Source: Candidatus Zhuqueibacterota bacterium (GTDB lineage: Bacteria; Zhuqueibacterota; Zhuqueibacteria; Thermofontimicrobiales; Thiofontviventaceae). Taken from it: a DNA stretch of 64,000 nucleotides. The first letter of the stretch is position 1, and every line of letters begins with the position of its first letter. The notes beneath the pieces are model-generated. The model was not told the origin of the DNA and searched no databases. It saw nothing but the letters and a program-made list of their open reading frames with translations. Positions 1 to 64,000 of the stretch are shown here, in pieces. Both the position numbers and the translations under genes were made by a program. The DNA is taken from positions 2,966 to 66,965 of the forward strand of contig JAFGDW010000261.1 of NCBI GenBank assembly GCA_016931935.1, in the 5' to 3' direction.

Positions 1-2146
1 CCTGCTTGATGAAACTATTATCATCAATCGTTCCGATTGCCGCAATCATCTCATCCGTATTTCTGAACGTTGCTTGACGGAACGGATTGTCATAATCCTT
101 CTTTCGTGAAATATAGACTTGTTCACTAACAAATTCTTGTACCAGGACCGCCTTTTTAAGAGCTTCATACCATTGCTCAATAGCAAGTGTTTTGGTTTCC
201 AGTAAATCGTACAGTGAGGCAAAAGCATGTTGGTGTTTTTGCAACTGGTATTTTTCCCAGAGCATATCATATCGAGTATGAATTACTTTCCAGGAATTTA
301 ATTTCCCGCTTCCTATATCAGCCCGCAAGGCATCGACATCTTTTTCTGCAATAATTTGTCCACCGATATTAATCCACTTGTGTTCGCGCTGGCAGTGAAG
401 TTTTTCAACCATATCCGAAAAATCTTTGACATTATTTTTATTCAAATAATCAAGCAGATTTTTAATTGCATAATGAAGAATCATGTCACCATAGGCATGA
501 TAGGCGTTGTATGCTTTTACAATCACAACCTTACGCTTTGATTTTTCCATGTGTTCACCTAAAATTTCCAGCGCTTTCACCAGATCCCTGGGGCCATTTA
601 AAAGCTGGCGCCCCTGGGTGATGAGCGTTTCATCGGACTTGCCTGCAATCGATTCATTTTTGCTTTTCAACCAGGCTTTTGCCGTCCATAATGCCAACAA
701 TGAACGCCCCTGGAACAATTCTTCCACGGTATCGGGCGCCAATGAATCAAATTCAATATGCTGAATTTTGTTGGCCCGCTTATCGCGTGAGTTGAATTTC
801 CAGGAATTGCGCGCCAATGCATACATATTATAAAGCCACCAAAATGCTGGCATCACCTCCAACTGATCGGCGGAAACATTGTTATTTAGCAGCGAAAATG
901 GCAGCGGGATATCTAGTTCCGCAGGATAATCGGCTTTGGATAGTAACGTAAACGAGGCAAACCGACATGAATGCTTTATACTCGAACACAATCCGGGCCA
1001 AAAACCACGACCAGCTTCAATTTCATTATCATTTGCCCGGCTATTATGATTCGAGCCAATCGTTGCTCCGGCAGCTATATTGCTTTGTCCTTTTAGAACC
1101 GAAGCGATCAGAAATGAATTATTATGATGTTGTTCGTGAGCTGGAAATATCAGATTGTTCAGCACCTCGCAACATGAAATGGTCGAATTATCTCCAAGAA
1201 ATGAGTTGATCAGTCGGGCGCCATATTTAAGATTTGAATTATCCCCGAGAATGAATCGAACCGCTTTGCACCCATAAAACACATGGCAGCCGTAGCCGAT
1301 GATGCCATTTACCGCTTCCGTGCCCTCGCCAATTTGGGTGGGCTCGGCTTCGGACGAATTTATGGTCAGATTCTTTAATTTGTTTGATCCTTTAATATAG
1401 CAATGGGAGCCAATTTTAACATCTTTCAATATTCGGGAATTTTTAATGACACACTGTTCCCCAACCACCCCGTAATATCCGCGACGATCATCAAATTGCT
1501 GCTGGGTAATTTCAAGCAAGCGTTTTTGCAACGCCTGATCATCACGGTACTTTGCCCAGATGTATGCATCCGCAGGAATCATTCCATCGAACGGCAACAC
1601 ACGGCGGCAACCGGCTTCATTCATGATATCAAGCCAAACTCTTACTTTCTCTGACTCGCCCTGTTTAATAATTCCATTTCCGAATTTTGCATGATTGGTC
1701 GTATGCATCTCATCGATATTTGCCAGAATACAGCGGTCGCCAATAATATAATGTGCCAGGTAACGCACGCTGTGAATTGCCACATTATCCCCAATGTCGC
1801 TGGAAATAATCATACTATTGGTGATGCCAATTGGCAACTTCAATTCGTGATGCTCAAGGATCGCATTTTGTACACTGCCAATTCGCACACGCCCATAAAA
1901 CTCGTTATTTTGAATTTGATTCGGATCGAATTGATCAGTCACGAGGATGTCGTCCCAGTTGTCGGATGAGTTATTATTTTTAACCAGTCGCTCAACTTCA
2001 TCTGCACGTAATTGCCGCCACTGTTTCCCGGAATCGGACGACTGTAAATTTCGCAGATAATACTCATCTTTTCCTTCAGGCAGATATTCTGCAGAAATAA
2101 AATCCTTTCCAATACTACCAGCAGGAAGAATTGACACACTATCCAT
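1..2146 (-). CDS. DUF4954-like left-handed beta-helix protein; the C-terminal end runs off the window
   Basis: Absent from the ORF track because there is no in-window stop. I checked every minus-strand triplet from 2146 down to 2 by hand and found no in-frame stop. ATG at 2146 sits 5 nt after an AGGAG (2152-2156). Translation starts MDSVSILPAGSIGKDF...LRADEVERLVKNNNSSDNWDDILV. It contains hexapeptide-like repeats and SNHNSRANDNEIEAGRGFWPGLCSSIKHSCRFASFTLLSKADYPAELDIPLPFSLL, which I remember as typical of DUF4954 proteins. Confidence 0.6.
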   Translation of the reverse strand, partial: MDSVSILPAGSIGKDFISAEYLPEGKDEYYLRNLQSSDSGKQWRQLRADEVERLVKNNNSSDNWDDILVTDQFDPNQIQNNEFYGRVRIGSVQNAILEHHELKLPIGITNSMIISSDIGDNVAIHSVRYLAHYIIGDRCILANIDEMHTTNHAKFGNGIIKQGESEKVRVWLDIMNEAGCRRVLPFDGMIPADAYIWAKYRDDQALQKRLLEITQQQFDDRRGYYGVVGEQCVIKNSRILKDVKIGSHCYIKGSNKLKNLTINSSEAEPTQIGEGTEAVNGIIGYGCHVFYGCKAVRFILGDNSNLKYGARLINSFLGDNSTISCCEVLNNLIFPAHEQHHNNSFLIASVLKGQSNIAAGATIGSNHNSRANDNEIEAGRGFWPGLCSSIKHSCRFASFTLLSKADYPAELDIPLPFSLLNNNVSADQLEVMPAFWWLYNMYALARNSWKFNSRDKRANKIQHIEFDSLAPDTVEELFQGRSLLALWTAKAWLKSKNESIAGKSDETLITQGRQLLNGPRDLVKALEILGEHMEKSKRKVVIVKAYNAYHAYGDMILHYAIKNLLDYLNKNNVKDFSDMVEKLHCQREHKWINIGGQIIAEKDVDALRADIGSGKLNSWKVIHTRYDMLWEKYQLQKHQHAFASLYDLLETKTLAIEQWYEALKKAVLVQEFVSEQVYISRKKDYDNPFRQATFRNTDEMIAAIGTIDDNSFIKQ

Positions 2147-2436
2147 ACAAACTCCTTTTTTATAAGTTTTAAATTAAATCGTCGGGTGAATACTTGAAAA
2201 CAGAATAGAACTTTCCATGCAGATCAACAATATGAATATTTTATTGGAAATATACTGGTTAAGGCTAAGAATGTAACATCACCAAACCGCTGCCATCGCT
2301 CTCAGCAATAGCATCGGTAATACCTATATGTTATAAACTATCCCTTAATAAGTATAATTATATCGAAAGGCGCTTATTGGTTAATTCCTGTTTCTAAAAC
2401 ATCCAATTAATTAATCATTATCCACAAGGACTTTTT

Positions 2437-3246
2437 TTATTCAGCTTTGATATTTCGTAACGCTAAAAATAGGAATCCTGCGCTAATAATTGCAAGCACA
2501 ATAAAAACACCCATGAGTGAAGTATCGTCAGAAATAGCTTTCATATTAAGCATTAGCACCATTCCGGCGAGTGCCATTGTTAGAATAATAATGAAAACAA
2601 GAAAAACTGGCGCAAGAATGAATCCAAATCGATTCTTTTTCATTAATAGTATGGCAGCGATAATTAATCCGGGAAGTGCAATAGCAAGATCGAGCACATG
2701 AACAGGATTGACCAGTAGATTATAGTTGCTGATACTTGGTGGGACAGTATGTGCAAGGATGGCCGGAACGACATCTTTTAACCACAATAGATAAAACATG
2801 ACAGCGATAACAATTAACAATATCCCGATGCTTCGAACCGGTAACTTCTCTTTGAACCAGTTTTCCACGTCCCTGGAACCAAGCTGATAAAGCATAAGAA
2901 TAAATGCATACAGCGACACTCCGAGTGTAAGACAATAAATTAAAAACATTTGATTGAAGTGGACGCCAAAACTATAAATGAAAAAAGAGTACACGACATA
3001 AAAAAGGGTACCGGTGAGTATAAAATGAGCGGATTTATTATTTCGCAGCATGAAAAAAAGCGAGCTCAATAAAAGCGGCACAACCAGAAATAGGTCAACC
3101 ATATCTTGTCCGATTCCCTGGGCAGCCATGGATGGAGCGTCTTGTTCGTAGGTCGCAGGGATAAATGCCCCGAAATAAGATGCAATGGACAAGGAAATTG
3201 CCAAAATAATGCATAGCACAAGAATCACTTTTAATTGAAATGTCAT
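2437..3246 (-). CDS. polytopic integral membrane protein, unknown function
   Basis: 269-aa ORF that is hydrophobic throughout, with about 8 predicted TM segments. GGAGGAG lies just upstream of the ATG at 3246. No family recognised. Confidence 0.6.
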   Translation of the reverse strand: MTFQLKVILVLCIILAISLSIASYFGAFIPATYEQDAPSMAAQGIGQDMVDLFLVVPLLLSSLFFMLRNNKSAHFILTGTLFYVVYSFFIYSFGVHFNQMFLIYCLTLGVSLYAFILMLYQLGSRDVENWFKEKLPVRSIGILLIVIAVMFYLLWLKDVVPAILAHTVPPSISNYNLLVNPVHVLDLAIALPGLIIAAILLMKKNRFGFILAPVFLVFIIILTMALAGMVLMLNMKAISDDTSLMGVFIVLAIISAGFLFLALRNIKAE

Positions 3247-3462
3247 TATCTCCTCCCTGGTTAATGACGAAATGATGTGTGAATCGGTGTACTAACACTT
3301 GAAATTCTTCGAGAATTACTGTTATCCATAAGACGGCAAAATAATTCAGTTTTGAAATTTAGGCAACATTGATTATTGGCTAAAATTGTTATCAGCAAGT
3401 TCGTTTTCTCATAAACATAAATAAAATTCTTATGATAAGCAATATATTTTATCTTTCCGTCC

Positions 3463-5916
3463 CTATTTACTTAAAGGCGGCAATCCTCGCGCAATATTGT
3501 ATGAGCTGTGCCAGGCAATCGGAACTGGTCGATAGTAGTCCGGTCTTCCTGCGACTCCAAAAGGTTGCGGGAAATGACTCACATCGTAAATACCACCCTG
3601 ATCAGGACCAGGGTAACAATATTGCATCCTTCGGTCGTATGAATTCACATCAAAATTGGGGGCCGGATAGTCACGCTCCGCACTTGCAGAGTACATAATC
3701 AGATAGCCTTTATCAATATAATTGTCTAGCATGGCGTTCATTACAAGGAGGCAGTTCCGAATGTGGGATTCAGGTGTTACTTCGCTAATTTCAAAAACCT
3801 GATACCGATCCCGGGATGATCCGGCAGAATTATCTATGGAGACCGGAAAATCGTCCTGGTAATACGAAATTCGATAGGCGTTATCGTGAAATGCGGTAAT
3901 CGGTTTCTGACTGGCTAGATAAAAGGGATATGGTTTTCCACTCTCAAACCAGCGGGTATCTGTCCATTTTAGCGTGCCAATACAATTACTTTTTCCAACC
4001 GGATTTGCTACAAATTTGATATACGGGGAAAGGTAATCTGCAATCCGTTGTTGATCGTTCAATGCAATATCAATCGGATAACCTTCCCCGCGTTTAATTA
4101 TATCAGCATAGCGATCAATAAACGGCGCATAAATTTCAGACTGAACAAGCCCGGCGGCATCCCAGCGATAAGGATTTGTATTATCCGACTGCTTACCCAG
4201 ATTCCGATTGATGCCGCCCCAGATGCGTTCATTGCCAATCGGATTTTCCGAACTGTGTAGGTAAATCAATTTATCCGGATACAGCCGTTTCAAATCACGC
4301 ATAATACGATAACTAAGAATCATTGGTTCCAGCTTCAATGGGTCATTGCGCACACCATTCAGGGGCAATGTATCAATATACAGGCCATTTATCCGCGGAT
4401 ACTGTGTAAACAATCGCTTCATCTCCCCCATGAATGCATCATAATATTCGTCGCCTGTCATCGCTATGCCACCGGAAAAAATTCGATCCGGCATGACAGG
4501 GCGGGGCAATTGATTATATTGATCCAGCCCGCTGACATAGACAAGAATTCTTATGGTTGAAAAATCAAAACCGGTTGTCGAATCTGTGGTACTCATGCGC
4601 TTCAGAAAATGATTCAACTCATCACTCGGCGAATAACCATGCTGCACAAGCTGGCTCGAGACAGATGCTGCCGGAGGCTGATACGGAATAAACGCATGCC
4701 CGGATGTATTTTTCGGCAATAAGCTGTCCGGTTGATATTTTGATTCATTACTATGCTGCCAAATCGATTCGAACAGTAAAATTGTATTCACAGCTAAGTT
4801 AACTTCAACCGATGGATTGCCGGGATTTTTTAACGGTGATCGATAATAGAAACCATCCGCAGGATATTCGCTATCTTTGCGGATGAGGTAACCAACTGCC
4901 GGATCCGGAGTCGGATTTGCCCAGGCCTGTACATCCATATTTCGGGGGAAGGCATATACTTTGGAGGGAACACGCTTAACTGGATTTAATGAGAAAATTT
5001 CGCCGGGATAGAGATAGAGCATGCGCGTATTGATCAGCGACATATCTCGCTTTTTGGCGGGAAACAGCGAAACAATAAACCGGCAGCCATCATAGTATTT
5101 TGAATCTGATGTGATCAAATGCACGATATCGTCAGTTTGCGCATCACGTTCCATGCGCGGATAATAATTTTTATTCCATGATTGCGATTTGTACGGTCGA
5201 ACATATACCCCAAAACCACCGGTGGTACTAACGTGATCTTCTGCCGGCGCACCTTTGTCCGTAATCACCAGCCAATTGGTTTGAACCACGGTTGCACTTC
5301 GTGACGGGTATGTTACGCCCGGCTCAAATTTTCCACCACCTTTGTCATAATCCCGGTCACCGCCCTGAAGTCGCGAAATAAAGTCAATTGCTGTGCCCGG
5401 TTGTTTTACTTCAACCCACATCGTACCATCGGAATGAAATGCAATTTCGATATTATTATTCCCAAAAATTCGATAGCCTGCGGTTGAGCGATCCTGACGA
5501 AAGGTAATTCCCGAGAGTATTTCCATTTCTGGAAAATGAATTTCGAGATTCACTCGCTCAATCCCAATTTTCTGGCTGCAATAAATTTTTTCTTGCTGCT
5601 CATCGATTTCGTAAATCGCAGAGATGCTTTCAATTGTGTTCGTTTGGAGAGAAATAATCGGGGTGAAATCAGACAAAACAAGCTGATCGCTTCCCGGTGG
5701 GGTGAGTTGGTACAAGTCGTCGTTAAATATTTCGTTTGAGGTTTCAACACGTTGTTGATTTATCGATTCCGTGGTGGCATCGGTTAAATCATGCACAGAC
5801 ACATTCTCAGTGTCAGCATCACTGGTAAAAATGATTGCATCCTTCTGCCTGAATGTATCGGTGCAGGCAACAAAAACTACCAACAGGGCAATCGTGGTTA
5901 GTTTGCATCCATCCAT
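3463..5916 (-). CDS. large secreted lipoprotein, unknown function
   Basis: 817-aa ORF. The N-terminus MDGCKLTTIALLVVFVAC-TD looks like a lipoprotein signal (lipobox FVAC). I recognise no catalytic motif. Confidence 0.6.
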   Translation of the reverse strand: MDGCKLTTIALLVVFVACTDTFRQKDAIIFTSDADTENVSVHDLTDATTESINQQRVETSNEIFNDDLYQLTPPGSDQLVLSDFTPIISLQTNTIESISAIYEIDEQQEKIYCSQKIGIERVNLEIHFPEMEILSGITFRQDRSTAGYRIFGNNNIEIAFHSDGTMWVEVKQPGTAIDFISRLQGGDRDYDKGGGKFEPGVTYPSRSATVVQTNWLVITDKGAPAEDHVSTTGGFGVYVRPYKSQSWNKNYYPRMERDAQTDDIVHLITSDSKYYDGCRFIVSLFPAKKRDMSLINTRMLYLYPGEIFSLNPVKRVPSKVYAFPRNMDVQAWANPTPDPAVGYLIRKDSEYPADGFYYRSPLKNPGNPSVEVNLAVNTILLFESIWQHSNESKYQPDSLLPKNTSGHAFIPYQPPAASVSSQLVQHGYSPSDELNHFLKRMSTTDSTTGFDFSTIRILVYVSGLDQYNQLPRPVMPDRIFSGGIAMTGDEYYDAFMGEMKRLFTQYPRINGLYIDTLPLNGVRNDPLKLEPMILSYRIMRDLKRLYPDKLIYLHSSENPIGNERIWGGINRNLGKQSDNTNPYRWDAAGLVQSEIYAPFIDRYADIIKRGEGYPIDIALNDQQRIADYLSPYIKFVANPVGKSNCIGTLKWTDTRWFESGKPYPFYLASQKPITAFHDNAYRISYYQDDFPVSIDNSAGSSRDRYQVFEISEVTPESHIRNCLLVMNAMLDNYIDKGYLIMYSASAERDYPAPNFDVNSYDRRMQYCYPGPDQGGIYDVSHFPQPFGVAGRPDYYRPVPIAWHSSYNIARGLPPLSK

Positions 5917-6060
5917 ATCGATCCCGCTTTCCCATTAAATATGTCTCAACCTGTTGTACTACATATCATAGGAAAACGATCATTATTTTAAGGATGTTTA
6001 ACATAGGGATGCGTTATTGGACATTTATTCACCCGGCATCAACTGTCGCATAACAATCAG

Positions 6061-6423
6061 CTACCTACCCTGATGGTAATTGAACGTGTATACTTCCTGT
6101 CCGGTTTCCTGATGCGTTTTGTCGTCCATCGTCCATGATATATTGTAACGATAAAATGCAATCGCCGTATTTTCGAACACGTAAATATTCGCTATCTCAT
6201 CACTAAAATCATGAACGACCGCTTTGTCGAGAAAATCAATATAACTTTGAACACACGCGTCTTTTCCGCCCCCAAGTACTTGCAAATCCGGCGATACAAT
6301 TTTCATCGCATCATGAAAATAGTGTGTCAGTTCATTCAGATGACCTGAAGACCAGGCACTTTTCATTTTCGTTATAAGATGATTAATCTCACGAATCGCA
6401 TTTTTATCAGCTTCGCTCGCCAT
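6061..6423 (-). CDS. small NTF2-like (SnoaL / DUF4440-like) protein
   Basis: 120 aa. The size and alternating pattern (AIREINHLITKMKSAWSSGHLNELTHYFHDAM ... AIAFYRYNISW) resemble NTF2-fold proteins. This is a weak call. Confidence 0.4.
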   Translation of the reverse strand: MASEADKNAIREINHLITKMKSAWSSGHLNELTHYFHDAMKIVSPDLQVLGGGKDACVQSYIDFLDKAVVHDFSDEIANIYVFENTAIAFYRYNISWTMDDKTHQETGQEVYTFNYHQGR

Positions 6424-6442
6424 ATCGTTATCCTGTTTGGCT

Positions 6443-7687
6443 TTACTGATATTTTAATGTATAGAAATGATGAATTAAACTCGTACTGATAAAACATTCA
6501 GTCCCGTTTGGCCGGGCTTCAACTTTCCAGTAATATTTCGCATCAGGCTCGAGATTATCTATGGTGATTTCAAATTCACGTAATTCTGTCCCCGTTTGCT
6601 CCGGCGCTGTTGCGTCCTTCTGACAACCGCTTATTGTTGTACTCATGTACAGAAGCACACCACTGAGCATAAAAAAAACTTGACGTCGCTTCACTCGCGG
6701 TACAAAGAAAAACATGCCAATAATAAAAATCACCGTGCCATTGTAGATACCTTCGCTGCAGAGGTGTTTTGCTGTGACAGGAATCGATATGCAGCCAGCA
6801 AAATCCGGATGGGTTGAGTAATACAATTGATAGTTGCTTACGGGTTTTCCTTGCCAGCGAAATGTAACTGACGACTGCGAGACCTCTGCGCCCTGCAAGG
6901 GTGACGTTATCTTCATTTGCGAAAACAGCGCTGGCAGCGAGTAGGTTGCCTGTCCATTCGCCAATTGTTCATTCAGATCGATTGCGATATATTCTTCAAA
7001 ATTGTACAAATAGAACAGATAGACAAAGCAATTTTTCAAATCATAAATATTAGAATATTGGGTTGGATAGCGGCCTTCCTGATGAGTTGCGGCGAGAATT
7101 GAACCGAACAAACGTGGCGTGATGGTCATTGCGCTATCCAGCATTGCGGTGGCTTTATCGTATCGCCAGCATGGATAGCCTCCCAGTTCAGGGTGAGACT
7201 GATAAAAATTGGTCATGACCTGATAATTTGTATTATTAAGAATGTAATTGTCCCCATCAACGATCATCGATGCTCCGATAGAGTCCCCAATCAGATACTG
7301 TGAGTTGTACAGATCATCGCAGTAATAATTTTTAAAAACAGCGAGTGCATCTGTAACAGAAACGCACTCATCCATCACCTTACGCATCAAGGAACCGTCG
7401 TATCTAGTTTTAGTCGCCTCGGATTTCGGCATTTCGAGATACGTACAAGCAGTTGCATCCCAGAACAGGCCATGTTCGTTCATGCCTCCCTGCGGCCAAC
7501 CTGCATTGAATCCGAATTGAATCCACCCGTTTTTTCCATTTTCGGCAGGATGAAATATTATGAGCGTATTCGGATCAGACCAATCTTCATTATTGCCACC
7601 AAGTATAATATGTCCATCCGTAGCATAGAAAACAGTGCAGGCGTAAGTCAGATTTTGGATGGTCGTAAATAAAACTAAGTAAAGCAT
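6443..7687 (-). CDS. secreted Ntn-hydrolase-like amidase (C45/C59-like, Cys nucleophile) with a C-terminal FN3-like domain
   Basis: Signal peptide MLYLVLFTTIQNLTYA is followed by CTVFYATDGHIILGGNNEDW, the pattern of an N-terminal Cys nucleophile. I moved the start to the ATG at 7687 so that it no longer overlaps the upstream gene, which stops at 7716. The C-terminus has the FN3-like signature YYWKVEA. Confidence 0.5.
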   Translation of the reverse strand: MLYLVLFTTIQNLTYACTVFYATDGHIILGGNNEDWSDPNTLIIFHPAENGKNGWIQFGFNAGWPQGGMNEHGLFWDATACTYLEMPKSEATKTRYDGSLMRKVMDECVSVTDALAVFKNYYCDDLYNSQYLIGDSIGASMIVDGDNYILNNTNYQVMTNFYQSHPELGGYPCWRYDKATAMLDSAMTITPRLFGSILAATHQEGRYPTQYSNIYDLKNCFVYLFYLYNFEEYIAIDLNEQLANGQATYSLPALFSQMKITSPLQGAEVSQSSVTFRWQGKPVSNYQLYYSTHPDFAGCISIPVTAKHLCSEGIYNGTVIFIIGMFFFVPRVKRRQVFFMLSGVLLYMSTTISGCQKDATAPEQTGTELREFEITIDNLEPDAKYYWKVEARPNGTECFISTSLIHHFYTLKYQ

Positions 7688-7715
7688 GGAACGGAAAAGT
7701 AAGCTTTGCAAGTTA

Positions 7716-9440
7716 TTATTCAATTGTTCCTTTCCTAATGATATAAATATCATGTTCACCCGCTCCGATAGATGTCGTTGTTCCGACAATAATAAATCCG
7801 CCTTCTTTCGTTAAAAGTAACTGATAACCAATTTCTTCCTTGTAATGACCAAATTCTTTGTCCCACAATTTATTGCCCTGAGAATCTGTTTTAATTAACA
7901 GAATATTCGAAACAGTATCAGCGCTAACGGTTTGGTTCGCCAGGATTAGATATCCTCCATCCGGAGTTTGGCACACATCTTTACCTGAACAATTGTTCTC
8001 ATACGTTTTTGACCATTCTTCATTACCATCTGCATCCGTTTTGATCAGGAGCACTTCATATCCATGGTCATAGTTTGAACCAATCAAAATATAACCATTA
8101 TCATCGGTCGGTTTCAGGCTACAACCATCATCAATTGTTCCACCATAATTTTGAGTCCAGGTTTCTCGACCGATTGAGTCGGTTTTTGTGATAAAAATTC
8201 CACTTCCATCTGCCCCAATGATATAACCACCATCCGTATCAGGAATAATGCTATTTCCACTCGCATTTTTATCATAAGAGTTATACCATTCTTCGTAACC
8301 CAGATTATCCGTTTTTAGCAGAAACATATTTCTCTCATTGGTCCAGTCTCTGGCATCTTCGTAACCTGTCAGCAGATAGGAACCGTCAAATAATTCTATC
8401 ACATCATTCCCGCCATCAGAATTGGTCGTATGTGAGAACAATTTTCCCCAAACCGGCAGGCCTTGCATATCAGTTTTTAATAATAATATCTTGCCACTCC
8501 GATTCCCGGTAATTATAAAACCACGATCGTCAGTCAACTTTACTTTCGTCCCCGCGCCGTTTCCATAGGTATAATCCATTATCTCATTTCCAGTGTTATC
8601 AATCAACATGATAAAAACTTCAAATTCACTTTTACCAGTTAAAATATAATAGCTACTCGAACGTGATCCGGCAATGCTAAATACATAATCATCTCCAACA
8701 CCACCAAACGCTTTTTCCCAATTATTTTCATCGCCGATTCCAAAGCTCCAGACAGGTCCGGCAGTTGCGTGCCCGGCGCTATCTTTCGCAACAATTTTCC
8801 AATAATAGGTAGTTGACATCGATAGCGGATCAAGATCATAAGTAGTCTTCGCGTAATCCGTGACCAGAATCGATGGATCAGAATTTGTTCCAAAATAGAT
8901 ATCATATGAAAGCTTATCATTATCCGGGTCAGAACATGACCAGCTCAATTTAATCCCTTCTTCATCCATATCAGTATATCCATCGGTCGGATATACCAAT
9001 GTTGGTTTACGGGGGTATCCAGTAAGTAAACCTTCTGTTGTTCTATCGGTCTGCCACGTACCCTCCACATTCTCAAAGATAAATGTTCCTTTGCACGTAC
9101 TATTGCTTGTAAATTCACCATTAATAATCATTGCAGAAACAGAAGTACTGCACACAAATTTAAAGTTTGTAACCTCCACACTTGACGTAGCATCAACTGT
9201 TACCTTCTTAATATCGTTTTCAACTATAATATTCCATTTTACAATCCTGTCCTGATCTACTGTAAACTTGAATTGATTGTTCTGACTGGTTGTCCCCGCC
9301 CAGTCACCATTTATACTCGTTATGATAATAGACGCAGGTGCAGGCTCAGGTTCCGTTGAATTTTTACTACATTGGAAGGAAATCAAAATCATTGAATAAA
9401 TAAGAATGAGATTAATTTGGACCACTGTCTTTGCTTTCAT
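7716..9440 (-). CDS. lipoprotein with an FN3-like domain and about 7 beta-propeller-like repeats
   Basis: MKAKTVVQINLILIYSMILISFQC has a lipobox. ATG 9440 is preceded by TGGAGAA; the ORF-track start at 9452 is a TTG. There is an FN3-like segment (YYWKIVAKDSAG). About 7 repeats follow the pattern GGY/F-I/L-I/L-x-G ... LLIKTDxxGNxxW. Confidence 0.6.
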   Translation of the reverse strand: MKAKTVVQINLILIYSMILISFQCSKNSTEPEPAPASIIITSINGDWAGTTSQNNQFKFTVDQDRIVKWNIIVENDIKKVTVDATSSVEVTNFKFVCSTSVSAMIINGEFTSNSTCKGTFIFENVEGTWQTDRTTEGLLTGYPRKPTLVYPTDGYTDMDEEGIKLSWSCSDPDNDKLSYDIYFGTNSDPSILVTDYAKTTYDLDPLSMSTTYYWKIVAKDSAGHATAGPVWSFGIGDENNWEKAFGGVGDDYVFSIAGSRSSSYYILTGKSEFEVFIMLIDNTGNEIMDYTYGNGAGTKVKLTDDRGFIITGNRSGKILLLKTDMQGLPVWGKLFSHTTNSDGGNDVIELFDGSYLLTGYEDARDWTNERNMFLLKTDNLGYEEWYNSYDKNASGNSIIPDTDGGYIIGADGSGIFITKTDSIGRETWTQNYGGTIDDGCSLKPTDDNGYILIGSNYDHGYEVLLIKTDADGNEEWSKTYENNCSGKDVCQTPDGGYLILANQTVSADTVSNILLIKTDSQGNKLWDKEFGHYKEEIGYQLLLTKEGGFIIVGTTTSIGAGEHDIYIIRKGTIE

Positions 9441-10074
9441 AGAATTCTCCAATGACCAATTGTTTTGAAACTACCACGTTGGAATTTAAATTCGTAGTCA
9501 GCTTCATTCTTCTAAAAAGTGTTTTTCAGCAGCTAAATATAAACGTAGTTTAAAGACGATTAAAATTCTCAAACTATCGGAAAGTATCTATCAAAATGCT
9601 GAAATCAATAAAAAAAAATTTTAAGGCCTACTATTGCTTTGCATGCAGCACTTTTATAATTTTTAGGCCAACATTCAATTTTTAAGCGATAAATATGAGG
9701 TACATGATCAGGTGCTTAAATAAACATAGTTATAGGTAAGGTAACAAATAAGCTATGAAATTGTTGCGAAAAAGTCAAGTCAATTTCCGCATTGAAAATT
9801 TGATCTTCCAGAAAAAAAGTTCTCTGATTTAGTTTATAATTTAATGCCGGATATATTCCTATAATTTTAAAACTTGATTTTTTGAACGCAGATTCTTACT
9901 ATGTGTTATTCGCATTAATACACTCAATTGTAATTTTTTGTGAGCGTGAAATTACTGAATATAAGATGAATATTGCTCTCGAGCACTGTACGACTATAAA
10001 ATCCATAAAGGGATTTCACTTTATTTTATAGTTGCCTTAATGTACTTCTATCTCAGCAAAAGAAAGGATACATC

Positions 10075-10431
10075 TTGATCTACATCGCGTATTTACTTTT
10101 AGGTATTTGTGCCGGACTGCTTGCCGGTGCTTTCGGTGTCGGCGGTGGTATTATCATTGTTCCGGCTTTAATCGTTATTTTTAAACACCCGAGCCAGATA
10201 GCAATCGGCACATCATTGATGGTTATAATTGCCGCATCTATTACCGGGACGATTAAGCACTGGTCGTTATCCAACATCGATGTGCCGATAGCCATTGTTA
10301 TCGCAGTTGGGGCGGTTGTTGGCGCCTGGTTAGGTGCGCCATTACTGGAAAATGTCTCGGATCTTCAGGCAAAACGGATACTCGCTGTTTTGCTTGGGTT
10401 GATTGCTATCCAGCTTTGGTTTTCTCGATAA
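10075..10431 (+). CDS. half-size TSUP (TauE/SafE) family membrane transporter
   Basis: 118 aa with 4 TM segments. The LLAGAFGVGGGIIIVPAL motif is typical of TSUP. TTG start preceded by AAAGGA. Confidence 0.65.
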   Translation: MIYIAYLLLGICAGLLAGAFGVGGGIIIVPALIVIFKHPSQIAIGTSLMVIIAASITGTIKHWSLSNIDVPIAIVIAVGAVVGAWLGAPLLENVSDLQAKRILAVLLGLIAIQLWFSR

Positions 10432-10669
10432 TTTCCCACAATTAAATAAATTGCCCGATGCAACGATATTGAATATATGGCAACATATAATTGTATTGAA
10501 GTGGTTTTGAGCTTCTTCTTATAAAGATCTGAGTATCCTTCTTTAAAAGCAGGAGAAATTATAGACAATCTCAAAATCACTTCGGAAGCAGTACTATTTC
10601 AGAAAGTGGAATGTTGCTTCCTTTCTAGCTTGCCTTTATTCGAATAACCAGACAACCATCGAGGCAATT

Positions 10670-13087
10670 ATGCTTTCATCCGATAATATATTTGTCACTA
10701 TTCACGGACATTTCTATCAACCGCCACGTGAAAATCCATGGACAGAGCATATTGAACATCAACCATCGGCTGCACCATTTCATGATTGGAATGAACGAAT
10801 TAATCATGAATGTTACCACGCTAACTGCTTCGCCAGAATCATGAATCCCAGAAATCGGTTGGAACAAATTGTCAATAATTTTGAATATATCAATTTCAAT
10901 GTCGGCCCGACACTGATGCACTGGATCCGCGATAATTCACCGGAAACATATCGTGCAATTATCGATGCTGATATTCACAGTCGCGATCATTACGATGGCC
11001 ATGGCAATGCCATTGCCCAGGTGTACAACCATGTTATTCTGCCGTTGGCAAGTGATGAAGATAAATATCTGCAAATCCGTTGGGGATTGGATGATTTCCG
11101 TTCCCATTTCCAACGCCCGCCTGAAGCCATCTGGCTCGCGGAAACAGCAGTCAATCAGGATACCATCGACATTCTGGTGGAATTTGGTTTGAAATATATT
11201 ATCCTGTCGCCATATCAAGCGTGGCGGGTACGGGAGCTCGGCAGTTCCGATTGGAAAGATGTCAGCACCGGCAATATCGATTCAACGATGCCCTTTCGGC
11301 AGTTTAGTCGCGATGGCCGTTTCATTGATATTTTCTTTTATAATCACACTATTTCCAGCGCCATTGGATTTGAGCATTTGTTAACGAATTCGTACCGACT
11401 TGTAGATAAATTCCGGCAGTTCACCGGAAATCCCACTCGTCCGATGCTGGTTTCCGCTTGTACTGATGGCGAATCATACGGCCATCATGAAAAATTCGGG
11501 GAAATGTGTCTTGCTCATTTCATCAAATATGCTGCCCCTAAAAGTGGGTTGGAGCTCATAAATTATGGCGCTTTTCTGGAAAAGTACCCGCCGACCCATG
11601 AAGTTCAAGTAAAACCCGGCCCGGACGGCGAAGGCACGGCCTGGAGTTGCGCTCATGGTGTCGGGCGATGGATTCGTAATTGTGGTTGTTCCGATGGCGG
11701 TTATCCATCGTGGAACCAGCATTGGCGCACCCCGCTTCGACAGGCATTCAACTGGCTGCACAAAACAATCAACCAGCAGGGAGAAAAACTGTTATCGCGA
11801 CTGATCACCGATATTCGAACCGCAAAACTCGAATATCTAAACGTTATTCAGCACCGCAGCGAAGAAGCGCGCACGGAATTTCTTTATCAGCATACAAACT
11901 CAACGACCTTGTCACAGGAAGATCGGATTCTGATTCTTCGATTTATGGAGTCGTGGCATCACTGCCAATTGATGTTCACAAGTTGCGCCTGGTTTTTTGC
12001 GGATATAAATCGTCTTGAACCCGTTCAAAACCTGAAATACGCTGCACGGGCAATCCAACTCGTGAAAAAATATTTCAATTTTAATTTGGAAGACGCATTT
12101 ATCAATCAACTTGAGCTGGCAAAAAGCAATGATACGAACGCCGGCACCGGAAAAGATATCTATTTGCGTGATGTCAAGCCTTCGATCATCAATTATAAGA
12201 TGATCGTCGCTAATTTCGCAATGGAATCGTGTTTAAAAAAGCGGTTTGATTTCCGGAAAATTTACGGGTACTATATTGAACCCGTGGCAATCGAAAAACG
12301 CAAGAACAGCAACGAACCGATTGCCAAAGGCATGGTGTGGTTGATCGATACCTATACCAGTGAAAAACGGGGTTATATCTATTTTATCTTCATGCAGTCA
12401 CTAAGAGACGTTCGTTGTTACATTCTTAATAATAAGGAAAATTTCGACTTTAATGTTACCACCGTCGATAAAACCGAAGAAGAAATCAAAACAATGGCCG
12501 GGCCTTATGTATATTCAATCCAGAATTTATTTATTGAGAATCGTGATTCCATGATTCAATTGGCATTCGCCGAGCAGATGAAAACAATGACCACCATGCT
12601 TGAAGATGTATTCGACAAACACATTGATCTACTGGAAACCTTCAATGCGACTGAGCAGCCGATACCATTTATTCTCAAAGCTGTCTGCGAGTATGTCTAT
12701 TCCCACCGTGTCGACCAGATTATCGAACAACAGGCGCGGAACGACAAGCCTATCGACATTGGTCCGATTATTGAGGCCTTCCGTTACGCCAAAGAGCATC
12801 ATTTTAACATCGAGTCTGTATCTGTTAGCAAAGAATTGAATACACTTATCAAACGACAATTCGAAATGTTATTAACAGAACCATGTGATAAGCGTGCCGA
12901 TTCCATTCTTCGCTTGCTTGATACAGCAGAAGAACTTTTATTGCCGATCGATAGTACGGAATATGTAATAGATGTTTACCGCCTTATTCATGATTATCCC
13001 TGGCACGATGGCATCCCCGAGGGCATCCATCAACTTGCCCATAAGTTGAATGTGGAAATTCCAGCCTTCAATGAAGTCACCAGTTGA
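10670..13087 (+). CDS. GH57-family glycoside hydrolase with a long C-terminal (DUF3536-like) extension
   Basis: The N-terminus VTIHGHFYQPPRENPW is the GH57 signature. WLAETAV and ESYGHH motifs are present. 805 aa. Confidence 0.8.
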   Translation: MLSSDNIFVTIHGHFYQPPRENPWTEHIEHQPSAAPFHDWNERINHECYHANCFARIMNPRNRLEQIVNNFEYINFNVGPTLMHWIRDNSPETYRAIIDADIHSRDHYDGHGNAIAQVYNHVILPLASDEDKYLQIRWGLDDFRSHFQRPPEAIWLAETAVNQDTIDILVEFGLKYIILSPYQAWRVRELGSSDWKDVSTGNIDSTMPFRQFSRDGRFIDIFFYNHTISSAIGFEHLLTNSYRLVDKFRQFTGNPTRPMLVSACTDGESYGHHEKFGEMCLAHFIKYAAPKSGLELINYGAFLEKYPPTHEVQVKPGPDGEGTAWSCAHGVGRWIRNCGCSDGGYPSWNQHWRTPLRQAFNWLHKTINQQGEKLLSRLITDIRTAKLEYLNVIQHRSEEARTEFLYQHTNSTTLSQEDRILILRFMESWHHCQLMFTSCAWFFADINRLEPVQNLKYAARAIQLVKKYFNFNLEDAFINQLELAKSNDTNAGTGKDIYLRDVKPSIINYKMIVANFAMESCLKKRFDFRKIYGYYIEPVAIEKRKNSNEPIAKGMVWLIDTYTSEKRGYIYFIFMQSLRDVRCYILNNKENFDFNVTTVDKTEEEIKTMAGPYVYSIQNLFIENRDSMIQLAFAEQMKTMTTMLEDVFDKHIDLLETFNATEQPIPFILKAVCEYVYSHRVDQIIEQQARNDKPIDIGPIIEAFRYAKEHHFNIESVSVSKELNTLIKRQFEMLLTEPCDKRADSILRLLDTAEELLLPIDSTEYVIDVYRLIHDYPWHDGIPEGIHQLAHKLNVEIPAFNEVTS

Positions 13088-13277
13088 TTGGCTTATTTCA
13101 GCATTTGCCGGTTGCAGCGAGGAATATTGAACCGGGCAGAAAATACTTTGAAATAACCAATTAAATTCCTATCTTTTATTCACATTTGAAATGTCAAAAA
13201 ACAGGATTTTAGATAGACTCATAACAAATATCATGAAATTCCTATTATCCAACCTAATACATATATCATAAATTTTC

Positions 13278-13823
13278 ATGAATAAAATTTCTTATCTCGA
13301 TATAATCCAGGGCACACCATCGCATGAAACAGTGCGCCAAAAACCACGACGCCCCGTGACCGTTTTATGCGACAATATTCGTAGCCTGTACAATGTCGGT
13401 TCAATCTTCCGTACGGCCGATGCAGTTGGTGCAGAGAAGTTAATTCTGACAGGTATTTCCGGTTGTCCTCCGCGCGCGGAAATTCATAAAGCCGCGTTGG
13501 GAGCAGAACAGATAGTACCATGGGAATATGTAAAACAGCCGGAAGTTGCTATTCAGCAACTCAAACAGGCAGGATATAAAATTGTTGTGTTGGAACATAC
13601 AGATAGTGGAAAAGATGTTCATGAAGCGGAATACAACTACCCCATGTGCTTAGTGGCAGGTCATGAAATTACCGGTGTTTCCGACGAGGTAATTGCGCTG
13701 GCCGATATGGCAGTTGAAATTCCCATGTTCGGTTTGAAGCAGTCGCTAAACGTTTCCGTTGCCTTCGGAATCGCGATTTTTGAAATCATCCACCACCTGC
13801 CGCATCTCCCTGATAACCGATAA
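13278..13823 (+). CDS. TrmH/SpoU-family RNA 2'-O-methyltransferase
   Basis: Motifs NVGSIFRTADAVG, VLEHTD and SLNVSVAFGIAIFEI match the three SpoU methylase motifs. 181 aa. Confidence 0.75.
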   Translation: MNKISYLDIIQGTPSHETVRQKPRRPVTVLCDNIRSLYNVGSIFRTADAVGAEKLILTGISGCPPRAEIHKAALGAEQIVPWEYVKQPEVAIQQLKQAGYKIVVLEHTDSGKDVHEAEYNYPMCLVAGHEITGVSDEVIALADMAVEIPMFGLKQSLNVSVAFGIAIFEIIHHLPHLPDNR

Positions 13824-14816
13824 ATGGACATCCCACGGCAATCCGTCCACCGTCATATTCGGACGTTTGTGCACGCCATCCACAGCAACTCCTGTCGAGG
13901 CATACCATTCAAGCAGAGCAGTTTCACTCATTTCAGTGACATGATCTAAAAACGCTTGCGGTTGATTCATATTAATTGCCATTGCAGCCGCCAAGGCATA
14001 ACCACCCCAATTGGAAACACCGGCAACTATCGTTGCATCGGTAGGAACACGACAGGCGATCACGCCGCCATTTTTAATATTTTGTTGAATCACATGCCAG
14101 GGGATGCTGCCCATCCCAATTTCATTACCGCCATCGCCAATTCCAATTGTGAAAACAGAATCAGTTTTTTGCTTAAACCACCAGTGAAGGGGCGCTACAT
14201 ATCGAGTGATATCTTTACTCCACATATTGAGTACACGTCCAGCTTTTCGTTCGGGGCCACTCGTTTTAAATTGCACACTCATTTCCATACTAACCGGTCC
14301 ATACTGCTCACTGACTGATCTTTTTGAATGACACGGTCCCGGACATTCGATCGAAACGATTGCCTTGAGATCAGGGTATGAAGCTTCCCTAGACGCCATC
14401 CATTGCTGGAACTGCTCCCGGGCGCCTTTTGGAAAGCGGCTGGAAATGGGAAATTGTACAAGCTCCACGTCGGGCAACGCTTGCGTAAATTGATTGTCAA
14501 CTGCCAGCAAACAGCGCTGATCGGCTACGATCACAATCCGAAAACCGAGTTGCCTAAGGACATTAGCCAGTGCGATCGCCCCCATCGGACCGTCGTTTTC
14601 CGGAGCAGGCGGATTAGCATCAGGAATGTAAAAACCTGTTACAATTGCGATTGTTGTCTCCATGTCCGCAGACAATCCTTCAACCGCGTAGATCAAATGA
14701 TCATTCGTACAAGTACACAAATTTAACTCATCACATCGGGCAATTCCCCGTTGCCCCGGATCGGTCTGCATGATTGATTGCAATTTGCGCAGGTATATTT
14801 TTACATCGTTTTTCAT
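13746..14816 (-). CDS. DUF4392-like (D-glutamate-cyclase-like) protein
   Basis: 356-aa ORF. ENDGPMGAIALA and GIGDGGNEIGMG resemble what I remember of DUF4392. Its 3' end overlaps the convergent TrmH-like gene by 78 nt. Confidence 0.45.
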   Translation of the reverse strand: MKNDVKIYLRKLQSIMQTDPGQRGIARCDELNLCTCTNDHLIYAVEGLSADMETTIAIVTGFYIPDANPPAPENDGPMGAIALANVLRQLGFRIVIVADQRCLLAVDNQFTQALPDVELVQFPISSRFPKGAREQFQQWMASREASYPDLKAIVSIECPGPCHSKRSVSEQYGPVSMEMSVQFKTSGPERKAGRVLNMWSKDITRYVAPLHWWFKQKTDSVFTIGIGDGGNEIGMGSIPWHVIQQNIKNGGVIACRVPTDATIVAGVSNWGGYALAAAMAINMNQPQAFLDHVTEMSETALLEWYASTGVAVDGVHKRPNMTVDGLPWDVHLSVIREMRQVVDDFKNRDSEGNGNV

Positions 14817-14835
14817 TGTCTATTAATTGGCTGTT

Positions 14836-14905
14836 CGTTTTCCATTCTTCGTTCCCCGTTTTCCGTTCTCCATTCTCCATTCTCCGCTTTCCGTTCTCCC
14901 TCGTC
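14836..14905 (-). repeat. ten imperfect tandem heptads (plus strand CRTTYTC; coding strand GAGAAYG)
   Basis: Read directly: cgttttc cattctt cgttccc cgttttc cgttctc cattctc cattctc cgctttc cgttctc cctcgtc. The array lies between the hisG terminator and the start of the DUF4392-like gene at 14816. Confidence 0.85.
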
Positions 14906-14910
14906 CCATA

Positions 14911-14935
14911 AAAAAACCCGTCACAATGAACGGGG
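14911..14935 (-). terminator. candidate rho-independent terminator after hisG
   Basis: The minus strand reads CCCGT-tcattgtg-ACGGG followed by TTTTTTT, 27 nt after the hisG stop. The stem is only 5 bp. Confidence 0.45.
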
Positions 14936-14961
14936 TATTGACAAATCGATTTGAACTGCGA

Positions 14962-15855
14962 TCAAAAACCATTTTGCTTTTCGACAATTTTATTTAATGG
15001 ATATTCAATAATCCCTTCGGCGCCGCGATCAATCAGCTTGGGAATAATTTCCCGAACGATTGCTTCATCCACAACTGATTCAACGGCAAACCAGTCAGTG
15101 TTATAGAGTGATGACACCGTTGGTGCATTCAAACTCGGGAGCAACGCCACAACTTGTTCGAGATTTTCTTTGGAAACATTCAATTTTATACCAACCAAAT
15201 TTTCAGCCTTCAGCGCACCGTTCAGCAGCATTGCGATCTGGTGGATTTTTTTTTGTTTCCAGGGATCTTTCATACTGGATTTATTGACGATTAGTTTTGT
15301 ATTTGTCTCCAGCAACGTATGAATAATTTTCAAATTGTGCGCTTTAATTGTGCTGCCGGTTTCCGTCACTTCCACAATGGCGTCGGCCAGCCCTTCCACC
15401 ACTTTTGCTTCGGTGGCGCCCCATGAAAACTCCACATTTACATCGATATTACGTTCCGCAAAAAAACGCTTCGTAAAATTGACCAGCTCAGTAGATATTG
15501 TCTTGCCTGCGCAATCTTCCAGCGTATTGATACCGGAATTTTCCGCGACCGCCAACACCCATTTGGCTTTTTTCGTACTCGTTTTAGAATAAATTAAATC
15601 GGAAATAATGTCTACATCAGCGTCAAACTCCAGCACCCAATCCAGACCGGTCAAACCCACATCGATCGTGCCGATTTCCACATAGTGTGCCATTTCCTGT
15701 GCGCGAATCAACGCACAACGTAACTCTTCATCATCGACAGATGGGAAATAATTTCGTGACGATACATTTATTTTCCAGCCCGCTTTGGCAAACAGGTCGA
15801 TTGTCGCATCCTGTAGACTGCCTTTGGGAATCCCCAATTTTAACACCTGACTCAT
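14962..15855 (-). CDS. hisG: ATP phosphoribosyltransferase, long form
   Basis: LKLGIPKGSLQDATIDLFAKAG and GLTGLDWVLE, plus a C-terminal regulatory domain. 297 aa. There is an ATGA start/stop overlap with hisI. Confidence 0.9.
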   Translation of the reverse strand: MSQVLKLGIPKGSLQDATIDLFAKAGWKINVSSRNYFPSVDDEELRCALIRAQEMAHYVEIGTIDVGLTGLDWVLEFDADVDIISDLIYSKTSTKKAKWVLAVAENSGINTLEDCAGKTISTELVNFTKRFFAERNIDVNVEFSWGATEAKVVEGLADAIVEVTETGSTIKAHNLKIIHTLLETNTKLIVNKSSMKDPWKQKKIHQIAMLLNGALKAENLVGIKLNVSKENLEQVVALLPSLNAPTVSSLYNTDWFAVESVVDEAIVREIIPKLIDRGAEGIIEYPLNKIVEKQNGF

Positions 15856-16235
15856 TTTTTATCTCCATATTTTTCTTCAGGATTGAATACTTTCACTCCA
15901 TCCACCACCAAATCACCATCATTCACTTTTCGATAAAAACAACTCTTGTATCCGGTATGACAAGCGGCATCACCAACTTGATCGATTTTTATCAGCACGC
16001 AATCATCATCGCAATCCACCCGTATTTCCTTAACTTTCTGAATATTGCCGGAGGTCTCGCCCTTCATCCAGAGCTTGCCGCGCGTTCGGCTGTAATAATG
16101 TACAATACCGGTTTCCAGCGTCCTTTGCCAGGCGGCTTCATTCATAAACGCCATCATCAGTACTTCACCCGATTGGGCATCCTGCGCAATCACTGGAAGC
16201 AATCCGTTTCCCTTTGCAAAATTTAAATTGATCAA
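15852..16235 (-). CDS. hisI: phosphoribosyl-AMP cyclohydrolase
   Basis: LPVIAQDAQSGEVLMMAFMNEAA...YYSRTRGKLWMKGETSGN...DCDDDCVLIKIDQVGDAACHTGYKSCFY. TTG start preceded by GAGGA. Confidence 0.9.
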   Translation of the reverse strand: MINLNFAKGNGLLPVIAQDAQSGEVLMMAFMNEAAWQRTLETGIVHYYSRTRGKLWMKGETSGNIQKVKEIRVDCDDDCVLIKIDQVGDAACHTGYKSCFYRKVNDGDLVVDGVKVFNPEEKYGDKK

Positions 16236-16553
16236 TATTCGTCCTCGTATTTGCTTTCAAAATAAAATAGTTTTAAAAATAACAAAAAGAATAGATAAAT
16301 ACAAGCATTTATTTGGGAGAGTGTAAATTAGTACTGGCGAGGATAGTATACTTTCAATGCACTTTGCCCTGAAAAATGTATTTGCCACCAAGGACACTAA
16401 GACACAAAGAAATGAAAAATGAAATAAGAAATTTTGAAGTAGAACAGAAATGCTTTATTGACATGATACATGGCGGTTAGATAACTAAGAATGGGAAAAA
16501 AAAATAAAATCTGAGGCAAATCTAAATGCGATCATATTAAAATGTAGGCATTC

Positions 16554-16586
16554 TTAAATGAAAAAGGGTACCTTTTAGGCGCCCTT
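16554..16586 (-). terminator. rho-independent terminator after the PEP-CTERM gene
   Basis: The minus strand reads AAGGGCGCC-taaaa-GGTACCCTT (9-bp stem with one mismatch and one G:U) followed by TTTTCATTT. It begins 29 nt after the stop at 16615. Confidence 0.55.
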
Positions 16587-16614
16587 CTTTCTACATTCAG
16601 CTTTACAACGATTG

Positions 16615-17274
16615 CTACTTCTGTTTCCTTCGCTTGATCTGTATTGCACCGATCCCCACTAGACCGACACCTAATAACAGGCATGTTCCGGGTTCCGGAA
16701 CTACTTGTGTAACAGAAACATTGTCCAGTGCTGGACCATAAGGTGTATTTGTCAAACTCTTGAAATTGAGTATTGTACTTGTGCCGCTCGCGGTAAATAT
16801 GAACGAATTTGTTTGCCACCCCATATTACTTTTATCTGTAGACGTCACATCAAATGTGAATGTATTGGAAATTCCAGCAACAGCGACTTCCAACGTTTTA
16901 ATAACACCGGTCGCTTTGTTATCAGGATTTCCTGCCATATCAAATGATACCAGATATTGTTTGCCCAATACGGTGTTGATACTTTGTGAAAGTTGGATAC
17001 CGCCGGCAACGGCCCCGCTCATATCTAAACTGTATTTACCATCGGAAGCTTGCCAATAGTTATAAATATAATCAATACTGCCGGAATTGACTGTCCAATT
17101 ATTGATTGCAGTAGCATTTCCCGTACCGGCAGTAAGCGTTTTAAATGAATAACCGGGCGTTTCCGAATAAATACTTTGCTCGAAGCTTCCGTTTAAAATT
17201 AAATTTGTCGCGAATACATTCGTAACAAATGCACCTATGCAAAAAATTGCTACAATCAGACCTAATTTTTTCAT
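16615..17274 (-). CDS. DUF642-like secreted protein with a PEP-CTERM sorting signal
   Basis: Signal peptide, then NLILNGSFEQ...WTVNSGSIDYI...SDGKYSLDMSG (DUF642 pattern). The C-terminus is VPEPGTCLLLGVGLVGIGAIQIKRRKQK, meaning a PEP motif, a TM segment and a basic tail. Confidence 0.65.
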   Translation of the reverse strand: MKKLGLIVAIFCIGAFVTNVFATNLILNGSFEQSIYSETPGYSFKTLTAGTGNATAINNWTVNSGSIDYIYNYWQASDGKYSLDMSGAVAGGIQLSQSINTVLGKQYLVSFDMAGNPDNKATGVIKTLEVAVAGISNTFTFDVTSTDKSNMGWQTNSFIFTASGTSTILNFKSLTNTPYGPALDNVSVTQVVPEPGTCLLLGVGLVGIGAIQIKRRKQK

Positions 17275-17821
17275 CTCATTGTCCTTTCCATTAAATTACA
17301 CGAATACAAATAACTTCAATTACTATACCACTCATTGCATTTTCGACATCCGGTTAATTTTTAAGAACCTATCAATTGAGAGAAAAATTAGGAATAGGAA
17401 ACTCAATGTAAATGTTGTACGCATAAATAAAGGCCTATTTATAATAATCAAATAAATAAATAGTAACAGAGTATTGGAATGCGACACTTTTTTTATTGTA
17501 TGTACACATTTTACCGCGGGTGAAATTAGTATATTCTCAATTCTACCATTCGGTGTACTTTTTATCCGGTGGCTGCAATCTGCTTTCGTTAATCTGCCAC
17601 ACTATATTACAAGCTTGTCTATAACATGATTAATTTTAAATTTTATTGATGTTTTTGGAACGAATTAATTGGTATGCATTTTGTAAGTGTAAAAACAATC
17701 AATCTACTACCTATAGTACACTAATGGTGAACTTGTTAAAACAAAATTATTAGGAGAGTAACTTACTCTGAACTCGACATAAAAATTTCATTTATTCCTT
17801 AACCATTTAAAAACGAAACAC

Positions 17822-17850
17822 TTGACTTTTTACAAAAATTAAACTATCTT
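17822..17850 (+). promoter_or_regulatory. sigma70-like -35/-10 candidate (TTGACT-17 nt-TATCTT)
   Basis: Read directly. It lies about 330 nt upstream of the first island gene, so the assignment is weak. Confidence 0.2.
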
Positions 17851-17912
17851 AGTTGCAATCGAAGATTTGCAGAAATTAATTTTGAACTATTATGAATGCA
17901 AGTTGAACCACG

Positions 17913-17934
17913 AGCCTTCGACTTCGCTCAGGCT
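17913..17934. repeat. conserved-loop hairpin repeat, copy 1 (AGCCT-tcgacttcgctc-AGGCT)
   Basis: 5-bp stem with a 12-nt loop identical to copy 3. See the copies at 47912, 47956 and 62631. Confidence 0.75.
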
Positions 17935-18181
17935 GAAGCTCCATCTTCACAGTGAGCCCTTCGAGAAACTCACGATATGCTCCGTCGAACTGTGATAACT
18001 TTATAATTTTCAGGCCACATCAATTTTCAACTTGTCATTCCCTATAAATCCAGCAGGTATATTACGTGACAATTATTTAATTTGCCATTTCACTACGATG
18101 TAGTTATATTTGGCTTTCAAAAAAATAGTCTGCCAAAAAATTTAGGAGTCCGCAAAATTAGCTGATTGCAGCTACCATACT

Positions 18182-19618
18182 ATGCGTGATGTAAATCTGG
18201 AAATTCGTTTCGATAATCTATTGACTCATGAAGACATAATCGTCAAACGATTTTTCCTGGTCAATTTTCTGAAACCACGGGAAAAACGGACGAATCTTCG
18301 ATCCTACCTCTGTCTGATCTGGCGCTATAATACTCTTCATATTAACAATAACATCACGATATCTTTAAAATTTCATCCGAACATAATTTCAGGTGTTAAT
18401 GATGTTCATCATTTTTTTGGGGAAACGACTGTTCTAAAGCAGTTTTGGGCAAGCTATGCACCGTTGCCCAATATTAATCCGTTTATTGAATCATTCACAA
18501 GTCGCGATTGTAAAAATCCTAATCTGGCGGCATCGCTTGTGCGCCAATGCAATGACATTCCAACAATCGATAATCAATATTTGTTTTGTTCTTTGAAGGA
18601 CGAAAAATATTATGATCATATTTTCTTTCCGCTACAAAATATCGAGAATTATTTTGATTTTCAGAAAAGGAAAATGATTATTACGCCCCAGAATATAGGG
18701 ATAGGTGATATTTTCAAACATCGCTCAATTGGCGATATAAATCCTACCTTTCTCCCGTGTTTTGCCATATGGATTGGGTGGGAAGAGGACCTGCAAACGG
18801 AAAGTTTCAAAAGCTTCAATCAAGATATTACTTACGAAGTACGGTTTTCTAATAATTTATCTCGAAACGTCGATAAGAGATTTGTGCAGGTCAGCGAATT
18901 GGGTGTTTACTTCTTTCTGCCGCATTCGTATGAACTGGATTCGCAATCATGTAATTACCCCACGGGTGAAAAATACAGCAACGAAGTATTCGAATTGGAA
19001 CGTTCTTACTCCCAACAACGACTTGAGTATTTCGATGAATGGGAAAAGCTCGGAGTGAAAAGTCAGTCCGCATTCCGTACGCATATGAGCAGAAAATTCT
19101 CAGATTATTTCAGAAACAATCTGAGTACCCTGCAATTTTTATTTACCGTTGCTGATCGTGATTCCAGAATAAACGCCAGTATGAATTTGACGATTGCCAC
19201 GCTTATTATTTCATTACTATGGGAAATCGGGCACGAAAACCTTTCACGAATCACCGTGATGAAATCGCTAAAGTACATCTCACCAGATGCCTTTTGGTTT
19301 CTGATGAATATGATGATGTTTTTGGGGGCTGTTCGTGTGTTCTTTTTCAATAGATGGTTTTCAAATGATACTACGGTTAAAGAAAAATGTATTAGTTTCG
19401 GTATTGTTATTTACACATTCTACTACATCATCTTTATGATTTTCAATATTGGATTGCACGAATCCATGCAAAATCCAACGATTGCACGATTGAAATCAAT
19501 TCTATTTTATCCTTATTTTTTTCATCATTTTATTATAGTGTCGGTCGCATTATATTTAGTTAATAAGTTTGTTTTCAGGATCCTCTATAAGAAATTTAAA
19601 TTACGCATTTTCAGATAA
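18182..19618 (+). CDS. orphan protein: about 330-aa soluble N-domain plus a C-terminal 4-TM module
   Basis: A 1437-nt open frame in AT-rich DNA is statistically unlikely to be non-coding. Four hydrophobic helices occupy the last ~150 aa (LTIATLIISLLWEI, FWFLMNMMMFLGAVRVFFF, ISFGIVIYTFYYIIFMIFNIGL, FFHHFIIVSVALYLVNKFVF). No family recognised. Confidence 0.6.
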   Translation: MRDVNLEIRFDNLLTHEDIIVKRFFLVNFLKPREKRTNLRSYLCLIWRYNTLHINNNITISLKFHPNIISGVNDVHHFFGETTVLKQFWASYAPLPNINPFIESFTSRDCKNPNLAASLVRQCNDIPTIDNQYLFCSLKDEKYYDHIFFPLQNIENYFDFQKRKMIITPQNIGIGDIFKHRSIGDINPTFLPCFAIWIGWEEDLQTESFKSFNQDITYEVRFSNNLSRNVDKRFVQVSELGVYFFLPHSYELDSQSCNYPTGEKYSNEVFELERSYSQQRLEYFDEWEKLGVKSQSAFRTHMSRKFSDYFRNNLSTLQFLFTVADRDSRINASMNLTIATLIISLLWEIGHENLSRITVMKSLKYISPDAFWFLMNMMMFLGAVRVFFFNRWFSNDTTVKEKCISFGIVIYTFYYIIFMIFNIGLHESMQNPTIARLKSILFYPYFFHHFIIVSVALYLVNKFVFRILYKKFKLRIFR

Positions 19619-19650
19619 ACAGCCGAAATAAAGTGTAAAGGCACTGCATC

Positions 19651-20445
19651 ATGAAAAACAACCTGGACGACAGATCGTTTTCCTTCGGAGAGAGTATTGC
19701 TGCAGTAAAAATGAATCCCTCCTATTTTTTCCAAATCGAAGATATGCTTATTCTGAATCGATTTAGTGAAATCGGCAAGTTACCGGAATATATCTGGGCA
19801 AATGGAAATATCTATAAACGTTTTTTAGAAATTTTCTACCTTAATACGTTGATTTCTGAATTAACACGCGTGCAGAAGTATATACTTTTCATTCTCCGAT
19901 TAAGATATCTGAGAAACATTACTAATATGGATTATAATCAATTCATTATTTGTGAATTAATCAAACGGCTGGTGGTAACGATCGAACCGGAAAAAACAGA
20001 TAAACCGAATATCCTTGACTATGGCATCGGTTCCGGCATTTCGCTGGATTGTATGCGACACTTGAAAATTGATGATCAGTTCAAATTAGTCGGAACTGAT
20101 ATCTGTACCGATGCACTGAAGACATCAGGAGAGAAAGGCATAAAAACATTTAAGTGGGATTTAAGTGATAATATTAAATCTAATTGTTACGATGGAATCA
20201 TCAGTTCATTTGTCTTCGACTTCAACATCACACTGCCGGAAATTAAAAAATTGTATCGTATCTTAAAACCTGGCCGCCGGCTCGTTCTTAATATGTACAA
20301 GAAAGATATCCCCAATGTGGAACGAGTGAAGAAAAATCTGATTACCGCCGGATTTGACATTAATTGCGAACGCCTCATTGTGGATAATATCGGCGCAGAT
20401 GTTGATCACAAATATGAAAAAATTATTATTGCCGAGAAATTATAG
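19651..20445 (+). CDS. class I SAM-dependent methyltransferase with an unrecognised ~110-aa N-terminal extension
   Basis: Motif I ILDYGIGSGISL, post-I LVGTDI, and YDGIISSFVF and LKPGRRLVLNMY are consistent with a Methyltransf_11/25-type fold. Confidence 0.65.
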   Translation: MKNNLDDRSFSFGESIAAVKMNPSYFFQIEDMLILNRFSEIGKLPEYIWANGNIYKRFLEIFYLNTLISELTRVQKYILFILRLRYLRNITNMDYNQFIICELIKRLVVTIEPEKTDKPNILDYGIGSGISLDCMRHLKIDDQFKLVGTDICTDALKTSGEKGIKTFKWDLSDNIKSNCYDGIISSFVFDFNITLPEIKKLYRILKPGRRLVLNMYKKDIPNVERVKKNLITAGFDINCERLIVDNIGADVDHKYEKIIIAEKL

Positions 20446-20503
20446 TTAAAACAAGCAAGAAATGCCCCATTTCCATAAAATTACATTTTTCTGATTGTAT
20501 TAT

Positions 20504-20542
20504 TATCAATTTATTGATATATTAGTTCTTCGAACATGTTCG
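20504..20542. promoter_or_regulatory. two palindromes upstream of the third island gene (TATCAAT-tt-ATTGATA; CGAACATGTTCG)
   Basis: Read directly at 20504-20519 and 20531-20542, inside the 121-nt spacer before the TTG start at 20567. An operator function is inference only. Confidence 0.25.
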
Positions 20543-20566
20543 TTAAAGTAACATGGGGAGAGCTAC

Positions 20567-21103
20567 TTGGAAACAACGCTTAAACATTGCACACTACAAA
20601 ATCTTACCTACGGAACAATTCTATCTAATGCGGAATTAATTGCACAGTTCATCCACAAAAAAACCAGGGCCAAAATTAAATGGTTCGAACAAAACCGGGC
20701 CCGAATTGAGTCCCTAAAATTTAATACCTGGCAGGAGAAAGTACTCACGCTGTTTTATCAATTTAATTTAAATATTGATACTGAACGATTCGGCAAACGT
20801 GTGTATCAGGATAGCGCGTGCATGATTTATGACTGGCAAACAGAGTGCCCGATTCTCAACAAATGCAATGAAGAAGGAGTCGATACATTGAATGTATGCA
20901 ACGTGTTATTCCATACCCAGTATCAGGTGTTACTCTCACTGATCGAACCCGGCCTTGTATTTAATCGCGATTATGAACGAATCCGCCCGTATTACCATTC
21001 ATGCCGCGAAATTATATATTTCCCCCGGAAATACCCGGCACGTCGCATGAATGTCCACGAACGCACCATCATTCCTGAATTGGACGTACTAAACAAATTT
21101 TGA
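20567..21103 (+). CDS. orphan Cys/His-rich 178-aa protein
   Basis: TTG start preceded by GGGGAGAG. Several Cys/His clusters are present (TECPILNKCNEEGVDTLNVCNVLFH, YYHSC). No family recognised. Confidence 0.5.
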   Translation: METTLKHCTLQNLTYGTILSNAELIAQFIHKKTRAKIKWFEQNRARIESLKFNTWQEKVLTLFYQFNLNIDTERFGKRVYQDSACMIYDWQTECPILNKCNEEGVDTLNVCNVLFHTQYQVLLSLIEPGLVFNRDYERIRPYYHSCREIIYFPRKYPARRMNVHERTIIPELDVLNKF

Positions 21104-21144
21104 CTAAAATCAAACGATAAAAAATAAATAAGAGTTTCAGCGAC

Positions 21145-21179
21145 AACGTGCCACGCACTTTCAAAGTGCGTGGCACGTT
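21145..21179. terminator. perfect 16-bp hairpin between convergent genes (candidate bidirectional terminator; repeat copy 1)
   Basis: AACGTGCCACGCACTT-tca-AAGTGCGTGGCACGTT; every pair was checked by position. It sits between the stops at 21103 (+) and 21197 (-). A related copy lies at 44425-44457. Confidence 0.6.
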
Positions 21180-21196
21180 TATGTTATATTTCATTT

Positions 21197-21940
21197 TTAT
21201 GGCCTGTTCGGCGGGACTGGCAAATCCGTATTGCCCGGTTGTTCCGAAGCGGTATCTTCTTCTGAAAGAATGGCGTACGCGGAAGCCAGCGCAATACCGC
21301 CAGCAGCAGTCCAGGTCCACCATTTTTTATAGAATGGCATGTGCTTTTGTTGAAGTGTTACACGAATCGTATCAGTTGTCGACGGGAAGACGGTCGCAGT
21401 CCAGGGAGTCTCCAGATAGCCTTTTTTATTTAAGCGAATATCGTATATTCCAGTTAACAATGGCGCTACGAGTTGGGGCGTGTTTCCCTGATATTGAACA
21501 CGATTGCGGGAGTCATAAACAATAATAGTGGCGTTTTCCGGCACAGAAGTGATGTAAACCGAACCAATCATTTCGTTGCGTACACCGTCGAACCGTTTCA
21601 CCAGATCCGGCGGTATTTTTCCGGTATCCAGTTTCAATGTCGGATTGATTTCCACGGCCTTACGGAAGGCATTTTCAATCAATTCGGACGAATGCCCGGC
21701 ACGAGCATGACTGAATCCGATATAAACATAAGCGGAAAATATATCATCGCGTGACAGAGCATTGTTGGTAATCGTGTTTTGTAATTCAGCGATTGCCTTA
21801 TCGAAATCAGCTTTCCAGAAAAGCTGCACGCCCTCCATAACACCTGAATTTTGCTTGCCCTGAGCCAAACCGTCATTCGATAAGTTCATTACAGAAAGAA
21901 GCAGCACGTTCGCAATTGTCAGATAAATTCGTTTTTTCAT
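21197..21940 (-). CDS. secreted TPR-like plus PEGA-domain protein with a C-terminal TM anchor
   Basis: Signal peptide. PEGA-like segment GSVYITSVPENATIIVYD...GNTPQLVAPLLTGIYDIRLNKKGY. TM segment WWTWTAAGGIALASAYAIL near the C-terminus. Confidence 0.55.
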   Translation of the reverse strand: MKKRIYLTIANVLLLSVMNLSNDGLAQGKQNSGVMEGVQLFWKADFDKAIAELQNTITNNALSRDDIFSAYVYIGFSHARAGHSSELIENAFRKAVEINPTLKLDTGKIPPDLVKRFDGVRNEMIGSVYITSVPENATIIVYDSRNRVQYQGNTPQLVAPLLTGIYDIRLNKKGYLETPWTATVFPSTTDTIRVTLQQKHMPFYKKWWTWTAAGGIALASAYAILSEEDTASEQPGNTDLPVPPNRP

Positions 21941-22021
21941 ATTTGCTCCGGGAGTCGTCTATTTTTCAAAATACTCATTTTGTATTTCTAAAAGATGTTG
22001 CCGATGGTTATAGGCACTCAT

Positions 22022-25000
22022 TTATTTAACCAGAATCATTTTCCGCGTCATCACATAATCACCGGCTTCGATCGTACACAAGTAAATTCCTGATCCGGCA
22101 TTCTGATTGTTGATGTCAAGCCCATCCCAAACCGCATGATAATAACCGGGTTGCTGGACTTCATTCAGCAACGTTTTAATTCGTTGTCCGCGAATATTGT
22201 AAATAGTCAGTTTGACCAGGCCTGTTTTGGCGATTTGATAGGAAATGCGCGTCTGCATATTGAACGGATTGGGATAATTTTGCGACAGTTCCGAGCGCGT
22301 CGGCAACATCGGTAAATCATCGTCAGTTTCATCAATGTATGCCGGAGTGCCGATCACCAGTTTGAATAATCGTGTGGTCTTGCCCACTCCGGTTGGAAAC
22401 GAATAGTGCGATGACTTGCGTGCATCCATTTTTACCATGCCGGTCAAGTCCGATAACATGATGTCATATTCCGGAAGAAATACAGCAATATTATCAATTG
22501 CCAACGTCACATCCGCGTTTTCAATATTCGATTCAACCTGAAACTGCCATACTGCCCCGGTGCCGATATCGGGACGAATATCCGTAGCGAATCGGCCCGG
22601 AAATTTCGTCCATTCCGGGTGAGGGAAATAGATGGATACGTACGATCCCATTGGCGGTGGTTCGACATAATCGCGATTGTCCCAATCAATTTTTGCATCG
22701 ACAGCACAACCAATTCGGTTAAAATTATCGCGCGCCTGTTGACAGCTCGCAGCTAATGTAAGGTGCCACAGCAAACCAGCACTATCTTTTTCAAGTGGTT
22801 TCGATGCACCGGGACTTGCCTCTACAGGTTCAACAGCAACTACAAGGTCATCTTGATCGGTATAAATTGAATAACCTTCCCCCGGCTCAAGCTGTGATAT
22901 TTCCGTTGGTAGCAACCAGCCGTTTTCATACGTATAAGGTCCTGAAATATCCGACATATTCCCGGAACTCAATGATACGCTGCTCCAGTCCACTGCAAAA
23001 TTAAACGGATTGCCGATATCATTCCATCCCTTAAACAACGGGATAGTAAACGTCCGGTTGGTCGGAACTGACATGCCCGGCCCGCTGTCAATAGTCTGAT
23101 TTGAGTCTTTTACAATCAGCCAAAACGCTTTGCCCGGTTTAAAATCACCCGTTGATGGAAACTCGTTATAGCTATTTGCCTGAGAATTGAAATAAAACAG
23201 TCTCCATTTCTTCCGATCATATGGCCCTAAATCGTCTTCAAGTACAGCATGGGGCGAAGGATCGTCCATTACAAGCGGAAATGAAATCATGCGGAAAGCT
23301 TTTTGGTCACTGCCGAACGGTTGCGGACTGTCATTCGCAATGCCCTGATGATTTTCATCATCAATTTTCACAGGAATATAACCGGGCGGCAATACCGGTG
23401 CATAAGCACGGCTTAAGCCATCGGATGCGCTTAAAAAATAATCAACTCCGCGTTCAGTCACTATCTCGCCCGGAATAATGGCAAAAAAGGTCGTATCGTC
23501 GAGCGCAACTAAATCTGTACTCAGGAATGTCCGTTGTCCGCCTTCACGATACGATAGTAACGATTCAACAACGCGATTTTCATCTTTTATCACAGCCGTA
23601 ATCGTGATACCCTGTCCCACAACTACGTCATTCATCGATTGAATTGAAATCGCCGGCGGCGTAGCATCGAGATTGATGATTAATTCCGATGAAATCGCTT
23701 CATTACCGGCGCTATCGCGCAGTGTTGCCTGCAATGCATATGGACCGTCGGCTGCCTGCGTAACTGCCAATGGGAATTGAATTGTTTTATTTGCACCGGA
23801 CGCAATTTGGTTCAGCGTAATCGGATCGCCCAGGCCGGTCGCCATCAGCGTGGCGCTTGCAGCACGAGATTCACTGAATTGTAAACTAATGTTGATTATT
23901 TCTGTGGAATCCTGATTGAACCAGTTCGTTTCATATGCTGGAGACAGTGCCGAGATTTCCGTAATTACAGGCGGGGTAGCATCCCAGCGGAGTATGACAT
24001 GTGCAAAATTTTGGAAGTTTGTATTTCCACGGCCATCTTCAAGCCAGAGAAACAGATACTGACCATCCTGTTTCGTGGCGGTAATTTCCAGTGGCAAATT
24101 TGCCGGCGCTGTGCCGGTCGTATCCGAATCGGATGATGGGACTGAGTTTAACTTATATCGACACCGAGTAATCCCACTGGGATCGGGTGGATTCGACCAA
24201 CTAATTTCAAAATTAGCGCTCTTCTGCCAGTTCCCGGGATTGGCGCCATTCACCAGTACATTTTGTGGCGCAACCGGCGCTGCCGTATCTTTGTACAGCG
24301 TGTCAACAACAGTAACGGTTTCCGCGTTTCCCGTGAAAGCTTCCTGATTTTCGAGTTGGTCAGTAGCAGCCGCTTCAAATGCGTACATATTACCGTGCGT
24401 TCCTGTAAACTGCGCCGAAGTCCCCTGATAATCGGTCAGCCAATTGCTCCATTCCCCATTATTTAGTTTGAAACGCACATTGTACTTGCCCGAAAGCCCG
24501 ACGCCTTCGCCATCGCTTCCCGAACCTTTCCAGTCAATTGTAAATCGTACCGTGGCTGCGGTATCCGGGGACGAGGCGATTGTTCCCGATGGCGGCGTAT
24601 GATCCAGCCGAACAGTTGAGATATTACTACTTTTATTTCCGGCGCTATCAGCAATGATGGCAGCCAGGGTATATGCGCCATCCGCAGCAGTTTGAATATT
24701 CGTTTGAAACTGTAGTTCCTGATCCAAACCCGATGGAATATCCGTTCGAGTGGCCGGCTCAGCCAGGCCGTTTGCGTCAAGCAAAACAGTTGCAGCATGA
24801 AGCTCGCTATAGGAAATGACGGACGTAATTGTATGGGTTGAATTCTGATTAAACCAGTTGGGTGCAAAATCGGGATCAGCAACAAGAATTGTGTCGATTA
24901 TCGGGGCAGTTGCATCGTACCGCAAAACAGTAGTTGCAAAATTATGAAAATCGACATTCCCTAAATTATCTTCCAGCCAAAGATAAAGCCGTTCGCCGTC

Positions 25001-27634
25001 TTCCCGGTTCGCATGGATCGTTACTGGCGCAACGCCGGACGCAGTACCTGAAGTATCGTTGGTGGCAGCGGGCGCTGTGTTGAACTTGTAGAGACAACGC
25101 TTTATCCCGCTGGGATCCATCGGATTTGTCCAGCGAATCTGAAACGCATTTTCCGATTGCCATGGACTGGGATTGCTGCCACCGGCTGTCAATTGAATCG
25201 GCGCGGCTGGCGCATCCTGATCCTGCGCGGTGGTATCGACAGACACGGTTGCTTCAGCAATTCCCAGAAAAGGTTCGGCATTGCCAACATTATCTTTCGC
25301 CCGAACTTCGAACGAATACTTATGACCATGACTTCCTTGATATGTCGTTGCTGTATCCTTCGTATCCATAATCCAGTCAACCCAATTACCATTGTCGATT
25401 TTGATCCGGGCATCATATCCAGCCACTCCAGCGCCGGTATCTGTTGATTGGTTCCAGGAAACGGTAAACAGGGTAAGCGTGCTGGTATCAGAAATCGCGA
25501 ATACGCTTGCATTTTCCGGAGTAGTACTGTCTAATCCAATGTTCAACGATTCATCAGCTAAATTTCCGGCGCTGTCTTGCAATGTTACAGAAATTGAGTA
25601 GGTACCATCGTCAACATTGCTAACATCAAAATTGTATGCCACAACCTGATCACTTCCACCTGGCAAATCCTTCACAATAATTTGGTCATCTGCAAATTCA
25701 GCATCAAGAATCATTCGCGACATATGTAATTCGTCATAGTTAATATGCAACCCGATTTTGGACGAATTTGTAGGATTATACCAGTTCGGTCGGAAAGTCG
25801 GAGATTGAGCTACCAAACTATCGATGTGTGGTGGAGTTGCATCAACAATGAACCGCCATTTCAGGGAGAGATTGCCAGCAGCATCCGGATCAAACGCGAC
25901 CACATCCCACTGATATTGTCCGTCTGCAAGCTCTGTAATCGGGGTGTACGTCATGATGCCGCTTCCCTGACGCACGGGTGGCGGTGGCTTAAATCCTGCC
26001 GTATCAAATGAGGAATTATAAATCCATGTATCATTACCGTAAATTCCCACCTGGAAATGAAGCAAATCATCATCCTGATCAGGCGGGATCTGCCAACTTA
26101 ACGATGGTGCAGGATCCGCAACAAACGCACCGGATAGGGGTGAAACAAGAACGGGTGATTCCGGAGGTGAATTTACGATCACAGTATTCTGATTCTTTAA
26201 AATCGTGATATTCTTCGCATCATAATTTGCGACCGCAAGATCAATATCGCCGTCACTATCCATATCCCCACCAAATACATATCGCGGCGAGGAGTCCGTT
26301 ACATAAAAACTATCAAGCGAAAAATTACTTCCCTGGTTATTTTTAAAGACCATAACTGTGGTGGAAAGAAAATTCGCTGTTGCCATATCCATATCATTGT
26401 CGTTATCCAAATCAGATACGTATATTGATCGCGGCTCCCGTCCCGTCGCATAAAGCGAATTTTTCGCAAAGCTCCCATTCCCCTGATTCAGCAATACAAG
26501 CAGACTATCCACACCCCGACATGTGACAATTAAATCCGGAGCGCGATCGTTGTTTACATCGCCGGCAACGAGATAGTGTGGATTACTTTGCGCACTGCCG
26601 CTGCCATAGGTATTTTGAAACCGGAACGATCCATCACCATTATTCAGAAATACTGAAATTTGATTTGATTCCAGATCTGCTGTGGCAATATCCATACTTC
26701 CGTCCAGATCAAAATCTCCGCAAGTTAACGTTCGCGGCCCTTCACCAACACCATAGGTATTATGAAACGTAAAACGTCCGTTCCCGGTATTCAATAAAAT
26801 TGAAAAACTGTTTGTCTCGCGATTCGCCGTTGCCAAATCGATTTTGCCATCCCCGTTAAAATCGTTGGCAGCTATAAAGAAAGGATGCTCATCCGAACTG
26901 TAGGTATTATCCAGTAAAAATTCTCCCTGCCCATTATTTAATAATACTGATATGTTATATGAATCGGTGTTTGCTGTAGCAATATCCAGGTCGCCATCCT
27001 GATCGAAATCCGCACCACATAGCGAGCGGGGAGTTGTACCAACTGTAAGCCGTTGTGTTTCGGATAAAATTCCATTGCCATCATTCAAAAAGATAACAAA
27101 ATTATCGTAACTCATAACTTGAACACACGCCAGGTCAATATCACCATCCTGATCCAGATCACCGCCATAAATAGATTGCACACCGTATGTCGTGGCATAA
27201 TCCGCATCTTTTGAAAACTTGCCACTGCCTCCTGTTGCTGCAATGGTAAATGACCAGACAAAATTGGAATCGGAATTACTCGCCCCGACGGTTCGAATTT
27301 TAGGTGTCAATACAACCGTTACCTGTTCACCCGGGAAAAAATCGGCGTTGGGATTGAAAATCGCGGTTTTTCTAAAACTGTCATATTGTATTAATCCATG
27401 GTGATAGCCCGATTGGCTGGCAAAAACAACGACCGTGCTGTCATTTAGGCTTGAGTTATCGACAGCAGATGCAAAAACGATTTGAATGAGCGTATTACTG
27501 GCTATCCCCGTTGCATTTGGTTGAGGAGATACTCGCACCAAAGCGCCGTCCCATTGTGCAAGTACTGCATCGGCAGACAGAACCATGACACAACCCAACA
27601 GACAGCCCAATAAATACCGTATTAATTGCTTCAT
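22022..27634 (-). CDS. giant T9SS-sorted surface protein: Ig-like domain, FG-GAP/VCBS propeller, FN3-like domain, 2.35 x 310-aa repeats, Por-type CTD
   Basis: ATG 27634 (MKQLIRYLLGCLLGCVMVLSADAVLAQ) is preferred over the TTG at 27667. About 7 repeats of GDxDxDGDxDLAxAN...ISVLLNNGxGxF occupy aa ~160-490. The C-terminus is QNYPNPFNMQTRISYQI...GIYLCTIEAGDYVMTRKMILVK. Confidence 0.8.
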   Translation of the reverse strand: MKQLIRYLLGCLLGCVMVLSADAVLAQWDGALVRVSPQPNATGIASNTLIQIVFASAVDNSSLNDSTVVVFASQSGYHHGLIQYDSFRKTAIFNPNADFFPGEQVTVVLTPKIRTVGASNSDSNFVWSFTIAATGGSGKFSKDADYATTYGVQSIYGGDLDQDGDIDLACVQVMSYDNFVIFLNDGNGILSETQRLTVGTTPRSLCGADFDQDGDLDIATANTDSYNISVLLNNGQGEFLLDNTYSSDEHPFFIAANDFNGDGKIDLATANRETNSFSILLNTGNGRFTFHNTYGVGEGPRTLTCGDFDLDGSMDIATADLESNQISVFLNNGDGSFRFQNTYGSGSAQSNPHYLVAGDVNNDRAPDLIVTCRGVDSLLVLLNQGNGSFAKNSLYATGREPRSIYVSDLDNDNDMDMATANFLSTTVMVFKNNQGSNFSLDSFYVTDSSPRYVFGGDMDSDGDIDLAVANYDAKNITILKNQNTVIVNSPPESPVLVSPLSGAFVADPAPSLSWQIPPDQDDDLLHFQVGIYGNDTWIYNSSFDTAGFKPPPPVRQGSGIMTYTPITELADGQYQWDVVAFDPDAAGNLSLKWRFIVDATPPHIDSLVAQSPTFRPNWYNPTNSSKIGLHINYDELHMSRMILDAEFADDQIIVKDLPGGSDQVVAYNFDVSNVDDGTYSISVTLQDSAGNLADESLNIGLDSTTPENASVFAISDTSTLTLFTVSWNQSTDTGAGVAGYDARIKIDNGNWVDWIMDTKDTATTYQGSHGHKYSFEVRAKDNVGNAEPFLGIAEATVSVDTTAQDQDAPAAPIQLTAGGSNPSPWQSENAFQIRWTNPMDPSGIKRCLYKFNTAPAATNDTSGTASGVAPVTIHANREDGERLYLWLEDNLGNVDFHNFATTVLRYDATAPIIDTILVADPDFAPNWFNQNSTHTITSVISYSELHAATVLLDANGLAEPATRTDIPSGLDQELQFQTNIQTAADGAYTLAAIIADSAGNKSSNISTVRLDHTPPSGTIASSPDTAATVRFTIDWKGSGSDGEGVGLSGKYNVRFKLNNGEWSNWLTDYQGTSAQFTGTHGNMYAFEAAATDQLENQEAFTGNAETVTVVDTLYKDTAAPVAPQNVLVNGANPGNWQKSANFEISWSNPPDPSGITRCRYKLNSVPSSDSDTTGTAPANLPLEITATKQDGQYLFLWLEDGRGNTNFQNFAHVILRWDATPPVITEISALSPAYETNWFNQDSTEIINISLQFSESRAASATLMATGLGDPITLNQIASGANKTIQFPLAVTQAADGPYALQATLRDSAGNEAISSELIINLDATPPAISIQSMNDVVVGQGITITAVIKDENRVVESLLSYREGGQRTFLSTDLVALDDTTFFAIIPGEIVTERGVDYFLSASDGLSRAYAPVLPPGYIPVKIDDENHQGIANDSPQPFGSDQKAFRMISFPLVMDDPSPHAVLEDDLGPYDRKKWRLFYFNSQANSYNEFPSTGDFKPGKAFWLIVKDSNQTIDSGPGMSVPTNRTFTIPLFKGWNDIGNPFNFAVDWSSVSLSSGNMSDISGPYTYENGWLLPTEISQLEPGEGYSIYTDQDDLVVAVEPVEASPGASKPLEKDSAGLLWHLTLAASCQQARDNFNRIGCAVDAKIDWDNRDYVEPPPMGSYVSIYFPHPEWTKFPGRFATDIRPDIGTGAVWQFQVESNIENADVTLAIDNIAVFLPEYDIMLSDLTGMVKMDARKSSHYSFPTGVGKTTRLFKLVIGTPAYIDETDDDLPMLPTRSELSQNYPNPFNMQTRISYQIAKTGLVKLTIYNIRGQRIKTLLNEVQQPGYYHAVWDGLDINNQNAGSGIYLCTIEAGDYVMTRKMILVK
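23663..25843 (-). repeat. diverged tandem coding repeats, period 930 nt (310 aa), 2.35 units
   Basis: Units begin at DATPPHI (aa 609), DATAPII (aa 919) and DATPPVI (aa 1229), and the series ends at DATPPAI (aa ~1335), numbering from the track ORF. Each unit carries NW(Y/F)N, an SAGN motif and a LWLED motif. By eye the units are roughly 40-50 % identical. Confidence 0.8.
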
Positions 27635-27965
27635 CACTATTTCCCTGTTAGAAAATTGATTGTACAACAGTGAGTGTACATCTTTTCGAAATCCAAGAAT
27701 ATAAGCGACCAGTTGAATGAATCGCCTTCGACTATGCTAAATACATAGGTGACTTTACATCAATCAAACTTATAAGAGCAGCGTTTTATTCAAGCATAAC
27801 AATCGTGTTGTCACCTGAATCTATCAAAGGTGATATGTCAATCGATCATATTCACCTATTGTCGACGACACTGTTCGCGTCTTGCAGCATCACAACACTT
27901 TACCAGTATGAGACGGTGGGTTCAGCCAAAAATCAATCAATTCTTGACTGAGGTATGGTTGGAAT

Positions 27966-28676
27966 CTAAGGCAATAATCCTTTATCCGGGATGAGGTTAA
28001 ACTGTACCTGTTTCACAGTCGCTTTTTCAACGTAAATAGTAGTATCAGTTGGAGAACATGAAAAGTTTTCACGTTTAACAGATACCACATGTTTTCCCAC
28101 AGGAAGTTCAATTTTTAACGGTGTTGTGTTATAGTCGCCCAGCTTCCAGAGCTGGTGATCGATATAAACATAAGCGAAACCGTATTCGTGCGCATTGGCT
28201 AATGTAATCGCTAATTGGCCGTACTGTTGTTGGAAACTTCTGGCAGGTGACAAGCTTTTTTTTGTGGATTGCGTCCGTTTTTTCGATACTGGTTTTGTTT
28301 TTTTCACCGTATGCGTTGAAGATATTTTGGGAGACGCAGCCGCATTTGAAGTCGTTCGCATAATTTTCTGACTTACCGAAGCTGACGCTGGCGAATTCAC
28401 GGTTTTTAAATCGACCGACGGCTGACTATCTTGTGTTACCTGAAAATTAGCGACCTTCAACGTATTAGTTATATCAGGCTCATGAATATTTTCGGATGCT
28501 TCAAATGTCGTATCAGCGAAATTAAATGATTCGATCTCACGTATTTTTTCAACCTTTTTGGCAGGCGATTTTAAGGACCACAATGATATAGCAACAATAA
28601 AGCCCAACGCGATAACAAATAAAAACGTCTCTCCTTTCCTTCGAATAAAGAAATACGTTCGGTACCTGAAATTCAC
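27966..28676 (-). CDS. single-pass membrane protein with an S/T/K-rich linker and a C-terminal PEGA-like domain
   Basis: TM segment FLFVIALGFIVAISLWSL. Low-complexity linker. C-terminus GQLAITLANAHEYGFAYVYIDHQLW...LPVGKHVVSVKRENF. Confidence 0.5.
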   Translation of the reverse strand: MNFRYRTYFFIRRKGETFLFVIALGFIVAISLWSLKSPAKKVEKIREIESFNFADTTFEASENIHEPDITNTLKVANFQVTQDSQPSVDLKTVNSPASASVSQKIMRTTSNAAASPKISSTHTVKKTKPVSKKRTQSTKKSLSPARSFQQQYGQLAITLANAHEYGFAYVYIDHQLWKLGDYNTTPLKIELPVGKHVVSVKRENFSCSPTDTTIYVEKATVKQVQFNLIPDKGLLP

Positions 28677-29616
28677 AATTTTCCTCCTTTATAAATTTTT
28701 GGGTACCCCTCACATATTTGTCGCATTGTTATACTTGCCTTTTTAACAGATTCAAATATTGAATTGGTAATGCTACTGACAAAATCGTATTTATTCTAAG
28801 ATGTTTGATAATTATAAATCAGAGAAATACATTCCTATTCGTAGCGCAGGAAATTAATATTAAGTAGTTCGCAAGAGATTGTGTATTCGACATCTATGTA
28901 GGTTATTATTGTTCATTTTTTTTAACTAAACAAAAAAAATCAAGTTCGCGAATTTTTCTATTTCTGACAAAAGTAAAGCATGTATTTTATATATCAGAAA
29001 TCATGCAATATGAATGCCAAATTAATAAACCAGGATATCGTTATAATATTACTGCTATTAAAATAGAACAATCAAGTAACATCAAAAAATATTGCTTGAT
29101 GAAACCCAATATGTGGTGAAGATGCCAATTCACCTTATTTAAAATGAATCAGATTGTTACAGTCATTACTTCATTAACAAAAAATACAATTTTAAACCAA
29201 ATAAAACAACTGATTTTTACAATCGATCGGTCAACCGAGATTTTTAGTTGCACATAAATATTGTCACATTTTGGTATGGCAATTAATCGTCTCAAAATCG
29301 GCCACATAAAGACTGATTCCCGTTTATCGAACTTTATTTCTCTCATTTCAGGAAACTACAGCCGAATTGTAACCAACACTCAACGCCTGCACTTTGAAGA
29401 TACTGATAAGATGCGGAAATCTGACAGGATAGCAAATGTTATCCGGATTGCGGTATTATGGACTCGCTTATTTATCACTGGGTGGCGATTTGACTCATTA
29501 CGATAAATATTTAATTGACTATCAGGAATTTGACGTGACACATGAAACCGATTACAGTGTCCCGATGACCGATCACTATCTATCGTCTCACTTCTCACAT
29601 CTGACATTTCACGTCG

Positions 29617-30666
29617 TTATGAGTTACTTTTGTAATGCGTTTGCGCAACATCGCGCAAACGTTGCGCTGCCTGTTCGGCAGTAATGTCTCGTTGGGGATT
29701 GGCGAGCATTTCATAGCCGACCATAAATTTTTTAATCGTCGCCGATCGTAATAATGGCGGATAAAAGTGCATGTGCAAATGCCATTCGGGATGATCGTGC
29801 CCGTCGGTGGGGGCCTGATGAATTCCGGCGGAATATGGGAAGGATACGTTGAATAAATTATCGTACATGATGGTAAGCTGTTTGTAAATGTCAGCAAAGG
29901 CGTTGCGCTCATCATCGTTCAGTTGCAGCAGATGCTGTTTGGATTGTCTGCTTATAATCATAGCTTCGAATGGCCAGAATGCCCAGAATGGTACCAACGC
30001 GACAAAATGCCTGTTCGACGTTACGATACGCTCCTGAAGTTTAACTTCCAATTCAAGATAGTCGCCGAGTAATGTGGCTTGGTGTTTTTCCAGATACAAC
30101 CGTTGTTTTTCCGACTCTTTTGATGGTTCGTGGGGAACGCACGCCTGCGCCCAAATCTGGCCATGGGGATGCGGATTGCTGCATCCCATAATGTCCCCTT
30201 TATTCTCAAAAATTTGAACATAGCTGATATAATCAAGCGCTCCCAATTCTTCGTACTGCGTTGTCCACACATCGACAACATTTTTAATAGCGTTTACATC
30301 CATTTCCGGGATCGTCAGGTCATGCCGGGGCGAAAAGCAAACGACCTTGCACAAGCCACGCTCACTTTCCGCTCGCAGCAAATCACCGTGAATGTATTCA
30401 CCTGCAGGAACATCGGGCACCAACGCACTGAAATCGTTTGTGAACACATACACATTCGTGTAATCGGGATTTTTCAATCCACCGGCGCGTTCGTTACCCG
30501 GACACAGATAGCATGTCGGATCGTACGACGGCCGCTTTGTTATTGGCGGATTTTCAACCTTACCCTGCCAGGGACGTTTGGTGCGATGCGGCGATACCAG
30601 AATCCAATCGCCGGTCAAGGGATTATAGCGTCGATGTGCGTGTTCAGTGAATTGAAATGTTTCCAT
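29617..30666 (-). CDS. galT: galactose-1-phosphate uridylyltransferase (class I)
   Basis: [47 protein letters not shown] and the HPHGQIWA active site. The start is placed at 30666 by analogy with the E. coli GalT N-terminus. Confidence 0.9.
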
Positions 30667-30770
30667 TGGGATTAAAATCCTTTGTAAAGTTCCACTTTCG
30701 AAAAACATGCTATCCAAATATAAAAAATATTTTCAGAAATACAAGCAATCAATTGCTCGTCGATTGACTA

Positions 30771-30801
30771 ATAAAAAACGCGTTACAAAAATAACGTCGC
30801 G
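30771..30801 (-). terminator. candidate rho-independent terminator between the GH53-like gene and galT
   Basis: The minus strand reads CGCGACGTTA-tttttg-TAACGCG (7 bp with a 1-nt bulge) followed by TTTTTTATT, about 30 nt after the stop at 30832. Confidence 0.5.
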
Positions 30802-30831
30802 GAATTTTAAGTTCCTTCTGAATTATTGTTT

Positions 30832-32298
30832 CTATTTTCCTGTGCTGTCACATTTCGACCAGGTAACTTTGATAACGATATTACTATCCGGCATTGTAAA
30901 TGAACGGTCATTCGCTGAACAATCAGCAGGCAGGCTTTCTGGAATATTCCCGGTGGTGAAATTGTAGGAGCCGTGTGTGTTGGCTGGAAGGTAGGTAAAA
31001 TAGTAGTAATCGCTACTATCTATTGGCGCCATTGACATTTTGCCATTAAGAAATGAACCGGAAATAAAAACGCTGTCCGATACAGTCAGGCTGGCCATAT
31101 TAAGTGTAAACGAGATTTTGTGGGCGTCCAAATTTTCATAAAAGCGCGGCGATGGCCAATTGCCAGCGCCATCTTCCATGAAATTATTATTTTTCGGATC
31201 AAAAAACGCTAAATGATCATGCGATGATCCCTGTCCCCAGGGCGTCCGGCATGGTGTGGATAGCCAGGCCGGCTCCCAGAAAATTACACCAATGCCACCC
31301 GGCCGCATCACAGCGCGTGTATAATCGACCATATATTCCAACTGTTTAACTGGTGAGACCGGCAGGTATGCCGGATCAGCGGTGCGAACGATATTAATCA
31401 GACTATCGAAATTTTCCGTCGACCATGGATAAGCGGTTTCCACGATCATGACTTTATAGACGGGAAAAGTTGTCACCAAATTACGGATCGTGGTTTCGAG
31501 CAAGGGAATGTTACCTTTGTGCCAGGCATAGTAATAGGAAAATCCATAAATATCAAAATCAGTAACGTCACTGTCTATCAGATTTTGGAAAAACCACTGA
31601 TGGCCATTCAAATCACCCGTAAAGTGTACGACAATTTTGGTATGTATTGCGCTTGTTGCTCCAACCTCGCGAACAGCTTTAATGGCAGCATTGAACAATT
31701 TCCCGTGCCGCGCCCAATCATTGCTGATCGTGCGAACTGGCTTGTAATCGCCCTCGCTGGCGATATGATTCATGATACCACCGTTAGTTTCATTACCTAT
31801 TTTGACGAAATCAGGCATCAAACCTTCACGCTCTAACTGCGTCAATACATGCTTTGTATAATTATAAACAGAGTCTTTCAGTGCTTCGGCATCATCGGCG
31901 ATACCCAGCCAACGGTGTGGCACAAGCTGCCGGCCCGGATCGGCCCAAAAATCAGAATAGTGGAATCCCAACATGGTTTGCATTCCCGCAGCTTTTGCGC
32001 GCCGGAGTGTTTCCTTCACATCTTCCAAATCGCTGTAGAATGGTTTAACGCCTTCAGGCTGCTGAAGCGGACGCTGCCACCACGCCGGATCGACCCACAA
32101 TCGAACACGCGCCAAATTAGTGCCATGACTAGCAAAAATCTGATACACATCTTTAGGTGCGTCATTCTCTTTAAATACGGCGCCACAATCTTCCATTTGA
32201 TTAACGTAGGAAAGATCACAGCCGAAATAGAATTGCTGGCCTTGAACAGATAATGCATTCAGCAAGATGAGGAGTATTATATTAGCTATGGTCTTCAT
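30832..32298 (-). CDS. GH53-like endo-beta-1,4-galactanase with a C-terminal beta-sandwich (CBM-like) extension; signal peptide
   Basis: GCDLSYVNQMEDCG, ARVRLWVDP, HYSDFWADPGRQ, KIGNETNGG and GFSYYYAWH follow the GH53 pattern. I prefer the start at ATG 32298 (MKTIANIILLILLNALSVQG, GAAAGG upstream). Confidence 0.75.
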   Translation of the reverse strand: MKTIANIILLILLNALSVQGQQFYFGCDLSYVNQMEDCGAVFKENDAPKDVYQIFASHGTNLARVRLWVDPAWWQRPLQQPEGVKPFYSDLEDVKETLRRAKAAGMQTMLGFHYSDFWADPGRQLVPHRWLGIADDAEALKDSVYNYTKHVLTQLEREGLMPDFVKIGNETNGGIMNHIASEGDYKPVRTISNDWARHGKLFNAAIKAVREVGATSAIHTKIVVHFTGDLNGHQWFFQNLIDSDVTDFDIYGFSYYYAWHKGNIPLLETTIRNLVTTFPVYKVMIVETAYPWSTENFDSLINIVRTADPAYLPVSPVKQLEYMVDYTRAVMRPGGIGVIFWEPAWLSTPCRTPWGQGSSHDHLAFFDPKNNNFMEDGAGNWPSPRFYENLDAHKISFTLNMASLTVSDSVFISGSFLNGKMSMAPIDSSDYYYFTYLPANTHGSYNFTTGNIPESLPADCSANDRSFTMPDSNIVIKVTWSKCDSTGK

Positions 32299-32349
32299 AG
32301 TACCTTTCCCAATAATTGAAAGGAAATATATAAAAATAATAAAAAACCA

Positions 32350-32450
32350 TTGAACACGGATGTGACAGATTGAACGGATTTTCACGGATTAAAAAAAATT
32401 CATAAGAACAATCCGTTGATATCCGTTTTATCCGTTCGATCCGTGTTCCA
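32350..32450. repeat. ACGGAT/ATCCGT-rich palindromic intergenic element, copy 1 (~100 bp)
   Basis: Left arm ttGAACACGGATgtgACAGATtgaACGGATtttcACGGATT. Right arm AATCCGTtgatATCCGTtttATCCGTtcgATCCGTGTTCCa. On the coding (minus) strand the TGGAACACGGAT end starts 6 nt after the GH53 stop at 32457. Confidence 0.85.
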
Positions 32451-32456
32451 TTTATT

Positions 32457-33554
32457 TTACCATCTCGTATATTTATCGAACACCTGAATCACCGGCAGCG
32501 CATTACCATCATCATCGAACATACCGCGATTGCGTAATCCGCCTCCGCCGGGGCGTGGCATGACCGCGGGTTCCCACCAGAAAATGCCTTTGCCGCGGCC
32601 GTCAGGAATGCTGAGCATGATTTGCTGTACGGCGTCGAGGAAGTCACGTTGGCCTTCCGGAGTTTCCGGGAATGGCGCCGGTTTGTCTTTGTATTCAGTC
32701 GATCGCCAGCAATACGCCACTTCTACCAGCATGATATTTTTCTTATATTCACGCGCCATAAAATGTAAAACATCACGCATATCGAGCAACGAACCATGCC
32801 ACCACGGGTAATACGACTGGCCGAGCACATCGCAGTTGACGCCCCGGGCAAACAGATTGTCGAAAAAATATTTCGTTGCTTCAAGATCGCCAACTTTTTC
32901 AATTTGAATCATGATTTTGGGTCGCGATGATTCACCGCCCCCTTCTTTGACGCCGCTAATACCGGCTTCAACTAATTCAGCAAAATTGTCCCATTTCTCG
33001 GGCAGCTTGCCATCGGGCCAGAGCATGCCGTTAATCACTTCATTGCCGATTTGCACCATGTCGGGCAAAACACCGGCCTCACGAAACGCAATAATGCAAT
33101 CGCGTGTGTATTCAAACACCGCATCGACGAGTTGTTTATGAGAATAGTCCTTCCATGCTTCGGGAACCATCTGCCGCGCCGGATCGGCCCAGGTATCGGA
33201 ATAGTGGAAATCAAGCAGGAATTTATAGCCACGTTCTTGCGCCTGTTTCGCCGATGCAATCGTGTATTCGAGATTATTGGGCAGCGGCCAGCGACTGTTC
33301 GCCGGATTATGAAATAATCGCAGCCGTATCCAGTTATACCCATGATCTTTGAATATCTGCAATCCGTGCTTTGCTTCACCGTTATCTTTAAATTTTACGC
33401 CGTTGTCCTCGGCAGCTTTCAGAAATGAGAGATCGGCGCCAATGGCATAATCGGAGGCGCCGGCGGCCAGCGCTTGTTTGGCTGATACAATTGTGAACAG
33501 AATGAGAATTGCAAAGATATTGAATATGCCTGTTCGCAGTCTATATTTCTTCAC
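32457..33554 (-). CDS. GH53 endo-beta-1,4-galactanase, secreted or periplasmic
   Basis: GADLSFLKAAEDNGVKFKD, NWIRLRLFHNP, DFHYSDTWADPARQ, QIGNEVINGMLWPDG and GQSYYPWWHG. GTG start preceded by AGGAAA. Signal peptide present. Confidence 0.85.
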   Translation of the reverse strand: MKKYRLRTGIFNIFAILILFTIVSAKQALAAGASDYAIGADLSFLKAAEDNGVKFKDNGEAKHGLQIFKDHGYNWIRLRLFHNPANSRWPLPNNLEYTIASAKQAQERGYKFLLDFHYSDTWADPARQMVPEAWKDYSHKQLVDAVFEYTRDCIIAFREAGVLPDMVQIGNEVINGMLWPDGKLPEKWDNFAELVEAGISGVKEGGGESSRPKIMIQIEKVGDLEATKYFFDNLFARGVNCDVLGQSYYPWWHGSLLDMRDVLHFMAREYKKNIMLVEVAYCWRSTEYKDKPAPFPETPEGQRDFLDAVQQIMLSIPDGRGKGIFWWEPAVMPRPGGGGLRNRGMFDDDGNALPVIQVFDKYTRW

Positions 33555-33819
33555 ATTTGTTTCCTACTATTTCTTGCTACTACTATTTTTAAAATAGTTT
33601 CATTCCGGTTTTCAGCCGGTTTTTGGCAGAAATACTGGTATCAACGTGCTCGTGATAGGGCTGATAATTGAGACGATTACATGAATTCAATTTTTGACGA
33701 TCGTAGTCCAGACATACTGGACGGAGACCGTCATAGCCTGCATTACGCCGGAGACCGGCGTAACGATGAGTTTTAGCAATCCATGCAAATGCTCCGAAGG
33801 CGCATCCGCCTTTGGCATG

Positions 33820-33849
33820 ATCCGTCGCATCCGTTAAATCCGTGTTCCA
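33820..33849. repeat. solo half-copy of the ACGGAT/ATCCGT element
   Basis: ATCCGTcgcATCCGTtaaATCCGTGTTCCA. On the minus strand TGGAACACGGAT starts 4 nt after the MFS stop at 33854. No matching left arm is visible. Confidence 0.7.
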
Positions 33850-33853
33850 TGCT

Positions 33854-35362
33854 TCATAACGTCACTTTTCCCCGCCGCTCTTCAAGCTGCCGCCGTGTTT
33901 CACTGGCATGCTCAGCAGTAATCGGATAATATTTCAACGCAATGATGGCAAACAACGCGGTAATCGCCGGCGCGCCAGATAAAAACAAGCGCATAATTAA
34001 AAACGTTTTCGGGTCCTGATTTCCGCCAAGCTCAGCATTGAATCCAGCCAGCCAAATACTGAAGCCAACGCCCAATGCTGCCAGCGACAGAGCGGTTTTC
34101 TCCAGCCAGGTGAACACCGCGCCGAACACACCTTCCCGACGTTTGCCGAATTTGAGTTCGTCTTCATCACAAATATCAGCCATCATCGATTCCAGCAAAA
34201 TTTTCACAGCCACCCACATCGGACCGCAAAGCAGCGGATCGATCAGTATTATCGGATCGATTGCCACCGAGCCAGCATAATAAATATGATGACCGGGCGT
34301 AAAAATAAACCATTTCATAAAACCACCGAATACGGTAAGCGCATACACAAAATACAGCGCGGCCTTTTTGCCGAATTTGTCGGCAATCCCGGTGATAATC
34401 GGGATGAATGCAAACCCGACCACCGCATACCCCGATGACAGCAAACCTTTCCAGATGCTGCCCAGCGCAATGTCTCCGTTCGCCATGTAATAGATCATCA
34501 CGAAATGGTCGATATTGGAGGCGAGAATTCCAGCCAGCACATTTAAAATAATAATGCTGACCAAAATCTGAAACGCCCGGCTGCTGAACGCCTCCTTCGA
34601 TGTCGTGAGCAGTTTGACTTTTTCCTGTTTTTCGGTCTTTTTTTGAAATCGCTCTTTTACAAAAATGCCAGGAATCACACCGATGCCCGCCATAATTATT
34701 ATCCCTACCAGCCAGGTGACAATAATAATGCCTGTCATTTCCACTTGCTGGCCCTCCGGAATTTTTGAGACAAAATAGGCCGAACTGATCACCGCCGCCA
34801 ACGGAATCAGCCATTCATACAGAAATTCCGCCAATTTATGGAAAAACGCAACATAGGCCATCACTTGATTACGCTCGTTATAATCGGGCGTCATTTCATA
34901 GGTCAGCGCTTTGAACGGTACAGCAAATACCGTATAGCAGGTGTAAAACAACAGTTGCATCAGGATGAAATAGATAATTTGTGTGGTTTCGTTCCACGCC
35001 TGCGGCACCATCCAGATCAGACCAAAAATGAGACCCATTGTAATTGCACCGCCTACAATAAACGGCCGGCGGCGTCCCCAACGCGAGTGAAAATTATCGG
35101 AAATTTTCCCCATAATCGGATCGCTGAATGCATCCCAAATGCGCGGGATTGTCAGCGCCACACCAATCCATGCAGCATTCAGGCCGAGGATCATCACATA
35201 TACAGTGCGCGCCAGCGTGTTGATGCCAATATACGCGAACAGATTGCTAAATCCGCCCACGCCCAGCGCCAGTTTCTCCCGGAATGGTACTTTGACGGCA
35301 TCCGTATGGTGGACGCGAATCGCGTCTGAGGTTTGTGGTATGGAGGCAGATTCATGTTCCAT
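33854..35362 (-). CDS. GPH-family (MelB-like) glycoside:cation symporter, MFS superfamily
   Basis: DPIMGKISDNFHSRWGRRRPFIVGG is the GPH signature. About 12 TM segments. 502 aa. It overlaps the GH42 stop by 11 nt. Confidence 0.8.
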   Translation of the reverse strand: MEHESASIPQTSDAIRVHHTDAVKVPFREKLALGVGGFSNLFAYIGINTLARTVYVMILGLNAAWIGVALTIPRIWDAFSDPIMGKISDNFHSRWGRRRPFIVGGAITMGLIFGLIWMVPQAWNETTQIIYFILMQLLFYTCYTVFAVPFKALTYEMTPDYNERNQVMAYVAFFHKLAEFLYEWLIPLAAVISSAYFVSKIPEGQQVEMTGIIIVTWLVGIIIMAGIGVIPGIFVKERFQKKTEKQEKVKLLTTSKEAFSSRAFQILVSIIILNVLAGILASNIDHFVMIYYMANGDIALGSIWKGLLSSGYAVVGFAFIPIITGIADKFGKKAALYFVYALTVFGGFMKWFIFTPGHHIYYAGSVAIDPIILIDPLLCGPMWVAVKILLESMMADICDEDELKFGKRREGVFGAVFTWLEKTALSLAALGVGFSIWLAGFNAELGGNQDPKTFLIMRLFLSGAPAITALFAIIALKYYPITAEHASETRRQLEERRGKVTL

Positions 35363-37427
35363 AGTCGTTCAATCTCCTTAGAATAGAAACTCCATGTCTG
35401 GCAAGCCGCAATATGCTTTCATGGCTGGTTTGCGTCAGTAAATCTTTATATTTCCCCTGGGACAGTTGTACTTCCACATCGTTATTTCCATGGTTCAGAT
35501 AGAATTCGAATTTGTGTTTGTTTTGCTGGCGGGTTACGTGTTCAACACCTTCAGGTAGAAGGTGAATTTCAATATTTTGATCAGCCAGTATTTTACATAC
35601 AAAATCATGCATGAAATCAGCATCTGGACGGGTGGCAATATAGTACGCTTTGCCCGCGCCAAACTCGTTTTCCGTAACGCAGGGAGCGCCGGCGAAGTAA
35701 TCATCGCCAAACGTGGCCAGCGTTTTGGTGGTTGTTGCATGAGCGATATCACACCATACGGAACAGGCATATTCGTTTTCAAAGCCGTCGAGGCCAGCGA
35801 TCATTTTTATCCTGTTGGAGCCATTCAACGGCAACGGATCATATTCTTCCACCTTTACGCCCAGCACATCCGTGAGCGGCCCCACATAACCATTCAAAAA
35901 CACACCGACATGCTCATCGACGAAACCGGAAAAATAGGTGGCGACAAATGTACCACCATTGGTAACAAATGCTTCAACCGCTTCTTTGAAACCGGGCTTA
36001 ATCAGGTGCAACAACGGCGCGATGACAATTTTATATTTCGAGAAATCGTAATGTGCAGGAATCACATCCACCGGTACATTAAGTCGATAGAAGGCGTTGA
36101 AATAATGTTCCAGTTCGCCGAGATAACTGAGCAACACCGTGGGAAATGGTTGTGTGTTCGACGCCCAGAAAATTTCATTATCCAGCGATTTTCCGCCGGT
36201 GCCATATGGACTATCGACCGTCCACCAGGCGTCGTTATCCATGAGAATCGCTACGGACGCATCGATGGTCGAGCCAACAATATCCTGCAATTTCGTTAAT
36301 TCCCCGCCGAGTGAGGCAATTTCCCTGAACACGCGCGCTTCTTCCCCGTAATGCGGGACCATGCCGCTGTGGTATTTTTCCGTTCCCCTTTTCGATGCGC
36401 GCCATTGGAAAAACATCACCGAATCCGAGCCGTGGGCAATTGCCTGATAACTCCACAGCCGCATCTGACCGGGACGTTTGTTGACGTTGATCGGATACCA
36501 ATCCACCTGCGATGGCGCCTGCTCCATCAACATGAATGGCTTGCCGAGTAACGACCGCATCATCGAATGCCTGAGCGCTGCCCGGCGCCGGGCGTTCGGC
36601 TCGAGCGGATTGGGATAGCTGTTCCACGACACCACATCAAGATCATCCTTGAATAATGAATGATCGAACTTACTCCAGTCACCTTCGAAATTAGTAGTGA
36701 TGGGAACGTCCGGCGTAATTTCGCGCAGCACATTGACTTCTTCCATATACAGCGTATAAAAACTTTCACTCAAAAATCGCTTGTAATCCAGCAGCTTCGC
36801 GCCATTGCGGCCGCCAGCGCTGGCCATCGGCGTGTTGATCTGCTCCCATGCGAAATATTTCTCCCCCCAAAACACCGTGCCCCAACAATCATTCAGGCTG
36901 TCTAATGTGCCGTATTTTTTCTTCAACCACGCTTGGAATCTATGCTCACAATTTTTGCAGAAGCACATGCTGTTCTTGTTAGCGTACTCGTTATTGATAT
37001 GCCACAACTTCAACGCACGATGGCCTTTGTAATGCAGCGCCATTTCCTTCACCAGTCGGCGCACAGCTTTTCGGTAACTCGGACTGTTGATGCAATACGT
37101 CTGTCGTGAACCCGGAACCACCCGCTGACCGGACTCCCGGACGAACAAAATATCGTCATACTTTTGCGTGAGCCAGTTGGGCTGCGCTGCTGTGGCGGTG
37201 CCGAGACAAACATCAATATCATTATCCGCCAGCAAATCCATGATGTTGTCGAGCCAGTCGAATGTGAATGTATTCTTATCCGGCTGCAACAGCGCCCAGG
37301 CAAAAATCGCTAAACTGACCATATTGACGTTGGCCTGTTTCATCAGGCGGATGTCATCGTGCCAGACATCTTCCGGCCATTGCTCAGGGAAATAGTCGGC
37401 GCCGAATATTATTTTGTTGATTTTCAT
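35352..37427 (-). CDS. GH42 beta-galactosidase (cytoplasmic)
   Basis: The N-terminus FGADYFPEQWPEDVWHDDIRLMKQANVNMVSLAIFAWALLQP, plus WHINNEY and a Cys cluster (CFCKNC), are typical of GH42. No signal peptide. Confidence 0.85.
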   Translation of the reverse strand: MKINKIIFGADYFPEQWPEDVWHDDIRLMKQANVNMVSLAIFAWALLQPDKNTFTFDWLDNIMDLLADNDIDVCLGTATAAQPNWLTQKYDDILFVRESGQRVVPGSRQTYCINSPSYRKAVRRLVKEMALHYKGHRALKLWHINNEYANKNSMCFCKNCEHRFQAWLKKKYGTLDSLNDCWGTVFWGEKYFAWEQINTPMASAGGRNGAKLLDYKRFLSESFYTLYMEEVNVLREITPDVPITTNFEGDWSKFDHSLFKDDLDVVSWNSYPNPLEPNARRRAALRHSMMRSLLGKPFMLMEQAPSQVDWYPINVNKRPGQMRLWSYQAIAHGSDSVMFFQWRASKRGTEKYHSGMVPHYGEEARVFREIASLGGELTKLQDIVGSTIDASVAILMDNDAWWTVDSPYGTGGKSLDNEIFWASNTQPFPTVLLSYLGELEHYFNAFYRLNVPVDVIPAHYDFSKYKIVIAPLLHLIKPGFKEAVEAFVTNGGTFVATYFSGFVDEHVGVFLNGYVGPLTDVLGVKVEEYDPLPLNGSNRIKMIAGLDGFENEYACSVWCDIAHATTTKTLATFGDDYFAGAPCVTENEFGAGKAYYIATRPDADFMHDFVCKILADQNIEIHLLPEGVEHVTRQQNKHKFEFYLNHGNNDVEVQLSQGKYKDLLTQTSHESILRLARHGVSILRRLNDYGT

Positions 37428-37445
37428 ATTAATCTTTTTAAATCG

Positions 37446-37490
37446 TTCCGCCAGTGACTGGCGGAATGCATATTGGACGGTCTCCGTCCA
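37446..37490. repeat. pair of GC-rich hairpins: TTCCGCCAG-tga-CTGGCGGAA and TGGACGG-tct-CCGTCCA
   Basis: Perfect 9-bp and 7-bp stems read directly in the GH112-GH42 spacer. Related copies are listed in the findings. Confidence 0.8.
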
Positions 37491-37591
37491 TTCGACTTTA
37501 TTTCTAACGGTAATTCAATCTCGCCTATTAAAAATAACATGTCGCAGAGCGACGCAACTGTATTCCGCCGAAGACCGTCGGAACAAGGATT

Positions 37592-39781
37592 TTACTTACA
37601 AAGTCTATTAATCTCATCCAACGTAAACCAACGCATCTCCAACGGCTTTAAGTTCACAAAAGTCGATTTCCCATCCCCGTTAAAAACCGTCGTCGTTACA
37701 TCCTGCTCCGAATTGTTCATTACCACAAACTCGTCAACTTCAGGATAAAACGCGCAATCGGTGTGGATATTTGAACTGAACCAGCGCCGCAATTCCCCTT
37801 CCTTGCCGGATGCCCAGAGAATTGCGCGATGCAGCAGCCGCATATTTTGGCCATTGTGCATATAATCTGCAAAGTACACCGCTTTGCCGTTGCCGAACGT
37901 ATGGGTTGCCAGGTGCACCGCGTTTGATGTCCCTGCCAACAATTCCGCATCAGAGCTGCTGATATAAACAGATGACGATTCAACGCCAAGCTGAATCGCA
38001 CCGATAACATCCTTCACTATAAAATGATCACAATTGACATCAGATCGAATATTTTTTGACCAGGCAGCTTTGTGACCAATCTCTTTTTCCACACCCAGCA
38101 CATCAGCAAGCTGGAAGTAGCGCCCCTGATAGTCGTGCGCTGCAGGGTCGCCGATGCCGATGAAGCCACCACCATTCATGATAAATTCACGCATCCGTTC
38201 AATTACAACCGGATCACTCCAGTGATGGCCGCCGCTCCAGGCGCTTTCGGCGCGTCCCCAGTTAATAATCACACCAATATCGTCAGCAATGCCGCGTTGT
38301 CGAATGTCATCAAAATTAACAAATTTCACATCCGCCATAAATCCGCTCAGGAATTCAGGCGCATGGCCCTGCGGCCAGTTGTCGTTGTGCATCCAGGAGC
38401 GCGCTTTGCCCCAACAATCGAGTATGGCGACTTTTTTCAGAAGCGTGTAAGGTTTCGTCTTTTTTGTGCGGTCAAGAACGGTTCGAAACTCATCGGCCAG
38501 ATGTTCCACATAATCCAGAAAATCCGGATGCTTGATAGCCAGGTCAAGATAGCCACCAAAGCCGATGCGATCAACACATCGCCGCAACAACGCCCGGCGC
38601 ACATTTTTCCACCACTTCTTGCACTCCTTCACCGGATCGCCATCGTCTTTGAAGACCGGCTCGTCCTGCAAATTGACTTCGAAAAAGTAAGGATAGAGCC
38701 GGACTTCTTTAATAAAATTACCCGGCACATCGGCAATACGCCGCAGCTCAACGCCGCTCAGGCAGGGGCCGACAATGCCGTCGAAACCGAGCTCTTCGAA
38801 ACCATCCAGATACGGCTCGGTGCCGATCCAGTGGTCGCAAAAAAACAGAATCGCTTTTTTGCCCGCAGCATGGACTTTGGCCACGCACTGCTTGGTGTAA
38901 CTGCGAACAAATTCCTGGACAAACGCCATCCAATCGAGATAGGGCTGTTTGGGAATCCGGTCGGTAGCGCAATAATAGCCCTGATCGACGATGTCTTCAC
39001 TGCGCAGCCGATAGCCGAATTTCTGTTCGAACTGATCCAACGCCAACGCGCTCATTGCGTCGAGATAACCGCTCCAGTCGAGATACAGCGTTTCCCGGTT
39101 CTCGCCTTTTATCAACGGGAATTGGTAGAACATCGATGTGAACCGCACATAATCGGTATTTGGGTGCGCAGCCAACCAGGTGTCCAGATACTGCAGCAAA
39201 TGTGTGCCTGTTTCCGGCTGGCGCGGATCCACGCCCATTTGATGCTCGCCCGACCAATTGTTGGTGATGTAATTGTACATCGATGTGGTTTCCCAAATCT
39301 GGTAGACGAGAAAGTTCACGGTATAGACATGCCCCATTCGCGCGGTGTGAACAACCACTTCACCGGATTGGTTGTGAAAATCCCATTTATCAGGATCAAT
39401 CACTTCACCTGTCGCTCGGTCGATCACTTCCCAATACTTTTTCGCAGCGTGTACATTATCAATCTGAAACTGCTCGTTGCTGTACCCTTTTTGAATAGCA
39501 ATTTTCAACTCGCCGTCCCGCTCTGCAGTCACCGGAAACGACATCAAAAATTTCTGCTGGCACTGATCGGGATGCGATTTTGCCCATTCCTGATCAACGC
39601 GGATCAGGCAGATCGTTGAATATACGTCCGGCCCCATGCTCACAATCTCCGGGGATAATGTTGTGCCATCGCTGTCACGGATGGCATCCACACCCCATTT
39701 TTCGATGAACATTTTCACTTCCTTGTCCATGCCTGCTTGTGCAGGGAGCGTGAAATGGCCGGTTCGTTTTTTTGTCTTCAT
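37592..39781 (-). CDS. GH112 beta-galactoside phosphorylase (lacto-N-biose / galactosyl-rhamnose phosphorylase family)
   Basis: GHFTLPAQAGMDKEVKMFIEKWGVDAIRDSDGT closely matches my memory of the Bifidobacterium LNBP N-terminus (GRFTLPSEE...LWGADAIRNSDGT). YWEVIDRATGEVIDP, VRFTSMFYQF and WIGTEPY are also present. The start is set at MKTKK (39781); the track start at 39808 lies inside the palindromic element. Confidence 0.85.
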   Translation of the reverse strand: MKTKKRTGHFTLPAQAGMDKEVKMFIEKWGVDAIRDSDGTTLSPEIVSMGPDVYSTICLIRVDQEWAKSHPDQCQQKFLMSFPVTAERDGELKIAIQKGYSNEQFQIDNVHAAKKYWEVIDRATGEVIDPDKWDFHNQSGEVVVHTARMGHVYTVNFLVYQIWETTSMYNYITNNWSGEHQMGVDPRQPETGTHLLQYLDTWLAAHPNTDYVRFTSMFYQFPLIKGENRETLYLDWSGYLDAMSALALDQFEQKFGYRLRSEDIVDQGYYCATDRIPKQPYLDWMAFVQEFVRSYTKQCVAKVHAAGKKAILFFCDHWIGTEPYLDGFEELGFDGIVGPCLSGVELRRIADVPGNFIKEVRLYPYFFEVNLQDEPVFKDDGDPVKECKKWWKNVRRALLRRCVDRIGFGGYLDLAIKHPDFLDYVEHLADEFRTVLDRTKKTKPYTLLKKVAILDCWGKARSWMHNDNWPQGHAPEFLSGFMADVKFVNFDDIRQRGIADDIGVIINWGRAESAWSGGHHWSDPVVIERMREFIMNGGGFIGIGDPAAHDYQGRYFQLADVLGVEKEIGHKAAWSKNIRSDVNCDHFIVKDVIGAIQLGVESSSVYISSSDAELLAGTSNAVHLATHTFGNGKAVYFADYMHNGQNMRLLHRAILWASGKEGELRRWFSSNIHTDCAFYPEVDEFVVMNNSEQDVTTTVFNGDGKSTFVNLKPLEMRWFTLDEINRLCK

Positions 39782-39800
39782 TATATTCCTTAAAAGAATA

Positions 39801-39944
39801 TGGAACACGGATGAAACGGATTTGACGGATTAAAACGGATTTTAAAACATGATTTTTAAATTAAATATCAACGTCACGAATAATCATTTTTCTCCAATGA
39901 AAAAATTCGTGTAAATCCGTTCGATCCGCTCAATCCGTGTTCCA
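39801..39944. repeat. ACGGAT/ATCCGT-rich palindromic intergenic element, copy 2 (~144 bp)
   Basis: Left arm TGGAACACGGATgaaACGGATttgACGGATtaaaACGGATttt. Right arm AAATCCGTtcgATCCGCtcaATCCGTGTTCCA, with an AT-rich centre. The minus-strand TGGAACACGGAT starts 4 nt after the stop at 39949. The other end abuts the GH112 RBS. Confidence 0.85.
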
Positions 39945-39948
39945 TTTT

Positions 39949-40182
39949 TTACTCTTCATCCTTTGCCAAAATATCATCCACCGTATACCGTTTCAGCATT
40001 GTTTTGTATTTCCGCTTGTACGCCGCGTACGAAAACAAAATATCCTGTTCTGTGCCTTCCCAGTTGCAGCGGCGGCACCAGAATTCATCGAGTTGTTTAT
40101 CATACAATAAATCAAAATCGATATCACGAAACAAACAATTGGGACACCGATAATTTATTTTGCCTGTTCGACCTTGAGACAT
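39949..40182 (-). CDS. small Zn-ribbon protein (CPNC...CRRC), unknown function
   Basis: 77 aa. AGGAG lies 8 nt upstream of the ATG at 40182. Two CxxC pairs are 20 aa apart. It overlaps the upstream ORF by 28 nt. Confidence 0.55.
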   Translation of the reverse strand: MSQGRTGKINYRCPNCLFRDIDFDLLYDKQLDEFWCRRCNWEGTEQDILFSYAAYKRKYKTMLKRYTVDDILAKDEE

Positions 40183-41990
40183 GTCACTAACTCCTGATTA
40201 AGTCCGATTTTCTTCGAAATGCCAATCTTTAAATTCGGGGCGAATGAGTAGCCCTCTTCGTAATATCCGCGGCATTTTTCCGACTTCGGAAGCATGCTGA
40301 CTTTTGTTTGCACATGCGGGATCACAGCTTCGACGCTGGTAATATCATCGGCGGCGAATTCGCGGCAGCGGTAGTCGTAACTCAATTCGTTACGCGCGCC
40401 GTCTTTGCCGGCGACCGAAAGCAAGCAACCGGTCAAATCTTCGGGATACTCGGTCGTTCCCCAACACGATGCCAGAAATTCATCAATTTCAATCATCGCA
40501 TCGGGATCACTCGATTCAATGAATTTGCGACTGATCTCGATTTCTCCGGTATTTTCACTAAATGTGTAGGTAGTGGCAATTTTCACAGTGAGTTTTCTAA
40601 ATTTAACTTCCACCGGCCTGATATTCAAGATACGGGAACCCGGACCTTCGTCATACGTTCCGGTTGTGCGGCAGGCGCTAAGGTCGACTTCTTCGCCTTG
40701 ATAACGCACTTTGCAGCTCTTGATTGCGCCTTCGCCGGCATAATGTGTAAATGCGCCGGCACGGTAGCGGGAATGTACAATGTACGGATACGATGCGTCC
40801 TGATTGGCTTTTGTCCCGGCGCCGCACGGACGCGTGAGTTTGGAGGCATACGGACGCAAATCGGTGATCGCGCCGCCCTGCTTCAAATCGATCTGCACAC
40901 GAAATTTGGAGTCGGCGTACCAGAACGCCTGATTTTTGGTGCCGTAAAGCAAATCTTTCCACAGCCCCACCAGCGGCCCGCTGCGTGGTTGATTTTGACG
41001 GAACCAGTCGGCAAACTCGGTCATGGTCATATCCTCGACTTTTTCGTCATGTTTCAACTGGCCATAGTACGCGAGAAAATCCTCATAACTTTTCTTGAGA
41101 ATTCGATAGTCAGCCTCCCAGCGGCCGCCTTTGCCCATCCAGCCCGGCCCGACGTACACAAGATTGTAGCTGAAGCCTTTGTTGAATTTTTTCATCACTT
41201 GATACTGATCGACGAGATTGTACATGTATGGCAGCCGGTCACCTTCGTATATCAGGCCACGGATGATGTTTTACGGATGCGTGCCGAACATATCGCCGGC
41301 GTTATCCATAATCGCCAGCAAATCACGCGACAGATGCGGCACCGCCACAATGCCGATATCATCGTCTTGATTCTCGGCGATGGCGTGAGTGTTCTGCTTC
41401 GATGGAATCCAGGCTGTCCACGGCGAGCCGTCCATCAGCGTGTACCACGAAGAATTGGTGTGCCGGAAAATTTTCGGTCCCTCTTCAAAACAGGTGGCGA
41501 TGGCAGCTTTAATCATTGGATATTTTTGCTTGATGTAAATAATCAATTCAGCATCCATAAAATACGAGCCGGTGGAGGTCGGATAAAAGCCAAACACGTA
41601 CTTAAAGCGTTCGATTGAATCAACGACTATCTGCTGTTTCAAATCCATCGGGAACAGCCACATTGCCAGTTCTTTGGATTTGTATTTATCGCGGAATTCC
41701 TTGCAGTTCAGGCCGAGAAACGTATGACCGATTTCATCGCCGTATTGAGCGTGATGCTGTTTAGCTAACTCAATGCATTCTTCGTTGTACAGGCTGGAAT
41801 AGGTCATTTGAATCGTGGTGCGCAGATTATTTTGATGGGCGATCTGCTGCTGCAACTTGAAAATATCCAACGATTCGTTTACAACGTCCCGTTTGCTGAC
41901 TTCTTCAGTTTGTCCCTCCTGGGCGCTGGTGTCAATGTACTCCGGCACCAATTCGGGGCGGTGAATGACATTGAGGATGAATTTATCCAT
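40155..41990 (-). pseudogene. unknown ~611-aa protein interrupted by one in-frame TAA (41271-41273); track ORFs 41271..42071 and 40155..41225 are in the same frame
   Basis: Both ORFs are in the same frame (start coordinates 42071 and 41225 both leave remainder 2 on division by 3). The sequence reads ...DMFGTHP-TAA-NIIRGLIYEGDRLPYMYNLVDQ... with no shift. I prefer the start ATG 41990, which has AAAGGAG 7 nt upstream. The internal ATG at 41225 has no good SD. No family recognised. Confidence 0.6.
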
Positions 41991-42083
41991 GAAGAAACTC
42001 CTTTCAATCCCGGTTTTCAACTCCCACTCCGAAGACGGAATTTTGACAAGTCGAAATTTATCCACCTTCAAAGGAGAATTTAT

Positions 42084-44354
42084 TTATTTCAACAAAAGCG
42101 TTTTTCGAATAGCGACTCCCGTATCCGTCTCCAATCGAATTAAATAAATCCCGGTCACTAGTTCCACGGCATCCCAGCCAACAGCATAATCACCGGAACT
42201 TTGCTCATGATCGATCAACGTGGCGACTCTCTGCCCGCGCATATTATAAACCGAAAGTCTCACACGCATCCGGTGATCAATATGATAGCAAATTTTTGTT
42301 TGATGATTAAACGGATTCGGATAGTTCTGCTTCAGGCCAAAGCCTCGCGGCGCATTATTTGTGCGGGACGTAACGTTATTTGTCCCGCCCGTTACATCGA
42401 AGTAATCCCAATGCAGGGTAGTGTCATGTTTACTCTGAACCAACGATGGCGTAATAACAAGCGTTCGATTTGACTGGCGTTTCTCCCAGCCATTAGATTC
42501 GTGATTTTCAATATAAAATAGATATTCCAATAAATCACCAGCCTGCACAGCGCTGCGTGGGATGTAACAGACACCCGACCAGAATGATTCGCCGTTAACG
42601 CTGTATTGCTCTCGCGTCAACGATATTTTTGATGTCGTCCAGCTTAAACTGCTGCCGGAGATGATCGAATCGCCGCGTACCGCAACCGGGCCATGAAGTT
42701 CGGGATTGAAATAGCCGGATTTAAGAGCATTCCCCATATTGACGCGAAAATAAATCGCTATCGAATCGTTGTGAAGCTCGTAAGGCCGCCAATACTGGTC
42801 CCTGACAGTACTATTTGAATTATAGAATTGAAGCTGCATCACTGTGTCACGCTCACCAGCCACCAAAACACGGCGATTTCCCGAAAGGCCATCGACCGGC
42901 GTAATGGCGCTTTCCCAACCGAGCCGCTGGTATGTGCCATGATTGATGTCGTACCCCGTCCAAAATTTGAAGGACAGTTCATCGTCGGGATACATCTGAA
43001 ATGTCGTTTGCCAGTAATCGCCGCCAACATTGTCCAGAATAATATCAGAACTGGCTTCCCAATTAATTTTTTTACCATCGGGCAAAATATCATAGGAAAT
43101 ACCTGATACTTCGCCGCGCAGTTGAACCACGTGCCACGGCTGCAATGTATCGCTCATCGTGGCAGTGTTCAGCCGGACGGTTACATTGATCGGCGTGCCG
43201 GATGGCTCCTGCTCATTAAACACCTGCATCGACGAGAGCGCATATCCGTCAAAATCGAACAGGGTCACATTTTCCCACGGTGAACGCAGCTCGGGCACGG
43301 AAATATATTCCGGCGCCCAGTAAAACAGTCCCTTGCCTTTTCCGTTCCGTGTATTTCGGATAATGCGCATCAGGTCACGCATGAAGTTGGCCTGTCCATC
43401 TATCGAAGCCGGGTAGCCATCGTGTAGTTGACTGGCATTGCTGACAATGTTATTCTGGCTGTCGTACCACTGCAGCGTCCACGGATAGGCGGATTCCACA
43501 ATGACCAGGTCCTGTTCGTAGCGCCCGGCTAAATCGTTTAAATTGGCTTTGACAGCATCAAGCGTGCCGTGCCACCAGGGATAGTACGATAAACCGATCA
43601 CGTCAAACTGAACATCTTCAGCCAGGAGATGGTCAAAAAACCAGCGGGCCCCGGAATTATTGCCGCCGCGATCGATATGAATCATGATGCGTACCGAATC
43701 GCCATCGGCACAGTTTTCGCGCACGCCACGGATTGCAGATTTAATCAGTTCTCCAAGTTGCTGCCATTGTTGGGGCGTGTCGTAGCTGCCACCAACCCGG
43801 CCATCGTTCCAGAGCATACCCGGCGTGATTTCATTGCCGATTTGCACCATGTCAGGCAGAGTTTGCTGCTCGTAAAGCGATCGAATGACATGTTTCGTAT
43901 ACTGATACACGCTGTCGTTAAGCGCTTCGAACGACAAGCCACGCCAGGCCGCCGGTTTGGTTTGCTTTCCTGGATCGGCCCAGGTGTCAGAGTAGTGGAA
44001 ATTCAACAAAAAATCCATGTCCTGCGCTTTGATACGCTGCGCCATATACAATATTTTGTCAAGATTATTGTAATTTTGTGCCGGTGTGTGCCAGAGTTTC
44101 AGGCGGATGTAATTGAATCCCTGATCCTTAAAAATTTGCAACGGGTCAGTAGGAACGCCATTTATGGAGTATACTCCGCCTAAATCTTCAACCTGGGGGA
44201 TGAAGGAGACGTCTGCTCCTTTAATAAAATTGGTTGATTTCGTCTGACTGAATAATCGCGATGCGACGAGCATTAATGCTATTAAAAACATCCATCCATA
44301 ACGAATCCATAACTTTTCGGAGATCAACAAGGGCACCTTCTTTGTGTTTTTCAT
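42084..44354 (-). CDS. surface GH53 endo-beta-1,4-galactanase plus a tandem CBM-like module plus a T9SS CTD
   Basis: GADVSFIPQVEDLGG, NYIRLKLWHTP, NFHYSDTWADPGKQ, QIGNEITPGMLWNDG and GLSYYPWWHG. The C-terminus is LKQNYPNPFNHQTKICY...GIYLIRLETDTGVAIRKTLLLK. Confidence 0.85.
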   Translation of the reverse strand: MKNTKKVPLLISEKLWIRYGWMFLIALMLVASRLFSQTKSTNFIKGADVSFIPQVEDLGGVYSINGVPTDPLQIFKDQGFNYIRLKLWHTPAQNYNNLDKILYMAQRIKAQDMDFLLNFHYSDTWADPGKQTKPAAWRGLSFEALNDSVYQYTKHVIRSLYEQQTLPDMVQIGNEITPGMLWNDGRVGGSYDTPQQWQQLGELIKSAIRGVRENCADGDSVRIMIHIDRGGNNSGARWFFDHLLAEDVQFDVIGLSYYPWWHGTLDAVKANLNDLAGRYEQDLVIVESAYPWTLQWYDSQNNIVSNASQLHDGYPASIDGQANFMRDLMRIIRNTRNGKGKGLFYWAPEYISVPELRSPWENVTLFDFDGYALSSMQVFNEQEPSGTPINVTVRLNTATMSDTLQPWHVVQLRGEVSGISYDILPDGKKINWEASSDIILDNVGGDYWQTTFQMYPDDELSFKFWTGYDINHGTYQRLGWESAITPVDGLSGNRRVLVAGERDTVMQLQFYNSNSTVRDQYWRPYELHNDSIAIYFRVNMGNALKSGYFNPELHGPVAVRGDSIISGSSLSWTTSKISLTREQYSVNGESFWSGVCYIPRSAVQAGDLLEYLFYIENHESNGWEKRQSNRTLVITPSLVQSKHDTTLHWDYFDVTGGTNNVTSRTNNAPRGFGLKQNYPNPFNHQTKICYHIDHRMRVRLSVYNMRGQRVATLIDHEQSSGDYAVGWDAVELVTGIYLIRLETDTGVAIRKTLLLK

Positions 44355-44424
44355 TATTTTCTTCTAATTCTTTTATCACGTTCCGCCCCGATACATCGGT
44401 ATGGAACGATTTATTCCTTTACTC

Positions 44425-44457
44425 ACGTGCTACACACTTCGAAAGTGCGTAGCACGT
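44425..44457. repeat. long hairpin, copy 2 of the 21145 family (15 bp, 1 mismatch)
   Basis: ACGTGCTACACACTT-cga-AAGTGCGTAGCACGT. Relative to copy 1 it has a compensatory pair change (GCC/GGC becomes GCT/AGC). It sits 16 nt after the stop at 44474 on the coding strand. Confidence 0.75.
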
Positions 44458-44473
44458 TAAGGCTGTACAAACT

Positions 44474-46549
44474 TTATCGTAACAACGTCATTTTGTGAAC
44501 CTGTTCAAACGAACCGGCGGTCATGCGGGTAAAATAAATGCCTGATGGCACATTGTTTCCGCGCACATCTTTGCCGTTCCATTGGATGGAGTGGCTTCCC
44601 TGGTCCTGATTTCCATTTACCAGGGTATTAACAAGTTGTCCTACTATGTTGTAAACAGCAATCTTCACATGCGATTTTTCTGCAAGCTGATAGTGAATGG
44701 TGGTCTCCGGATTGAATGGATTGGGGTAATTCTGATCCAAAGCAAATTGTCTCATCGTTGTTGTATTGCCCGCATTAACAGCGGCCGGTGTCCACATATT
44801 GGGGGCGTCTTCGACAGTTAAATCAGTATCCGTCCATTGCAGTAGAGCCAGTGAATACGTTGCCGGCCACGTAATCGCGCCATCAGCCGTAATTTGTGTT
44901 GGATGAACATATTGATAATAACTACGACCTTTGGAATTGCCGCCACCGTTTTGGATAGTGCCAGACTCGGAAGTATAATTAACGCGAAAAGCCACATCAT
45001 ACGGAGCAGGCGGCGTTAGATTCATCGTTCCGGTGTACACCAAATTACCATCCGGATCGTCCAGTATGATCGGTGCGCTGTCGTAAATGCCCTGCCCCTG
45101 GGTCAATGGCAAGAGACAATCCAGCAGTTGGACCGAAACCGTATCGACTCCCGGACGGAATAATGGATTTGATGGATTTGTTTCTTCGGCTGTCGCCGGA
45201 GTCATATCAATATTAAAGGTGACTGCGATCGGAGTTTCAATAACACCTGCTTCCGGAAAACCATTAAAGAATTGATATTCAAAGCCATGATCCCCGGGCA
45301 TCATTTGATCTGTCGCAGTCGTGAAAGAGTAAATTCGATTCCCTGTGCCGAACGTCGCGGGCGCTTCCCAATAATATAATGGGTCCAAATTCAAACCCGG
45401 AATGTAATTCGGACTTAATGAATCCACGCGCGACGCATCCCATGCAATAACAGCCTTGTATTCCATGGTTGCTCCCGGGGCTTTTACGAACGATTCCTGC
45501 CCAACCCACAATCCCAAGAGTGGCTGGTATTCCATTTGAATCCCGCTTTCCGGGCCATCATTATACACTGACCACGCTTTAGCGCCGTCAATTACCAGCT
45601 TGTCGCCCAGGTTGCGATCAAACAGACCCAGTTTTTTAAGACCGTTGGTATTTATTTGCCAGATCAGATTCGCTGTAACAATATTGCCACCGGATGGTTT
45701 TTGATTATTAAAGTATGACCAATGAATAGTAGTATCTTTTGCTGCTAAATATTGGAAATAACGATTGTCTGTTGTTTCCCACACCTCACTTCCGTTTTTC
45801 ATGAACGTAAATTTGAAATTTTGCCAGGCGCCGGGAGTTAAATCTGCATTTGCTATATAGCCAACACCGGAGAAGAACGATCCGTTATCAATGCTACCGG
45901 CTTCCTGCGTGAGAATGACCGGGGTATTCCAGCCGTCATCAGGATCGAGCGGCGCGCCGCCCTGGACTTGCACAGGGCCATCTGCTGTTGCATCGAATTC
46001 GTGTGTTTCCATCTGAGCTGCCATATTAACGCGGAAGTAAACAGCGAATGAATCCGGTTTTTCTTCATACGGCCGCCAATACTGGTCCCGACGAGAGTCA
46101 TTCCCATGGTAAAACTGCAACACAACTGTCGTATCATTATTACCGGCAATGAACCAGCGATTGTCATCGCTACTCACAGGATCAGCCGGATTAATCGGGC
46201 CTTCCCAACCAGTCCAGAACAAAGTGCCGTTAGCAGCATCAAAACCCGTCCAGAATTTATATTTCAGTGTCGAACCGGGTGTCATTTCAAATGTGGCTTG
46301 CCAGTAATCGCCGCCGACATTTACCAAATTGATGCCGGTGCCGTCATCCCATGTTACAGCAGGCGTAATTTCACCGACTGCTTCGCCCCGGACTTGAACG
46401 GTGTGATGCGGCATGAGTGTATCCGGATTGGTCGCCGTGTTCAGTCGCATCGTGACCTGAATAGCATACCCTGTTTCCGGGTAATTGACCACTGCCAATA
46501 GCGCAACGACTATTACAATGATGAAAATGTCTGTGTACCATCGATTCAT
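44474..46549 (-). CDS. non-catalytic CBM-like multi-module protein with a T9SS CTD (candidate surface glycan-binding protein)
   Basis: aa 29-282 are paralogous to aa 388-655 of the adjacent GH53 (RLNTAT..DTL, NVGGDYWQ.TF, FKFWTG, RDQYWRPYE, YFRVNM). The C-terminus is LDQNYPNPFNPETTIHYQL...GIYFTRMTAGSFEQVHKMTLLR. No catalytic motif recognised. Confidence 0.7.
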   Translation of the reverse strand: MNRWYTDIFIIVIVVALLAVVNYPETGYAIQVTMRLNTATNPDTLMPHHTVQVRGEAVGEITPAVTWDDGTGINLVNVGGDYWQATFEMTPGSTLKYKFWTGFDAANGTLFWTGWEGPINPADPVSSDDNRWFIAGNNDTTVVLQFYHGNDSRRDQYWRPYEEKPDSFAVYFRVNMAAQMETHEFDATADGPVQVQGGAPLDPDDGWNTPVILTQEAGSIDNGSFFSGVGYIANADLTPGAWQNFKFTFMKNGSEVWETTDNRYFQYLAAKDTTIHWSYFNNQKPSGGNIVTANLIWQINTNGLKKLGLFDRNLGDKLVIDGAKAWSVYNDGPESGIQMEYQPLLGLWVGQESFVKAPGATMEYKAVIAWDASRVDSLSPNYIPGLNLDPLYYWEAPATFGTGNRIYSFTTATDQMMPGDHGFEYQFFNGFPEAGVIETPIAVTFNIDMTPATAEETNPSNPLFRPGVDTVSVQLLDCLLPLTQGQGIYDSAPIILDDPDGNLVYTGTMNLTPPAPYDVAFRVNYTSESGTIQNGGGNSKGRSYYQYVHPTQITADGAITWPATYSLALLQWTDTDLTVEDAPNMWTPAAVNAGNTTTMRQFALDQNYPNPFNPETTIHYQLAEKSHVKIAVYNIVGQLVNTLVNGNQDQGSHSIQWNGKDVRGNNVPSGIYFTRMTAGSFEQVHKMTLLR

Positions 46550-46785
46550 GGTATGAACCTCCTTGGATTAAGAGTTAAATTTGGTGGTTTGTAATTTTAT
46601 TCTGTCAGTTGATTGTGATTGGTTGAATTGATATTGTACTTATGTCTGTGAATGTCACATCTCCATGATCCTGTTCTGCTGCAAGCGAGCAGGACGGAAT
46701 CGTACCCCTTCATCAAAGAGGAAAGCTCGTTTCCACAATGAAACAGGAACAGGGTAATGTTCCCCGTGATCAACTCCCATCGCCA

Positions 46786-47832
46786 TCAAAACGCCAACTG
46801 TACCGAAAAATGATTAACGCTTCCCAAATAGCGGAATTCCTGAAATGCATACCCAACGTTCAGACTCACGCCGCTAACGGATGGCAGCCGAATTGCACCG
46901 CCAAGTGTCATGCCTTTTTCCCGTTCTTCCAGTAACAATTCATTAAATCCGCCTTGCAGAACGACAGCCTCATGGAAACTGGCCCATTCAATGCCGAGAT
47001 TAATATACTGGGCATTATCGTTGGGATTGACACCATCACAAGCAAACGTGACACGCGATGCATCCGACAGCCACCAATCCCAGGAGACCCCCATCCGCAT
47101 CATGATCGGTGGATCGAACGAATCGGTATCCATTTTGGCAACGATGTTGGGATTATTGCCTTCATGCGTAGGGGCCACATCAACATACGAATTCAGATCA
47201 TCACCATCCATTGCCATACGCGTTCCAATATTGGATATCGCCACGCCAAACCGCACATTTTTAAACGGCGTCACGAACATTGTGCCCACATCAAACGCGA
47301 ATCCCTGGGCAATAGAGTGATAAATCCGTTCCTGAATAAATTTGAAATTGGCGCCAATCGAAAACCGATCAGTCAAGCTGCTGGCAAACGCCAGGCCGGC
47401 AGCATAACTGGCAGCATTAAAGGTTTCACCGGTTCCCATCGGCGCATCCGGGGTGGTTACATCCATATCTTCAGATGTCAACGATACGACATTCACCCCC
47501 ACCACGCCAATACGTTGCACTGGTAACAAAACGCCGATGTACTGAAAATCCAGGCCTGGCAGCCACGGCGAGTGATGGATGAACAATGTTCGTTCGGTTT
47601 GCGGCGCAATGTTGCCGGGATTCCAGAACATTGCCGAGCCATCGTCGGCAATTGCCGTGAATGCACTGCCCATAGCGATTGCCTTGGTGCCGACTGGAAT
47701 CCGCAGAAACGCTGCCGCCGATGTGCCGACTTTTTTGACTTCCTGCCCAAAGCTTACAGCGTGGAGGCTGATGGTATACAGAGCACAGCCGATGAAAATT
47801 GTATGAAGGTTAAAAATTCGTCTGTTCTTCAT
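46786..47832 (-). CDS. PorV/PorQ-like outer-membrane beta-barrel (T9SS-associated family)
   Basis: Signal peptide, then VGTSAAAFLRIPVGTKAIAMGSAFTAIADDGSAMFWNPGNIA, which matches my memory of the PorV/PorQ N-terminal signature. Alternating beta-strand pattern, ending in F. Confidence 0.6.
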   Translation of the reverse strand: MKNRRIFNLHTIFIGCALYTISLHAVSFGQEVKKVGTSAAAFLRIPVGTKAIAMGSAFTAIADDGSAMFWNPGNIAPQTERTLFIHHSPWLPGLDFQYIGVLLPVQRIGVVGVNVVSLTSEDMDVTTPDAPMGTGETFNAASYAAGLAFASSLTDRFSIGANFKFIQERIYHSIAQGFAFDVGTMFVTPFKNVRFGVAISNIGTRMAMDGDDLNSYVDVAPTHEGNNPNIVAKMDTDSFDPPIMMRMGVSWDWWLSDASRVTFACDGVNPNDNAQYINLGIEWASFHEAVVLQGGFNELLLEEREKGMTLGGAIRLPSVSGVSLNVGYAFQEFRYLGSVNHFSVQLAF

Positions 47833-47911
47833 GGTTTTTACCTTTTCTTCTCGTTCCGTCAGTCGCTGCCGGAATGTCGTTGTGGGGCTGTATAAAAAGT
47901 CTTGTCAAGCT

Positions 47912-47937
47912 TCATCCTGAGCGTAGTCGAAGGATGA
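47912..47937. repeat. conserved-loop hairpin repeat, copy 2 (inverted orientation): CATCCT-gagcgtagtcga-AGGATG
   Basis: The loop is the reverse complement of the family loop, with one difference. Confidence 0.75.
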
Positions 47938-47955
47938 TAACTTACGATAAAATAA

Positions 47956-47979
47956 CATGCTTCGACTTCGCTCAGCATG
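47956..47979. repeat. conserved-loop hairpin repeat, copy 3: CATGCT-tcgacttcgctc-AGCATG
   Basis: The loop is identical to copy 1 and the stem is completely different but still complementary. Confidence 0.75.
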
Positions 47980-48144
47980 AAGAAATTATACGAATTTTGA
48001 CTTTTGATACTGCCTCCTTCTTCATTTTGTCTATTCGTTTCATTCTGATTATTTTTAAATTTTAGTAAATTTTAAATACTGAGCGGAGACCGTCCAGACT
48101 GTGTTCCGCCACAGAGCGACGGAACAATTTAAACGATTGTTTCA

Positions 48145-51100
48145 TCACTTTATCACCGCAAATGTACCCGTTTTCTGCCCGATACCCGGCGCGTCAATAT
48201 GGTACAGGTACACACCATAGGAAATATCCAGTCCTTCGCGGCTAAGAACATCCCAGACTTCGGCGCCGTTTTCGATTGTGGTTTCATGATCCAGCTTGTC
48301 CACGAGTGTGCCGTTCACATCGTAAATGCGAATAGTACAAATATTTGGTAAATTGATAAAATGGATTTCCCGCGGGCCGCGGCCACTTCGATAAGTATTC
48401 TTCGGTTCCCATGATACAGTGGCAATATACGGATTGGGCACAACACGAATATCATCCAATTCCCGCTTTGCAAGCGATTTCGAGGTCATAGCACCTTTCA
48501 TGGTGAAACGATAACTATCCTGAGTTAAGAATGGTTTTTTCAAATAAATATTCAACGTGTCACCCGGTGCAGGATTTTCACCGTTGGGTTTCAGGTTCAG
48601 ATAAATCTGCCATGTATATACAAGTTTGCCTGTTTGATTCGGTTCCAGTAACATGATAATGTCGGTATTGTCTGCGTCACGGGGATCGACGCTTAACCGC
48701 CCATCACTGCCATCCAATTCGGCAAAAGCAAATTCAACCGGATTGCCCGAAATTATATTGAATACCTGGAAATTCACCTGTTTGGATGGTAGCTTAAAGA
48801 ACCCGATTGAGGTATCCTTCGATGCGCTCACGCCTACATCGCCGATAATTACCCGGTAATCGTTCGGACGTTTTTCGCCCTTCACACCAATAAACGTCAC
48901 CGGTGAAAACACAAACGGATAAATTTCCCCACGATTCCAGCCGGATTTAACGGCATCCAGCGACACATTCTTTTCGTTGATTAACGTGAGCTGTACTCCA
49001 TCGAACACCGGAATTTCATCATCCTCATGAATGAGCGTGCTTTTGTCGATGACGATTGTTTCCGGACCTGTGATATCTGTGACAGTGAAATTTTTGGTGG
49101 TCAATGTGTCGGTGTCTTTGCCCGTTTTTAAAGTGTCTTCGAACGTAATCTTATACGTATGACCATGTTGGATATTTGCAGGATCGATGACCTCAAGCTG
49201 AATTTCACCGGTGGCGCTACCTGTCGCATGAGTAAAACTTTCCACTTCGGCGGGCATGTAACCAGCGGCTTTAGCGGCGGGTACGACAACTTTAACATTC
49301 GTTCCCGTGCGAATATCCCCCTGCAAATTCACATCAATACTAATTGGTGTTTCCGACGGAGCAATATCTGCTGCAGGGAAACCGAAATCATACGCAGTTA
49401 CCGCGTAAAAATAGCGCTGACCATTGACCAGACCTTGATCTTTAAACGAATGAACGAGACCTGTATCATCACCTAGATAGAACTGGATGCCATTGAAACC
49501 GACCGGATCAAATCCTGTAATGCCGTCTTTGCGATCGAATTGGGCGATGGGCTTGTATAAACGCGCCACACCAAATCCATCTGTGATGATTTTCGCATCG
49601 AGAAATGCCGGATCGGTGGCGCGATAGATGCGGTAGCCCTCAAAGTCCTCCGCGATACCGCCAATGTCGGCAATGTAGCGGTCACGCGAATATTCCGCAA
49701 TTTCGTCCCAGTACAGAGTGACCTCTCCATCGCCAGGGACGGCTGTTAATGTCACTTGCGTTGGCGCTTTGGCGAACTGATAATCGGCTTCATACGCTTT
49801 GCGCGATTCACCCAGCTTGCCGATCACACTGTTAATGTCTTCGTCACGCGATTGACCGCCGGCAGAGATAGCTACGGAAATCGCCATGCGTTGCCGTTGG
49901 CCGGGATCGAGCGGGAAAAATCCGGATGAAACAAATGTGTCGTATTCACCTGTCGGACGCGGCAGGTCAAAACTGCCAGGGGTCATAAAATAGTCAAAGA
50001 GATAACGATCCGGCGTGGAATTGTAGGAAATATCGCCAACGGGAATTTGCACCGCTGCGGTCAGGCCGATCAAATCAGTTTCAGATACGTCGGTTTTATC
50101 AATATTGGCTTCCCCTTGAAATTCCGTGCCTGCACCTGATGTGGGAACGCCATCGTTCTCACCGGGATCGCCAGTAGCCTTTTTACCGTCCAGTCCCAGA
50201 TCGTCATTCAAACTGTTCCAGTCGCCATCATTATCAAAGCCGTCATCGCGGGATTCATCCACCATGGGCGCGATTGTCGTATAACTCATCGCAGTATTTT
50301 TCCCCGGCACGATGAAGCCACGTTTAATAGTGTCACCCACAGCGAATGCCAGATAATTTATATAACGCACCGGTCCTTCTTCCTGGGTAATTTCATCGAA
50401 ACGCCAGCGATGCAACGTGTACGATTCGTCAATTAAGCCATCCAAATCTTCATCCAACAAATTGGCGGTGGTGTCTTCTTCGAGCGTAATTCCATCAGCC
50501 GGAAGTTCAATTTCCTGTCCCATACTGACGACGGTCCCACCGTTGGCAGGATAGGTGGTGATACGACGCTCAAATGTTTTGTTATCAATCAACACTATTT
50601 TATCGCCGGGAAAAAGCTGCCGCGGTGAGAAATCGTTATCGACAAAATGCGGAAGTAGTGTTTCAGTATCGCCCTCCATCATTGCGAGAATCTGCGGATT
50701 GGTATCTGCGTCGCCATCGTTATCAATGCCATCGACTTGATTACCGGGCGTTTCCAGGTATTTAATCGCAGCCACACCAACCGGAGTGCCGGCGAACGCA
50801 TCAGTGCCGGTACGATCACTATCGGTCAGGAAGGCAATGTCGGACTGGAGATCGATAAACGGCTGGTCATCAAGACCGTCGCCGCCAACATAATCAGCAA
50901 GAAAAATCAGGAACGATGTTTTGGGAATCCGTTTGGTCCCATCGTTTTTAATGTCATGAATAAAAAAGATTTCATCGTTAATCAACACCTGCGACCAGGC
51001 GAATGTCCGCACATCCATTAGCAGTCCGAGGCCATGGCGCGACAGATCCGTTGTATCGGGATAATAATTGAAGCGGTCGTACAGATCATCGGAGCAGCGG

Positions 51101-51663
51101 TAGTAAAGCTCCTGATCCGCATTGAATTCATTCTTGCCAAAAAATCCATTCCACGAACCAATCCACCCGGGATCGCCGGAATCGCCACGTTTATCGCGCC
51201 AACCTCCCTGGGATGCTGGCGGCCAGGTTTCCGGATCATCACTTTTAGCCACTCGCATTGGGTCCAGGTCAGGATTCTGAAATCCGGGCACTGGCTCCAT
51301 CGACCAGGTATTGCCCTCAGGGCTGGAACGCCAGGCAAACACATCAACCATTTTAATGGATTCATCCTGATCGTTTTTCACTTCACCACCAATCCAGATA
51401 CCCACGATCGAAATGTAAATCCGGTCGGTGTTCTTCGGCCATTCGTAGTTCACTGATTCCGGCACTTCCCGTGGCGCGCCGCTGTAACCGGTATTGAAAA
51501 TTGATGTCCGCAGGTTGTTACCATCAATATTGGAAAATGCCCGAAAATTCTGATCCCCGCGCTGATCGGATGGCACGTGCTGCAAGGTTTGCGCATAACC
51601 AGTAGTAGTGATGATTACTACGAAGATGATAAGCTTCGGAATTAGTTTTTTTGTGAATTGCAT
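48145..51663 (-). CDS. 1172-aa secreted protein with Asp-rich Ca-binding-like loops and a variant Por-type C-terminal domain
   Basis: Signal peptide ending GYAQT. DNDGDADTNP, DEDLDGLIDE and DGFDNDGDWNSLNDDLGLDGKK loops. The C-terminus VVPNPYIATVSWEPKN...CTIRIYDVNGTLVDKL...GVYLYHIDAPGIGQKTGTFAVIK resembles a T9SS CTD with an insertion. Confidence 0.65.
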   Translation of the reverse strand: MQFTKKLIPKLIIFVVIITTTGYAQTLQHVPSDQRGDQNFRAFSNIDGNNLRTSIFNTGYSGAPREVPESVNYEWPKNTDRIYISIVGIWIGGEVKNDQDESIKMVDVFAWRSSPEGNTWSMEPVPGFQNPDLDPMRVAKSDDPETWPPASQGGWRDKRGDSGDPGWIGSWNGFFGKNEFNADQELYYRCSDDLYDRFNYYPDTTDLSRHGLGLLMDVRTFAWSQVLINDEIFFIHDIKNDGTKRIPKTSFLIFLADYVGGDGLDDQPFIDLQSDIAFLTDSDRTGTDAFAGTPVGVAAIKYLETPGNQVDGIDNDGDADTNPQILAMMEGDTETLLPHFVDNDFSPRQLFPGDKIVLIDNKTFERRITTYPANGGTVVSMGQEIELPADGITLEEDTTANLLDEDLDGLIDESYTLHRWRFDEITQEEGPVRYINYLAFAVGDTIKRGFIVPGKNTAMSYTTIAPMVDESRDDGFDNDGDWNSLNDDLGLDGKKATGDPGENDGVPTSGAGTEFQGEANIDKTDVSETDLIGLTAAVQIPVGDISYNSTPDRYLFDYFMTPGSFDLPRPTGEYDTFVSSGFFPLDPGQRQRMAISVAISAGGQSRDEDINSVIGKLGESRKAYEADYQFAKAPTQVTLTAVPGDGEVTLYWDEIAEYSRDRYIADIGGIAEDFEGYRIYRATDPAFLDAKIITDGFGVARLYKPIAQFDRKDGITGFDPVGFNGIQFYLGDDTGLVHSFKDQGLVNGQRYFYAVTAYDFGFPAADIAPSETPISIDVNLQGDIRTGTNVKVVVPAAKAAGYMPAEVESFTHATGSATGEIQLEVIDPANIQHGHTYKITFEDTLKTGKDTDTLTTKNFTVTDITGPETIVIDKSTLIHEDDEIPVFDGVQLTLINEKNVSLDAVKSGWNRGEIYPFVFSPVTFIGVKGEKRPNDYRVIIGDVGVSASKDTSIGFFKLPSKQVNFQVFNIISGNPVEFAFAELDGSDGRLSVDPRDADNTDIIMLLEPNQTGKLVYTWQIYLNLKPNGENPAPGDTLNIYLKKPFLTQDSYRFTMKGAMTSKSLAKRELDDIRVVPNPYIATVSWEPKNTYRSGRGPREIHFINLPNICTIRIYDVNGTLVDKLDHETTIENGAEVWDVLSREGLDISYGVYLYHIDAPGIGQKTGTFAVIK

Positions 51664-51761
51664 ATTGGAATTCCTGTTGTATTTTTAAACTTATATTTTC
51701 TATTTTAATCACTCACTCATTCCGCCTGTCTCTGGCGGCACGATTTATGGGGGAATTTCTA

Positions 51762-54524
51762 TTAAAATCCAAACTTCACTCCCACTTGAACTCGCCGCGG
51801 CGCAGAATAATAATCCGGGCGCACGAACCAGGTCGGATCGGCTTCGACATCTTGCACTTGATAAATCGTATGATCCGGCAATCCACTGTCGGTAAACACA
51901 TCGATGGGATTTTTCGCGTCGAACAGATTGTACACCCGCATAAAAAGTTCCGTATCGAATTTATAGAGATTCAGCGATTTGAATGCGTACAGATCCACCA
52001 TAAACCGATTGGGCTTGCGACGAAGATTGGTCGGTAATCCTGAAATTACGTTCTGTCCGGTTTGGGTTGCAAACGGGAAGTCGGGAGTATAGGGCTGCCC
52101 GGAATAATAGCGTGCAAGAATATTCAGGCCAAGATCACGCTTGCCCACAAACACGTTCAAGTTGAGCGCATGGCGTTGATCCCAATCAAGCGGAGCGAGC
52201 TGCTTCTTGGGTTCAGCGCCGGAATTGAGTGCATCGTATTCATCTTCAGGACTGGAATTGGTGCCTTGAACGACTTGATATGTGTAATCCACATCCAGCG
52301 CAAAATTTTTGGACATTCGCTTAATAATGGAAACTGTTACACCCTTCACATTAGCGTAATCTCGATTGATATTTTTGGAGTATGTGACACCGGCAACGTA
52401 GGTAGGAATCGGCGCGCTGGTTGAAATCCAGTCGCGAATATCGCGGTAATAGCCGGTAATATCGACGCCAATATTATCGGATAATTGTTGCTTCAATCCC
52501 AGCTCGTACATCGTGGTGCGCTGGGGATTGAGATCAGGATTTCCGTAAGGTCCCCAAATCGCCTGTGTTTCTGCCAGCTTCAGTTGATCTCCCTCGTACA
52601 ATTGGCGATACTCGGGAATTTGCTGAAAAATACCATAGGAAAAGTGTATCACACCTTTATCCGTAATCGGATATGCGATACCGAAGCGCGGACTCACCTG
52701 CGTTTTAGCGGAGCTGTTTTCATACCAAAAGGCCTCGCGTTCTTCTAATGCATATTCATTGGTTATTGTCTGTTCATCCAGACTGATGACGCCGTCACTA
52801 TTGGAGTCTTTGTAAATATGGATTAGCCGCTGGGGATTGTACACATTGGGATCTTTGGGGTCATCCGGAATATGGCCATTGGCTTGGAAATAATCGAAGC
52901 GCATCCCAAAATTGATGACGACATTTTCATACTCAATTTTATCCTGAAGGTATGCTGAAAATGCATCCGGCTCACGTTTAAACAAATTGTGATTGGAAGA
53001 CGATACCGCTTCAATGAACGGCTTAAACGGTTCGATTTGTATACCGCTGGCATCACGTTGCGGTACCAGCGTTATCTCTTCAAAATTTACAATGTCACGC
53101 TTGATTTCCACACCGGTTTTCAATTGATGATTTCTTGTGACCTGGCTGGTGAAATCAAGTTTCCCGATCAGGCTACGGGTGGAACGCTCCGACCGGAACA
53201 GATCGGTGCCGGCCTTGAAAAATTCATTCGAGCCGGCAGTGAGTGAATCGGGGTGAACGTAACGTGAATCATACGGATCTTCGTAGAGATACGATTTATC
53301 CTTATTTTCCTTCACGGAAAAAATCGTTTCGTAAAACGTGTTTTTGTTCAACACATGCGTAAGTTTTGCAATTATTGTTGCGCCATAGCCGGTTGAGTGA
53401 CGCATACCTTCGGGATTAAGGCGATAGTTATGATTGTACCAGTGGCTTTTGTAAGTATTTCCCAGTGCGTCAATTTTTAATGTCAGCGGCTCCAGCAGTT
53501 TCCATTCAAACGCGGCCTGGCCGCTCCAGCGTTCGTTGGCATTCATCGCAACCGGACTACTGTCACCGACTACTGGCACCAATTGGCCGCTCACCATTCG
53601 TTTTCTGCCTTGCGGACTGTAAGCGTTGGGGCCGTACAGGTAGCCGCCATTTTTCAGACGTCGTGCAGTAGCAAAAAAAGTCAGACGATCTTTTAAAAAC
53701 GGACCACTAACAGTGCCCGCCAGATTGTAATCTGATACGGGAGTGAAGTCATCGATATTCCAGAAAATATCGGTGTCCTTGCTTAAATAGTCGCCGGTCC
53801 AGGCTTCCACGCGGCCGTTGAATTCGTTACTACCGGTTTTTGTGACAATATTAATGACGCCGCTCATGGCGTTGCCGTACTCAGCGTTGAACGTTCCGCT
53901 GATCACCTGCAATTCCTGGATAGACTCATTCTCAACGGTCAACGCCTGCTCGCGGTTAAAATCATCAGTAATGCTGATACCGTTAACCATATAGGAAATT
54001 TCCGACGACCGGCCGCCGCGAATGTGCAAATGATTATCGACATCGCGTGTGATCCCTGCCTGTAAATCGAGGATATCGTCGACATTCTGCACCGGCATTT
54101 TATCGATTTTATCCGATTGAATACGCGCCTCGGATGAGGTTAAATCCTTACGCACCAGCGGCCGTTCAGCGATAATTACCACCTCGGCGCCCTGTAGTGT
54201 TTCCTGCTGCATCGAAATATCCACGTGGGTTGTCAGATCGGTAAGCACCTCAACTTCTTTAACGTAGGTGCGCTGATATCCCATAAACTCCGCACGGATT
54301 GTATGCTGTCCGGGCGGCACCCGCAAAATAATGTATTGCCCGCTTCTGTCCGCGGCTGCGCCCAACGACGTTTTGTCAATAATCACATTCGCCCCCGGTA
54401 AAGGCTCCCCGGTGCTGCCATCCCTGACCACGCCCACGATTTTACCGGCAGTCTGCGCACAGGATGGCTTGTGTATGAAAACCAGAAACAACGGGATGAA
54501 CATAATGAATCGGATTTTTTTCAT
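51762..54524 (-). CDS. TonB-dependent outer-membrane receptor (SusC-like; CarboxypepD_reg domain, plug, barrel)
   Basis: GKIVGVVRDGSTGEPLPGANVII...YIILRVPPGQHTIRAEFMGYQ (regulatory-like domain). Plug segment DDILDLQAGIT...IRGGRSSEISYMVNGISI. C-terminus VGVKFGF. Confidence 0.8.
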   Translation of the reverse strand: MKKIRFIMFIPLFLVFIHKPSCAQTAGKIVGVVRDGSTGEPLPGANVIIDKTSLGAAADRSGQYIILRVPPGQHTIRAEFMGYQRTYVKEVEVLTDLTTHVDISMQQETLQGAEVVIIAERPLVRKDLTSSEARIQSDKIDKMPVQNVDDILDLQAGITRDVDNHLHIRGGRSSEISYMVNGISITDDFNREQALTVENESIQELQVISGTFNAEYGNAMSGVINIVTKTGSNEFNGRVEAWTGDYLSKDTDIFWNIDDFTPVSDYNLAGTVSGPFLKDRLTFFATARRLKNGGYLYGPNAYSPQGRKRMVSGQLVPVVGDSSPVAMNANERWSGQAAFEWKLLEPLTLKIDALGNTYKSHWYNHNYRLNPEGMRHSTGYGATIIAKLTHVLNKNTFYETIFSVKENKDKSYLYEDPYDSRYVHPDSLTAGSNEFFKAGTDLFRSERSTRSLIGKLDFTSQVTRNHQLKTGVEIKRDIVNFEEITLVPQRDASGIQIEPFKPFIEAVSSSNHNLFKREPDAFSAYLQDKIEYENVVINFGMRFDYFQANGHIPDDPKDPNVYNPQRLIHIYKDSNSDGVISLDEQTITNEYALEEREAFWYENSSAKTQVSPRFGIAYPITDKGVIHFSYGIFQQIPEYRQLYEGDQLKLAETQAIWGPYGNPDLNPQRTTMYELGLKQQLSDNIGVDITGYYRDIRDWISTSAPIPTYVAGVTYSKNINRDYANVKGVTVSIIKRMSKNFALDVDYTYQVVQGTNSSPEDEYDALNSGAEPKKQLAPLDWDQRHALNLNVFVGKRDLGLNILARYYSGQPYTPDFPFATQTGQNVISGLPTNLRRKPNRFMVDLYAFKSLNLYKFDTELFMRVYNLFDAKNPIDVFTDSGLPDHTIYQVQDVEADPTWFVRPDYYSAPRRVQVGVKFGF

Positions 54525-54546
54525 TCCTGTATTCCTCTATATATAT

Positions 54547-56235
54547 TTACATCGTTGATGCAAGTAATTTCTCCGGAAACGTTCTGACTTTAACCGTTCC
54601 GCGAATTGAATCTACCAATGCCTTTCGTGTTTTTTTCTCCCACATCGGTCGCAGGCCGTTTTCCAGCATCGGCCGGGCCTCATCGTAAGCGCGTAATTGT
54701 TTCGCGGATTTTCCCACGCATTTAAAAAACGCGTACTGATTATTGATCAGGATTGGTCCTGTCCACTCACCAATCTTCATCGGAAATATTTTATCAGCAT
54801 ATGCGTCAAGATCATTGTAACTGAATTCACCAATATCGCCGCCATTTTCCGCACTGTATCTTCTAACAGAAAATGAGCGGACAAGCTGCTCAAACGATTC
54901 ATGCTGTGATAATCGACTTATAATTGCACCGGCAAAATTCTCATTCTCGACAGCTAATTCGCACAAATGAATCCGTGGCGGAATGGCGAATTTCTCGGGA
55001 TTTTGCTGATAATATTTTCGAAGGGTATCTTCCGGGATGACAGTCTGTTCGGCGATCACCTGCTGCATTTGGGTGAGCAGATAATCGTCCAGTTTAGTTT
55101 GTACGGCTGCTTTATATTCATCGGTTTGATCAAGCTTGAAATGCTTTGCCTGTGAAATGATCCAACTCCGCACAATAATTCCGGCAATGAAATCCTGCAG
55201 GTTTTCCTTATTTCGAATCCACCGCTGTTGATCATCGGATGAAAATGCAGCCTGCTCCTGAAATGCAGCCACATCCCATGTTCCGAGTTTAGATCGCACC
55301 AGACGTTGCTGTTTAAATTCATTATCGATGATTGTATTGTTGTTTTCATCCTGTTGCTTCAACACCTGCCAGAATTTATTCAGCGTCGATTCATCAAATC
55401 GTATATTCAATTGTAGCCGCATGGAATCGACAAAGGCGCGTGTCAGAACTTTATGTTTACGATAATTTACGTAGATTGCCAGTTTGTCCCGGCGTTGTGT
55501 ATACTCAGTTTCCGTTAGCAGTGGCCGGATTTGGCGCTCCTGGACTTGAATAATGCTGTATCCGGTTGCGGTGCGTACCGGTTTGGATATTTTCCCAATC
55601 GGCAGAGCGAAAGCGCTATCTTCAAATGTCGGATCCATTTCATCAACAGTGAAAAATCCCAATGAACCACCGTTATCCCGAAGTTGCGGATCCTGAAAAA
55701 TGTCGTGTGCTATTGCTTCCCAGGATACACCATTTAGAAGCAACTGATACAGAGAATCGGCCTGGTGACGTGATAAAGCATATAAATGACGCGCATTGAT
55801 TTTTGTGTTATAGCGAACGAACATATTCTGCAATTCTGTTTCGGAAATTGCGATATTCTTCAACACCTTCTGTTGGAGATAGCAATTAAGCAATTCCTGA
55901 ATTTTAATTCGTTCCTGTTCAAATTTTCCGGCGTCACAATTTAGAAAACCTCGCTCGCGGGCATTATGAATTAATAAAGCTTCGTCGATCATAGAGCGGA
56001 ATATTTCATTGCGAACTTGTGCATTATCCGCTATCTGGATTTTCTGTCGGGTTGCGTTGAAGCGGGATTGAAAATCAGCGATTGTAATTTTTCGGTGACC
56101 TATAATGGCGAGTGTGGAATCATTATTCCTGGAGCAGGAAAATGGGCTAATGCTGATGATAAGTAGTATGAATAATAAATGTTGAGAAAACATCGTCCGC
56201 CTTAAAAGATATAGTGTAGAGATAAAGTCATTCAT
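54547..56235 (-). CDS. SurA/PpiD-like peptidyl-prolyl isomerase with two parvulin-like domains; possible lipoprotein
   Basis: GGSLGFFTVDEMDPTFEDSAFALPIGKISKPVRTATGYSIIQV and GGDIGEFSYNDL...MKIGEWTGPILINNQYAFFKCV. SPFSC is a possible lipobox. An alternative start is ATG 56193. Confidence 0.65.
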   Translation of the reverse strand: MNDFISTLYLLRRTMFSQHLLFILLIISISPFSCSRNNDSTLAIIGHRKITIADFQSRFNATRQKIQIADNAQVRNEIFRSMIDEALLIHNARERGFLNCDAGKFEQERIKIQELLNCYLQQKVLKNIAISETELQNMFVRYNTKINARHLYALSRHQADSLYQLLLNGVSWEAIAHDIFQDPQLRDNGGSLGFFTVDEMDPTFEDSAFALPIGKISKPVRTATGYSIIQVQERQIRPLLTETEYTQRRDKLAIYVNYRKHKVLTRAFVDSMRLQLNIRFDESTLNKFWQVLKQQDENNNTIIDNEFKQQRLVRSKLGTWDVAAFQEQAAFSSDDQQRWIRNKENLQDFIAGIIVRSWIISQAKHFKLDQTDEYKAAVQTKLDDYLLTQMQQVIAEQTVIPEDTLRKYYQQNPEKFAIPPRIHLCELAVENENFAGAIISRLSQHESFEQLVRSFSVRRYSAENGGDIGEFSYNDLDAYADKIFPMKIGEWTGPILINNQYAFFKCVGKSAKQLRAYDEARPMLENGLRPMWEKKTRKALVDSIRGTVKVRTFPEKLLASTM

Positions 56236-56548
56236 AACTTGATTTTTTCACCGCATTATAATTTTGCAAAAATTCAAATCGACTTAATTTACAATTAAAT
56301 CGATATGCCCAAAAACACAACTTAAAAACCGTTGGAAAACCGTTTGAAAACGTTGCTAACGATTTGTAACATTTAAATAAACAGCGGTTGAACGTACAAT
56401 AGTTGCCTTCGAGCCCCATCGAGAAGCTCAGAATATCGGGCTTGGACTATGAAACAGATCATCTGGTATGGTTTTCGGATTAGCTTAAAAGATTTTATTT
56501 GATATCGCCTCCCTTCCTAGAATTAACCAATCTCGTGCAATTCAGCGT

Positions 56549-58347
56549 TTAAGGATAAATCAGCTCAACCGGAGACAAAGTAACCGGACCAATTGTCATG
56601 GCGCCGATATACCAGTCATCGTGATTGCGTCTGGCAACGACAACGTATTCCCCAACCTTTGCAAACGGCGGTCTCGTTTCATCCCATACTGTTGGCACGT
56701 TCGACAAGTATTCCATGCATTCCGGTTCTTTCAAATAGTTGGATGGATTGTCAGCAAGCATTTGCAAGGGAATTTCAAACATGGCGTACATCGCGAGCTG
56801 GTGGCAGCGGGTGCCAAACGTCATCGGGCGATTGAATATGGGACGGAAATTATCCTTTTGTGCATTGATCATGCCGCCGGGCGTGTAATCCATCGGTCCC
56901 CGAACCATGCGAATAAACGGCAACGTTACATTATGTCCCGGAATAAACAGCGGCGACCATTTGCAATGTTCGAGACCACGAACGCCTTCCCGGGCAATGA
57001 CATTGGGATAGGCGCGGCGCAATCCTGCTGGTTTGTAGCAACCGTGAAAATCGACCAGTAATTTACGTTTGGCTGCCTCGCCGGCAATTTTCCAATAATA
57101 GTTCACCACAGCCTGATCATCGCGCTGCATGAAATCGACCTTAATTCCCTTCACTCCCCATTTTTCAAACTGATCAAGAGCAGGTTGCAGTTGATTATCG
57201 AGTGTTTTCCAGATCACCCACAGGATGATGCCGACATTTTTTTCGCGGCCATGCGCCAAAATCGCTTCCATATCGATGTCCGGATTGATGGCAAATAAGT
57301 CTCCCAGCGTGTACCAGCCCTCATCGAGAATGATATATTCAATGCCGTATTTCGAAGCAAAATCAATGTAGTATTTGTAGGTTTCGTTATTAACGCCGGA
57401 TTTAAAATCGACGCCGTACACATTTAGTGCGTTCCACCAATCCCACGCGACCTTACCCGGTTTAATCCATGCTGTGTCATCAAGTTGCAGGGGTGTGGAC
57501 AGCAGGCATACCATCTGATTTGTTATTAAATCACCAGCATTGTCGGTAATCGCCATTACGCGCCAGGGGAAAGTTCGCGAACTGCTTGTTTTGGCAATAT
57601 AATCGGCGCGCTCCGTCACCGTAATGTCTCGGTCATTCAGCGGCGTTTCAGCTAACGCCACGTGCAGTTGAATTCCGAAAAGCGTGTTTTGCTCGTTGAC
57701 TTGTAGCCACAAGCCAGCGTAATCGACCAGATCAGCTTCCGTTACCAGCACATGAACGCCTTCGGCTGTCGTGACCAGCATTGGCAAGCTGCAAAATATA
57801 CCCGGTTTCAATTCACTTAACAAACTTTTTTGGTACAATCGCTCGTTATGCGACATCATGCTTTCCTCTTCGGGGAAATAAATCGTGTCTTCCGCTGCAA
57901 AATTGAAAGTGACCTGTTTAGAGGCAATCATGATGTCATGTTTAAAATCCGTTAGGAACCGGTGGCGGGGCCGTTGTTATACGCTCGAAAAGTGAGGCTG
58001 TAATTGCCAGCGAATTTCAATATGAATTCATTATATACTTCATCGATTTAATCCGATTTCAATTTTACAACAGGGGTCATGACATTTTGTATGGATTTTT
58101 TCGTTGTATCGACAACCCCGGGATTTTCGCCAAGGATCGCGCCGTCTTTGAGTGTAAGTGAGATGATTGAAGGTGAAATGATTTCGCTTTTGTCGAAAAA
58201 GACCGCGTAAGAGATGTTATCATCAGCATTAATTTGAATCTCGATTTTTTGGTTGGGAGAGTGAAGTTTGTAGGTTTTAGCGTTAGAAATTTGAATTGAT
58301 ATAAGAATGTTACTAAGGATTAGGAAACAAACGCTTGTTTTATTCAT
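56549..58347 (-). pseudogene. decayed GH97 glycoside hydrolase: in-frame TAA, a 1-nt frameshift and loss of the C-terminal domain
   Basis: The N-fragment ends ...VVKLKSD-TAA(58048-58050)-IDEVYNEFILKFAGNYSLTFRAYNNG in frame. Near 57960-57975 the reading frame must then shift (GPATGS* in one frame versus ...HRFLTDFKHDIMIASKQ in the other) to join the 460-aa ORF. That ORF carries KPGKVAWDWWNA and IILDEGW. The ORF stops shortly after WYIGAMT, with no C-terminal domain downstream. Confidence 0.7.
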
Positions 58348-58400
58348 GAGGAATTCTCCTATTCGATTCTGATCGTTCCGCCTGACGCTTGCGGAATAAA

Positions 58401-60851
58401 TTATTTCACAATAGTTAAGGTTGTTTGTGCTGTTCCAAGTGCTTTTGCTGATGCTGTAATTCTTACATCACCGGGCTTGATTCCCGTCTTTACGATGAGC
58501 ATGGCTTTCCCGTAAAAAAGCTTTACGCGAGTTGCCTGAAACGGTGCGTATGATCGCTGATCGCCATTGCCCACCCCGGCAATCTCAGCAGGACCATCCA
58601 CTTTCAATCCAATCGTATTCTCCGCCAATGGACACGGATTGCCGGTTTTGTCGAATGCCTCAATCAAAATATAGGATAAATCCATGCCGTCCGATTGCAA
58701 CCTGGTTCGATCCGGGGTAAGTCTTATGCTGTGTGGCGCGTCGGCCGTTCGTATGAATTGTTCGCCAATTAATTGTCCCTCTTTATAAGCGACAGCTTTG
58801 AGCTCGCCGGGTTTGTACACAACCTCATCCCATCTTAAGCGAAACCGTTCTGTGGATATTTCAGAGCGCGGATTTTTGCATTTCTTGCCAAGCGATTTAC
58901 CATTCAGGAATAATTCAACGCAGTCGCCATTGGTATACACAAACACCGGGATTTTTTCATCCACCTTGTCCGGCCAGTTCCAATGGGGCAATATATGGAT
59001 CGTGGTTTCATCCTGTTTCCAGTAGCTCTTGTACAAATAATAGCGATCTTTGGGAATGCCGCACAAATCGACTATCCCGAAATAGGAGCTGCGGGAAGCA
59101 TCTTTGGAATCCATCCCCATGTGCCGCAACGACCAACTACTGTAAGGTGTTGGTTCACCGAGGTAATCAAAACCGGTCCAGACAAATTCACCGGCGATAT
59201 AATTTTCATCCTGCTGCCACATGAAATCATCATCGGGGAGGTCGGCCCAAACCGGAGCGTTTAAATCGTATGAACTTACATACATCGATTTTGTGAAATC
59301 GGTTTTCTTCTCCGGAAGTGGCAATTCATAAAATCCGCGCGTACTCACAGTGGAACCGGATTCACTAATAATCACCGATTTATTGGGTTCCAATTGTCGC
59401 GCCAGTAAATACCGGCGACCGTAATTCCAGGAGTGAACGTCGTAATAATCGAAGTGACGAAGTTTTGCACTTTCGTAGCGATCACAAACCAACGTTACCG
59501 GACGGGTGTGATCGTACTTGCGCACGTAATTCACCATCGTATGCAGCCGCTGGAATCCATTATTCTGATTCCACTGAACATCGCCAATTTCATTCCCCAC
59601 ACTCCAGATAAAAATTGAGGGATGATTGCGGTCACGCACCACAAAATTTCGCACGTTGCGATGGGCAAATTCTTCAAAGTCAGTGGAGTTGGTGATATCG
59701 GCTTTGTTATCGTACTTATCAAATATTTCATCGAACACCAACAGTCCTTTCCGGTCACACATGTCGAGCAGTTCCGGCGCCGCAACATTGTGGCTGGTGC
59801 GAATGGCATTACAGCCCATGGCAATCATGATGTCCAGTTGCCGTTCCATCGCCCGCGGATAAAACGCAGCGCCAAGCGGACCGTGATCGTGATGCAGATT
59901 CACCCCCTTAAATTGTACCCGTTTATCATTCAGGTAAAAACCATCATCCGCAGTGAATCGCATCGTCCTGACTCCAAACGGAGTGATATAAGTATCGACA
60001 ACATTATTATTCATAAGAATGTTGGTTTTAAGCTGGTAAAGCACGGGATGTTCAAGCTCCCAACGTTGGGGATTCGTCAAAGTTATAGTCATTTCCACAC
60101 ATCGGGATGAATTGGCATCGAGCGAATCGAGTTTTGTCTCCCGTGCAATTTCACTTCCATTCGGACTGATAATGACATTTTCAACGATGATTTTCTGCTG
60201 GAAGCTCGTTTTGTTTTGAATTGTGCTACGAATTCTTACATCGGCGGCATGCGATTTGACAATGGGTGTAGTTATATAAGTTCCCCACACATCGACATGT
60301 ACAGGATCGACGATGATTAATTGCACTTTACGATAGATACCCGCACCGGGATACCATCGGCTATCATGCTGGCGAGTGTCCGCATGGACGGCAATCAGGT
60401 TTTCACTGCCGGAATGTAAAAACGGAGTGATGTCCAGGTAAAACGAATTATAGCCGTAATCCCATGTTCCAGCCAGTTTCCCATTTACATACACTTTCGG
60501 AAAGGCCATAATCCCATCACACAGCACATAAATGGTTTTACCAGTCCAGGATTCATTAGCATCGAACTTCATTCGATACCAACCCTCGTCACGCCAGGGC
60601 AGCTTGCCCGTATTTCCATCGCCATCAGGAATGAACGGACCGGCAATTGCCCAATCGTGTGGAATTGTAACATGCTGCCAACGGGAGTCATCAAAATTGA
60701 TTTGTTGGGCATTGATCTGCTCGCCGTTTTCGAACTTCCAACCATCGCGCAATGTTATTACATCGCGGGCATAACCGCAAACGAACGACATGAATATGCT
60801 TGCTACTATAATAGCCGCATCTATCAAAATAAATCCGGATCGTTGCTTCAT
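58401..60851 (-). CDS. GH2 beta-galactosidase, signal peptide
   Basis: LRDGWKF...WQHVTIPHDWAI, NAIRTSHN and NHPSIFIWSVGNEI, plus C-terminal domains typical of Bacteroidetes-type GH2. 816 aa. Confidence 0.85.
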   Translation of the reverse strand: MKQRSGFILIDAAIIVASIFMSFVCGYARDVITLRDGWKFENGEQINAQQINFDDSRWQHVTIPHDWAIAGPFIPDGDGNTGKLPWRDEGWYRMKFDANESWTGKTIYVLCDGIMAFPKVYVNGKLAGTWDYGYNSFYLDITPFLHSGSENLIAVHADTRQHDSRWYPGAGIYRKVQLIIVDPVHVDVWGTYITTPIVKSHAADVRIRSTIQNKTSFQQKIIVENVIISPNGSEIARETKLDSLDANSSRCVEMTITLTNPQRWELEHPVLYQLKTNILMNNNVVDTYITPFGVRTMRFTADDGFYLNDKRVQFKGVNLHHDHGPLGAAFYPRAMERQLDIMIAMGCNAIRTSHNVAAPELLDMCDRKGLLVFDEIFDKYDNKADITNSTDFEEFAHRNVRNFVVRDRNHPSIFIWSVGNEIGDVQWNQNNGFQRLHTMVNYVRKYDHTRPVTLVCDRYESAKLRHFDYYDVHSWNYGRRYLLARQLEPNKSVIISESGSTVSTRGFYELPLPEKKTDFTKSMYVSSYDLNAPVWADLPDDDFMWQQDENYIAGEFVWTGFDYLGEPTPYSSWSLRHMGMDSKDASRSSYFGIVDLCGIPKDRYYLYKSYWKQDETTIHILPHWNWPDKVDEKIPVFVYTNGDCVELFLNGKSLGKKCKNPRSEISTERFRLRWDEVVYKPGELKAVAYKEGQLIGEQFIRTADAPHSIRLTPDRTRLQSDGMDLSYILIEAFDKTGNPCPLAENTIGLKVDGPAEIAGVGNGDQRSYAPFQATRVKLFYGKAMLIVKTGIKPGDVRITASAKALGTAQTTLTIVK

Positions 60852-60925
60852 ACTTTTTCCTATCGCTAATTGAATGAAATTAGTTCTTATTTAAAATTTC
60901 TTTCTTTCAAATAAGCTTTCTGCAT

Positions 60926-60997
60926 TCAGCAAAAGCACTGCGCATAGCTTGTTGCAGCAAGCAGCAATACTCCAAAAAACAACAATTGTGTTTTCAT
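60926..60997 (-). CDS. 23-codon sORF encoding a signal-peptide-like peptide (MKTQLLFFGVLLLAATSYAQCFC)
   Basis: My own translation. GGGAGAG lies 4 nt upstream of the ATG at 60997 and there is a TGA stop. It could be a remnant of a lost gene or a leader peptide. Confidence 0.2.
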   Translation of the reverse strand: MKTQLLFFGVLLLAATSYAQCFC

Positions 60998-61316
60998 TCA
61001 GCTCTCCCTGTATTGTTAGCGATTCGTTATTCTGGCTTTACACCAATGTACAATCATTTATCACATAAAACAATACGATTTCAATGAATTACAGTCCGGC
61101 CCATTTCAACACGATACCATTTTTTCTGAAGAAGGTCACGCTGCTTGCCTTAAAAACCAGGATTTTTAACAACATTTGTAATCATCGCATTTTCGCTTTT
61201 AATTTTAGAAACTTATTTCATTTTGCATGAAAATTTCAAAATTCTAACACTTGCTTTTTTAAAATTATATTTATATATTTAATCGTTTATATCACATTTA
61301 GTTATGGGAAGTCTTT

Positions 61317-62567
61317 ATGAATGAAGATTATCACTCGTTTCTTCAACCTATCTTGCAAAGTAAAGATTTTAAAGATTCGCCAGTTTACTCAAATTTACTG
61401 ACCTACCTGACTGAATGCACGCTTTCGAACAACATTCCCAAAGAAATAACGATTGCCATCGACGTTTTTGGCAAAGATTCCAGTTTCAATTCAAATAAAG
61501 ACTCTACGGTTCGCTATCATGTTCACATGTTAAGGAAGAAGCTGGAAAAATACTATAAAGAAGAAGGGAAAAACCACGCAACCCGCCTGATAATTCCCAA
61601 GGGACATTATGAAATAGTACGCGTCACTGGTAAGAAAACAGACCAGAAATCATTTTTCGAAACCCCCTTTGTCAAAAATTGGGAAATCATTGTTATCCTG
61701 TTTTTGCTATTCTCCAATATCTTTCTGATATTTTATCGTTTTAACGCTTCCCGCGTCCAAAAGATAAATCCCCAAATCAAATCTGTCGCTCCCAATGATA
61801 AAATATGGGCGCCATTTTTCAAAAATAATAATCCGGTTACCATTATTTTGGGTGATGATTTTTTAATGGATGAGTACAACGAAGAATTTAAGCGATATCG
61901 CCAGATTCGGGATTGGGATATTGATTCCGAAAGTGATCTTGCTTTGTTTCTATCGAAATATCCGCATGTAAATTTATGGAAATCCGAAATAACAGGCATC
62001 CCGTTCGGTGGCGCCGAAAATCTGATGGATATTCTCCCGATTGTTTATCAGTTCACCAGCGATGTTAACCTGAAAATGTCGTCCGCTGTCTCATTGGAAG
62101 AAATTCGTAATCATAACACTATTTATATTGGCGAGTTTGTTAATTTAGAGCTGTTGACAAAAATAGTATATCGCTTTCCGATTCGTTTTCAATATCGCCC
62201 GGATGAGCGGGTATTTATCATCTCTGATGCTGGAGATACACTTGAAACATATCTGAGAATTGAAGCACCCTACGAACAGAAAAATAAATATAATGTGGAT
62301 TATTCATTTCTGATTAAAACGCCGGGATTCGCCGGTGAGAATTTAATGTTTATTGTCGGATTTGGATACGGTGGTCGCATGGAACGAACAAAGATGTTAA
62401 GCAATACTGTCGCCCGGCAAAATCTTGAAGAAGAAATAAAAAAAATAAATGGGTCGGTTCCCGAGTATTTCATTCTTTTGTTCGAGGTGAAAAGTATTGA
62501 ACGAACGGGTTTTACGAATGAGATCAAATATTTCAGGGAAATCCCCGAAGATTTTTTTGAACGATAA
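61317..62567 (+). CDS. ToxR/CadC-like membrane-anchored winged-helix regulator with an extracytoplasmic domain
   Basis: The N-terminus (ITIAIDVFGKDSSFNSNKDSTVRYHVHMLRKKLEKYYKEEG...RLIIPKGHYEI) resembles an OmpR/CadC-type wHTH. One TM segment (WEIIVILFLLFSNIFLIFY), then a ~270-aa C-domain. It is the only plus-strand gene inside the glycan locus. Confidence 0.5.
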   Translation: MNEDYHSFLQPILQSKDFKDSPVYSNLLTYLTECTLSNNIPKEITIAIDVFGKDSSFNSNKDSTVRYHVHMLRKKLEKYYKEEGKNHATRLIIPKGHYEIVRVTGKKTDQKSFFETPFVKNWEIIVILFLLFSNIFLIFYRFNASRVQKINPQIKSVAPNDKIWAPFFKNNNPVTIILGDDFLMDEYNEEFKRYRQIRDWDIDSESDLALFLSKYPHVNLWKSEITGIPFGGAENLMDILPIVYQFTSDVNLKMSSAVSLEEIRNHNTIYIGEFVNLELLTKIVYRFPIRFQYRPDERVFIISDAGDTLETYLRIEAPYEQKNKYNVDYSFLIKTPGFAGENLMFIVGFGYGGRMERTKMLSNTVARQNLEEEIKKINGSVPEYFILLFEVKSIERTGFTNEIKYFREIPEDFFER

Positions 62568-62630
62568 TACAAAATTCCTGCACTATGTTATGTAAGACAA
62601 GTCGTATCCATTCAATGAATCATGATTATT

Positions 62631-62655
62631 GTACCCTTCGACAAGCTCAGGGTAC
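62631..62655. repeat. conserved-loop hairpin repeat, copy 4: GTACCCT-tcgacaagctc-AGGGTAC
   Basis: 7-bp stem with an 11-nt loop related to the loops of copies 1-3. It lies between the convergent regulator and GH3 genes, so it may act as a terminator. Confidence 0.7.
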
Positions 62656-62822
62656 GAGATGCACGGTTGGCTGATCCCGCGTAAAAGACGGAACAACAAA
62701 ACCATCCGATATTGAATGAATATGACAAATCATCCCAACCTGAAGAACTCTTTCCATTCGCTGCTTCCATTATACAATTTCATTTCAATCACTCGATACC
62801 GAAAACAATTCAATATTTATCA

Positions 62823-64000
62823 TCACTCAATGATAATGTCCTTCGAAAATCTTATATCCATCGAAGATGAGCCCAACATTAACTTATACTCTCCTGGCTC
62901 AAGCTTCCAATTGTTCGTAGTTACATCCCAAAATGCCAGATCAGATGCACTCAACCATAACGTCACGGCATTCGTTTCGCCGGGTTGGAGCATTATTTTT
63001 TGAAATGCTTTCAATTCCTTCGCCGGACGCAGAACTGACGACTCCGGCTTGTGGACATAAAGTTGCACAGTTTCGGCTCCGGTGAGATCACCGGTATTTT
63101 GCAGTTGAATTTTTACCTGAATTGTATCACCGATATGATACAACTGCTTATCGGTTTCGCAATTCAAATAGTGAAACGATGTGTACGACAAGCCATAACC
63201 GAAACAATACGCCGGTTCAATCTTTTTTGTCTCGTACCATCGATACCCCACCAGAATGCCTTCCTTATACTCCACACACATGTGTTGACCGGGATAGGTG
63301 TCTAGTGCATGTGCAGGAGAATGTTCCAAATCAACCGGAAGTGTGAATGGCATTTTTCCCGAAGGATTAATATCGCCAAACAAAACATCCGTAATCGCTT
63401 TACCAGCTTCACTGCCGTTCAGCCACCCCCAAATTACAGCCGGAGCGGATCGATTAATCTCGTTTACATCCACCGGTGATCCGGCAATAATGATAACGAC
63501 CGTTTTGGGATTAGCCGCAGCAACAGTCTTAACTAATCGATCCTGTTCATAGGGCAATATTAAATTTTCTCGATCCAATGCTTCGGTATCATAGTCGTGA
63601 TTCAGGCCAACAAACACAAGCGCAACGTCTACTGAGGCAGCTACTTCAGCAGCTTTGTTGATTAGAAATATATCCGGATTATCATTCGTTTCACGCTGAA
63701 TTCCCTGCCTGAAGTGAATAGCCGATTGCTTCCTATACCCCTGGGTAAATTCTATATGAACAATATCACCCAATTTCTGTTTTAAAGCAGCAAGGGGTGT
63801 AATTTCATACTTTGCCTTCACGCCTGCCCCAAAACCACCGCTGGCATGTTTACGCACAGCATTGTCACCGATGACAGCAATTTTTTGGACATGTTCCGCG
63901 CGTAGTGGTAGCAATCCACCTGTATTTTTTAGTAGAACAATCGATTCGGCTGCTACGTCATAAACGGTTTTACTGTGACCGGGGGTATTGCGTGCGCCGT
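62823..64000 (-). CDS. GH3 beta-glycosidase, C-terminal two-thirds; the N-terminus lies beyond the window
   Basis: The frame stays open upstream of the track start at 63914, reading ...AESIVLLKNTGGLLPLRAEHVQKIAVIGDNA up to the window edge. GH3 alpha/beta-sandwich and FnIII-like C-terminal motifs are present (ETVQLYVHKPESSVLRPAKELKAFQKI). Confidence 0.85.
   Translation of the reverse strand, partial: GARNTPGHSKTVYDVAAESIVLLKNTGGLLPLRAEHVQKIAVIGDNAVRKHASGGFGAGVKAKYEITPLAALKQKLGDIVHIEFTQGYRKQSAIHFRQGIQRETNDNPDIFLINKAAEVAASVDVALVFVGLNHDYDTEALDRENLILPYEQDRLVKTVAAANPKTVVIIIAGSPVDVNEINRSAPAVIWGWLNGSEAGKAITDVLFGDINPSGKMPFTLPVDLEHSPAHALDTYPGQHMCVEYKEGILVGYRWYETKKIEPAYCFGYGLSYTSFHYLNCETDKQLYHIGDTIQVKIQLQNTGDLTGAETVQLYVHKPESSVLRPAKELKAFQKIMLQPGETNAVTLWLSASDLAFWDVTTNNWKLEPGEYKLMLGSSSMDIRFSKDIIIE

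What the first reader, a model, noticed from the sequence alone, without database searches (positions are those of the whole stretch)
46786..56235. SusD-less uptake module: PPIase, TonB-dependent receptor, 1172-aa CTD protein and a dedicated PorV-like barrel
Four co-directional genes form the core of the glycan locus. In canonical Bacteroidetes PULs the gene after susC is a ~550-aa SusD lipoprotein.
- Here that position holds a 1172-aa protein with Asp-rich Ca-loop motifs and a variant T9SS-type C-terminal domain that has an insertion after the PNPY motif.
- It is followed by a PorV/PorQ-like barrel, the family that shuttles CTD cargo in the T9SS.
- A SurA/PpiD-like chaperone leads the block.

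This suggests a receptor-associated partner that is T9SS-delivered and held by its own PorV paralogue. I do not know this arrangement as a characterised system.
Basis: partly seen in the sequence, partly recalled or inferred. Interest (0 to 1): 0.7.

Follow-up and report, generated by a model that had tools for sequence, protein, structure and literature searches.

The report
TonB receptor, T9SS partner, PorV-like anchor
A galactan-degrading gene cluster contains a three-gene outer-membrane cassette (TonB-dependent receptor, a 1172-residue secreted protein of an undescribed family, and a PorV/PorQ-type barrel) that recurs, always together, across many relatives of the Bacteroidota; it probably takes the place of the well-known SusC/SusD nutrient-uptake pair, but this has not been tested.

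Summary
On the minus strand at 46786-56235 lie four real genes:
- a SurA/PrsA-like double-parvulin PPIase;
- a TonB-dependent receptor (TBDR) that fails the SusC/RagA model;
- a 1172-aa protein ("BIG") with no Pfam or NCBIfam match, Asp-rich loops and a T9SS type-A-like C-terminal domain (CTD) carrying a 14-residue insertion after PNPY;
- a 348-aa barrel that passes the PorV/PorQ family model but not the PorV or PorQ equivalogs.

The core is the triad, not the tetrad. In related loci from KSB1, Calditrichota, Ignavibacteria, Marinimicrobia, Rhodothermales/Balneolaceae and others:
- a TBDR lies directly upstream of BIG in 68/68 assessable cases;
- a PorV-like gene lies directly downstream in 69/72;
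- the PPIase is present in only 17/59.

Several genomes carry more than one cassette. Neighbours are rich in T9SS-CTD proteins and carbohydrate-active enzymes (CAZymes). BIG belongs to a large family (906 clusters at 50% identity). Its model is confident (pLDDT 88.8), mostly beta, not SusD-like, and has no close PDB fold match.

Best reading: a SusCD-analogous uptake module whose surface partner is delivered by the T9SS and held by its own PorV-like barrel. This is inferred, not shown. I found no paper describing it.

The parts
54547..56235 (-). SurA/PrsA-like periplasmic chaperone with two parvulin (PPIC) domains. It has an N-terminal signal, possibly a lipoprotein signal (…SISPFSC). Accessory member of the module.
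   Evidence: Pfam Rotamase_3, Rotamase and Rotamase_2 score above cut-off, and SurA_N is sub-threshold. The best PDB sequence matches are PrsA and SurA. A PPIase sits upstream of the TBDR in 17/59 related cassettes, and in all galactan-type orthologous loci examined where upstream sequence was held.
51762..54524 (-). TonB-dependent receptor: signal peptide, CarboxypepD_reg-like N-terminal extension (residues 29-117), TonB-box-like AEVVIIA (about 113-119), plug (126-223), beta-barrel ending in …KFGF.
   Evidence: Pfam domains score above cut-off. TIGR04056 SusC/RagA scores 80.5 against a cut-off of 368, and only the N-terminus matches. No SusC structures are matched at 1e-5. A TBDR lies directly upstream of a BIG homologue in 68/68 assessable loci.
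48145..51663 (-). 'BIG': a 1172-aa secreted multidomain protein of an unnamed family (whole gene).
   Evidence: No Pfam, NCBIfam or PDB sequence match. Family size is 906 clusters at E<=1e-30. AlphaFold model pLDDT 88.8, pTM 0.78. It is the most conserved gene of the block between genomes: 60% identity against 52% (TBDR), 48% (PorV-like) and 30% (PPIase).
49774..51576 (-). BIG residues 30-630: conserved N-terminal beta-rich domain with Asp-rich (DxDxDG-type) loops, presumably Ca2+-binding. It contains an optional inserted subdomain (residues 318-466, nt 50266-50712).
   Evidence: Conservation and occupancy profile. Invariant D314/D316/D318, E470, D477, D525 and D530. The insert is absent from about half of the family. 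Evolutionary distances of this region track the TBDR most closely (partial r = 0.76).
49339..49764 (-). BIG residues 634-775: Fn3-like domain (…VTLYWD…FEGYRIYR…).
   Evidence: Secondary structure of the model. Fibronectin type III chains are among the top fold matches. One family member hits Pfam fn3.
48484..49338 (-). BIG residues 776-1060: beta-sandwich domains. This is the most variable part of the protein family-wide and a candidate specificity-determining or ligand-binding region.
   Evidence: Mean conservation is 0.36 family-wide against 0.63 among galactan-locus orthologues. pLDDT is about 90.
48148..48447 (-). BIG residues 1073-1172: variant T9SS type-A-like CTD. It carries a conserved insertion (residues about 1080-1098, nt 48370-48426, consensus WEPxxxxxxGRGxRxI) after PNPY.
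   Evidence: Alignment with three canonical CTDs of the window. TIGR04183 scores 17.9 bits against a cut-off of 23. Family members hit PF18962 down to E = 3.5e-10. It is the most conserved region of BIG. Among orthologues its identity is 74%, against 39-52% for ordinary cargo CTDs in the same genomes. The insertion is the only low-confidence loop of the model.
46786..47832 (-). PorV/PorQ-family outer-membrane beta-barrel (348 aa, signal peptide, C-terminal …SVQLAF). Proposed cognate anchor or shuttle for BIG.
   Evidence: NF033709 scores 168.6 bits against a cut-off of 90. PorQ (84.7/220), PorV2 (69.4/325) and PorV (57.3/250) all fall below their cut-offs. The only PDB sequence hit is F. johnsoniae PorV 6h3i_F, E = 0.001. 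It lies directly downstream of BIG homologues in 69/72 loci.
47833..48144 (-). 312-nt gap between BIG and the PorV-like gene, holding a strong hairpin (arms 47917-47932 and 47960-47975). Probably an inserted palindromic repeat, not part of the system.
   Evidence: RNA fold z = -5.6. The arm sequence recurs at 17916-17931. Orthologous loci have gaps or overlaps of only a few to about 15 nt.
44474..46549 (-). 691-aa T9SS cargo with a canonical CTD. Its N-terminal module is shared with the GH53 enzyme. Candidate surface glycan-binding protein and a frequent fifth gene of the module.
   Evidence: PF18962 37.8 bits and TIGR04183 35.8 bits, both above cut-off. Residues 15-281 are 41% identical to residues about 373-653 of the GH53 protein. 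A homologue lies within 2.5 kb downstream of the PorV-like gene in 20/55 cassettes.
42084..44354 (-). GH53 endo-beta-1,4-galactanase with a T9SS CTD: the surface enzyme of the locus.
   Evidence: Glyco_hydro_53 359.6 bits and Por_Secre_tail 32.1 bits. It is syntenic in the orthologous loci L001, L003, L085 and L087.

Best explanation
TBDR, BIG and the PorV-like barrel form one outer-membrane nutrient-capture and import unit. It is the functional counterpart, in non-Bacteroidia FCB lineages, of the SusC/SusD pair. In this window it serves a beta-1,4-galactan locus.

Proposed sequence of events:
1. All proteins cross the inner membrane by Sec (signal peptides are seen).
2. The SurA-like PPIase, where present, chaperones the barrels and/or BIG in the periplasm (inferred).
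3. BIG is recognised by the type IX secretion system through its CTD and crosses the outer membrane. This is inferred from CTD homology and from the canonical CTD cargo encoded next door.
4. Instead of being cleaved and attached to LPS, its unusually conserved CTD, with the family-specific insertion loop, stays attached to the co-encoded PorV/PorQ-family barrel, as PorZ does with PorQ and PorU with PorV (inferred).
5. Held at the surface next to the TBDR, BIG binds oligosaccharides released by the CTD-anchored GH53 and hands them to the TBDR for TonB-powered import. Its conserved Ca-loop N-terminal domain would dock on the receptor, and its variable beta-sandwich region would contact the substrate (inferred).
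6. Periplasmic GH53, GH2 and GH42 enzymes, an MFS transporter, a GH112 phosphorylase and GalT complete catabolism (gene content shown).
For: Shown:
- The triad is essentially invariant. A TBDR is directly upstream in 68/68 cases and a PorV-like gene directly downstream in 69/72, across loci labelled KSB1, Calditrichota, Ignavibacteria, Marinimicrobia, Rhodothermales/Balneolaceae, WOR-3 and others.
- Several loci hold two cassettes in tandem or close together (L010, L033, L051, L079), and one MAG has two on separate contigs (L014 and L057). This is the paralogous expansion typical of substrate-specific uptake systems.
- The three proteins diverge in step. Distance correlations are 0.89 for TBDR-BIG, 0.69 for BIG-PorV-like and 0.66 for TBDR-PorV-like over 48 cassettes (47 from related loci plus the window).
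- Of 188 sampled neighbouring genes, 40 carry Por_Secre_tail and 19 are alpha-amylases. CBM20, CBM48, GH53, GH66, sugar symporters and LacI-type regulators also occur. No SusD family appears in the frequency lists.
- The galactan version (PPIase-TBDR-BIG-PorV-like, then the ~690-aa CTD protein) recurs in at least five other genomes, and GH53-CTD follows wherever that part of the contig is intact.
- The window encodes canonical CTD cargo, so a T9SS is expected.
- The BIG CTD shares the type-A motifs, and some family members pass PF18962.
- The CTD is the most conserved part of BIG. It is far more conserved than ordinary cargo CTDs in the same genomes: 74% against 39-52%.
- The conserved insertion is the only disordered loop in an otherwise confident model. 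That pattern fits a binding element.

Precedent: the CTDs of PorU and PorZ are retained and bind PorV and PorQ. Cognate PorV-like barrels have been proposed to protect CTDs from cleavage (PMC10202324).
Against: - No interaction was computed or measured.
- The window's own CTD scores below the TIGR04183 cut-off.
- After controlling for the TBDR, BIG regions co-vary only weakly with the PorV-like barrel. Partial r is at most 0.27, and 0.22 for the CTD.
- The mirror-tree correlations are confounded by species phylogeny.
- One abundant Marinimicrobia cassette (L081) is not surrounded by CAZymes, so glycans are not the only possible substrate.
- The matches of BIG's CTD to the CTDs of PorU and PorZ are not specific. 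An ordinary cargo CTD hits them too, and more strongly.
The sample is therefore not exhaustive.
Confidence: 0.55

Rival explanations
1. BIG plus the PorV-like barrel is a locus-specific T9SS attachment or handling module, analogous to PorZ-PorQ. It positions or processes the CTD-bearing enzymes encoded nearby. The TBDR imports products independently and is merely co-regulated.
For: - 21% of sampled neighbours carry T9SS CTDs.
- The barrel's best equivalog-level match is PorQ (84.7 bits).
- PorZ (5m11) is the top, though weak, fold match for BIG.
- PorU and PorZ are the best PDB profile hits, through the CTD.
Against: - BIG has no Peptidase_C25 domain or any other catalytic signature, and no invariant Cys or His.
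- The TM-score to PorZ is only about 0.1.
- The CTD hits to PorU and PorZ are generic.
- BIG tracks the TBDR more tightly than it tracks the barrel.
- BIG is never seen without a TBDR directly upstream (68/68).
Confidence: 0.15
2. BIG is an independent surface adhesin, glycan-binding protein or Ca-dependent enzyme. It is secreted by the T9SS and processed like any other cargo. The PorV-like barrel is only an extra shuttle paralogue. No stable TBDR-BIG-barrel complex exists.
For: - BIG has a multidomain beta-sandwich/Fn3 architecture with Asp-rich loops, typical of surface binding proteins.
- Its central region varies between loci.
Against: - A generic cargo would not need its own barrel in 69/72 loci, nor a TBDR in 68/68.
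- Its CTD is much more conserved than cleaved cargo CTDs of the same genomes.
- The same N-terminal domain is conserved across alpha-glucan, beta-galactan and other loci. That argues against a substrate-specific enzyme.
Confidence: 0.15
3. The TBDR works outward, like Myxococcus Oar (a CarboxypepD_reg-type TBDT required for secretion of PopC). It exports BIG or another product rather than importing nutrients.
For: The domain layout is shared with Oar-type receptors: CarboxypepD_reg, plug and barrel, with PF25183 hits. The Oar precedent is PMC6434023, listed; only its abstract was seen.
Against: - BIG already carries a T9SS-type signal.
- The loci are catabolic, with periplasmic and cytoplasmic glycosidases and inner-membrane sugar transporters. 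That calls for an importer.
Confidence: 0.05

Closest known systems
SusC/SusD (RagA/RagB) pairs of Bacteroidota polysaccharide utilization loci
   Same: - A TBDR with a CarboxypepD_reg-like N-terminal extension is followed immediately by the gene for a surface partner.
- The unit is embedded in CAZyme loci with regulators and inner-membrane sugar transporters.
- There are several diverged copies per genome.
- Receptor and partner co-diverge.
   Different: - The receptor fails the SusC/RagA model (80.5 bits against a cut-off of 368).
- The partner is a 1100-1300-aa beta-rich protein with a Sec signal and a T9SS-type CTD, not a ~550-aa alpha-helical TPR lipoprotein.
- A third gene, a PorV/PorQ-family barrel, is obligatory.
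PorZ-PorQ and PorU-PorV pairs of the T9SS attachment complex (Porphyromonas gingivalis)
   Same: A CTD-bearing surface protein is paired with a PorV/PorQ-family barrel. In the known pairs the CTD is retained and serves as the anchor (PMC10202324).
   Different: - The known pairs are single-copy housekeeping parts of the secretion machine and are not linked to a TBDR.
- BIG lacks the beta-propellers of PorZ and the C25 peptidase domain of PorU.
- The barrel does not reach the PorV or PorQ equivalog cut-offs.
Type-B CTD cargo with cognate PorP/SprF-like barrels (e.g. SprB-SprF in Flavobacterium johnsoniae)
   Same: A dedicated barrel gene sits next to the gene of the cargo it handles. The CTD is probably not cleaved (PMC10202324).
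   Different: - The barrel family differs: PorP/SprF there, PorV/PorQ here, and no PorP/SprF hit was found.
- The CTD here is type-A-like, not type B (no TIGR04131 hit).
- The known pairs serve motility adhesins, not nutrient loci.
Other TBDR plus surface-protein pairs (BtuB-BtuG in Bacteroides, TbpA-TbpB in Neisseria); from general knowledge, not tested here
   Same: A TonB-dependent barrel is capped or fed by a surface-exposed binding protein encoded next to it.
   Different: Those partners are lipid-anchored lipoproteins. Here the anchoring is proposed to be protein-protein, through a T9SS CTD and a dedicated barrel.

Membership tests
SusC/RagA TonB-linked outer membrane protein (TIGR04056) | Score at or above the curated cut-off over the whole receptor | tested here: not met
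   80.5 bits against a cut-off of 368.25. Only residues 28-233 match (N-terminal extension plus plug). No SusC structures are hit at E<=1e-5.
TonB-dependent receptor (generic) | Plug domain plus TonB_dep_Rec beta-barrel above the Pfam gathering scores | tested here: met
   Plug 42.0 bits (cut-off 23.9); barrel 87.1 bits (cut-off 27).
SusD/RagB | Match to the SusD Pfam families | tested here: not met
   The 1172-aa protein has no Pfam or NCBIfam hit at E<=0.01. None of 42 family members hit a SusD family.
SusD/RagB | Lipoprotein signal (lipobox cysteine) | tested here: not met
   The N-terminus MQFTKKLIPKLIIFVVIITTTGYAQTL has no cysteine. The family consensus likewise ends in AQ without Cys.
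SusD/RagB | All-alpha TPR-like fold | tested here: not met
   The model (pLDDT 88.8) is overwhelmingly beta-strand. The top 50 PDB fold matches contain no SusD-like entry.
PorV/PorQ family (NF033709) | Score at or above the curated cut-off, full-length | tested here: met
   168.6 bits against a cut-off of 90; residues 37-348 match profile positions 1-326 of 326.
PorV proper (NF033710) / PorQ proper (NF033711) / PorV2 (NF052325) | Equivalog cut-offs | tested here: not met
   57.3 against 250, 84.7 against 220, and 69.4 against 325.
FadL/OmpP1 (Toluene_X) | Pfam or NCBIfam match to FadL-type models | tested here: not met
   No such hit at E<=0.01. Only UPF0164 and PorV appear in Pfam.
T9SS type A sorting domain (TIGR04183 / PF18962) | C-terminal ~75-aa domain scoring above cut-off | tested here: inconclusive
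   The window protein scores 17.9 bits against a cut-off of 23. Five of 42 family members hit PF18962, best E = 3.5e-10. The motifs align with three canonical CTDs apart from a 14-residue insertion.
T9SS type A sorting domain | Secretion depends on the T9SS; fate of the CTD (cleaved or retained) | not testable with these tools
   This needs T9SS mutants and C-terminal peptide mass spectrometry.
PorU sortase (NF033707, peptidase C25) | Full-length match including the C25 catalytic domain with a Cys/His dyad | tested here: not met
   14.2 bits against a cut-off of 420; only the CTD aligns. No C25 Pfam hit in 42 members. No invariant Cys or His outside the CTD.
SurA (NF008038) / PrsA equivalogs | Equivalog cut-offs | tested here: not met
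   SurA 41.9 against 394; PrsA 105.2 against 343. The parvulin domains themselves pass Pfam. It is therefore a SurA/PrsA-like parvulin chaperone, not an orthologue.

The most novel reading that the evidence does not exclude
A widespread and so far undescribed outer-membrane uptake architecture exists in the FCB superphylum (KSB1, Calditrichota, Ignavibacteria, Marinimicrobia/SAR406, Rhodothermales/Balneolales). In it the type IX secretion system supplies the substrate-capturing partner of a TonB-dependent transporter. A Ca-binding protein of about 1150 aa, with a new N-terminal domain, is tethered non-covalently by a retained variant CTD to a dedicated PorV/PorQ-type barrel. It plays the role that the SusD lipoprotein plays in Bacteroidia.
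Probability: 0.45. Interest if true: 0.8.

Novelty: new variant of a known kind. Interest (0 to 1): 0.72.

Why it matters
- SusC/SusD pairs are the standard marker for finding and counting polysaccharide utilization loci. Lineages that use this cassette instead would be invisible to that criterion. Their glycan-uptake capacity, including that of abundant marine Marinimicrobia and sediment KSB1/Calditrichota, would be underestimated.
- Mechanistically, the cassette would link two systems so far treated separately: T9SS secretion and anchoring, and TonB-dependent import.
- It would extend the idea of a cognate PorV-like barrel holding an uncleaved CTD from the secretion machine itself to nutrient acquisition.
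- It defines a large protein family (906 clusters at 50% identity at E<=1e-30) with no Pfam or NCBIfam model and no structural relative for its N-terminal domain of about 600 residues.

Tried and rejected
- **BIG as a divergent PorU, with the pair being porU-porV.** Rejected. Only the CTD aligns with PorU, there is no C25 domain in 42 members, and there are several copies per genome, each next to a TBDR.
- **Special affinity of BIG's CTD for the CTDs of PorU and PorZ.** Withdrawn. An ordinary cargo CTD from the window hits the same models, and more strongly.
- **High conservation (58-80% across phyla) meaning a housekeeping machine unrelated to the glycan locus.** Rejected. These close homologues are orthologues that all sit in the same galactan locus. 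More distant paralogues sit in other loci.
- **First AlphaFold run, with 50 close orthologues.** Poor (pLDDT 65.7), and its fold search was uninformative. A more diverse 65-sequence alignment fixed the model. The whole-chain fold search still gave only Fn3/Ig-chain and PorZ matches at TM about 0.1. Domain-wise searches were not possible.
- **Promoter and terminator scan.** No enrichment over shuffles.
- **Literature.** Ten full-text searches were attempted, one of which was rejected for term syntax; none found a paper describing this arrangement.
- **The M. roseus genome paper.** It calls Mros0761-0759 'SusC, SusD, SusE'. I could not check whether that is this cassette. The one contig held here that is labelled M. 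roseus (L047) is a different locus, with CBM9 and an esterase.
- **Per-domain mirror-tree analysis to locate the barrel-binding region.** Only weak signal.


Full report
**1. What is in the window**

Four ORFs lie on the minus strand exactly at the stated bounds: 54547-56235 (562 aa), 51762-54524 (920 aa), 48145-51663 (1172 aa) and 46786-47832 (348 aa). The gaps between them are 22, 98 and 312 nt.

- **PPIase (562 aa).** It has two parvulin-type PPIase regions above the Pfam cut-offs and a sub-threshold SurA_N match. Its best solved relatives are PrsA and SurA.
- **TBDR (920 aa).** It is a standard TonB-dependent receptor with a CarboxypepD_reg-like N-terminal extension, a plug and a barrel. 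It scores only 80.5 bits on the SusC/RagA model against a cut-off of 368, and only through its N-terminus. No SusC structure is matched at 1e-5.
- **BIG (1172 aa).** No Pfam or NCBIfam hit at E<=0.01 and no PDB sequence match.
- **PorV-like barrel (348 aa).** It passes the PorV/PorQ family model (168.6 bits against 90). It fails the PorV, PorQ and PorV2 equivalogs. It shows no FadL-type hit. Its only PDB sequence match is Flavobacterium PorV.

**2. The C-terminal domain of BIG**

The last 100 residues align with the three canonical T9SS CTDs encoded elsewhere in the window. They share the PNP[FY], IxIY, W[DN], [SY]G[IV]Y and terminal K/R motifs, and carry a 4+10-residue insertion directly after PNPY.

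Alone, this CTD scores 17.9 bits on TIGR04183, against a cut-off of 23. Among 42 diverse family members, 5 hit PF18962 (best E = 3.5e-10), 8 hit FlgD_ig and 5 hit CHU_C. Apart from a single weak fn3 match, no other Pfam family is matched. The domain is therefore a real but divergent T9SS-type CTD.

It also matches the CTD portions of PorU and PorZ. This is not specific, because an ordinary cargo CTD from the window matches them more strongly.

**3. The surrounding locus**

The block sits in a beta-galactan catabolic cluster.

- Downstream: a 691-aa CTD protein, GH53 with a CTD, two unknown ORFs, GH112, GH42, an MFS sugar transporter, two GH53 enzymes without a CTD, and GalT.
- Upstream: GH97 (apparently disrupted), GH2, and a truncated GH3 at the window edge.

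Residues 15-281 of the 691-aa protein are 41% identical to the region between the catalytic domain and the CTD of the GH53 enzyme. This suggests a shared glycan-binding module.

**4. Homologues and synteny**

BIG has more than 1200 detectable homologues. The best 120 are full-length at 57-80% identity. Where they are named, they come from candidate division KSB1 and Melioribacteraceae, and every name given is 'hypothetical protein'. The window itself is therefore most likely from KSB1.

An exhaustive profile search finds 906 clusters (50% identity) at E<=1e-30 and 3518 at E<=1e-10.

*Galactan-type orthologues.* Five loci were looked up by exact protein: a Melioribacteraceae genome, two unclassified genomes, a 4.1-Mb JGI contig, and the closest relative. 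All show PPIase-TBDR-BIG-PorV-like followed by the ~690-aa CTD protein. GH53-CTD comes next in all except one assembly (L086), where that position holds only a 230-aa ORF; the near-identical L087 contig has it intact. Between these genomes BIG is the most conserved gene: about 60% identity, against 52% for the TBDR, 48% for the barrel, 45% for the CTD protein and 30% for the PPIase.

*Wider sample.* A scan of species-representative genomes returned 80 loci. As deposited, they are labelled KSB1, Calditrichota, Ignavibacteriales, Marinimicrobia, Balneolaceae, Rhodothermales, WOR-3 and Stahlbacteria, with a few probably mis-binned labels. In these loci and those:

- a TBDR homologue lies directly upstream of BIG in 68 of 68 assessable cases;
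- a PorV-like homologue lies directly downstream in 69 of 72 (one exception has the order TBDR-barrel-BIG);
- a PPIase lies upstream of the TBDR in only 17 of 59;
- a homologue of the 691-aa CTD protein follows the barrel in 20 of 55.

Tandem or multiple cassettes occur in several genomes: L010, L033, L051 and L079, plus L014 and L057 from one MAG.

*Co-divergence.* Over 48 complete cassettes (47 from related loci plus the window), the pairwise distances of the three proteins correlate: 0.89 for TBDR-BIG, 0.69 for BIG-barrel and 0.66 for TBDR-barrel. Shared phylogeny contributes to these values.

**5. Neighbours of the cassette**

Two random samples of 94 neighbouring ORFs each (188 of 356) gave these counts:

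| Family | Count |
|---|---|
| Por_Secre_tail | 40 |
| Alpha-amylase | 19 |
| CBM20 | 10 |
| CBM48 | 7 |

GH53, GH66, rhamnosidase, sodium:solute symporters, LacI-type regulators and ABC sugar-binding proteins also occurred. No SusD family appeared in the frequency lists.

A locus labelled Melioribacter roseus has a CBM9+CTD protein and an SASA-type esterase. A very abundant marine Marinimicrobia cassette (homologue clusters with hundreds of member sequences) has no CAZymes nearby. It has only an arylsulfotransferase-like CTD protein a few kilobases upstream of the TBDR.

The cassette is therefore a general unit. It is usually, but not always, embedded in glycan loci whose enzymes are T9SS cargo.

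**6. Structure of BIG**

With 50 close orthologues the model was poor (pLDDT 65.7). With 65 diverse sequences it became confident (pLDDT 88.8, pTM 0.78). The layout is:

| Residues | Feature |
|---|---|
| 1-27 | Signal helix |
| ~30-630 | Large beta-rich domain with long, well-ordered Asp-rich loops; optional inserted subdomain at 318-466 |
| 634-775 | Fn3-like domain |
| 776-1060 | Beta-sandwich domains |
| ~1062-1071 | Short helix |
| 1073-1172 | CTD |

The only disordered internal segment is the CTD insertion (1080-1095). Whole-chain Foldseek against the PDB gives only multi-Fn3/Ig chains and PorZ, at TM about 0.06-0.10. There is no SusD-like or peptidase match.

Family-wide invariant residues are mostly Asp, Glu, Gly and aromatic, with no invariant Cys or His. 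This fits Ca-binding and structural roles rather than a protease.

Conservation is highest in the CTD (0.62 family-wide, 0.81 among orthologues). It is lowest in residues 840-1020 (0.32 and 0.60).

In the same set of galactan-locus genomes, BIG's CTD is 74% identical (body 65%). The CTDs of the two ordinary cargo proteins are 52% and 39% identical (bodies 49-50%).

**7. Interpretation**

*Shown:*
- the gene families;
- the near-absolute linkage of TBDR, BIG and the PorV-like barrel;
- paralogous expansion of the cassette;
- its association with catabolic loci and CTD cargo;
- the non-SusD nature of BIG;
- the unusual constraint on its CTD.

*Inferred:* BIG is exported by the T9SS, keeps its CTD, and is held by its own barrel beside or over the TBDR as a substrate-capturing partner.

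The review PMC10202324 records that the CTDs of PorU and PorZ are not processed and bind PorV and PorQ. It speculates that cognate PorV-like barrels protect CTDs from cleavage. That is the closest mechanistic precedent.

Per-domain distance analysis shows that the N-terminal core and the variable region follow the TBDR (partial r = 0.76 and 0.69). The CTD and residues 467-630 show the largest residual correlation with the barrel, but it is small (0.22-0.27). This is suggestive only.

**8. Rivals**

- **A local attachment module, PorZ/PorQ-like.** It fits the enrichment of CTD neighbours. It does not explain the obligatory TBDR or the lack of any catalytic or propeller domain.
- **A free-standing adhesin or enzyme.** This does not explain the dedicated barrel or the conserved CTD.
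- **An outward-acting, Oar-like TBDT** (PMC6434023, abstract seen). This is unlikely given the T9SS signal on BIG and the catabolic context.

**9. Novelty**

Ten full-text searches were attempted with combinations of PorV, PorQ, TonB-dependent, SusD, T9SS and the relevant taxa; one was rejected for term syntax. None found a description of this arrangement.

Two papers come closest:
- The M. roseus genome paper labels Mros0761-0759 SusC/SusD/SusE (PMC3534657). I could not check those genes.

I rate the finding a new variant of a known kind: a TBDR plus surface-partner system with a new partner family and a T9SS/PorV-like mode of anchoring. The mechanism remains untested.

Noticed in passing
window 56549-58330 (minus strand): The GH97 gene looks disrupted. 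The 460-aa ORF lacks the first ~110 positions of GH97_N. A signal peptide and the missing N-terminal part lie upstream in another frame, with in-frame stops. This is either a pseudogene or an assembly error.
   Followed up: partly
window 47833-48144; also 17916-17931: The 312-nt gap between BIG and the PorV-like gene holds a strong hairpin (arms 47917-47932 and 47960-47975; RNA fold z = -5.6). The arm sequence CTGAGCGAAGTCGAAG recurs at 17916-17931. Orthologous loci have almost no gap here, so this looks like an inserted palindromic (REP/MITE-like) element.
   Followed up: partly
window 44474-46549 and 42084-44354: A module of about 270 aa is shared between the 691-aa CTD protein (residues 15-281) and the GH53-CTD enzyme (residues ~373-653), at 41% identity. 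It has no Pfam model. It is a candidate beta-galactan-binding module.
   Followed up: partly
window 22022-27667, 21197-21940, 27966-28676: A 1881-aa FG-GAP/bacterial-Ig protein with a canonical T9SS CTD is flanked by two small PEGA-domain ORFs. It is unrelated to the galactan locus.
   Followed up: no
window 16615-17274: A DUF642 protein carries a PEP-CTERM sorting motif. The organism may therefore also have an exosortase system alongside the T9SS.
   Followed up: no
window 40155-42071 and 61317-62567: Three ORFs inside or beside the glycan locus (356 aa, 266 aa and 416 aa) have no Pfam or NCBIfam match.
   Followed up: partly
L081 (Candidatus Neomarinimicrobiota T3L19) 2366-14133; proteins P0121-P0240: A Marinimicrobia version of the cassette is extremely abundant in marine metagenomes, with homologue clusters of hundreds of member sequences. 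It stands outside any CAZyme cluster, and an arylsulfotransferase-like CTD protein lies a few kilobases upstream of the TBDR. Its substrate is unknown.
   Followed up: partly
L022 4679-12331: One Ignavibacteriales locus has the permuted order TBDR, PorV-like, BIG, with a PPIase downstream instead of upstream.
   Followed up: no
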